A model generated the notes under the pieces. That model saw nothing but the letters and a program-made list of their open reading frames with translations, was not told where the DNA came from and did no database searches. The translations under genes and the position numbers were made by a program. A stretch of 63,628 bases of DNA, filler included, from Octopus bimaculoides (taxonomy: Eukaryota): assembly GCF_001194135.2 (NCBI RefSeq). It is 10 parts of 7 records of this genome, joined end to end, with 100 filler letters (N's around TTAATTAATTAA, not from the genome) between each part and the next. Parts side by side here need not be neighbours in the genome. Positions count along the whole stretch, not along the records: positions 1 to 9,024 come from NC_068981.1; 9 more parts are not named here. One strand, 5' to 3'. Shown here piece by piece: positions 1-63,628 of the stretch; position 1 is the first letter of the stretch, and every line of letters begins with the position of its first letter.

Positions 1-140
1 TGTCTTCAGTTATGGCTTTATTGATCAATAATTGATCTTTACAGCCGTATGAGCCCTTGCAGCATCCCTTCTGCTCTTCTGGAAACAGGTTGTTATTTTC
101 CAGGTGCTTACTCAATCTCTGCGATATTATTGCAGTAAAG
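1..140 (-). mobile_element. R4/Dong-type non-LTR retrotransposon RT fragment
   Basis: Minus translation TAIISQRLSKHLENNNLFPEEQKGCCKGSYGCKDQLLINKAITED matches the EQKG...GCKDQLLI RT motif of R4/Dong elements. Confidence 0.8.
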
Positions 141-170
141 GCTTTATTATTATTATTATTATTATTATCA

Positions 171-201
<31 letters not shown>

Positions 202-808
202 TATTATTATTATTGTGTGTGTGTGTATGTGTGTATTTATGAATGGATCAAAATAGTTTGATTCAAACACTTTGGCACTCTGAGTTCCAAGTCTTCGGCA
301 ATTGAAGTCTGAATGAGAGTTCGATTGAAGAGCGTCAATGCTTACTACTGGACGTTAGCCAGTGGTTGGTCAATTAATGTCACGTGGTGTCGCAGTTTGA
401 TGCTGGTAAAATCAGCGACAGCAATTACTTGGAGAATGCCGCATGTTGAACAGGAAATCGACCGCGTGGTGGATAGGAAATCGGTCGCGTGATGGTAAGT
501 AGGAAGGGGCGGGGTATGTGGAAGTATATATGTATATATGTGCATATGGTTATATCCATATATCTGCGTGTATGCATCCGTACTTATACGAGTCTGTATG
601 TGTGCATAGATGTACATTCACACATCCGCGCGCGAGCGCACACACATACATACACACACACACACAAACGCACACACACACACAAACGCACACACACATA
701 TACATAATTGCAGGCTAATGTCCAGCAGTAAACACTAACTCTCTTCAATCGAATTTTCATTCAGACACCATGTACATAAAAATAATTATACATATATATA
801 TTTCATAC

Positions 809-871
809 CGGGAATTTCCATTTCTTCTATGCGAATGGGTACTACATTATTTGGTGCCTTACTTGGAAATT
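809..871 (-). CDS. Exon C of unknown repeat protein (63 nt, phase 1-1)
   Basis: Minus strand: acceptor tttcatctgttttctttttgcag, donor CCG|gtatga; open frame (E)FPSKAPNNVVPIRIEEMEIP, similar to exon A (P.K.P.NV...EM..P). Confidence 0.65.
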
Positions 872-1694
872 CTGCAAAAAGAAAACAGATGAAACATTTA
901 AAAAATTTAATGTTGACCAATATTTAAATACTTTTACTTATTCTTCCTTCTTGAAAATATTTGCATGAATGGCACTTATCAAAAGCATTAAATATCAATA
1001 TTAAATATTATTTTATACATTTATTCCATTACTAGTTTTAATCAGTGGATATTGGCCAAGTTGAGACACGATTTCAAGGGCTTGATCAATCATATTGTCC
1101 AGAGTACAAATTTCTTTTAAATTCTGGTAGTTTTTTTTTTTTAATTGTTATCTAGTTGTCGAAAAGCAAGTTACAGTACATGAACGTAAAAATGGACAAT
1201 ATGTACAATTTTATCTTTATAAAATTACTCAAAATTCTATTAACCGTTTCGGCTCTGTCTCTCACTTTGATCACTAAATTCATTCAATTTATTATCTAGA
1301 ATTACTACGTTTGGATTACTCCTAGTTCACTCAACAAAGCTATATAGTTTGCTAAACATATTACTTAGATCGTCTAGTCAGATATTTACATTATTTGTTA
1401 TTCAAACAAATCTATAATAACCTCGGTAATTTTCTCAGAATAATGGAAACTTCTCAAACCTGTTTCAGTATGGATGCCAGTAACTCTACGGAAGAGACTG
1501 ATTTTTTCAAATCACATGTACATCAAAGACATCGGAAATACTTAGCTGTAAATTGTTATTACTTTGGTTTTTTACTGGTTTCAGTAACTGATCAGAGACA
1601 AGCTGGTGCACCACCTTGAAGGTTGAATCGACCATATTGATCGCACTAATTCTTTAAAAAAATTTTAAATTATAGAAGCTTTAGAAATTCTTAC

Positions 1695-1772
1695 CTGGAA
1701 TCTCTGCTTCTAGCTTTCGAATGAAAGCTCTATAAGGGTACACAGTTTCTTGTTTTAATTTTACCCCAGTTT
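1695..1772 (-). CDS. Exon B of unknown repeat protein (78 nt, phase 1-1)
   Basis: Minus strand: acceptor ttatttcatgcacgtctttttacag, donor CAG|gtaaga; open frame (E)TGVKLKQETVYPYRAFIRKLEAEIP(E). Confidence 0.65.
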
Positions 1773-3249
1773 CTGTAAAAAGACGTGCATGAAATAAACA
1801 TTTTTGAATATTTTCTACTGTGCAGCATGTTTTATGAAGTTTACGTGAAGATGTTTCCACCTTAACTAAAGACATTGGGCAATAAAATATTTCATTCCAT
1901 TATAGGTCTCAGTAATTAGTCAGTGACCCAGCTCTATGAGGGACTCGTCTCCAAAACGCTATAGGGCAGCGAATCGGCGAGCAAGCAAACTATGTATATT
2001 GACTACGTGTAGTCAATATACATGCGTCTCCTTGAAACGAGCCAATAACCTGCCCTGGTCCAGTTTCTTCCCTAACCCCACCTTACAGCCTGGCTCGTTT
2101 TCCTGCTCCGGCTCACCTGTCACATATGCCCCTACCTCTCTAACACCACCATCCTCACATACACCTATCATCGTCCTTATCACATCACCGACACCTTTGC
2201 TTGCATTTCTGGTAATATTATTTACTGCATTTGTAATGCAATTGGTAGAACTATATACATGTTCAATCTCATGCGGACGTCTCGTGTATAGTTCTGCAAA
2301 TTATATTGCTATAACGATCACACTGATGATTTGCAGACATTTACGTAAGTGGTAACAATGAAACCGGGTTTGTGATTAATCTTTATATTTTGCATCTTTT
2401 CATTTGTCTTGCCCGCTTACGTTCTGGCGTTTGCTGAATTTTCTTGAGAACAATCTTTTCTTAGTGGTCAGACCATAGGTGGTTTTCTTCTAGCATAATA
2501 GATGTCCACTTAGTAGTCATCCCTCTGATATATATATATATATATATAATACTTCATTTAGAGAATTAACATTGCTTGTTTTCACCTTTTCAATATCAGT
2601 GAAGAATGCCACTGGAAAAGAAGATATAAGATTTGCCAGGTTTTTCTCTCTCACCAAGNNNNNNNNNNNNNNNNNNNNNNNNNNNNNNNNNNNNNNNNNN
2701 NNNNNNNNNNNNNNNNNNNNNNNNNNNNNNNNNNNNNNNNNNNNNNNNNNNNNNNNNNNNNNNNNNNNNNNNNNNNNNNNNNNNNNNNNNNNNNNNNNNN
2801 NNNNNNNNNNNNNNNNNNNNNNNNNNNNNNNNNNNNNNNNNNNNNNNNNNNNNNNNNNNNNNNNNNNNNNNNNNNNNNNNNNNNNNNNNNNNNNNNNNNN
2901 NNNNNNNNNNNNNNNNNNNNNNNNNNNNNNNNNNNNNNNNNNNNNNNNNNNNNNNNNNNNNNNNNNNNNNNNNNNNNNNNNNNNNNNNNNNNNNNNNNNN
3001 NNNNNNNNNNNNNNNNNNNNNNNNNNNNNNNNNNNNNNNNNNNNNNNNNNNNNNNNNNNNNNNNNNNNNNNACACACACACACACACACACACACACACA
3101 ACGTTTGTGTGTATGCGCGTTATGTATTCCACTCTACACAATCATACTTTTGTAATAGACAGGTTTGGTGGGGCTGAATTAGACTTTCTGCCTGAATTTT
3201 TCATTTTTCTTTGATAACGTGTGTGTTGTCGAGGCCTTATATTTGCGTT

Positions 3250-4720
3250 ATATATGTTCAAGACAATTGCTTTCATTATTACTATATCTGATAACCAGGT
3301 GATCTAGCAAGCGGGGCCTCATTTCAGTAAGGGGGTTGCGGTGCGCAATGATGCCGTCGACAGGTAGGCTCCGAAACGGCGCGCATTCTCTCCTCATGAC
3401 CCTATACACTTGCGGAGCTTTCGACTGGTAGCACTTGCATGTGCAAGTTATTTGCAGAACAACTAAGACCTTGTGGTAGCTAACCACTGACGTACCGGAA
3501 GTACGGTTAGATATCCTAGAAAGACAAAAGGACTGCTCAGAAAGACAAGCTGACAAGAGGAAAGACTATCGACGCCACGAAAGACTGGCAGTGGCTGCGG
3601 GCTTACAATCCTCGCCTCTGTAACATATTATAACAACTACCAATGAGAATGATAGCCCCATGATTGACCAAGAGGTGGGAGCCGAGAATCAATCAAACTC
3701 AGTTAACATGGAAATAGCCTTGGACATGAATATGGCTATTCCTTCTAACAACGAAGTGCAAGCAACTTTGGATGCAAGCTTGCTGTAGGACCTTTGCAAA
3801 CGAGAGGTACTTAAAGATACATCAAGGAAAGACTTGTAAGAGGAGGACAGAGCAGTGTGGATCAGATGAAATACGTGGCAGATGAAATACGTGGCAAATC
3901 ATCCCCAGACAGGCAAATCATCCACAGCGGATCGATAAATGCTACAGTAAAGTTCTCTTCCCGACAGGAAACTGCAGGCTATGAGACTGGTGCATCAGAT
4001 AGAACTCGGAGGAAACCGTGGGTCTTGTGGCCTGTTACTAATGAGAAAGGGAGATATAAAGAGCTTGAGAACAAGGTATGTCGAGCTCTTTATAGAATGA
4101 CAGGATCTACAGTGGAGAAACTGGGAAAGTTATCAAGCTCAATATACGATACAAGAAAAGAATTATTTGTAGTGAAAGATGGTATCCGATTAGCGAAAGG
4201 AAAGTGTGGACCAAGCAGGAGGATCAGGAAAAATGAAACAGTTGAGGAAGAAAAAGACCAGCCTAAGAAAGCAAGGGAAATGTGCTGAGCAAGACGAAAA
4301 ACCTGGCCTCGCGCAACTGTACGAAGATTTAAAAAAGATATGTCGTTATGTGCAACGGCATATTCGCCAGTATGAGAGAAGGAAAGCAAAAGGATTCATG
4401 AACAGTTTCTGAAGAACTCGTATGGGGAAGCTGTTCAGTGAACCGAAGAGTGGTACTTTATCGTGCACAAAAGAAGAACTGATTGCTCATATCAAGGAAA
4501 CCTACAGCGATCTCAACCGTAACCAGCCACTGCCACCTATAAATAGGCTAAAGCATGTCTTAGAACCTGATATCGAATTTCAAGTTGGGGACATCATGGA
4601 GAAAGAGGTGAATGATTTTGTGAGAAAGGCTAAAGCTAAGAGTGCCCTTGGTGTCTCGTATAAAGTATATAAATATTGCAATCGTCTATGAAAGAAGCTG
4701 TGCAAGTTGTTTGCAAAACA
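3250..4720 (+). mobile_element. HERO-like (RLE-type) non-LTR retrotransposon, degenerate 5' part
   Basis: Zinc-finger-like CCRTFANERYLKIHQGKTC (~3780-3840), then RKPWVLWP...KLGKLSSSIYD, then KLFSEPKSGTLSCTKEELIAHIKETYSD...VRKAKAKSALGVSYKVYKYC, typical of the HERO pre-RT region; frameshifts and stops present. Confidence 0.7.
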
Positions 4721-4790
4721 TCTTTTCTATTACTTTAGTTAATTTCTGTAGACTATAGAAATTAGAGAAATGATGTTTGGAAATCCTTAC

Positions 4791-4868
4791 CTGGAGTGTC
4801 CATTTCTTTTTTGTGAGCGAGTATTATATTACGCAATACATTGGTTGGTCTTTCTTTCGGTTCAACTA
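4791..4868 (-). CDS. Exon A of unknown repeat protein (78 nt, phase 1-1)
   Basis: Minus strand: acceptor tttaatttctcctaccttgtag, donor CAG|gtaagg; open frame (V)VEPKERPTNVLRNIILAHKKEMDTP(E). Confidence 0.65.
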
Positions 4869-5667
4869 CTACAAGGTAGGAGAAATTAAATGTTAAAAAA
4901 GTAGGAAGTTTTTTGTGTATTGGTGTAATTTTCCAGACTGAAAAGATACTTCACTTTCCCCAGAATTTTTAAAAAAAAGTTACAGAGGTTTAAAGTTTGA
5001 TCATTTTTACCCAGTCAGAAAACAGAATTTGGAAGCTGTCATTTTGTGCGTGATAGCGCGTGTCGTCTACTGGAAACAAATGAAATATTGCGAAACTCTG
5101 CTTTACGCACATCATATAGCCCGTCGTAACTCTACTTTTTTGTAATTTTCAGAAAACTTTGCGAATTTGTATTCTACAAGCAGGAATTCATACATTTATT
5201 TAAAAACCAAAAAAAAAAGTTTTCGTGCGTGATCTAAGGCCTATTTAGCTATTATTTTTATCACATATTATACCGCATGTGTTTTATGCATTTAAAAAGC
5301 GACAAAACAAACACGTCGTAAGCAGTTTGGTAACAGCTTGGTTTGTTAATATGGAAACAGACACCTATATATATATGTCTGTACCTTTCGACTGTCTAAA
5401 ATTACTCAAATTTGTAAACTTTAAAAGCTATTAACACTTTATTTATTGATTTATGGCAAAAATGAATTTCATGTCAAAGTTTACTTCACTAATACGCCAA
5501 ATATGAAATCAATTGGAAGAAAAATTTAAGAAAATGAAAAATGGCAGCTAGACAGAAAAGATACAAAGAATATTCTACTGTTCAGTATGAGTTTAATGAG
5601 GTCTTTTGAGAAATTTTTTACATCAAATTTTCCTGCAAATTGCTTTCATATTTTTTTCAATCAAACG

Positions 5668-5880
5668 GCGTGCTGGTAGAATCGTTAGCACGCGGGCAAA
5701 ATACTTAGCGGCATCTACTCTGACTTTATGTCCTGAGCTTAAATTCCGCCGAGGTCGATTTTTCTCTTCATCCCTTCGGGTTCGATGAAATAGGTATCAT
5801 TTGAGCACTAAGGTCGAAGTAATTGACTTACCCCAGCCCCTAAACTACTGGCCATGAGCCAAAATTTGAAACCAATATTA
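5668..5880 (+). mobile_element. tRNA-derived SINE family B (Meta/MESC-like central domain, recalled)
   Basis: ctggtagaatcgttagcacg...aaattccgccgaggtcga...catcccttcggg.tcgat...ccaaaatttgaaacc, repeated ~10 times in the window. Confidence 0.8.
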
Positions 5881-6174
5881 TTCTTTGATTTTACAGGCAG
5901 GCGTGTAGGTGCAGCATTACAAAGAGCTTAAGTGGTCATATCGGTCATATCGAGGTCAGCATTCATGTTTTGAAACCGACACTTACTTTATCAGTCGCTG
6001 AGCATCAAATCGGTGGTTCGAATCGCAAATTTCTGTGACATAAGCATAAATTTGGACACAGGTGCTCGTGCATGCATTTAAAACGCAAATATGAAAAGGG
6101 CATATACACACAATCACACACTTACAGTTGTACATACACGCTTATATATATATATATTCCTTTATTCTTTTACA

Positions 6175-6537
6175 CGTTTAAGTCATTTGACTACAGCCAG
6201 TTCAAGAAATCGATTCTTCATTCTTTGCAAGCCTAGTACTTATTATATCTGTCTCTTTTGTCGAACCACTAAGTTACGGGTACATAAACACACTAACATC
6301 GGTTGTCAAGCGATGGTAGGGGGATAAACACCGACACAGAGACACACACATAAAATATATGTACATATATATATATACAACAGGTTTCTTTCAGTTTCCG
6401 TCTACCAAATTCACTCACAAGACTTTGGTCGGCCTGCGGCTATAGTAGAAGACACTTGCCCAAGATGCCATGCAGTAGGACTGAACCCGGAACCATGTGG
6501 TTAGGAAGCAAGCTTCTTACCACATAGTCACGCTTGC
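6175..6537 (-). mobile_element. tRNA-derived SINE family A (octopus OR-type)
   Basis: Reverse complement of 19667-19983 (…ggttccgggttcagtcc…cttgggcaagtgtcttctactatag…ggtagacggaaactgaaaga…), with internal microsatellite. Confidence 0.85.
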
Positions 6538-6555
6538 GCCTTATACGTATGTGCA

Positions 6556-7425
6556 AGAAAAAATAGCAAAAATGCACATTGAATATCGAAAAACTAAAGG
6601 CTTTTTTATGAAAAGTAGCGATAAATATATACAATTCGATGAACTGAGTGAAAAAATGCGGTCGGCCTAACTATGGCACATGCCCCCACCTTTTGGAGGG
6701 TACAGAGTTCCACTTTAAACAAGGTAAAATATTTAAGATTAAATCAAATTTCACCTGTTCCTCGGAAAACCTAATCTATGCCATTACCTGCTTAAGGTGC
6801 GGTAATCAATATATCGGTCAAACAGGGATATCACTACATCGAAGAACCACTCTTCACAAAGAACAGATCCGTCACCCACAGTATAGAGATACAGGTCAGT
6901 GAACACATAGATAGGTGTGCTAGGAACTTTAATCCTAATTTCCTAATTTTCCCCTTCTATCAATGTTCACAGAACACCTCAGTACAGCAAAGAATGGATA
7001 AAGAAGCAACTTTCATCAATAAATATCATCCACAACTTAACATGAATACAACATAATACAGAACACTACTAACCTTACCAACAATACCACTAACACCCAT
7101 ACATTCCGTACACCATTCATATTACAGTATTATATCAACCCTAATTGCACCACGTCCAGAACTACTTACATTCGTTACACAATCTTTTTACTCAGGGACT
7201 AGTAGACCCACACTTTTTGATAATCGGTACGCATTCAAAGCCAGTGAACAGCAATGACGATACCGGTTTGACTTTAAATCTCTTTAACAATTCAAAGTAA
7301 TGAATTTAATTCCTCTTAATTCTACCTCAGTTCATCTAATTGTATTTATTTATCGCTACTTTTCATAAAAAAAGCCTTTATCTTTTTGATATTCAATGTG
7401 CATTTTCGCTTTTTTTCTTCTTACT
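6556..7425 (+). mobile_element. Penelope-like element 3' fragment (GIY-YIG endonuclease plus tail) bounded by inverted terminal segments
   Basis: ORF 6648-6902 contains IYAITCLRCGNQYIGQTGISLHRR (GIY-YIG); the frameshifted continuation is VSEHIDRCARN...KEATFINKYHPQLN. 6556-6648 is the reverse complement of 7326-7418. Confidence 0.85.
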
Positions 7426-7489
7426 TTCCCCATATATATATAATACACACACACATAGACATGTATGTATATGTACATATTTATATCTA

Positions 7490-8160
7490 TTATACAAAAG
7501 TCAGGGTCTTTACGTGTGTTCCTGTGTTACTTATACATTCGAAAACTACTGCACCGATCCTAATGAAATTTGGAACACAAAATCCAAGCCTAGGGAGAAG
7601 GGTAATGCTGTGTGTTTCATACAATTTCATGGACTAAAATTACTGAATGGATCCTCATGATATTTAGAACTTAGATTCAATGCATAAAGGCGGGTATAAT
7701 GCAATATGTTTGGTTTGAATTTGTGGGGGGCTTAAAGGGGGCAGAACACCCCATGAAAATTCATAAATTTCCGATGTTGATGAAATTTCAACCATAGATA
7801 ATTGACACACATCAAGAAGTATTCCCAAAGTTTCCGCTTCTCATGAGGATTCTAAGACCCCTAATGGGGGCCTTGATTTCCTAATTTTAGTCATTTTTTA
7901 TGATCCAAAACTAGGTCCAAAGTACTGAATGGGTCTTTATGAAATTTGGAAATTATATTCTATGCATAAGGACAGATGTAATGCAGTATATGTTTGAAAG
8001 TGAAGGGGCATAAATGGGGCCATAACCCCAATGAAAATTCATCTATTTTTGTTGTTGATGAAATTTTAACCATAGATATGAGACACAAATGAAGTAATAT
8101 TCCTAAAATTTCAACTTCTTAGGAGTTAGTAATCCCTACATTTTAGTCATTTTTCCTAAG
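7490..8160 (+). mobile_element. Probable non-autonomous Helitron/Helentron-like element with internal ~260-280 bp tandem duplication
   Basis: Starts atctattatacaaaagtc...actactgcaccgatcctaatgaaatttgg (DINE/HINE-like motif, recalled); ~7634-7900 is repeated in diverged form at ~7917-8155. Confidence 0.4.
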
Positions 8161-8371
8161 TCAGGACGAATACAATTGTAGTCTTGGAAGCTGTAGAACC
8201 ACCAAGATGAGCGTTATTTATAATCCAATGGTACAACACTGTAAGAGTTTTCTTTTAGATATACTTAGATTGTGATTTCTGCAATGTGGTGCATAAATTG
8301 TCAAGTATAAGAGAGACATCTTTGCTTCCATTGCTAAGGAAAAACTCTAGTTAGACTGTATCCAAAACATT

Positions 8372-8485
<114 letters not shown>

Positions 8486-8594
8486 AGTAATGTTTTGGAT
8501 ACATTCTAAATTGAGTTTTTTCATTAGCATAGGTAATGCCCATTGACAGACATACATGCATAGATATATACACGCATACATATATGCATACATA

Positions 8595-8757
8595 TACGAC
8601 GGGCTTCTTTCAGTTTCCGTCCACCAAATCCGCTCGCAAGGCTTTGGTCGGCCCAGGTCTATACTAAGAGATACTTGCCCAAGGTGCCACGCTGTGGTAC
8701 TGAACCCAAATCTATGTGGTTGGGAAGCAAACTCCTTACCATACAGCCATGCCTGCG
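8595..8757 (-). mobile_element. SINE family A, 5' half
   Basis: acgacgggcttctttcagtttccgtc...cttgcccaaggtgccacgc shared with the other copies. Confidence 0.8.
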
Positions 8758-9124
8758 TCTATGGTCACATTTTTACGATTATTGCTGCCATCATTGACTT
8801 ATTATTATTATTTTATGTTTGACTTTTGTTTTGCATTTGTACAAGTTGGATCCAAGTCTCACCCAGAGACCTCAAGAGACAACAAGTTAGAAGTTCATGT
8901 AGGTGTTATGCCTAGGGTACCATATATTTGGATTTGTACAGTTTTGTTCAAGTGAATGTTTAAGAAACCATAAGAAAATTATGTGTTTGCTTTAAAATCT
9001 GAGATCACATAGACAGTATTTTACNNNNNNNNNNNNNNNNNNNNNNNNNNNNNNNNNNNNNNNNNNNNTTAATTAATTAANNNNNNNNNNNNNNNNNNNN
9101 NNNNNNNNNNNNNNNNNNNNNNNN

Positions 9125-9660
9125 ATGATTGAGTTATCTTCTGTTTCCTTAATTTCAAAGAATTCCATAAGGCGGAGGCGGCGGCTAAAGTTGTCTATAT
9201 CAGTTTTTAGTTCTATGAGATTTGGTGTGGGTGTGGGTGTAAATTTGAGGCCTTTTAATAGTAGGTTCATTTCACTTTTGCTAAGTTCTCTTTTAGATAG
9301 GTTTATTATTTTGGGGTCTATGTGTTTCGTGTGTACATTTGTAATCTTTGGTGTGTTGGGTCTAGAGTATTGTTGAGGTATCCTTTCTCTAAAAAATGGG
9401 TTGTGTTGTTGCGTCTCCAAATTCAATTTTCAGGTTTTAGGTTTTCTTGTAGGGGCAGGGGTGGATAAAAAACAACCACCACCATCAAAACAATACAAAC
9501 ACACAATATGAACCATTCAACTACCTAAAAGAAAACCTGAACCCCAGGAATGGAAATAGGCCCAACAAATACAGAAGATGGGAAGAAAACAACTACCGCA
9601 GACAAGACAACACAGACAGACCATACAGACCACCCCTGCCCCTACAAGACAACCTAAAAT
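9125..9660 (-). mobile_element. Penelope-like element N-terminal/pre-RT fragment with internal inversion
   Basis: Minus translation NLSKRELSKSEMNLLLKGLKFTPTPTPNLIELKTDIDNFSRRLRLMEFF is the conserved PLE pre-RT motif; 9434-9464 is inverted-repeated at 9630-9660. Confidence 0.8.
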
Positions 9661-9824
9661 CTAGACACATACATAGAGACAATCTCCAAATTCCCTGTCA
9701 GCACACATAAATTTAATATGTGACATTAATAAAAATCTGTAAATGTACAAACATCCAGGTTTCTGAGTACCTTAATTAAAATTTTTTTCTATATAATTTC
9801 TGTATATCACCTCCAAACCTTCAA

Positions 9825-9877
<53 letters not shown>

Positions 9878-10411
9878 TTATAAATGAAACATTCAAACAC
9901 TGAGATTTGAAGTTAGATGTCACTACTGTTCATATCATCTGTGGATAAATTCTAAATTTGATGATATCACCAGTAGTGGCATCGGTGGAACGCAGTTATA
10001 ATAGCTTTAAACAGCTATGAATTATAAATTTGCACGAAGCGTAATGATGCTTAATGAGCATCTACCCGCTTGAAATATATATATATATATATATATATAG
10101 TAAACCAGGTTTATCAATCAACATTAGCTCTTCAGCAATATCAGAATTCGCCAGCGTATATGCACTCGAAAGACGCTATTTAACAATATCACACTTCCAC
10201 CAACTATCAACTACTAATAATATAAATTAATGCGCAGTTTTTATTAAGTGAAAAAATACAATGTAGGTGCCATACACAGAAATTACGTTAAAACAATGAA
10301 GAAAATCAGTTACCTCCACCACCACTTTATCATATGTCATTAATTAAAACAAAATAGATTGTTTTTTGGCTAAACATAAAAAAAAAAGAACTGGTATAAC
10401 TAGCGTACATA

Positions 10412-10641
10412 CAGTGTTGGCCAAAAGTCATCTGACAGTAAATGAAGACCATTTAATTTGAAGATTTATTTATGTTTAACAACTGAATGAATTTAATAAA
10501 AGCATCTAACCATGAAACATCATGAAAATTATTCAGACTGATGTTCTTGCGTGACACATTTTTCCATTCGAGTCAATACAGAATTACAGATAGTATTTAT
10601 GAAATTTCTATTTAATGTTGGGTGACTTATGGCCAACCCTG
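10412..10641. mobile_element. Tc1/mariner-derived MITE (230 bp)
   Basis: TA|CAGTGTTGGCCAAAAGTCATCT at left; the right end reverse-complements to TA|CAGGGTTGGCCATAAGTCACCC. TA target duplications on both sides, no ORF. Confidence 0.8.
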
Positions 10642-12502
10642 TATATATTTGGAAAAATTACAAGTAATTCTTGACACGGCACTGATGTTTCAAGTTATAT
10701 TATTGTATTACAATGCAATATTTCTGTGTTTTATGCAAACTGGAGTTCATGTACTAAAAAACAAATTAAATATATAGTGAATATTCTTTTCTCTTTTCAG
10801 TAACACCATAATGGTTTCACACTAAAGTGTATCCTCAAATATCCTCAAGTATCTAGAAATACAGAAATACCGAGAATTCGCTGCAATTATATTCTTTAAA
10901 ATATAATGTAGTGAGAGAGAAATTCTCTTTAAATAAACTCTTATAGATTTTTCATAAGAGTGGCATAAAGTATATGTAAACGAAATAGTACATTTTTTCC
11001 GCTCATGCATCGTCCACATTGTTTTATCAAATTTAGCATATTAATGTTTAGTAGACACTTAAACATATGTACACACGTATAAATAATCCATTACTGTGAA
11101 GCACATCATCTCTGGCAAAACAGGTAATTACAAACAATATCTAAAAATTCTAAACGTATATACTAAAAGATAAGCAATTATGTGAAATTAGAACGAGATG
11201 CGTTGATTGTTATATAATGAACAAACACATAACATACTCCCCATCATTTAACCAGTTATATAACAGCGAAAATACAATTTGATTGCGGTGTTTCCAGGCC
11301 GTGACAATGGTGGACAGCCGTGGATTCAGGTAGCAGCGATTCCCTGGGTCCTAAATAGCCAGTGGGGTTATGAAAGAATAATAAGCCTAGAAGCAGTATA
11401 ATAACGCTGTAGTTAGTGTACATGAATGAAGACATATAGAGAATGTTATCATAATCGTCCAAAATGTGCCGATCGACCATGCGACATCAAGACCACGTGA
11501 GGCAGACACTAAGAAATTTATCGGCTAGTGAGTTTAAAACACCTCACCTCAATGAATCTATTCGATGTGTGTCATAAATAGTCCCGTATAGAAAAAAGTC
11601 CCGTGTGACGGGTTGCGGTTTAAACATCCAACTTAGAGGCATTACTTTTAAATATATAGGGCAGGGAATCGTTAATTAGTAATAAAATTAATAATTAGCA
11701 ATTTTGCCGAGTAGCTCAGTATGAAAAAACCTTTATCGGTAAAATCATTTATAATCATAAATATACAGGGATTAGCAGGAGCCTGCTTCTCCAACATACT
11801 GAGAATTCAGAAATAGCAGTCAAAGAACTACTGATTCCAAACTACAAATTTTTTCTCTAACGGATGGTCAAAATTCACACGAGTTATTAGACACTTGCAA
11901 ATTTATTCGAATATTGAGGCTGAAGATCGGAATAGGGAACTTCATACCCTTAACCTGAAACGTCGTACCCAATTAACTAAAGGCAGGTTTNNNNNNNNNN
12001 NNNNNNNNNNNNNNNNNNNNNNNNNNNNNNNNNNNNNNNNNNNNNNNNNNNNNNNNNNNNNNNNNNNNNNNNNNNNNNNNNNNNNNNNNNNNNNNNNNNN
12101 NNNNNNNNNNNNNNNNNNNNNNNNNNNNNNNNNNNNNNNNNNNNNNNNNNNNNNNNNNNNNNNNNNNNNNNNNNNNNNNNNNNNNNNNNNNNNNNNNNNN
12201 NNNNNNNNNNNNNNNNNNNNNNNNNNNNNNNNNNNNNNNNNNNNNNNNNNNNNNNNNNNNNNNNNNNNNNNNNNNNNNNNNNNNNNNNNNNNNNNNNNNN
12301 NNNNNNNNNNNNNNNNNNNNNNNNNNNNNNNNNNNNNNNNNNNNNNNNNNNNNNNNNNNNNNNNNNNNNNNNNNNNNNNNNNNNNNNNNNNNNNNNNNNN
12401 NNNNNNNNNNNNNNNNNNNNNNNNNNNNNNNNNNNNNNNNNNNNNNNNNNNNNNNNNNNNNNNNNNNNNNNNNNNNNNNNNNNNNNNNNNNNNNNNNNNN
12501 NN

Positions 12503-12541
<39 letters not shown>

Positions 12542-13403
12542 GTATATGTATATATATGTATTTATATGGATAGCCATATCTGAAATGCTACTGATTAGAC
12601 GTCTGCTGGCCTAGGGCTGATCCAGATCTTAGCGGGAACAACATCGAAACAAAAGCTAAAATATGAAAAAGCAAATGGAAACACAAGCATTACGGCAGCC
12701 ATATTTAAAAACATCTTTTAACTTAAGAAATAAATTGATTATGTCATTATATATAATTGGCTGAAACATAGTGTATGCGTCATATTTGGTTGGAGGATAT
12801 TTACTGCTAAGTTGACCTACGATATTTTATGTGATATTTTAGATGATTTTTAAAATCTCATTATCTCACCATGCTAAATTTCAATTAATTTAGGTAAATT
12901 TTTTCTGCGTACGTCATTTAGTACAACTCCACCTACCTGAAACCTATGTTTCACGCATCAAGATGTACATATACATCCATGATCTTGTTCAAACACAAAG
13001 ACGATTACATGCATCGGAATATCCCCCCACCACAATGCGCACACTTAGACACACTCAGGCGTACACACACACACACACACAGATATAGACATAAATATAT
13101 ATATGCATATACATACATATAAAATATCTATCTATCTATCTATCTATATATGTATATATATATATTTATCTATGTGCATATACATACATACAAAAACACA
13201 CACACACATACATATACATGTATATACATCCATACAGCAAAAAAATCCATCTAGATAAACGTTTATAAAAGAAGTTGCATTTCTTTCATAATCATAGATG
13301 TACGTGTATGTGTTTGTATGTGTAAGTATATACATGTGTGTGTCTGAGCGTGTGCGTGTATATCTGCACACATATATATGTACATATGTATATAAATATA
13401 TAT

Positions 13404-13435
<32 letters not shown>

Positions 13436-13604
13436 NNNNNNNNNNNNNNNNNNNNNNNNNNNNNNNNNNNNNNNNNNNNTTAATTAATTAANNNNNNNNN
13501 NNNNNNNNNNNNNNNNNNNNNNNNNNNNNNNNNNNTTGTTTTTCCATTCGTCACCATTTCTCCTTTTATGAGTTCGCACGGTCGTTCCTTACATATATAT
13601 ATAT

Positions 13605-13795
13605 AGGTTAAAAAAAAACACAAAAAAAACAACAAAGTGAGGACGTGATACGGATAGTGTTATTGGACGCTCGGGAAAGGAAGGGGAGAGAGTATGACGT
13701 TTCGGGCGGAGCCCTTCGTCGGAAAGACAGAAAGTTCAGAGAATGGAAAAACGGAGGAAGAGGAAAATGGCACCGATGCCCACGAGGTTACATTA
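13605..13795 (-). mobile_element. Penelope-type terminal repeat fragment with hammerhead-shaped motif
   Basis: Begins at a (TA)n run like the other copies; minus strand CTTT CCGACGA A GGGC TCC GCCC GAAAC GTC at 13692-13726. Confidence 0.55.
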
Positions 13796-14211
13796 TATAT
13801 ATATATAGAGAGAGAGTTTGGCTGCTCTTTCTGGCGAGTTAGATGTCCTATTATAGGCATCTCTGTATATATAGAATAGTGGTACAACAATGCACCAATA
13901 TTTATTGGAAATAGCAGTCGATAATATACAGTGGTATAGAAAAGCTTCAGTAACGTTAATTTGATTAGTTTCCCTCAGCTAGATTCACCAAGACAAAATT
14001 TCAAATGTTGCTACATCAGTGCCAGTATACTCGCCTGAACGCCTAGTTGTTAACAGAACTGAGAACAGTAAAAATGTTTTCAAAGAAAAAATTATTAAGT
14101 AGTGCAATACAATAGTATATTTTTTCTTTTTGTGTGTATATATATATATATATATATACCTATATCAAACAAGGTTGTGTGATTTAGAAGTTCGCTTCAC
14201 AAACGCGCTTG

Positions 14212-14410
14212 TTGGCAGAATCGTTAGCACGCCGTGCGAAAAGCTTAGCGGTATTTCGTCTGCCACAACAATCTGAGTTCAAATTCCATCGAGGTCGATT
14301 GTGTCTTAAATCCATTGAGGATCGATAAATTAAGTACCAGTGGAGTACTGGGGTTGATGTGATCGACTGTACCCCACCAAAAAAAATCCAAGCCTAGTGC
14401 TTATAGCAGA
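14212..14410 (+). mobile_element. SINE family B
   Basis: ggcagaatcgttagcacgccg...gagttcaaattcc...gtcgataaattaagtaccag. Confidence 0.8.
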
Positions 14411-16086
14411 AAGGATTGTTACGCTCACGTGAGGTGAGCTGATGAACTCTTCCCACCAAATGGTTTATAGAATGTTCTGGAACTTTTTGCTAGCATTATA
14501 TAAAAAGACAAGTAACTCTAAGAAGAGAGCTATCACATTCTTCCGAAGTTGTATAATTTTTACTATATGTTAGCTTCTCAATTATTCTACATTAAAATAT
14601 TAATAAAAACTGAAGATACCACACAGAGTTGTTCTTATTTTCTGAACTAAATTTGTCCTCGCTAATTTTGAATCATTTTCGTGTTATATATCACGATGTT
14701 GCAATGGCCAAACGTTCACTTGTTTGTTAATTCTCAAATGTTATTTATTCAACTGCTTTAAAAATGTATAATGTTCCTAGTTAAATAAACAGAATGAAAA
14801 ATTATACCCAATTTCGTGCGATTCCGTGGATTGAACACGCAGCATATAAATGTTATTTATGGTCAATTATTTATTAACATTATCACAAGTATACTTCATA
14901 TCATGCTGACTAAGCAATCTGGCAAAAAAAAAAACGGTGGCCTAAACATTAGGGGGCGATTTGTAAGACTAAACTCTTCAAGACGGAACACCAACATGAG
15001 CGGAGTCCAAAGGCTGAAACAAGTAAAACAATGAAATAGTGCAAACGTTTAAATGAATAAAATATAAAACTTTACACTGGAATTTTATATTGAGTACTAC
15101 ATGTAAAAGTAATCCAGTGCGATTGAACCGTTTTCAAATAAATACGTGTGTGCGCGAGCGTACATATATGTGGGGCAGAGAAAGTGGGTATATATGCACA
15201 TACACGCACACACACACACACATACATACATACATACATACATACATACATACATAATGAATGAGTAAGGAATAAGTAAGCGCATGGCAACGAGCGGGAA
15301 TGTGTGTGTATATATATATATGAAGGAGGTAGGGAGAGAGAGAGAGAGAGGGAGGGAGAGAGAGAGGGAGAGAGAGAGGAAGAGAGAGACGGAGAGAGAG
15401 AGGGAGAAGACTGCATATGAGCATATTGCGTGTAGGTAATGTGGTGCGTGGAAGTAGATTTATACGCAAATGTATCAATATATAAAGAATGTGCGTTGAT
15501 TGGTATAAATATAATTTAACACATATGTGTTAATTAACGAGTGTGTGTATGTGTGAGTTGTCTGTATTTTATGTAGACTTGTGGGGATTTAGTCAATAAG
15601 CATGTTCATATTAAATGTATGTCGTATGGAATGCAAAAAATGTACGTATGTCTATATATGTATGTATGTATGCATGTATGCATTTATGTATGTATGTATG
15701 TGTGTATGTATGTATGCATATGCATGCGTGCGTGTGGGTGTAAATATAATATGGTTTTATGTTTCAAATTTCTCACCGAAGGAGAACGAATTGGTTTCTA
15801 ACCAAGAAACAAGTCTTTCATTGGAAATTAAACAGTGTGTGTGTGTGTGTGCGTGCGCGCGCGGTTGGTTTCTGATCGTTCCAGCCTCTGATTGGCGCTG
15901 AAAAGTGGTTCAGTGTTGTACAACGTTTTATCCATTCGAAACAAATTCATACAGGAACTTCTTGGAGTCTCAGAACGTTTGCACAGATTTACTGAGTTTA
16001 GGAAGTGGTCTTACATGGTCACGAATTGACTTCTACCGTGTATACATGCACATATGTGTGGACGTATGTGTACGCATGCGTGAAGG

Positions 16087-16158
16087 TGCGTGGCTTAGTG
16101 GTTAGGGCATTCGGCTCACGATCGTAAAGTCGTGAGTTCGATTCCGGGCGACGCGTTG
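16087..16158 (+). mobile_element. tRNA-derived SINE family C head
   Basis: gcgtggcttagtggttagggc (A box)...gagttcgattcc (B box); nearly identical to 52626-52700. Confidence 0.8.
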
Positions 16159-16904
16159 NNNNNNNNNNNNNNNNNNNNNNNNNNNNNNNNNNNNNNNNNN
16201 NNTTAATTAATTAANNNNNNNNNNNNNNNNNNNNNNNNNNNNNNNNNNNNNNNNNNNNTAAGGTTAAAGAGAAGATTCCAGACAAAAAGTAATGAGCAGT
16301 GGAGCAAGTGAAGAAGACAGCATGCATATCAGAATGATACGAAGACAGGGGGAAACCTGGTGCCGATATGCGTCCCGAATTTTAAAAAACTTCTATGCAT
16401 TGATGTTGCAATTTCATGCAGTGTGTGAATGCACATTTATCCCCGAATAGACTTCTTTAAATGCAGACATGTTTTTTTTAAAAAAGACGTGATTAATATT
16501 CTGTCACCCATTAACAATGCTGTTTTTCACATCAACTTAAAAAAATAAAGAAAAATATAAAGCTTCAATAGTGCCAGTTTTTAGTTAGAACAATTGTAAC
16601 AAGTTCTATTGTGAGATGAAATTGTACAATCTACAACCGACTTTTATGAAATTGTTTCTTAATTAATATGAGACATCTGTCCTGTTTTCCTTCTTTAATT
16701 TCTTTTCATCTCATTTTTACCATTTTGCTCTAGTTTTATATATTTCATTCGAAACTTTCCTCAGTCTCCAGATTGTAGAAAATTTTAAGAGAAATATATA
16801 CGTATACAAAATGTCGTCTTAAAGTGTTGCTGGTTTATAAACTAAATAACGTACTAGACCACAAGCTTCTAATGATTTGAGATCGTGATGCAAATATTCT
16901 ATCC

Positions 16905-17100
16905 ATTGATATTGGCAGAAATTTGAGGGAAGAGGCGAGTCGATTACATCAACCTCTGTACTCAAATGGTACTTATTTTATCGACCCGAAAGGATGAAAG
17001 GCAGAATCGACCTCGGAGGAATTTGAGCGCAGAACGTAAAGACAGACGAAATGCCGCTAAGCATTTTGCTCGGCGTGTTAACGGTTCTGCCAACTCGCCA
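16905..17100 (-). mobile_element. SINE family B
   Basis: Reverse complement: tcgacccgaaaggatgaaaggcagaatcgacctcgg...gaaatgccgctaagcatttt. Confidence 0.8.
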
Positions 17101-17224
17101 CTGTGATTTTGCAACTTCATACAGTGTGTTAATGTATTTCGATTTCTAAGGAGCCTTTTTTTCTCTCAAATACTGGCATTAAAAAAAAATGTTTAATATT
17201 GTTGTCCATTAACAGTTGTGAATA

Positions 17225-17565
17225 CTGCTGAGACCCCCTTTAATCATGACTGACCATGGGATTGCACCTAGAAAGTTACCCTCCCAGGCACAAGTCCGGG
17301 CAAGGTTATTTATGGAAGACCAGCAGTCGCCCATGCATAGCGGCCTCCCCTATCCACGCCACCAGTGTTATCCAAGGGAAAGGCAAAGGCCGATACAGCT
17401 TGGTACCTGTGACGTCGCAACTCATTTCTACAGCTGAGTGAACTGGAGTAACGTGAAATAAAGTGTCTTGCTCAAGAACACAACACGCAGCCCGGTCCGG
17501 GATTCGAACTCACAGTCTCACGATCGTAAGATCGACGCTCTAACCACTGAGCCATGCACCTTCAC
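17225..17565 (-). mobile_element. SINE family C, near full length
   Basis: Reverse-complement tRNA-like head (gcatggctcagtggttag...gttcgaatccc) followed by ttgtgttcttgagcaagacact and body; related fragments at ~18320-18575 and ~28000. Confidence 0.8.
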
Positions 17566-17904
17566 AGTTGTGAATAAACGTAACACGAAACATTAGTTAT
17601 AACATGTTGCACCTGTTATACAATTTTATTCAACTGGCTCTTGTTGGCGCAGAACATCAGAAATTTCATAGAATTCTAATGAGCAAAAGCATTGGGTGAT
17701 AAGATGTGTATCTATCAAAACTTATAAAATACAATTGGTCTTGTGTCAAAGTTGAAAAAAAAAAAAATCATTTTGATGAATAATTTTGGTGGAGAGAAAC
17801 TATTGAAAAGTAAACGAAAACTTAAGAAACACAATCTATCTCTTTAATAAAATAAAGCAATGTGGCACTGAGAGACCTCATTGTCTTTTACAGTGTATTT
17901 TCTA

Positions 17905-18090
17905 CCAGTTTGAAATATTCTATCATTGATATAATGAATATGAACATTATTTGCATTGTTTACATTTGACGGATATTTGTCCTCATCTTGTTTGTTGTTA
18001 ACAGCACGTTTCGGCAGATATACTCTCCAGCCTTCATCAGGTGTCTTAGGGAAATTTCGAACCTGGGTTCTCATTCCTAAGGTATTTTTC
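17905..18090 (-). mobile_element. Penelope-type terminal repeat fragment with degenerate minimal hammerhead ribozyme
   Basis: Minus strand ACAC CTGATGA AGGCTG gagagtatat CTGCC GAAAC GTG CTGT (18001-18045): canonical CUGAUGA/GAAA core, mutated cleavage site. Confidence 0.65.
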
Positions 18091-19429
18091 AATGAGTGAG
18101 AGAGCAGTGCATGCCATCAAAGTGACACTGGGGTAAAATATACAAAACCCAACATACCTATCATGACTACCCGTCTGATAAGGGTACACCAGGCACATGC
18201 ATCACAACCATGTGTGCTNNNNNNNNNNNNNNNNNNNNNNNNNNNNNNNNNNNNNNNNNNNNTTAATTAATTAANNNNNNNNNNNNNNNNNNNNNNNNNN
18301 NNNNNNNNNNNNNNNNNNGAAAGGATCCCAATGTAGAAGCGGGACCAAACGTCCCCAGTAAATGACGGAAACTACTGCAGCAACGTTTGCAATTGACAAT
18401 TGATATGTTCCTTAACTCCTTAGGGGCACTGCAGCCATGCAGCGTATTTCGGGTGAGGAAGCCTGGCAAAGCCCGTCCCTCTCCAGGCTAAATTCATTTC
18501 AACAGCCGAGTGGACTTGAGCAACGTGAAACGAAGTGTTTGCTCAAGAACACAACCCATCGTGAGTCCACCCCCCCCCCAACCACCAAGCTATGCGCCTC
18601 CACCAATGTCTGCGAGCGGATTAGCAAATCCTGGATAAGTCTGAATCCCCCACATGCGACGGCCAGGCAAAATATCGAACTGAGAACATTGTGCTGCTGT
18701 TAATACTAACCTTATTAGAGAACAATGCATTTATATTCTACAAATACATATATAGTTTATCTGCCAACAGAATGTTGCTACTGTTTAGCCCCAGGAAAGA
18801 CATCTTTTCCAGCTGGCTACCGACACACAGCTTGAGTCCGTATAGTATGATCAAGGGAGTTTATTGCTCCCATCTCTAGTCTTCGTGATACTGACAGACC
18901 TAGGTTTCTGGATTGTTTCCCGTCTTCGGTGTGAAATAATCACAGGCCAGTGATGAGGGCTTCTTCGTCTTACTCATACTATATATTTTTTTAAAGTGGC
19001 ACACAGTTGTTGATCTCGTAAAGAGGAAAAACAACTGGTTTTAAATCTCTGAGCCAGAGATATGCAATAACAGTAGTGAACAGCAAAGTTTGTTTGCCAA
19101 CTGTAAAGTTTATTTGCAAATGCTATATACGGACAGAGACTGTGTGTCATTAGCCAGCTGGAAAAGATCTTTTCCTGGAGCTAAAACAACAGTAACATCG
19201 TCCTAAACAGGACTGCCACGTTATATAGCGAGAGAAGAATAGAGGGAGACAGATATACAGAGAGATACATACATACATACATACATACATACATACATAC
19301 ATACATACATACATACATACATACATACAGACAGACAGATAGATAAATTTAGAGAGGTAGATAAACAGAGAGGGAGAAAGACAGACAGAGACAGAGATAT
19401 TAACTGTTTGTTTTTCTTTTCTTTTACAG

Positions 19430-19565
19430 ATTTGCAACAAGATTTTATATACAGGCAGTTCAGACCACACATCACGCTCTTGGGTATCGGAATTTGCCGA
19501 ATGTACCCGAGTTTATCGCGGGCATAGACACACTGTGATCTGCATGAGGTTTCATGAAGGGTTAC
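19430..19565 (+). CDS. WDR86: WD40-repeat protein, WDR86-like: internal exon (136 nt, phase 0 to 1)
   Basis: Acceptor ttttcttttcttttacag, donor TTAC|gtgagt. Translates ICNKILYTGSSDHTSRSWVSEFAECTRVYRGHRHTVICMRFHEGL, a WD40 repeat resembling recalled human WDR86 LVNRLVYSGSADRTVKCWLADTGECVRTFTAHRRNVSALKYHAGT. Confidence 0.9.
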
Positions 19566-19598
19566 GTGAGTAAATTATAATTTCTTTATCATCTTTCT

Positions 19599-19646
<48 letters not shown>

Positions 19647-19666
19647 GTGGACATTTTATTTCTTTT

Positions 19667-19983
19667 AGTGGCTGTGTGGTAAGTAGCTTGCTTACCAACC
19701 ACATGGTTCCGGGTTCAGTCCCACTGCGTGGCATCTTGGGCAAGTGTCTTCTACTATAGCCTCGGGCCGACCAAAGCCTTGTGAGTGGATTTGGTAGACG
19801 GAAACTGAAAGAAGCCCGTCGTATATATGTATATATATATATATATATATGCGTGTGTGTATGTATGTGTTTGTGTGTCTGTGTTTGTCCCCCTAGCATT
19901 ACTTGACAACCGATGCTGGTGTGTTTATGTCCCCGTCACTTAGCGGTTCGGCAAAAGAGACCGATAGAATAAGTACTAGGCTT
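19667..19983 (+). mobile_element. SINE family A, near-consensus copy running into a gap
   Basis: A-box-like gtggctgtgtggtaag, B-box-like ggttcagtccc, body, internal (TA/TG)n and 3' domain. Confidence 0.9.
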
Positions 19984-20571
19984 NNNNNNNNNNNNNNNNN
20001 NNNNNNNNNNNNNNNNNNNNNNNNNNNNNNNNNNNNNNNNNNNNNNNNNNNNNNNNNNNNNNNNNNNNNNNNNNNNNNNNNNNNNNNNNNNNNNNNNNNN
20101 NNNNNNNNNNNNNNNNNNNNNNNNNNNNNNNNNNNNNNNNNNNNNNNNNNNNNNNNNNNNNNNNNNNNNNNNNNNNNNNNNNNNNNNNNNNNNNNNNNNN
20201 NNNNNNNNNNNNNNNNNNNNNNNNNNNNNNNNNNNNNNNNNNNNNNNNNNNNNNNNNNNNNNNNNNNNNNNNNNNNNNNNNNNNNNNNNNNNNNNNNNNN
20301 NNNNNNNNNNNNNNNNNNNNNNNNNNNNNNNNNNNNNNNNNNNNNNNNNNNNNNNNNNNNNNNNNNNNNNNNNNNNNNNNNNNNNNNNNNNNNNNNNNNN
20401 NNNNNNNNNNNNNNNNNNNNNNNNNNNNNNNNNNNNNNNNNNNNNNNNNNNNNNNNNNNNNNNNNNNNNNNNNNNNNNNNNNNNNNNNNNNNNNNNNNNN
20501 NNNNNNNNNNNNNNNNNNNNNNNNNNNNNNNNNNNNNNNNNNNNNNNNNNNNNNNNNNNNNNNNNNNNNAA

Positions 20572-20840
20572 CTTCGTTTTGGGATCACCACTACTTTATC
20601 ATCTCCCCTTCTTCCTAGCTCTCCTGTGTGACTCTTCTGTCCGGCATTCGCCATGATAGATCGCTAGCCACTACACATTCTTTTTTTCTATCCTTGTTTC
20701 TTTCTGTGTTCCTTTCTGTGGAAGAGCGTAGGCTCGAAACGTTAAAGACTTTTTTCACCTCCCAAGCGTTAAACTAATACATCTGTTTGTTGTCTACTCC
20801 ACCTGTCTTCGTCTTTTGTTTTTTTTTTTGTGAATTCTCT

Positions 20841-20850
<10 letters not shown>
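20572..20850 (+). mobile_element. Penelope-type terminal repeat with hammerhead-shaped motif
   Basis: CTTT CTGTGGA A GAGC GTAG GCTC GAAAC GTT AAAG at 20712-20747; ends ...ccct(ata)n; homologous to 61127-61330 and 31455-31590. Confidence 0.65.
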
Positions 20851-20875
<25 letters not shown>

Positions 20876-20997
20876 CCTACTCACCTAGTCAGCGGGGTGG
20901 CATCATTTGAAGGCTAAAACAATGCAAAGCGCTTTGTGACCAGCGATGTGTGACAATATCTGATTGCCTGGTTGATCACGTGATACACACACATATA

Positions 20998-21050
<53 letters not shown>

Positions 21051-21854
21051 ATACATATANNNNNNNNNNNNNNNNNNNNNNNNNNNNNNNNNNNNNNNNN
21101 NNNNNNNNNNNNNNNNNNNNNNNNNNNNNNNNNNNNNNNNNNNNNNNNNNNNNNNNNNNNNNNNNNNNNNNNNNNNNNNNNNNNNNNNNNNNNNNNNNNN
21201 NNNNNNNNNNNNNNNNNNNNNNNNNNNNNNNNNNNNNNNNNNNNNNNNNNNNNNNNNNNNNNNNNNNNNNNNNNNNNNNNNNNNNNNNNNNNNNNNNNNN
21301 NNNNNNNNNNNNNNNNNNTATATATGCATGTATATGTTCGTGTATATATGTGTGAGTGTCTGTGTTTGAGTGGTGGTGGTGGTGGTGTGTGTGTGTGTGT
21401 GTGTGTGTGATAATTCTTGATTGCTGATCTCTGATTAATGGCTTAGAACAATTCACGCATGATTTATTTCGGCCAAAGCTAGTCTCCCGCAGGGACTCAG
21501 CCAGTATTTAGAGTGGTAATTGCTTCACTTCTATATATTCCAAACACACTAAAAACTTACAGGTATCCTGCTTCCTATCAAAGTCCCCTAACCCGTAATC
21601 ACTTCATAACTTGCCCTACTTTCGCCAAGCTCTTAACACTTCCCTTTCTCATGTGCTCAAATTACCCCTAATTATTTCTCCGATTATCTTCCGAACTCTA
21701 ATCCTCATAAACTATCTCAAATGATTCATCGTTAGTCCCAATATTTTACTAATTTTCTTTAGTCAATACACGATAATCGCTTATAAGCCTTAAGCTTATA
21801 AAATATTATCACTTATAGAATTGTAAAACTCGGCACTGCTTATTATTTTCATAG

Positions 21855-22060
21855 TACGTGGGGTGCTAAAAGCTCCTGACTTTTGGTAAAAGAAAATACA
21901 GGAAGATCGGTTAATTATGATTTCATTCAACATATTCCCCCTCTCAGATTCACACACTTATTGTAGCGGTCCTTCAGTTTTTCTAAGCTCTGAAATAGAG
22001 CTCGGAAGATTGGGCCTCCAAGCAAACCTTTCACGATACCCTTAAAACCAAAACCTTTCC
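21855..22060 (-). mobile_element. Mariner 3' end fragment with TIR
   Basis: Minus translation ...LEKLKDRYNKCVNLRG-EYVE* is the mariner transposase C-terminus; TA|CGTGGGGTGCTAAAAG is the putative TIR. Confidence 0.65.
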
Positions 22061-22189
22061 AGCACCTTTCGTAAGTCTCTAAGATAATCAATTGATGTTG
22101 CGTCTCCTGTCGTTCCGAGACATTCAATGTGGGTTGAATCGTGATCCCTTTCTCTATTTGAAATATGGTCACCCTGCTGGAGTCGAACA

Positions 22190-22310
22190 GCACTGAAGCT
22201 GGTCGTAGAAAAGATCGGTTTGGGGACGCGACCGCCCATAATGCGACATACGTGACCAAGCCATCGCAAATGACGAACTGTGAGTGCTGTTAGATCTTGT
22301 CTCACTAAGA
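22190..22310 (-). mobile_element. RTE-clade LINE fragment
   Basis: HLRWLGHVCRIMGGRVPKPIF resembles the RTE C-terminal motif LRWLGHV.RM...RIPK. Confidence 0.6.
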
Positions 22311-22998
22311 ACTTCAGAAGTGGTAACCTTATCTTTCCATTTATCTTCCCTTGCTCAATATAGCCAAGTTTGTTCTCTGGTTGTCTTGGTTATAGGATCT
22401 GATGCTAATGACTGATATATTTAGTAGAGAAATAGGATCTTGTTCAAAACGGGGGCACCAGTTTTCATTTATGTTTTATGTAGTGTTTTTGGTACCGAAA
22501 GACTTTCAAACTTCGTATACTTATCTATTTTGTGTTATAGAACAGAAAAACATTTTTGTATTCGAATTTATTTCATGTAAAAAATTGTCTTATTTCGATA
22601 ATTTCTACTAATCACTGACGTCTATTCAGTTGAAAACAGTTAGTGCTGTAACGGTGTATATCGTATTAATCCCCTAACCCTAACCCTAAAACTAACCCCA
22701 TCGNNNNNNNNNNNNNNNNNNNNNNNNNNNNNNNNNNNNNNNNNNNNNNNNNNNNNNNNNNNNNNNNNNNNNNNNNNNNNNNNNNNNNNNNNNNNNNNNN
22801 NNNNNNNNNNNNNNNNNNNNNNNNNNNNNNNNNNNNNNNNNNNNNNNNNNNNNNNNNNNNNNNNNNNNNNNNNNNNNNNNNNNNNNNNNNNNGGCTAACA
22901 TCGATAGAAAGATGTGAGTTTAAATAATGAAGATAATTTGCGCATTGATAATTAGAAACTCGTTTTAATTGATTATCAGCTTAAAATTCAATTTCTCT

Positions 22999-23034
<36 letters not shown>

Positions 23035-23468
23035 CACGCACACACACACGGACACATACATACATGGGCAGACACAATGAACCGATGAAACCGCGAGATG
23101 TGTCAACACAGCCCCCACAGTGCGACAGGTCAAGACTTGTAAAACTTCCGTCTGCCTGACTCTACTAACGTCCTGTGGTTTAGTAAACAACCATCGTGAT
23201 GTCTTCTGTAAAATTCACCTTCCATTAAGGAACCTATTAATATTATTGTTTCGCTAATTACTTGTACATCCGTATATATATATATATATATATACATATA
23301 CATACATACATACATACATACATACATACATACATACATANNNNNNNNNNNNNNNNNNNNNNNNNNNNNNNNNNNNNNNNNNNNNNNNNNNNNNNNNNNN
23401 NNNNNNNNNNNNNNNNNNNNNNNNNNNNNNNNNNNNNNNNNNNNNNNNNNNNNNNNNNNNNNNNNNNN

Positions 23469-23507
<39 letters not shown>

Positions 23508-23511
23508 CATA

Positions 23512-23577
<66 letters not shown>

Positions 23578-23669
23578 CGTGTGTGTGTGTGTGTGTGTAT
23601 GTTTGTATGTACGCACACACACACACACACACATACACACACACATATATGTATGTATACGTATATACT

Positions 23670-36157: not shown

Positions 36158-36309
36158 TATGTCCGTCCGCTATTAAGGGCGTAGTGTATAACATGTGGGA
36201 AAACATGTGGCTTCTGTGGCAATGAAGTTGGTCGATGACGTACCGGATCCTCTATTGACACGTGACAGGAGTAGCGATGATTGTGGGTAATATTTATGTG
36301 CGGGTGGGT

Positions 36310-36520
36310 GGCGAGCTGGCAGAGACGTTAACGTGCCCGGAAAAATGCTCAGCGGCATTTCGTCCGTCTTTACGTTCTGAGTTCGAATTCCGCCGAAGTC
36401 GACTTTGCCTTTCATCCCTTCAGGTTCGATAAAATAAGTACCAGTCGAGCACAGGGGTCGATGTAATCGATTTAGCCCCTCCTCCGTAATTGCTGGCCTT
36501 GTGCCAAAATTTGAGGCCGA
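36310..36520 (+). mobile_element. SINE family B
   Basis: ggcgagctggcaga...gttcgaattccgccgaagtcgactttgcctttcatcc...ggccttgtgccaaaatttga. Confidence 0.85.
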
Positions 36521-36927
36521 TATTAACAATGCGGGTAACGGTGATAACAATGGTCTCGGTGTTGGTGGTAGTGGTGACGGTGGTGGTCATGATGATAGTG
36601 GTAGCAGTTTGGTGTTAGTTTGGTGGTAAGTAATATTTACTGTACAGGAAGTAGTAAAAATGATAGTATCGGTGGTAGTAGTCGTATAGCTGGTTGTGTT
36701 ATTCCCAGTATTGGAAATGATAGTGGCGTTGGTGGTAGTAGAAGCTGTAGTGATGGTGTTGCTGCTGGCGATGGTAACGCTAGTTGTGGTTGTAGTAGTA
36801 GAGGTAGTAGTGTTAGTGGTTGTTGTGATGATGATGTTAGTGGGTAATACTCACAATTTTGGTAACAATGGCGGCACTGGTAGTGGTGATGGTGCTGGTA
36901 GTAATTATGATATTGGTAGTAGAAGTA

Positions 36928-36981
<54 letters not shown>

Positions 36982-37353
36982 TTTGTGGTAGTGACAGTTT
37001 TGGTGGTAGTGTTGGTAATAGTATTGGTGGTGGCATTGATGGTGGTTGTTTGGTAATGAGAATAAAGATAAACGAATCGCTTGCGTAGGCGGTTGGGCAC
37101 GATATGTAAGTAATCGTATGTGTAGATATTTAAATGGTTGGCTATGATAATGAAACGGGTGGCTGCTATTACGGTTGCTATAGAAACAATAGCGAATGAT
37201 ATTGTATTTACAATGGTTCCACTCATTGATTCCTTGTTGATACAAATTGGAAAAGAATGAAGAAACAAAAACAGCGACATGTATAGACAAAAAGAAATCG
37301 ATCAAACACAATAGATTTGTTTATTATTGTAGTAATTGTTATCGTCATCATCA

Positions 37354-37393
<40 letters not shown>

Positions 37394-37507
37394 CATTATT
37401 ATCATTATTATTATTGAAGTTGCGAGCTGGCAGAATCTTTAGCACGCTGGACGAAATGCTTAGGCGGCATTTCATCCGTCGCTTACGTTCTGTGTTCAAA
37501 TTCCGCT

Positions 37508-37785
37508 AAGTGACGGGGGGCGTAAACACACCAGTATCGTTTGTCAAGCGATGTCGGGTGGGGGTGGGGGTGAGGGGACAAACACAGACACACAAATATA
37601 TACACACGCATACACACATATATACATATATACGACGGGCTTCTTTCAGTTTCCGTCTACCAAATCCACTCACAAGGCATTAGTGGGCCCGAGGCTATAG
37701 TAGAAGACACTTGCCCAAGGTGCCACGCAGTTGGAATGAACCCGGAACCGGCTGGTAAGCAAACTACTTACCACAGAGCCACTCG
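37508..37785 (-). mobile_element. SINE family A
   Basis: Same body as 19667-19983 in reverse complement. Confidence 0.8.
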
Positions 37786-37803
37786 TTGATGTTTCTTTCG
37801 TAT

Positions 37804-37804
<1 letters not shown>

Positions 37805-37871
<67 letters not shown>

Positions 37872-37894
37872 GTTGCTGTTGTTGTTGTTGTTGC

Positions 37895-37957
<63 letters not shown>

Positions 37958-37975
37958 TATTATTACTATTGTTAT
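37805..37975. repeat. (ATT)n/(GTT)n microsatellite
   Basis: Direct reading. Confidence 0.95.
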
Positions 37976-38596
37976 TCGGTAGTATTATATTATGGCGTAC
38001 TTATTCGGCATTACCGGAGCACAGCCCTTAAGGGGTTTGGATATGCCCATGAGGATGCATGGTCTAGCTCACAGCATGTGCCTGTAGATCGAAGAACAAC
38101 AGTTGAGTGAAGGATTGCGCGCATTATTATCATGACTCCTTGATTAGCGCTAGTTGGAGGTCTCTTGTGATGGAAGGACGGCATCATCATGTGTTCACAT
38201 ACAATGTATACATTTGATCGCATATCCCTCTCGTCTCCCTTTCTTCCCCTCATTTCTTTTTTATAGAAACCCTCACAAAAATTGAAAATTGTCTTTGTAA
38301 GGCCGCCCCACCAACGCATCTGATACCCCTGTAGTAAACAAAAGAAATAATTTTTTTGTTTATGTTTAGTGCACTACCGAGCGCAAGTCTATGGGGCCTG
38401 GACATGTGCAGTGTTTGGGTTTAGTTTAATATATCAATTGTATTGAAAGTAGTCTCTGTAATGCAAGATCCAGTGGTGCTAGTCCCTTCATGTTGTGCGT
38501 ATTTGTAAGTCTTGTATGTTTTGGTTAGTTATGTCTGTATGATATCTTTCAGGAATCATCTCCAAAGCACCTATTATTATTAATATAGGAGTTAAG

Positions 38597-38815
38597 GCGG
38601 CGAGCTGGCTGAAACGCTTACACGTCAGGCAAAATACTAAGCGGCATTTCGTCCGTCTTTACGTTCTGGGTTCAAATTCCACAGAGGGCGACTTTGCCTT
38701 TTTTTTAAAAATCTCTTCAGAGTCGATAAATAAAGTACGAATCAAATACTAGGGTCTATGGAATCAACTCCCCTCTCCCTATAATATTACTTGCCTTGGG
38801 TCAAAATTTGAAACA
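38597..38815 (+). mobile_element. SINE family B
   Basis: ggcggcgagctggc...ggttcaaattcc...gtcgataaat...caaaatttgaaac. Confidence 0.8.
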
Positions 38816-40199
38816 TTTATTGTGGTTGTTTCAGTTTTCAAGTCTCTCGTTCTTGTTATATGTAAATCTTTAAGACTGATGGAATGGTGATGGTGTTGGT
38901 GGTAGTACTGATGGTGGCTGTAGTAACGAGTGAAATAATGTTGGTAGTCGTAGTAGTGGTGGTAGTGGTGGTGCTGGTAATTGGTGAGATAGTGCTGGTG
39001 GTAGTATAGGTGGTGGTGGTGGTGATGGCGGAGTAATTGGTGAAATTAAGTTTGGTGATGGTAGTAGTAGTTGTAGTTGTAGTAGTAATAGTAATAGTAG
39101 CAGTAGTAATGGTGGTGGTTGTGGCAATTGACGAGGTAGCGTCGGTGTTAGTAGGAGTAACCGTGAAAATGGCGGTTTTGTCGTTAGTGGTTGTCTTCAT
39201 GGTGATGACGGATACGGTTGTGATGATGATATAGGTGGCGGCGGCGATACTGACAGTAAAGGTGATGCTACTGGTAACGATGGTAACGTTGGTGGTGATA
39301 GTGCTGACAGCGGTGATGATAAGGTAGTGATGGTGGAGGTGGTGAAGGAAGGCGGGATGCAGTGCCATGGCTTTTGTCCTTGTGCCTAAATTTGAAACGA
39401 TTATGGTGGTTGTTTCACTTTTCACTGCTCTCGTTCATGTTATATATAAATCTTTATATTTAGATACAATTAAACCTTGGGAGAGGCATTATGCCGGTAA
39501 TAAACACACGCACTGGTTCAGTCCTTTATTAAGTTATATAGTTTTTTGTTAAATTATTTCATTGCACTCTTGCAATCTCTTCAGTAACTTGTCTAGTAAC
39601 CTGTCTAGACACCCCGGTGACGCATCGTTGCGACAAATACAGGAGTCGGTCCTCATAACTGAAACGCAACCAATTTTAAAGACCAAATACACGTAGATGA
39701 GGGCCTTACAATTGCCCATGGTTGCATGTGTTGTTCACACATATGATGCGGAATATGAACGTAAATAAATTAATTAAAAAGTCTCTATCTGATCTGATGT
39801 AAACGAAATTGTTACAAACACACATATGGACGCACATACTTACATATAAGCACGAACACATAAGTGCGTTCGCACATATGAGCGNNNNNNNNNNNNNNNN
39901 NNNNNNNNNNNNNNNNNNNNNNNNNNNNNNNNNNNNNNNNNNNNNNNNNNNNNNNNNNNNNNNNNNNNNNNNNNNNNNNNNNNNNNNNNNNNNNNNNNNN
40001 NNNNNNNNNNNNNNNNNNNNNNNNNNNNNNNNNNNNNNNNNNNNNNCACACACTCACATGCTCATACCAAACAGTTTCGAAACAACGCCAAAACAACGCC
40101 AAAACAACGCCAGATCATATATTCAAAATAAATGGAAGTGGAGAGACAAGTTACTGAAGAGATTGCAAGAGTGCAATGAAATAATTTAACAAAAAACTA

Positions 40200-41590
40200 T
40201 ATAAATTAATAAAGGACTGAACCAGTGCGTGTGTTTATTACCGGCATAATGCCTCTCCCAAGGTTTAATTGTATTTCTTTCAACACACGTATCCACATCA
40301 AGAATCTTGCGCACGAAATACACATACGAAATTTATATTTAGATAATTTCTCAGTTTCTTTTAGAGCTACACCATCGTTTGTTGAGATTGATACTTCGAT
40401 TAGGAGAAACTTCCATTCTTGATTGATCTTGACGAAAATATCTGGCCGAGTGACCTTGATCTTGTCCATATCTGTTGCTATACCCCAGAGTATGAGAGAT
40501 CCATCCTTCCCCGAGAGCTTTTCTGGTGTATGTTTATACCACCGCTTTCCTTTTGAACTTCCATAATACTGGCATAATTTTCAGTGAATGCGAACCCAAC
40601 TCTGTCATGCTAGTAAGATGTAGCCTTGGGAAGCTAGTAACAATGTTGTTAATTGTTTCTTCACATCTCCACATATTCTGTAGTTATTTAACCTGCTTTG
40701 TTTCTTACTCCCGTCGCTTCTGATGAGAAAGTTTTGATTCTGCAATAATGACGCCTTCAATGTCGACTTCATGTCTTGCACTTCTCAGCCAACGCTACAA
40801 TTTTTCCTTATCTATTTCCATTCAGTTTACTATTTTGTTCGTGACAAAAAAAAAAAGCCTCATTTTAAGACTAATTTTTCACTATTTTTCACAAAGTGTC
40901 TATTACTGATTCACATTCTTCTTAACTATCTGTTATTTCAGCCTCTGTTTTGTACCCGTTGACTACTCGAAGAGAGAAAATATCCAGTTTTGTTGTTTTG
41001 TAGTCTTACAGTAAATATTTTATAATAGATTTCTAGCTGCATAATTTCCTGTATTCGTTGTAAATATGATTAATGATTTTGGATGACAAATCTAAATCCC
41101 GTCATTATTCTCTGATTAGTCTCGCGAATTCATTTATAGTCCGGTAGAGAATATTATAACTATAACTAGACAGCAACAGTGTTAGTACACCTTACCTTAT
41201 GTTTTCCGTTTTTTTTTTCTTTTTTAGCTCTGTATTATGTATTACTGTAATGTACCATAAAATTCCTTCCTAATCTTTTTTTTCATTTCTGTGCATTATA
41301 ATCTGTCTAGTCCATTGATTCCTAAGTATTCGCAAGCCTGTGTTTGGTGTAATTCTCTCATCTTTTCATTATCTAACATTGATGTTAGCGTTCTTAATGT
41401 TCGATTCTTCGTTGTTGCTTTGGATGTATTCACTGTGTCTATTTATTATTACTACGATATTCATGGCTAATATTTCGACTATCCAACGAACACTATCAAA
41501 AGCCTTCAGGGAATTAATCAATGTTATTTTCAGACCTTTCTCTACTCCAGTACCCCACCAATTTATAGATTTGCTGGTCAATAATTAATA
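40200..41590 (-). mobile_element. R4/Dong-type non-LTR retrotransposon, internally deleted and degenerate (RT remnants, CCHC, restriction-like endonuclease)
   Basis: KAFDSVRWIVEIL and QACEYLGIN (RT); WLRSARHEVDIEGVII; a decayed zinc knuckle; WYKHTPEK...RPDIFVK...LIEVSISTNDGVALKETEKLSKYK (PD-(D/E)xK RLE). Confidence 0.8.
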
Positions 41591-41694
41591 TCTACAACTA
41601 CATTAGCTTTCGTTACATCTGCCGGAGCCTCGTGGAGCTTTACGTGTTTTCGCTCAAGAAGCATTTCGCCCGGCATCCTAATGTTTCTTATTTC

Positions 41695-41925
41695 TTTATT
41701 GCCCACAAGGGGCTAGACACATAGAGGGGACAAACAAGGACAGACAAAGGGATTAAGCCGATTACATCGACCCCAGTGCGTAACTCGTACTTAATTTATC
41801 GACCCCGAAAGGATGAAAGGCAAAATCAACCTCGGTGGAATTTGAACTCAGAAAGTAAAGACTGACGAAATACCGCTAAGCATTTCGCCCGGCGTGCTAA
41901 CATTTCTGCCGGCTCACCGCCTTCC
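41695..41925 (-). mobile_element. SINE family B
   Basis: Reverse-complement near-consensus copy. Confidence 0.85.
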
Positions 41926-42612
41926 TGCAACTTCTAATATTGCTGGTATTGTGCCATAATTTGAAACCATTATTAAAGTAAATAGTAAAAAAATTATTAG
42001 CATATCGGAAAAAAGATGTTTAGCAGTATTTCTGGTAGTAGTTCTGAGTTCAAATTCCACCGAGGCCAACTTTGTTTCTCATCCTTTCGAGGGGTCGGTG
42101 AAGTAAAGTACCAGCTGAGCACTGGGAGTCGATGGAGTAAAGTACTAGTTGAACAATGTGGTCGATGTGATCGACCTACGCTGTACCCCTAAAATCACTT
42201 CACTGCTCTGTTGCTCCACATTTTGGAAAGCGTTATTTAAAAACCGTTTTCAAAATAAATGATTATTATAATTATCAATGTTATCATCATCATTAACAAC
42301 ATCATCATCAGCAGCAGCAGTGGCATCATCACCATCATCGCCATCATATTCATCATCAGCAGCAACAACAGTTACTGCAGCAGCAGTAACTACAATAGCA
42401 GCAACAACAACAAAACTGTCATCATTATTCTTGAATACAAAAAAAAAAAAAAATCGTTCTTAATTATAATCATAAACAATAGACTAATCAGACGGTTTGA
42501 GAGTGAATAGGAAATTCAGACCAGTTCAACTCTTCGCTTGATATTTATAATTGTACGTATGTAAGTGTATGTTTGTGTGTGCGCGTGCGAGCATGTTTGT
42601 GTNNNNNNNNNN

Positions 42613-42667
<55 letters not shown>

Positions 42668-44319
42668 CAAAAAGCGAGCGCTTATATGTCTTTGCATGAA
42701 TGGAGTATAAAATTCCATTTATTGTCTAATTAGAATTTATCAGTTATTTCCTATACATATCTTATACATATATCCTTTCACTTCTCACACTTGATATATA
42801 TGATATTTGATATTATTTGTTATCTGTTTGATATATTATATCATGTCACATTACATGCACAGTCCGATATATATCCCATATACAAACGTTAAGACATTGT
42901 ATATGTATCTGACTCGGTCTAGTAAGTTAATGGCTAAATTTTCTCAGATTTGAAGATATATACATATATACATATATTATTCTGAAGCAAGAATTTTATT
43001 GATAGTAGCTTCGAACTTTCATGTTTAAGAAAAATGAATTTATACTCTACAAAAGTATAGTGAATATATATCAGATTAATGTAAAATTGCTTTTATTAAT
43101 AACTCATCATTAAAAGAAACACACATATATATATATATATANNNNNNNNNNNNNNNNNNNNNNNNNNNNNNNNNNNNNNNNNNNNNNNNNNNNNNNNNNN
43201 NNNNNNNNNNNNNNNNNNNNNNNNNNNNNNNNNNNNNNNNNNNNNNNNNNNNNNNNNNNNNNNNNNNNNNNNNNNNNNNNNNNNNNNNNNNNNNNNNNNN
43301 NNNNNNNNNNNNNNNNNNNNNNNNNNNNNNNNNNNNNNNNNNNNNNNNNNNNNNNNNNNNNNNNNNNNNNNNNNNNNNNNNNNNNNNNNNNNNNNNNNNN
43401 NNNNNNNNNNNNNNNNNNNNNNNNNNNNNNNNNNNNNNNNNNNNNNNNNNNNNNNNNNNNNNNNNNNNNNNNNNNNNNNNNNNNNNNNNNNNNNNNNNNN
43501 NNNNNNNNNNNNNNNNNNNNNNNNNNNNNNNNNNNNNNNNNNNNNNNNNNNNNNNNNNNNNNNNNNNNNNNNNNNNNNNNNNNNNNNNNNNNNNNNNNNN
43601 NNNNNNNNNNNNNNNNNNNNNNNNNNNNNNNNNNNNNNNNNNNNNNNNNNNNNNNNNNNNNNNNNNNNNNNNNNNNNNNNNNNNNNNNNNNNNNNNNNNN
43701 NNNNNNNNNNNNNNNNNNNNNNNNNNNNNNNNNNNNNNNNNNNNNNNNNNNNNNNNNNNNNNNNNNNNNNNNNNNNNNNNNNNNNNNNNNNNNNNNNNNN
43801 NNNNNNNNNNNNNNNNNNNNNNNNNNNNNNNNNNNNNNNNNNNNNNNNNNNNNNNNNNNNNNNNNNNNNNNNNNNNNNNNNNNNNNNNNNNNNNNNNNNN
43901 NNNNNNNNNNNNNNNNNNNNNNNNNNNNNNNNNNNNNNNNNNNNNNNNNNNNNNNNNNNNNNNNNNNNNNNNNNNNNNNNNNNNNNNNNNNNNNNNNNNN
44001 NNNNNNNNNNNNNNNNNNNNNNNNNNNNNNNNNNNNNNNNNNNNNNNNNNNNNNNNNNNNNNNNNNNNNNNNNNNNNNNNNNNNNNNNNNNNATATATAT
44101 ATATATATATATATACATGTATATGTATATATATATGAATATATATGTTTATGTGTATATATATGTACATGTGTGCGTGCGCGCGCGCGCGCGCGCGCGT
44201 GTGTGTGTGTATGAACAGATGCTTTTCCTCTGGTTATCTGAGTACTTGAGTACTTGAGAACTGAAGAAATTGACAAAATTGAGACGTCTCTTCTTTGTAC
44301 AACCCGCATACTGCTACTG

Positions 44320-44372
<53 letters not shown>

Positions 44373-44374
44373 GT

Positions 44375-44414
<40 letters not shown>

Positions 44415-44573
44415 CCACACCAGTGTAAGCGCGCCATATATGGCAAACGTATTTATAACCATAGAATCTCAGACGAGGAATGCATCTACTATCAAATATT
44501 ATCGCCTCGGAACAACAAAACAACAACATCAGCAACATTAACAACATCAACAGCACCAACAATAACAATAATG

Positions 44574-44606
<33 letters not shown>

Positions 44607-44616
44607 NNNNNNNNNN

Positions 44617-44652
<36 letters not shown>

Positions 44653-44979
44653 ATATCACATATATTAAAAGTATATACTGTGAGCAAGAGCGAATGGCTG
44701 CTATCTCTAGCCGGCGGTTGTTCTGTACCGACGAATGGAAATTATCCAGAAATCATTGGTCTACAGGTATCGTTACGGCAAGAAAGGGAGCAGTTGACTC
44801 CCTTGCACACAGTATACGGACACGGATCAAGTGTCGGTAGTCAGCTGGAAAAGATGTTTTCCTGGGGCTATAAAGTCCTGTATAGGACTGCCACATTGTG
44901 TTGGCAAATAGACATTACGGCACGGTACTCTTACTACATATTTCTCGCTCAGATATTTTAAGCCACTTGTTTTTCTCTT

Positions 44980-45039
<60 letters not shown>

Positions 45040-45931
45040 NNNNNNNNNNNNNNNNNNNNNNNNNNNNNNNNNNNNNNNNNNNNNNNNNNNNNNNNNNNNN
45101 NNNNNNNNNNNNNNNNNNNNNNNNNNNNNNNNNNNNNNNNNNNNNNNNNNNNNNNNNNNNNNNNNNNNNNNNNNNNNNNNNNNNNNNNNNNNNNNNNNNN
45201 NNNNNNNNNNNNNNNNNNNNNNNNNNNNNNNNNNNNNNNNNNNNNNNNNNNNNNNNNNNNNNNNNNNNNNNNNNNNNNNNNNNNNNNNNNNNNNNNNNNN
45301 NNNNNNNNNNNNNNNNNNNNNNNNNNNNNNNNNNNNNNNNNNNNNNNNNNNNNNNNNNNNNNNNNNNNNNNNNNNNNNNNNNNNNNNNNNNNNNNNNNNN
45401 NNNNNNNNNNNNNNNNNNNNNNNNNNNNNNNNNNNNNNNNNNNNNNNNNNNNNNNNNNNNNNNNNNNNNNNNNNNNNNNNNNNNNNNNNNNNNNNNNNNN
45501 NNNNNNNNNNNNNNNNNNNNNNNNNNNNNNNNNNNNNNNNNNNNNNNNNNNNNNNNNNNNNNNNNNNNNNNNNNNNNNNNNNNNNNNNNNNNNNNNNNNN
45601 NNNNNNNNNNNNNNNNNNNNNNNNNNNNNNNNNNNNNNNNNNNNNNNNNNNNNNNNNNNNNNNNNNNNNNNNNNNNNNNNNNNNNNNNNNNNNNNNNNNN
45701 NNNNNNNNNNNNNNNNNNNNNNNNNNNNNNNNNNNNNNNNNNNNNNNNNNNNNNNNNNNNNNNNNNNNNNNNNNNNNNNNNNNNNNNNNNNNNNNNNNNN
45801 NNNNNNNNNNNNNNNNNNNNNNNNNNNNNNNNNNNNNNNNNNNNNNNNNNNNNNNNNTATCGCCTCGGAACAACAAAACAACAACATCAGCAACATTAAC
45901 AACATCAACAGCACCAACAATAACAATAATG

Positions 45932-45977
<46 letters not shown>

Positions 45978-46064
45978 TGAGGATGATGATGATGATGATA
46001 ATAGACGTAGCGGTAGTAATAATAATAGTAGAAATGGTAATAGGAATAATAATAATAATAATGA

Positions 46065-46122
<58 letters not shown>

Positions 46123-47234
46123 TGTAGTAGTATGAGAAAAACTATCAAAAATCTGAGCGAAATTGTGTAAGTGATTGAGAATATGAAATATCTCCCTTAC
46201 CCATTCATTGAAAAGTTATTTCTGTTTAAACTGAAATTATATTTTACAGAATTAGGATTTCTGCTTTAATAAAACAACAACAACAACAACAACAAAAATA
46301 ACTGCAACAACAATAACAACGAGAACGAAACAAAAAAGATCAATAAATGCCACGAGGGCAACAACAAGTGCAAGCATATATTAAGTTCCACAATATGAAC
46401 AAGAACAACAGCAGCACCAACAACAACAATAGCAATAACAACAACAACAACAGAAATAATCAATAGCTACAAAAACAACAACAACAAGTGTAGCAATCAA
46501 TAAAGACAGCAACAATAATAATCCAAGTCAGCAACGTTAACAACAACATTATTAACAAGAAAATCGTCGTAGAAAAATTATCAATAAAGAAAAAAAAAAG
46601 AAAAAACAATAAACAAAACTGAAACAACAATTATAACGCCAGGCGTCGTGAGCAGCAACAAGAACGATAACTGCAGCCACCATCCTCCACGGCGGCATCA
46701 ACAACGTTATCGACAACAACAATAGGAAAAGTAATCAAACAAGTAAGAGAACAACGTTAGCAATAACAAAATAAGAACTAGAATTCTAACAACATGAACA
46801 ACCACCACCACCACCACCACAACAACAACAACTACAACTACAACTACAACGGCTACGAAAGCAACAATGGTAAAGAAATGATTCTAAACTCTCTCTCTCA
46901 GAAAAATGAAAAAAAAAACCAAGCAACTCTACTAACTTCAATGGAAGTGGATTCCATTTTGGATGTTTCGCTTGGTTTAATATGAGTCAGAGATTTTAGT
47001 TTGGTCTGTAGTAAGTCTAAACTCCTCCAGATACATACATACATACATATGAACATGCATATANNNNNNNNNNNNNNNNNNNNNNNNNNNNNNNNNNNNN
47101 NNNNNNNNNNNNNNNNNNNNNNNNNNNNNNNNNNNNNNNNNNNNNNNNNNNNNNNNNNNNNNNNNNNNNNNNNNNNNNNNNNNNNNNNNNNNNNNNNNNN
47201 NNNNNNNNNNNNNNNNNNNNNNNNNNNNNNNNNN

Positions 47235-47288
<54 letters not shown>

Positions 47289-47783
47289 CTATGTACATGC
47301 ACACATATATACACAGACTCACACCAACCCGCCCACACCCAAAGCCATGGATATAAATATGATGTACAAATACGATTCAGATGGATATATATGTCTATAT
47401 ATGTATCTGTATATCTATTATTCATAACATATATGTGTGTTCGTGTTGCGTTGTATATCGAAACATACATAGCTATATGTAAATGTATATATGTATAGGT
47501 ATACACACAAACAAAACACACACGCTCATATATATCCAATCCACACACGTATTCATATATATATATATATATATATATACACGCACACATATTTATACAC
47601 ATGAATATATGTATATATATATGTGCATATATACATGTGCATATATATACGTGTATATATATATATATATATATCTCACACCCTCACATAATCCACTTTT
47701 CTCATTTTTACTTTTTCCTGCCCTCTATCTTTCTTTCTTTCTTTGTATCTTTCTCTCTTTTTTCTTTCTTTCTTTCTTCCTTC

Positions 47784-47818
<35 letters not shown>

Positions 47819-48144
47819 TTCTCCCCACCTCTCTCTCCTAATTCTTTCGCTTTGCTTCCTTTAGTATTTCCTCTCTATGTATTCGTCGTTCTTTCAAGCT
47901 CTCTCTTCTCTACGCTACCTAAATCGCCAACTTTTGCCCGATCTATGAGACTTTTCAATGTGTGTGTGTGTGTGTCTCTCTCTCTCTCTCTCTCTCTCTC
48001 TACAACGCTTTCTTTCTCTTTCAGCTCGTCTAATTATCTATGTGTCTATCGGTCTCTCTCTCTCTCTCTTTCACTATTTATCTCTCCATTTACCACCAAT
48101 CTCTTCGTCTCTCTAGACAATGGTCGCTACTTGTTTATTTCATC

Positions 48145-48270
48145 AATCCCAAAAGGATGAAATGCAAAGTCGACCTCAGCGGAATTTGAACTCAGAATGT
48201 AAAGACGGAATGAAATGACGCTGAGCATTTTGTTGGGTGTGCTAACAACTCTACCGGCGCGGCGCCTTAT
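48145..48270 (-). mobile_element. SINE family B, 5' half
   Basis: aaaggatgaaatgcaaagtcgacctcagcggaatttgaactcagaa. Confidence 0.75.
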
Positions 48271-48528
48271 GGGACATTAAATAATGTAGTATTAGATAGA
48301 TCACAAAAAAANNNNNNNNNNNNNNNNNNNNNNNNNNNNNNNNNNNNNNNNNNNNTTAATTAATTAANNNNNNNNNNNNNNNNNNNNNNNNNNNNNNNNN
48401 NNNNNNNNNNNCCCGCGATCCCTTTTGATCCAAATTATCCCCCCCCAAAAGCTCTACTTTGTAATTTGTCCATTTTCTGTATTTAGCCCTGTGTGGCTAT
48501 AATAAAAAGATATCTATCTATCTATCTA

Positions 48529-48561
<33 letters not shown>

Positions 48562-48629
48562 TGATAGATAGATAGATAGATAAGCAGACAGACAGCATGA
48601 CAGACAGACAGGCAGACAGACAGACAGAC

Positions 48630-48674
<45 letters not shown>

Positions 48675-48885
48675 TTGACGAAAGAAAAGGATTAAAGTGA
48701 GAGAACACGTTTATTAAACTGTCATTAAACTGGGGCACCACAAGGATTAAATTTAGTCGAAAGAATCGACTCAGGTATTCTTTTTTAAAAATCTGCTACT
48801 TGTTCTTTCGGTTACTTTCGCTAAACTGTTAAGATACGGGGACGCAAGCACACAAACACCAGTTGTCAAGCGGTGGTGAGGGACA

Positions 48886-48945
<60 letters not shown>

Positions 48946-49013
48946 TACACACACACACATACACACTCACACACNNNNNNNNNNNNNNNNNNNNNNNNNN
49001 NNNNNNNNNNNNN

Positions 49014-49068
<55 letters not shown>

Positions 49069-50442
49069 GAAGGGACTAAAATCATCCCATGAATGCTTTT
49101 TAAAATTGTAAATTATTTTCGCCCTATTAAAATTGTTTAGCTCTGTAAAACGCTAAAGTTAGCGTAATTTATTTGCCTCGGGTTATAAAATGCTGAAGAT
49201 TTAAAAAAAGAATGAAATACTGCTATATATATGGCTACCAACGATTAGAAATTTAAGAAACTTTATAATGTGTACGAAAAAGAAATACTAAATGCGTATT
49301 TTCCGTACATCTTCTTTACTTTTTGATTAAAACTCAAACTTCCAACCCCGTTTTAATTTAATCGAAAAACGATTATCTCCTCTATGATTAGCTGACTACC
49401 AGGTGCACAAAACAGGTAATACCACCGCTTTCATGAAAAACTTTCATATACAGGTAGTACCGAACGTATTCATAAAAGGAATACAACATGTGATCAGGAA
49501 TGCATTCAGGAATAATAGGGATACAATATAGCAGTAGAGCACGTAGTGTCTCTCTCTCCCTCTCTCTTTCTTTCTTTCTTTCTTTCTCTCTCTCTCTCTG
49601 TCTCTCTCTCCCACACACGCGCATACACACACAAAAGCAAAGAAACAAAAAACTCAGTTGACTTCACATTCACGTTGTCAGGTATCAGTGATCTTATTAC
49701 TTCCGACCCGAGAATGAAACTGAGAAAATGAAAGGAGTGGGGAAATGATGTCGAATGGGACGAAGTGTACTACTGTACGAATGAATTTAATAGTAAAATC
49801 GACTTTTGTTGAACTGGCACTCGTACAAAGATGAAAGGCAAGACAAGAAGTGGATAATGTTGGCTGGAATATTTATAACAATGGAAAGCAAAATGGGAGA
49901 GGGAGAGGAAAAAAAATTTAAAGAATCGAATTGGTAGGCTATAAATAACGAAAGATACAAAGAATGAAGGTTGGAAATATTGGGAATAATGGCGCAGCGT
50001 ATTAAAGCTATCACGCGAAACATATTGCGTATTACTCTAAAATATACGTTTTATACATATGCATGAATTACGACTTGAGTTTTATCAAAATTTACTCAAA
50101 TTTCTATCATCTTTACAGGAGATATGAGTTTGAGTCCCACGGGCGACCTTTTGAGAATTTTCTATCCAGACGGATTTTAAACCGATATTTACACGCTTTT
50201 ATTTGTGGCTCATATACTTCAAGATCCAACGTTCCAAAACAGTATTATTACATTTTAAATCGAAGTTTATACATTCTTATGGTGTCAACAACATACAATT
50301 CTTTGCTGGTAAAGTTTCTAAAATAGATAGACAAATTCGATGGATTGCTTTGGTCCAGTAGTAGAACGACTGTAAAGATTACAGATGTAAGTCCAAGTCC
50401 CGCGCGAAGCCTTCGAATTTTTCTATCCAAGGCCATTTTAAC

Positions 50443-50490
<48 letters not shown>

Positions 50491-50899
50491 GTATGTATGC
50501 ATGTGTGTATGCATGTATGTGTGCAATATATATATATATATATATATATGAATATGTACAGATATATGTGTATATGCTTACGTGTGTACACACATACACG
50601 CATGAAAGTGTCATTAGGCTTAGTTTGACTTCGCACGCTTTGCCACCAGTCATAGAAGACAACGAAAATATTGTTACAACTGATAAAGTCATTTAAAGCC
50701 AGACTTAAAATTGTTAAACATTGAACTTCTATTTGCGTCAGTAGCTTATTTCACGTATGCTGTATCTGTGTATTGATTTTAGTTTCCTGTTTTGTTAGCA
50801 ATAAAACTCCTATAGTTAATATTCTAGCTTTTGTTTAATGGTATACCCCATGGAATGGTAGTATTATTAACTAATATTTTCCTATCTAGTTTTGTTTCG

Positions 50900-51640
50900 T
50901 ATTCTGTTTCATGTGTTATAATGGCTCTTTTCTGTTTTTTAATTAAATGCTTGGTCAACTGATGAGAAAATGTTGTTTTTATGTTTCCGATGTAACAGTC
51001 TGAGTACTGGAGCTTAAAACTTGCATATCTATACTGAAACTAGAATGTCACATTGGTTGTTTGAAATATGTTTTGTTCCTTGAAGGTTTGTAGTTTGATG
51101 TTAATAAGTTAGATTTTAAAAAGAAAATAATTCGTGTGAGTATTCTAACTATATTCTAATTTCATTGTTGTTAGTTATGACAGACGTCGTACGCGGTTCT
51201 GTTTATGCTTTTTAATTACTTATTTATCCATTCAGTTAGGGCTTCTTAAGTTCTTGAAACATACTTCATGTGTGTAAATTATGTGTATAGATTATGAGCT
51301 TTTACTGAATGTTGCATCTGCTTTACCTTAGTGGGTGCAATTGCTCTTGTATTATTCTAGAGCTGGGCTACCAACATGTCCAAATGTCTGACGTTAACTG
51401 ATGGATGTTAAACTCCTACGATTTCTTCATTAAAATCTTCTTTGCATCCATGTTTATATACTACTTTTGAATATTTTCGTGGTTGGAGTGCCGAAGGAGG
51501 TGGTATGGATTTATAAAAGTGCACTGTTATTTTCACATGCAATTATTCTTTGTTTGATCCAATGAATATATCAGCTAAGTAAGAATTTAATTTGCAAATA
51601 CCATTCGTTACTAATCATAGTGGTCGACAGTTGTCTAGTG
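50900..51640 (-). mobile_element. Heavily degenerate Penelope-like RT fragment (tentative)
   Basis: Scattered motifs such as LADIFIG and ..ATFS.. in minus frames, with many stops. Confidence 0.35.
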
Positions 51641-51914
51641 ACACGCTCTTTTCCGATAGGGCAAAGACCAAAGTCTTCACGCTTCGTGATTTTATTCTCT
51701 CAAGAGGTAAAGGGTGTGAATCAAACAAATACGTTATGTCTCAGTGTAAAGATACATAACTAGTGTGAAACCAAATAATACAAGTGATTTTGATTCAACA
51801 GCCCACTTCTGCAATTACTAACCGATAGATACATAAGCACACACACACACACACACGCGTATTTATACGTAAATAGACAGAATTGTTGGATATGAATATG
51901 TATGTATGTACGTG

Positions 51915-51951
<37 letters not shown>

Positions 51952-52625
51952 TGTGAGAGGATATTGCCAATAATTAACAGAAAGAGCAGCAATGAGGGAT
52001 GGGAAAATCATAGTCAGCCATCGTAATCTATATGGTAACGGCATTATAACGGATTTTGGCATTGCAAAACTTCGGTAATATTATGTTCCATAACGCCAGT
52101 GATAACTTACTTTTCGTTTCGAGCTAGGTTGATACAAAATATATACTATACAAAGTACATGAAAGCGGTGCTCCAAGCATTGAAATTCTGAATTCACAAA
52201 AAAAAAAAAAAAGCTGAAAAAGAAAAAAAACGCATACTAAGCGAAGGACTCAAGGCTGATAAACCCCTGTTAGCAGCACCTAAGACTTTAATCAAAATCA
52301 CAAATTAAAAATGAAAGCTCAGTACATACCCAAGATCGTACACACACATACACATGTATATATATGTATGTATATATATATATATATATATNNNNNNNNN
52401 NNNNNNNNNNNNNNNNNNNNNNNNNNNNNNNNNNNNNNNNNNNNNNNNNNNNNNNNNNNNNNNNNNNNNNNNNNNNNNNNNNNNNNNNNNNNNNNNNNNN
52501 NNNNNNNNNNNNNNNNNNNNNNNNNNNNNNNNNNNNNNNNNNNNNNNNNNNNNNNNNNNNNNNNNNNNNNNNNNNNNNNNNNNNNNNNNNNNNNTATATA
52601 TATATATATATATGTATATATATAA

Positions 52626-52717
52626 GGCGCGTGGCTTAGTGGTTAGGGCATTCGGCTCTCGATCGTGAGGTCGTGAATTCGATTCCCGGCGACGCGTTGT
52701 GTCCTTGAGCAAGACAC
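52626..52717 (+). mobile_element. SINE family C head
   Basis: A/B boxes followed by gttgtgtccttgagcaagacac. Confidence 0.8.
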
Positions 52718-54006
52718 AAACTCTCGCGCGCTCGTGTTTGTGTGCGTATCCAATGTCATTATTTATCCAACAAAGTTTATCAAACGTTTTATGCCATTAA
52801 ATTCTCGAGCACTTCTTTGAGTGCAAGCATAGTTCATCATCTAGCCATTCTTGTGAAGTTACCATAGCTTCCTGAATCCAACACAGGACAACCCTAAAAA
52901 GTGCATCAACTATGTTATGACTCTTCAGGCAACTGCGATTGATCCTATCATTCTGTCGTACATGCAATATTTCATACGTTTTCATGCATCTAACTCAGTG
53001 ATTCTTAACCTGGAAAGTAGCATCCCCTTATGAGGATGTTGAGTGCTCACTAAAAGGCAGCATATATCAAGGACAGGTATTCAAAAGTGCTGTGATCCTT
53101 CTTAGAAATAAAATATTTGATGGTGCAATACTCATATTTGAATAACATTTCGAAAAAAAAAAAAAGAAACCTTTGTCGAGATAAGAGTACAAGCAAGATA
53201 TTATGTTACCAGTGAAAAGAAGTGTCTTCAGTCTACGGAAATATCTAAAAGGGAGTACAAGCTGCAATTTGATAGCACTATAATAAAATACAAATCATAA
53301 ACAACAATACAAATTTAGCTACTGTATCGTTCATAATATTGTTTAAATGATTTTTCATTTTATTTTGCAAAGCGTGAAAAGGGACGTTCGTATACAATGA
53401 AAGACACGACTGAAGTTCAGAAGGTTGGGACCACCAATCTAAATTGACAAGGCTATTCAGACATTGATTTTCTCTTCTGTTTAAAAATTTTTTTTTTTTA
53501 TTTTTAATGATAAATATGGCACTACATTGATGCAAGAAAACTATGATCCTACTATTGTATACGCAGTACCGATAGATGCAGTCGATTGCAGCTGTCATAC
53601 ACATATAGTAATATATTGTATGTATGTATATGCACATACCTGTACATAAAAGAAAACATTTACGGTTCACTTTATTGATGTCTTACACATCTTTTAAATA
53701 AGTAGTTAAGTAGTTAATCGTCTTACACATACGCAATGGGCCAAGAGTACTGTCTCTCACAAACACACACGCAACCAAATGCACTCGTAAACAAACAAAC
53801 ACGCCCATACAACCTCCAAGACCTATGCACACAAGAAACCTAGTTATGGCTCACTGTATTGATCTATGCACTCTAAAGTTGATGTCTAGCTGTCTTTTCG
53901 CACGTTTTCGTTTGCATAAAACAACCGACTTGTACTCCTCCAGCGTAAAAGGTTATTCAGGTATTTCTTATATTTAGGATTTTATGTAGCGCTGTAAGAA
54001 TACTGA

Positions 54007-54096
<90 letters not shown>

Positions 54097-54196
54097 NNNN
54101 NNNNNNNNNNNNNNNNNNNNNNNNNNNNNNNNNNNNNNNNTTAATTAATTAANNNNNNNNNNNNNNNNNNNNNNNNNNNNNNNNNNNNNNNNNNNN

Positions 54197-54227
<31 letters not shown>

Positions 54228-54229
<2 letters not shown>

Positions 54230-54392
54230 TACGACAGGCTTCTTTCTGTTTCCGTCTACCAAATCCACTCACAAGGCTTTGGTCGGCCCGAGGCTATAGT
54301 AGAAGACACTTGCCCAAGGTGCCACGCAGTGGGACTGAACCCGGAACCATGTGGTTGGTAAGCAAGCTACTGACCACCCAGCCACTCCTGCG
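54228..54392 (-). mobile_element. SINE family A, 5' half
   Basis: Near-consensus reverse complement of 19667-19820. Confidence 0.85.
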
Positions 54393-54649
54393 TAGGCAGT
54401 ATTTTGTCTATTGATTGAGGTAAAACGAACTGTACTGTCTATCTGTTTTTCTGGTCCGTGAATGAAACTAAAAGAAAGTCACATACACTTACTTGTACCA
54501 TAGTGCATGGATCAACGTAACACCAAGATAAAAGCTAGGGCATTGCCAGTGGCACTAACTACTGTCTCCTTTGTGACACAATATAGGCGACTGGTGGGAA
54601 CCGAAATGATGAAGAACATTTACTGTCCTGGTACCAAAATTTGAAAAAA

Positions 54650-54860
54650 GGCAGCGAGCTGGTTAGCATGCCGTGCAAAATGCTTAGTGGCGTTTCGGCC
54701 GTCTTAACGGTCTGACTTCAAATTCCACCAAGGTCGACTTTGCCATTTATCCCTCTCGTGGGGGATAAAATAAGTACCGGTTGAACGCTGGGGTCGATGT
54801 AATCGACTCACTCACTTCCCTAAAATTACTGGCCTTGTGCCAAAATTTGAAACTAATATT
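54650..54860 (+). mobile_element. SINE family B
   Basis: gcgagctgg..agcatgccgtgcaaaatgcttag...gtcgactttgcc...ggccttgtgccaaaatttgaaac. Confidence 0.8.
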
Positions 54861-55538
54861 ATTGTTGTTGACAAAAACATTGTAGACGAAACACGACGAT
54901 ACAGTATGTAGTTACATAAAAGCAAGTGTAAAAAGGAGAAAGACGGATACAAAGAGATCAATTCCAAACAATGAATAATTCCCAAAAAGTGGGAGACACC
55001 CAGTGGCCACCTGTGGAGAGCCACGCGACCATGGTCACTCTGGCCATTAGGCGAGTGCTTTTCCCTGTAGTTCTACTTCAAACCACAGGCGCATGCCCAG
55101 AGCAGGTTCGTTCACTCGAATGTTGCTCGCCACTCATCCAACTTCCAACGAATTTTTTCGGATGCAGCACTTCGATCTCCACTCTCACGTTTTTTAATTT
55201 CAAAAGTGAGCTGTTGGTTGTTTTCTTAAGCCAAACTGTATATTGCATTTTGGTATTGTTGTAGTTTTGTGTTATGATTAGGGTTCTTGACCGCCCGCCA
55301 CACTTTTTGTAATGTCAGCTTGGTTGGTGAAAGGCATTGTTTGTATGAGAAAGTGCATGTCTTAGAAAGTCACCACAAATTGTTGTGGTCCCAGCATAGT
55401 TCCCTGAAGGTCTCTAAGAATTCATGTCTCCTCAGAAAGAGCAGCTCTGCAGTTGATTGCAACTGACCTCTACCTTTGAAGAAATTATATAGTCACTCCT
55501 TTAGTTTCCCTACTATAACAAGGTCACGCACTTTGTCT

Positions 55539-55570
<32 letters not shown>

Positions 55571-56153
55571 TTTTATATAGATTATAATAATACGTATATA
55601 ATATATGTACATATATAAACGTATATACATACGCACACACACACACATATACAAGCCTATGTAGATTTATATGAATACTTATACATATATGTTACCCTTA
55701 AATATACGCACACACACCTATACATCTAGCCATAAATACATACACACGCATGCATATCATATATATATATATATATGGTGAGAGAGAGAGAGCGTAATAG
55801 AGAGAGAGAGAGAAAGAGTGAAAGGGTGAGAGAGAGGGAAAACGAGAGCAAGGGAGAGTGAATGAAGGAGAAGGAGAAGGAACGAAAGAGGAAGAAGTGT
55901 TACTGGACTCTGCACCGAGTTTACATAATTGCTAACAAGGCGATCAGCTATTATCTTGCTACAATATAAATTTATCATGGACCCCAAGTACTGAATCAAT
56001 AGATTTAAGAATGTCTTCGTTGAATACAATCTGTTATTCAGCGTACAGTGTACCGAGAAAGTAAATAGCGGTGTGTGCGAATACTATTATACCCGTTGTA
56101 AGATAATAGTGCGTAGTAAAATTAGTGCATGGTATTATGTGTGCGTGTGTGTG

Positions 56154-56199
<46 letters not shown>

Positions 56200-57142
56200 N
56201 NNNNNNNNNNNNNNNNNNNNNNNNNNNNNNNNNNNNNNNNNNNNNNNNNNNNNNNNNNNNNNNNNNNNNNNNNNNNNNNNNNNNNNNNNNNNNNNNNNNN
56301 NNNNNNNNNNNNNNNNNNNNNNNNNNNNNNNNNNNNNNNNNNNNNNNNNNNNNNNNNNNNNNNNNNNNNNNNNNNNNNNNNNNNNNNNNNNNNNNNNNNN
56401 NNNNNNNNNNNNNNNNNNNNNNNNNNNNNNNNNNNNNNNNNNNNNNNNNNNNNNNNNNNNNNNNNNNNNNNNNNNNNNNNNNNNNNNNNNNNNNNNNNNN
56501 NNNNNNNNNNNNNNNNNNNNNNNNNNNNNNNNNNNNNNNNNNNNNNNNNNNNNNNNNNNNNNNNNNNNNNNNNNNNNNNNNNNNNNNNNNNNNNNNNNNN
56601 NNNNNNNNNNNNNNNNNNNNNNNNNNNNNNNNNNNNNNNNNNNNNNNNNNNNNNNNNNNNNNNNNNNNNNNNNNNNNNNNNNNNNNNNNNNNNNNNNNNN
56701 NNNNNNNNNNNNNNNNNNNNNNNNNNNNNNNNNNNNNNNNNNNNNNNNNNNNNNNNNNNNNNNNNNNNNNNNNNNNNNNNNNNNNNNNNNNNNNNNNNNN
56801 NNNNNNNNNNNNNNNNNNNNNNNNNNNNNNNNNNNNNNNNNNNNNNNNNNNNNNNNNNNNNNNNNNNNNNNNNNNNNNNNNNNNNNNNNNNNNNNNNNNN
56901 NNNNNNNNNNNNNNNNNNNNNNNNNNNNNNNNNNNNNNNNNNNNNNNNNNNNNNNNNNNNNNNNNNNNNNNNNNNNNNNNNNNNNNNNNNNNNNNNNNNN
57001 NNNNNNNNNNNNNNNNNNNNNNNNNNNNNNNNNNNNNNNNNNNNNNNNNNNNNNNNNNNNNNNNNNNNNNNNNNNNNNNNNNNNNNNNNNNNNNNNNNNN
57101 NNNNNNNNNNNNNNNNNNNNNNNNNNNNNNNNNNNNNNNNNN

Positions 57143-57181
<39 letters not shown>

Positions 57182-57828
57182 GTTTCCAACAAGTACCCTC
57201 ACACACAGACTTGTACGAAAATGCACACACGTCCTATTAGCAAACAGAAATCACGAAGCACTGGAAATTCTATTTACCAAAACTCTTCACTCAGTGGGAA
57301 TCTGAGAGAGTCGCTTCTTGCTATCTGAAAATTTATAAAACGTATTTGTGTGATAGTAAATATGTGCATTGTAGCAAAAATAATAATCAAGTATAGTTAC
57401 AATATACGGAAAATTATTGTCTTTTGAAATATAGATATTTACACGGATATATTTTGCATTGAATAGTCTTGAAACGAAAGGAAAAAAACCGGTTAACGGT
57501 TCCATATTTGCTAAAACAGTCAACAAAATGAAATTTTAGTAAATTAAAGAGGAATGATATCACAACAGATTGGCAGACGCTTTGTTGATATTAAAAACAG
57601 AACATTACGTATATTTCAAAATAGAGATATTTACATATTGTACATATTGTAATTTACTTTACATTGGATATTCTATAAAAAAAAAAAGCTTAATCTTTTC
57701 CCTACTAGTTGTAATAGTTTGCAAAATGAAATATCCAATTACAGAGCAATGATAATCCAACAATAACAAGCAGATAGAATTTAATTTGGTAATTCTTTTT
57801 ATTAATCTTTTACTCTTTTATTCTTTTA

Positions 57829-58016
57829 CTTGTTTCAGTCATTTGACTGCGGCCATGCTGGAGCACCGCCTTTAGTCGAGCAAATCGGCCCCGGGACTTA
57901 TTCTTTGTAATCCTAGTACTTATTCTATCGGTCTATTTTGCCGAATCGCTAAGTGACGGGGACATAAACACACCAGCATCGGTTGTCAAGCAATGCTAGG
58001 GGGACAAACGCACACA
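57829..58016 (-). mobile_element. SINE family A, 3' domain
   Basis: Reverse complement of the 19890-19983 tail plus the terminal gactgaaacaagt segment. Confidence 0.85.
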
Positions 58017-58996
58017 NNNNNNNNNNATTAGTACGTTTTCGAAACGATTTTCTTGGTTGTACTTATTTTCTACATGAATTTTCATATTACTTTATTTGTA
58101 GACCTGCTGCGTTTCACGAAGAACTTTGCGCATGAGAAAAAATGGTAGCAGGCAGGTATATGCTCCAAATTGAGAGACTGGTGGACTTTGCATTTGATTA
58201 CAAGCTCCTTACAATACCAAATAGGAATTTGGCGCATGTTTCATATAACGTGAAGATTGATATCACTGAATGTCAAACATAATCTTAGGATAAATACTTC
58301 CCCTCATTTCTTACTGTTAGTCAGTATGTGTCTATGAAGACAGAAATCAGGAAGAGATTTAAACGAAAATGTGTTTCATTAAGCAGTCCTTTCTCGAGTC
58401 AAGATTAACATTAGTTTTTGTTACAAAATATTTTCGCTTCAACGTATAGCGGTAGCCCTGGGGGTGTCAATGTATTTAAAATCCCAAATGGATAACTAGT
58501 TATTATGATCTCATTCGTGATATTAGTTACAATTAACACATCTATATACTATCATATTTCCAGTTAGTAGTGCAAAAATGTCATTGTTCAACTTCAAAAC
58601 ATTTTTACTTTTAGGAGTTAATATCTTTGATAAGACATCTTCATTTGATTCTTCTCTCGATACGTCTATTCAATTTCCAAATATATCTCTGGTTATACTG
58701 CATTGACTTGATATTAATTCAGGAGATATTTCTATAAGATTTTCTTCTAGTCCACATTAATTTAGCAGCGCACCGTTTCCAATGTCAAATTGCCGTTAAT
58801 TAAATTCTTCTTGCCCTGTGTTCCTGATATTTTCGCAAAAACTTAGAAATTCTATATTAGACTAAAGTCGGGGTGATTTAATAAGACATTAAAAAATGGC
58901 AATATTATGAACATTTGGTATCGTGAGAGCTGTTTGGCGAAAATCACCTCCGAACCGACTTTTTTTTACCACCGATGTGGTAAAAAAAGTATTAGA

Positions 58997-59075
58997 CACT
59001 TAGCTTGAATAGAGCGTTTTATACACATAGCTTGAATAGAGCGTTTTATACACTTAACTTGAATAGAGCGTTTTG
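58997..59075. repeat. 27-bp tandem repeat x3 (acttagcttgaatagagcgttttatac)
   Basis: Direct reading of three near-identical units. Confidence 0.9.
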
Positions 59076-59949
59076 CAATGACAGAATGCTAGTAGATTGC
59101 ATAGAAGCTTCATTTATGATGAGTAGTTGTATTTTCTAAGATACCCCAGAGAGTATTTTCATTGAGTGGCAGATGTTTCCTGTACAAAAATCTTAAAAAC
59201 TATATGCACTGTTCGTCCAACAATTAACAAAAAATACTTTAATGTTTGTTGTGACGTAGGAAAGAGTTTCCCCCACCATTTGTTTTATTAAGATAATGAA
59301 TTTTCGTATTATATCGATACGTTTTCCCGCAATCATCTGGATTATCTAAGAAGATAACTGTATGTTGTGCTGACGAGTTTTCAATTGAAAATATTTTCTG
59401 AAGTACTTATTGCGTTTCAGTTAAACTTTTAAAGTACCTGAAGAGATTCTGCAGAACACTTACGTCATCATTTTCATTGATATTATACAAAGACAGAATT
59501 TCCGAAGGTCACGACAACTTAATCTAAGTACTGACAAAATTGATTGTACAGCTCTCAAAGTGTTTTCAACAGCTACACCTCTCGACCTGTCTCCATCGTT
59601 TACTCTTCAATCACCGGAGAGAATTCTGCAGAATCGTTAGCTACATTCAAGACAAATCAAAACATAGATATTTTAGTTGTGAAGACAATTGTGCTACTGA
59701 CGCTTCTGTCATTCATCTCTGCCATTCATCTTTTCATTTTCGTGCAGGCTCCCTTCGTTATGCTGCTTCTTCATAAATATGATACTCTACATTGTCAACT
59801 GTTCGAAATTCATCGCAACTGTGAACTCCTGTAATGTGAATTAACAATATAGCTTGAGATGAAGATTTTCACTATCTATAGGGAATACACTCTTTAACTT
59901 TTTCCACTTCTAACTGATGTAGTTCCCACAGAGTGCATCTTTTTTTCCC

Positions 59950-60145
59950 CATGGTGTATATATTCCCCACCCGGATGGGATGCCGGTCCGTTGCAGGATT
60001 ACTAATTTTTGCCAGCTGAGCAACATGACTGGAGCAACATGAAATGAAGTGCTTTTCTCAAGAACACAACGCGTCGCCCAATCCAGGAATCGAAACCACA
60101 ATCTTACGACAAAAGTCCAGCATCCTAACCACTAAGTCAGTGCAT
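59950..60145 (-). mobile_element. SINE family C, 5' part
   Basis: Reverse-complement head (aaccactaag...ggaatcgaaacc) and ctcaagaacacaacgcgtcg. Confidence 0.75.
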
Positions 60146-61082
60146 TTAGGGGAAGTGTTAGTCGATACCAACGATCCTACTGGTATTTTATTTTATTAAA
60201 TCTGAAAGGCTGAAGAGTAAAGTTGAACTCGATGAAAGACACAATGAGCTGTTCGATCCTGGAATCGAACTTATGACATTATCGTGAACTCAGGGCCACA
60301 AATACTAGGCCATATATACTTGATCAGTATTTTTCTCTCGGTTATTTGTACATACATACTTACAGGCGTAAATATACATATATATATATACACATCTCTC
60401 TCTCTCTATCTCTCTCTCACTCTATCTATCTATCTNNNNNNNNNNNNNNNNNNNNNNNNNNNNNNNNNNNNNNNNNNNNTTAATTAATTAANNNNNNNNN
60501 NNNNNNNNNNNNNNNNNNNNNNNNNNNNNNNNNNNATATATATGTATGTATCAAACAATTATAAAGTATACGGAGACTGGTCATCATTAATTCTTCTTTT
60601 AAAATTTTACAGTTTGTCATTCAGCATAAATATTTGGTAACAATGACTGACACGTACTTCTGCTTCACAGAGTATATACAGTCGCCCATACAACCCGGCA
60701 TAATCTTCTGTTCACCTTCATTTAGGGTCATTCAGCAAGCGTGGTTCGCTTCGAATCACGCTGGCTGATGGAGTCTGAACTGTAGAAACTCTGAAACCAA
60801 CTAATTTTGTTGTATGACCAAGTGTAAAATTAAAAGAAAAAAATTAAGATGTTTCAGTCTCCGTATTCTTTATAATTGTTTGAAATTTACATTCCTGATA
60901 ATATTAATAATCCAGGGAAGCGAACCTGGAGTTACCCATCGGAAGAATTACAGCGGGATTACTAATACTTAGTGATCATTGACGCTTAGTACCACTTGAC
61001 GCGGTTAGCTGTAACCTGGAATATTCCGAAGAGCTACCACGGTGCCCACCTGGATAATTTTATCCATACACACTCAGATTAT

Positions 61083-61126
<44 letters not shown>

Positions 61127-61138
<12 letters not shown>

Positions 61139-61330
61139 GGAGAATGCACAAAAAAACAATAGACGAAGACAGGTGATGTAGAAAACAAACATGTATTAGT
61201 ATAACGCTCGGGAATTGAAAAAGTCTTTAACGTTTCGAGCCTACGCTCTTCCACAGAAAGAAACAAGGAGAGAAATAAGAAGAGAAAAAAATGTGTGTAG
61301 TGGTTAGCGATCTATCATGGCGAATATATA
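61127..61330 (-). mobile_element. Penelope-type terminal repeat with hammerhead-shaped motif
   Basis: Reverse-complement copy of ~20650-20850; the 36-nt motif at 61225-61260 is identical to 20712-20747. Confidence 0.65.
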
Positions 61331-61745
61331 TATATATATATATGGATTTAGTACGAGCCTTTATTCAGCAAGACGTACCAACGAACAATTAAGGAGAACA
61401 ACATGCCAAGGAAAACTCAGAGTATCTAGTGGGATATCTTTTTTTCACACCAAGAACCTAAAGTGACACAACCTGCACTGATTGATGCAACGCAACTAGA
61501 TGCAGAATAACTTACTCCTATGGGACAGCTGCAGGATGGGACGAAACGATCGTGGTGCCGAAGAAAGATTTCTAATAAAGCCATCTTCCGTTTTCTTCAT
61601 CAGTTGTAAACTCAACAAACACTGCGAGTTTCCTGGCGTTGATCCAGTGAAAATTATATCGTAACTGTAGATAACGTCAAGTAGTCCAAACGGTGAATGT
61701 GCTTTAATCGACATACTAATAGACATATACACAAAGGCCAAATAG

Positions 61746-61781
<36 letters not shown>

Positions 61782-61889
61782 GTAATGTCACCGTCTTATT
61801 TCTACAAACATTTGTCTTTTCATCTGTTTTTTATTTGGTTTTTCTACTCTGTTTTTCCAGCTTCTCTCTCTGTCTGTCTGTCTCGCACA

Positions 61890-61971
<82 letters not shown>

Positions 61972-62328
61972 NNNNNNNNNNNNNNNNNNNNNNNNNNNNN
62001 NNNNNNNNNNNNNNNTTAATTAATTAANNNNNNNNNNNNNNNNNNNNNNNNNNNNNNNNNNNNNNNNNNNNTGATGAAGGGAAATATTCTTTATGTTGCA
62101 TGTCTCGTCTCTCTGTTTTTTCGTTGTTCGAAAAAATGTTCGTTTTCTGTTTTCGTTTTTCGTTTCTCATTGTGTTTAACGTTTTTTTGTGATGCCCTGT
62201 ACCCATATATGCACGTATGTATACATATAGATGTAGGTATGTACATATATGTATGGATATATGCATATATTATATATATTTATATTATTATATGATCGAA
62301 CGCCACGCATCCTTCTCCAAGTAAGTTT

Positions 62329-62387
<59 letters not shown>

Positions 62388-62402
62388 ATTAAATATGACA
62401 TA

Positions 62403-62530
62403 TACGACGGGCTAATTTCAGTTTCCGTCTACCAAAGTTGGCGGCTATAGCAAAAGACACTTGCTCAAGGTGCCACGTAGTGGGACTCAATCCAGAACCA
62501 TGTGGTTGGGCACGCATCCGTGACTGCGCC
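62403..62530 (-). mobile_element. SINE family A, deleted 5' half
   Basis: acgacgggc...tttccgtctacc...cacttgctcaaggtgccacg. Confidence 0.7.
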
Positions 62531-63130
62531 CTATTCCATCTCTTCAACCCACTTTCTCTTTCTTTCTGTCTTCCTATCTATTTTTCTGGAAGAAATCGGC
62601 TGCGTTCTGACCAGTGGAAGGATGGGTTCCGCCAGGCCTAAAAATGACTAAGACACGCTGTGTGCCACAAAGGCACATCTAAGATTCCAGCAAGAGGAGA
62701 AGACCTAATCCAAAGCAAGGCAAAATAAACACCTGTCAAAAACAGAATACAGTTCTCCGAGAATCTGCAACCTCGTGCCTATATTACAATTCAGTGTTTA
62801 CAGCCGTACGGAATTAGTCTTGTTCTTTATATATTCCATGGCAAATATCTGAATTCTATCAAAGCATCTAAAAATAAAGAATATATTGAAGTGTATAACT
62901 TTATTTTCAGTTTTTGTTTTATCATGGTTAGACAATTTTAACAACTTCACAAACACAGCTTAAAGGCAATGTTAATTGAAATTTAAGAAATTAATGACAA
63001 CTAACAAGTTTTCATCATACATTTTCTCATGTTTCAGGCGAATTCCTTTGTTTTTAATCTTAGTCATTAATTTGATTTTCGAAACTGTGTGTATAAAAAT
63101 GATCTTATCATGTTTAGCAATCATATGTCT

Positions 63131-63162
<32 letters not shown>

Positions 63163-63419
63163 CGTACATACATACATACATACACACATACATACATAAA
63201 TACATACATACATATATATATATATATACATACGTACATACATACATACATACATACATAAATACATACATACATACATACAAACATACATATGTATACA
63301 CATATAATACACACACACGCATACATACAAACATATATGCGTGGGTCTGCGTGGGTCTGTGTGCGTATGTGTGTATGCATGTATGTACATATGCATATAC
63401 ATATGTGTGTAGTGTACAC

Positions 63420-63470
<51 letters not shown>

Positions 63471-63628
63471 ATGTATGCAAATAAATATACATAAATACAC
63501 ACATACATACACATATATGAATATATATGAATACACGTGTAACTTTATGTGGATCTTTGTGTATATGTGTATGGAAACACACACATACATACATATATGT
63601 ATATATGTGTGTGTGTGTGTGTGTGTGT

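What the first reader, a model, noticed from the sequence alone, without database searches (positions are those of the whole stretch)
809..4868. Hidden antisense gene built from short symmetric phase-1 exons, one peptide repeat per exon
Seen: three minus-strand segments missed as exons by the ORF track (4791-4868, 78 nt; 1695-1772, 78 nt; 809-871, 63 nt). Each has a pyrimidine-rich AG acceptor, a GTAAG/GTATG donor and an open frame in phase 1-1, and each ends in a Pro codon plus G. Spliced: VVEPKERPTNVLRNIILAHKKEMDTP-E-TGVKLKQETVYPYRAFIRKLEAEIP-E-FPSKAPNNVVPIRIEEMEIP. All units end E-[MA]-[DE]-[TI]-P-E, and A and C share P.K.P.NV. Established: symmetric same-phase exon arrays (e.g. titin PEVK) allow modular exon duplication and skipping. 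Inference: part of a lineage-specific repeat protein whose length may be tuned by exon skipping. I do not recognise the family.
Basis: partly seen in the sequence, partly recalled or inferred. Interest (0 to 1): 0.75.

Follow-up and report, generated by a model that had tools for sequence, protein, structure and literature searches.

The report
Spliced exons of an octopus-only gene
The three short minus-strand segments are real, spliced, in-frame exons of a small repeat-containing gene found only in Octopus, made at very high levels in one RNA sample, but there is no sign that exon skipping tunes its length and its function is unknown.

Summary
Observation confirmed. Exons at 4791-4868, 1695-1772 and 809-871 (minus strand) have the stated acceptors, donors, phase 1-1 frames and peptides. 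Spliced contigs of one RNA run (X10) join them exactly at 1772->4791 and 871->1695. Summed word depth is about 10^5-10^6 on exons and 7-60 in introns.

The assembly gap (2659-3071) lies inside the A-B intron and is bridged by that junction, so it does not touch the reading frame.

The exons are the third to fifth exons of an orphan gene. The only relative among 1.84 billion protein representatives is the Octopus vulgaris hypothetical protein CAI9715272.1. That locus is collinear with the window and holds intact orthologues of all three exons; exon A is not in its model.

In O. vulgaris all introns are phase 1. Six internal exons (78, 78, 78, 63, 75, 36 nt) are symmetric. Exon pairs 2/A and C/D are segmental duplicates that include intron flank.

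X10 shows full-length exon D spliced to exon E. In O. vulgaris that frame gives a 232-aa protein: an acidic repeat half and a strongly basic tail. The deposited 113-aa model is therefore probably mis-spliced.

No exon skipping was seen. The gene is not titin/PEVK, and "antisense" has no content. Exons diverge about as fast as introns (15 nonsynonymous, 1 synonymous change). Function and tissue remain unknown.

The parts
4791..4868 (-). Exon A (third exon of the gene), 78 nt, phase 1-1. It encodes VVEPKERPTNVLRNIILAHKKEMDTP plus G, and has a tandem TAG|TAG acceptor.
   Evidence: Sequence and frame. X10 joint 1772->4791 with depth 4236 in 12 contigs, and depth about 6.4e5 at position 4806. The upstream loose end is the exon 2 end ...FTQKQELDIP. 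The O. vulgaris orthologue at L001 18746-18823 is intact. It is paralogous to exon 2 (75.8% over 91 nt, including 40 nt of intron).
1695..1772 (-). Exon B (fourth exon), 78 nt, phase 1-1. It encodes ETGVKLKQETVYPYRAFIRKLEAEIP plus G.
   Evidence: Sequence and frame. Joints 1772->4791 and 871->1695. The orthologue at L001 24945-25022 is part of P0001. Contigs of organisms B, D and E keep the frame.
809..871 (-). Exon C (fifth exon), 63 nt, phase 1-1. It encodes EFPSKAPNNVVPIRIEEMEIP plus G.
   Evidence: Sequence and frame. Joint 871->1695 with depth 2722 in 9 contigs. The downstream loose end is the start of exon D (AATTTGATCAGAGTTTAAG...). Orthologue at L001 25830-25892.
1773..4790 (-). Intron between exons A and B. 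It contains the assembly gap (2659-3071), a high-copy repeat at about 2484-2658, an (AC)n run at 3072-3100 and a dispersed-repeat insertion at about 3106-4699.
   Evidence: X10 depth is 11-20 on the unique parts against 1e5 or more on exons. Microsatellites. Repeat copy number from DNA run X6, and X6 joints 3101->4699 and 3412->4699. Positions 3106-4656 are orthologous to L001 21298-22826 at 82%.
872..1694 (-). Intron between exons B and C (823 nt).
   Evidence: X10 depth is about 7, with contigs tiling the intron (pre-mRNA). Window 761-2230, which spans this intron and exons B and C, aligns to O. vulgaris at 87.8% identity with 16 gap openings over 1493 aligned columns, and none of those gaps falls in the exons.
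4869..9024 (-). Part of the intron between exon 2 (outside the window) and exon A. No further exon of this gene lies here.
   Evidence: The exon 2 end recovered from RNA is absent from the window. X10 depth is 28-60 with no exon-like peak except a dispersed repeat at 6273-6623. The region is collinear with L001 11375-18915.
1..808 (-). Part of the intron between exon C and exon D (exon D is outside the window).
   Evidence: The exon D start recovered from RNA is absent from the window. Window 144-766 aligns to L001 26109-26722, while O. vulgaris exon D sits at 29130-29204.
773..1196 (-). Duplication unit: exon C plus its flanking intron, paralogous to the exon D region.
   Evidence: 76.8% identity over 453 aligned columns to L001 28798-29233 (E 4e-96). 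Within O. vulgaris, the C segment matches the D segment at 75% over 225 nt (E 3e-41). A diverged second X6 contig lies on 818-1137.

Best explanation
The three segments are consecutive internal coding exons (third, fourth and fifth) of a small protein-coding gene restricted to the genus Octopus. It is the orthologue of the O. vulgaris hypothetical protein CAI9715272.1.

Shown:
- The exons are spliced A-B-C exactly as predicted.
- Upstream, exon A joins an exon ending ...FTQKQELDIP (exon 2).
- Downstream, exon C joins a 75-nt exon D, and exon D joins a 36-nt exon E.
- In O. vulgaris every intron is phase 1 and all six internal exons are symmetric.
- The array grew by tandem segmental duplication of an exon together with flanking intron (2 with A, C with D). 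Each exon starts after a codon's first base and ends 'CCN G', so every copy is automatically in frame.
- The mRNA is extremely abundant in one sample and essentially absent from the other RNA runs examined.

Inferred:
- The mRNA is translated into a protein of about 230 aa with no signal peptide or hydrophobic segment.
- Its N-terminal half is an acidic array of 21-26-residue units (net charge -10). In units A and B each unit is a variable stretch followed by a short amphipathic helix and an acidic, Pro-terminated linker.
- Its C-terminal 86 residues are strongly basic (net +17, pI 11.6).

Most likely mode of action (speculative): an abundant, largely disordered intracellular polyampholyte of one specialised cell type. 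The basic tail would bind a polyanion (nucleic acid, or acidic protein or membrane), and the acidic repeat array would act as a spacer or charge-masking domain. Repeat sequences evolve almost freely while repeat number, frame and splice signals are kept.
For: Splicing and expression:
- X10 joints 871->1695 and 1772->4791 have GT..AG ends, with exon depth 1e5-1e6 against intron depth 7-60.
- Intron depth falls from 5' to 3' (28-60, then 11-15, then 7), as expected of pre-mRNA of a minus-strand unit.
- Among indexed runs, exon B words occur only in X10 (RNA), X6 (DNA of the same species) and X16 (another species; kind not on record).
- Raw RNA runs X25-27 and contig run X28 show almost nothing.

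Orthology:
- The exhaustive HMMER search gives a single hit, P0001, at E 1.9e-16.
- The O. vulgaris locus L001 is collinear with the window and has intact orthologues of A, B and C of identical length.
- Related species keep frame and splice sites.

Coding:
- One frame is open through 134 codons of exons 1-D (chance 7e-5).
- An in-frame stop lies just upstream of the ATG.
- X10 shows full-length exon D joined to exon E. In that frame the O. vulgaris last exon stays open for a further 86 codons, giving 232 aa.
- There are no indels in 219 exonic nt, against 16 gap openings in the 1493 aligned columns of the block that holds exons B and C, all of them in intron.

Architecture:
- Exon paralogy.
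- Unit alignment.
- AlphaFold on the single sequence gives helices at residues 10-24 and 41-50 (pLDDT about 80 in those blocks) and coil elsewhere, pTM 0.23.
- Charge segregation and lack of any hydrophobic segment.
Against: - There is no direct evidence of translation.
- Exons diverge from O. vulgaris about as fast as introns (7.3% against about 8.1%), and 15 of 16 changes are nonsynonymous. No purifying selection on the amino-acid sequence is demonstrable, and the excess of nonsynonymous change is not significant on its own (Fisher p = 0.20; binomial 0.03-0.11 depending on which events are counted).
- The conserved purine-rich exon ends (GAAGAAATGGAAA...) could be kept as splicing enhancers rather than as peptide.
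- The start codon, exon E frame and basic tail are read from O. vulgaris DNA. For O. bimaculoides only 20-30 nt of each neighbouring exon were recovered from RNA.
- Tissue is unknown because run metadata are coded.
- Contig word depth summed over thousands of error-variant contigs is a crude measure of expression.
- No homologue, Pfam family or solved structure supports any functional assignment.
Confidence: 0.72

Rival explanations
1. A very abundant spliced long non-coding RNA. Its exons happen to share an open frame because they descend from one duplicated exon, and the peptide is never made.
For: - Exon divergence is about equal to intron divergence, and dN/dS is not below 1.
- There is no homologue, domain or structure.
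- The conserved exon ends are purine-rich and abut the donor, as splicing enhancers would be.
- Because the exons are duplicates, their open frames are not independent events.
Against: - The frame stays open through exon 1 (with an ATG and an upstream in-frame stop), six symmetric exons from at least three distinct sequence groups, and a further 86 codons of a unique last exon, 232 codons in all.
- Exon lengths are identical between species while introns accumulate indels.
- If anything, substitutions avoid synonymous sites (1 of 16-22), which is the opposite of codon-blind drift.
Confidence: 0.13
2. A precursor of secreted or processed peptides from a gland. Each exon-encoded unit, or the cationic tail, would be released from an anionic pro-region, as in antimicrobial-peptide or toxin precursors.
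For: - Extreme, sample-restricted abundance.
- Fast, mostly nonsynonymous evolution.
- An anionic repeat region followed by a cationic amphipathic tail.
Against: - The O. vulgaris N-terminus, MEQRMEMEKSKNEQ..., is hydrophilic. The highest 19-residue hydropathy in the whole protein is 0.24, so there is no signal peptide or membrane segment.
- An in-frame stop precedes the ATG.
- No regular dibasic sites flank the units.
Confidence: 0.08
3. One reading: a PEVK-like elastic segment of a large repeat protein whose length is tuned by differential exon skipping.
For: - Symmetric phase 1-1 exons of 63-78 nt, one unit each, rich in E, P, K and V.
- The deposited O. vulgaris model omits exon A even though the exon is intact there.
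Against: - The gene starts two exons upstream and ends three exons downstream, about 232 aa in all, with no Ig, FN3 or other domain.
- P+E+V+K content is 39-47%.
- No skipping joints or alternative partners appear in the expressing run.
- The O. vulgaris model is a prediction that also appears mis-spliced at exon D.
Confidence: 0.04

Closest known systems
Octopus vulgaris hypothetical protein CAI9715272.1 / UniProt A0AA36AHV6 (113 aa; chromosome OX597814.1)
   Same: It is the orthologous gene. Its locus is collinear with the window, and exons B and C are part of the model (62% identity to the 73-aa peptide, E 1.9e-16). Exon A is present and intact in its intron.
   Different: The deposited model omits exon A. 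It also leaves exon D at an internal GT, which shifts the frame to an early stop. O. bimaculoides RNA instead uses the full 75-nt exon D joined to exon E, and that frame gives 232 aa in O. vulgaris. The protein has no name, function or literature.
Titin PEVK exon array (from general knowledge of titin)
   Same: Short symmetric same-phase exons, each encoding one unit of about 26-28 residues rich in Pro, Glu and Lys. This architecture permits in-frame duplication and skipping.
   Different: This is not part of a giant Ig/FN3 protein. P+E+V+K content is only 39-47%. No skipping was observed. Units A and B carry predicted amphipathic helices. The protein ends in a basic tail.
Elastin and other genes built wholly of phase 1-1 cassette exons (from general knowledge)
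   Same: All introns split codons after the first base, so exons are interchangeable cassettes and arrays expand by exon duplication.
   Different: There is no sequence or compositional relation. The octopus protein has no signal peptide and is not an extracellular matrix protein by any test available here.
Taxonomically restricted (orphan) genes of cephalopods
   Same: No homologue outside a narrow clade, expression restricted to one sample, fast sequence evolution, and a low-complexity or disordered product.
   Different: Expression is unusually high (exon depth 1e5-1e6 in one run). The way the gene grew, by segmental exon duplication in a fixed phase, is clearly documented here.

Membership tests
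Titin PEVK region | Lies within a giant titin/connectin-type gene flanked by Ig/FN3 domain exons | tested here: not met
   In O. vulgaris the ORF starts at an ATG two exons upstream and ends three exons downstream, 232 aa in total. Pfam finds no domain.
Titin PEVK region | About 70% or more of residues are P, E, V or K (threshold from general knowledge) | tested here: not met
   0.47 for the 73-aa window peptide and 0.39 for O. vulgaris exons 1-D.
Titin PEVK region | One unit of about 26-28 residues per short symmetric exon | tested here: met
   Exons of 78, 78, 78, 63 and 75 nt, all phase 1-1, one unit each.
Titin PEVK region | Differential exon skipping gives length isoforms | tested here: not met
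   Only A->B and B->C joints are seen, each exon border has a single partner, and no 871->4791 joint appears. The test is limited to assembled contigs of one run, which drop rare variants.
Taxonomically restricted (orphan) protein-coding gene | No detectable homologue outside a narrow clade | tested here: met
   HMMER against 1.84e9 representatives gives one hit, from O. vulgaris. Word-index searches found nothing else. Pfam and PDB gave nothing. Same-study RNA runs of organisms F and G show no match at 80% likeness.
Taxonomically restricted (orphan) protein-coding gene | Transcribed and spliced from a conserved locus | tested here: met
   X10 junctions. Orthologous exons and splice sites are present in O. 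vulgaris and in contigs of organisms B-E.
Taxonomically restricted (orphan) protein-coding gene | Translated into a protein | not testable with these tools
   The only support is indirect: a 232-codon ORF across eight exons, conserved exon lengths, and no stops in any species examined.
Long non-coding RNA | No ORF longer or better conserved than chance allows | tested here: not met
   The open frame has chance probability 7e-5 for the first 134 codons and continues for 98 more. The frame is kept in every species examined.
Secreted peptide or toxin precursor | N-terminal signal peptide | tested here: not met
   Mean hydropathy of the first 25 residues is -1.76, and the maximum over any 19-residue window is 0.24. 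This N-terminus is read from O. vulgaris and was not verified for O. bimaculoides.

The most novel reading that the evidence does not exclude
A gene born or radically remodelled within the Octopus lineage has become one of the most abundant mRNAs of a specialised tissue or stage. It grows by in-frame segmental exon duplication. Its repeat units evolve under positive selection (nonsynonymous changes far exceeding synonymous ones). Its acidic repeat array regulates a strongly basic polyanion-binding tail. That would make it a lineage-specific major cellular component of an octopus novelty.
Probability: 0.2. Interest if true: 0.6.

Novelty: new member of a known kind. Interest (0 to 1): 0.4.

Why it matters
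The work turns three ORF-track blind spots into a verified gene. No O. bimaculoides protein model containing these exons was found in the protein collections searched.

It also suggests that the O. vulgaris model needs correcting: exon A is missing, exon D is cut short, and the frame shifts to an early stop. Using the exon D to exon E junction seen in O. bimaculoides RNA, the frame gives about 232 aa rather than 113.

The gene is a clean, small example of how a symmetric-phase exon array expands by duplicating an exon together with its intron flank. It is also an orphan gene with extraordinary, sample-restricted expression and almost unconstrained (possibly positively selected) repeat sequence.

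If the expressing tissue turns out to be an octopus-specific structure, this would be a candidate major component of it. As it stands, this is an ordinary kind of object (a lineage-restricted repeat gene) and not a new mechanism.

Tried and rejected
I used 720-5100, 4869-8371 and shorter stretches instead.
- The neighbouring exon ends recovered from RNA were searched for in the window and are absent. Exon 2 and exon D therefore lie outside the piece. Window 8817-9024 is not collinear with the exon-2-proximal sequence of O. vulgaris.
- The word-index protein search with the 73-aa peptide found nothing, although P0001 shares several 5-mers with it. That index is therefore incomplete, and I relied on the exhaustive HMMER search.
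- Searches with P0001 and with the basic tail found no further relatives.
Exon A usage and the exon D donor in O. vulgaris RNA could therefore not be tested.
Only the 73-aa window peptide was folded.
- Weak tblastn hits in L001 at 39677-39742 and 44568-44663 lie in long unspliced stretches without splice sites, and I dismissed them as chance.
- Literature searches for the accessions and for a matching O. bimaculoides study did not reveal the tissue of X10.
- A 'repeat or assembly artefact' reading was rejected. DNA run X6 covers the exons with exact contigs at unique-copy depth of about 7, the same as the flanks.
Full report
**1. The observation**

- Exon A, 4791-4868, 78 nt: VVEPKERPTNVLRNIILAHKKEMDTP.
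- Exon B, 1695-1772, 78 nt: ETGVKLKQETVYPYRAFIRKLEAEIP.
- Exon C, 809-871, 63 nt: EFPSKAPNNVVPIRIEEMEIP.

Each follows a pyrimidine-rich tract and an AG. Each is followed by GTAAG or GTATG. Each is open only in phase 1-1 and ends with a Pro codon plus G.

Across the three exons only this frame is open; the other two have 7-8 stops each. The chance of 73 open codons at this composition is 0.0056.

A generic exon scan finds only these three on the minus strand and none on the plus strand. Shuffled sequence gives 0.52 generic hits on average and none with the shared terminal motif.

**2. The gap**

The N run at 2659-3071 lies in the intron between A and B. It is flanked by a high-copy repeat on one side and an (AC)n run on the other. 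The RNA junction 1772->4791 jumps over it. Both flanks therefore belong to one transcript in one orientation, and the frame is independent of the gap.

The gap's true length is open. Between the same two aligned blocks the window has 875 nt (413 of them N), while O. vulgaris has 1650 nt. No family-type exon is found in that O. vulgaris interval, and the RNA joins A directly to B.

**3. RNA evidence**

One run (X10; organism A; Logan contigs; metadata coded) holds spliced contigs with joints 871->1695 and 1772->4791. Both have CT..AC ends on the plus strand, which is GT..AG on the minus strand.

Summed word depth is 2-6 x 10^5 on the exons at 95% likeness. At 80% likeness it reaches 1.7 x 10^6 on exon C, where exon D contigs also align. 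Intron depth is 7-60. Contig depth summed over thousands of error-variant contigs is crude, but the transcript is clearly among the most abundant in that sample.

Intron depth falls from 5' to 3' along the minus strand: 28-60, then 11-15, then 7. This is what pre-mRNA would give and not what DNA contamination would give.

Among indexed runs, only three hold exon B words: X10 (RNA), X6 (DNA of the same species) and X16 (another species; kind not on record). Three deep raw RNA runs (X25-27) and contig run X28 show almost no signal. No further exon of the gene lies in 4869-8371.

**4. Neighbouring exons**

- Upstream of A, the loose end reads ...GTTCACTCAAAAACAAGAATTAGACATTCC (FTQKQELDIP).
- Downstream of C, it reads AATTTGATCAGAGTTTAAG... 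(EFDQSLR...).
- Neither sequence is in the window.
- At 80% likeness, exon-D-derived contigs align to the 3' 56 nt of exon C. Their upstream loose end is 'C end | D start', so exon D is 19 + 56 = 75 nt.
- Their downstream loose end is ?GGTTGACGAAGCGTTATGTA, the next exon, called E here.

**5. Identity**

An exhaustive HMMER search of 1.84 billion protein representatives with the 73-aa peptide gives one hit. It is P0001 (E 1.9e-16), the Octopus vulgaris 'hypothetical predicted protein' CAI9715272.1 / A0AA36AHV6, 113 aa.

Its locus (L001) is collinear with the window over 11375-26722. It contains the following exons:

| Exon | L001 position | Length | Note |
|---|---|---|---|
| 1 | ATG at 10001 | 31 nt coding | an in-frame TAG lies just upstream; phase-1 donor |
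| 2 | 11205-11282 | 78 nt | ENEQMIKENNAFRESRFTQKQELDIP |
| A | 18746-18823 | 78 nt | intact; not in the deposited model |
| B | 24945-25022 | 78 nt | in the model |
| C | 25830-25892 | 63 nt | in the model |
| D | 29130-29204 | 75 nt | EFGQSLSSNEPIHVIPIRIEEMENT |
| E | 31782-31817 | 36 nt | |
| last | from 40865 | | |

All introns are phase 1, and exons 2, A, B, C, D and E are all symmetric.

The deposited model leaves exon D at an internal GT and stops after 113 aa. O. bimaculoides RNA uses the full exon D. In that frame the O. vulgaris last exon stays open for 86 more codons, giving 232 aa ending ...RRSPIRRKMRRLKPIMLDFCRRESKGKWAVF. The deposited model is therefore probably mis-spliced.

No O. 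bimaculoides protein containing the three exons was found in the protein collection.

**6. How the array arose**

- In O. vulgaris, the 3' half of exon 2 plus 40 nt of intron matches exon A at 75.8% over 91 nt (E 1e-13).
- Exon C plus its flanks matches exon D at 75% over 225 nt (E 3e-41).
- Window 773-1196 shows the same C/D paralogy.
- Within the window, A and C share 75% over their last 41 nt plus 3 nt of intron. A and B share only the donor region.
- The eight unit sequences align on a C-terminal motif h-x-[RK]-x-E-[MAL]-[DE]-[IT]-P.

The repeat is therefore real and arose by segmental duplication of an exon with its intron flank. The fixed phase makes every copy in-frame.

**7. Evolution**

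Against O. vulgaris, exons A, B and C have identical lengths and 16 substitutions in 219 nt (7.3%). The block that holds exons B and C (window 761-2230) shows about 8.1% mismatches and 16 gap openings in 1493 aligned columns, none of them in the exons. Fifteen of the exonic substitutions are nonsynonymous and one is synonymous (pN 0.087, pS 0.021).

Contigs of organisms B and C show three further changes in exon A. All three are nonsynonymous, and the listed differences include none in roughly 80 nt of immediately flanking intron. Three more differences, in the 28 nt of exon D recovered from RNA, are all nonsynonymous by my reading.

The deficit of synonymous changes is suggestive but not secure: Fisher p = 0.20, and binomial 0.03-0.11 depending on which events are counted.

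Purifying selection on the peptide sequence is therefore not demonstrable. What is conserved is frame, exon length, splice sites and the purine-rich exon ends, and those ends could equally be splicing enhancers.

**8. The product**

There is no Pfam family, no PDB relative and no other homologue for either the repeat half or the tail.

The N-terminus is hydrophilic, and no 19-residue window exceeds a hydropathy of 0.24, so there is no signal peptide or membrane segment. Residues 1-146 have net charge -10 (pI 5.1). Residues 147-232 have net charge +17 (pI 11.6).

AlphaFold on the single 73-aa sequence gives two helices, NVLRNIILAHKKEMD and RAFIRKLEAE. The ten-residue blocks holding them average pLDDT about 80. 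The rest is coil and pTM is 0.23, so there is no globular fold.

My best reading is an abundant intracellular polyampholyte. An acidic repeat array would space or mask a basic polyanion-binding tail. This step is inference.

**9.

- Supported: real exons, their order, their phase, one unit per exon, lineage restriction, and conservation of frame and splice sites.
- Not supported, exon skipping: with X10 alone, all fifteen listed joints are A->B, B->C (including error variants) or microsatellite artefacts. No 871->4791 joint appears, and each exon border has a single partner at 0.98-1.0 agreement. Contigs drop rare variants, so low-level skipping cannot be excluded. The omission of exon A from the O. 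vulgaris model could not be tested.
- Not supported, titin/PEVK: membership fails on gene context and composition.
- Not supported, 'antisense': the plus strand holds only transposon remnants.

**10. Verdict**

This is a verified, previously unmodelled (O. bimaculoides) or mis-modelled (O. vulgaris) Octopus-restricted gene with a neat symmetric-exon repeat array and extraordinary, sample-restricted expression. It is a new member of a known kind (a lineage-restricted repeat gene). Interest is moderate, and its function is open.

Noticed in passing
L001 29130-29204, 31782-31817 and 40865-41124 (O. vulgaris): The deposited O. vulgaris model CAI9715272.1 (113 aa) omits the intact exon A and leaves exon D at an internal GT. 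With the full exon D, as used in O. bimaculoides RNA, the frame runs on to a 232-aa protein with a strongly basic tail.
   Followed up: yes
window 6648-6902 (+): An ORF fragment has a GIY-YIG nuclease domain (PF01541, 23.2 bits against a cut-off of 22.6). It is probably a remnant of a Penelope-like retroelement inside the intron between exon 2 and exon A.
   Followed up: partly
window about 3106-4699: A dispersed repeat carries plus-strand ORF fragments (3857-4288, 4422-4691) with no Pfam match. DNA run X6 covers it at 300-900x against about 7x for unique sequence, and X6 shows joints 3101->4699 and 3412->4699. The insertion is shared with O. vulgaris (82% identity), so it predates the split of the two species.
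   Followed up: partly
window 6273-6623: A short dispersed (SINE-like) repeat shows a sharp RNA depth peak in every RNA run (63,000 in X10; 50-75 in the raw runs) with many variant letters. The signal comes from other copies of the repeat and is not an exon of this gene.
   Followed up: partly
window 4865-4871 (-): Exon A has a tandem TAG|TAG (NAGNAG-type) acceptor. Use of the downstream AG would drop one Val codon. X10 contigs show the upstream one (exon start at 4868) as dominant.
   Followed up: partly
window 8817-9024 compared with L001 11205-11374: In O. vulgaris, exon 2 ends 53 nt upstream of an (ATA)n run. In the window, the sequence beyond the matching ATA run (about 8800-8815) is unrelated and exon 2 is absent. 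This points to an insertion, a rearrangement or an assembly difference in O. bimaculoides.
   Followed up: partly
window 2484-2658 and 3072-3100: The gap is bordered by a very high-copy repeat (X6 depth up to 2.8e5) and by (AC)14. Low-depth contigs joining 2549 to about 3081 probably come from other repeat copies, so they do not resolve what the gap contains.
   Followed up: no
window 868-8371 (introns), run X10: Intron word depth falls stepwise along the direction of transcription (28-60, then 11-15, then 7). This is consistent with nascent pre-mRNA of a very heavily transcribed gene.
   Followed up: no
L001 18916-21297: About 2.4 kb just downstream of exon A in O. vulgaris has no counterpart in the window, where positions 4657-4698 are only 42 nt. 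It is an indel between the two species inside the A-B intron.
   Followed up: no
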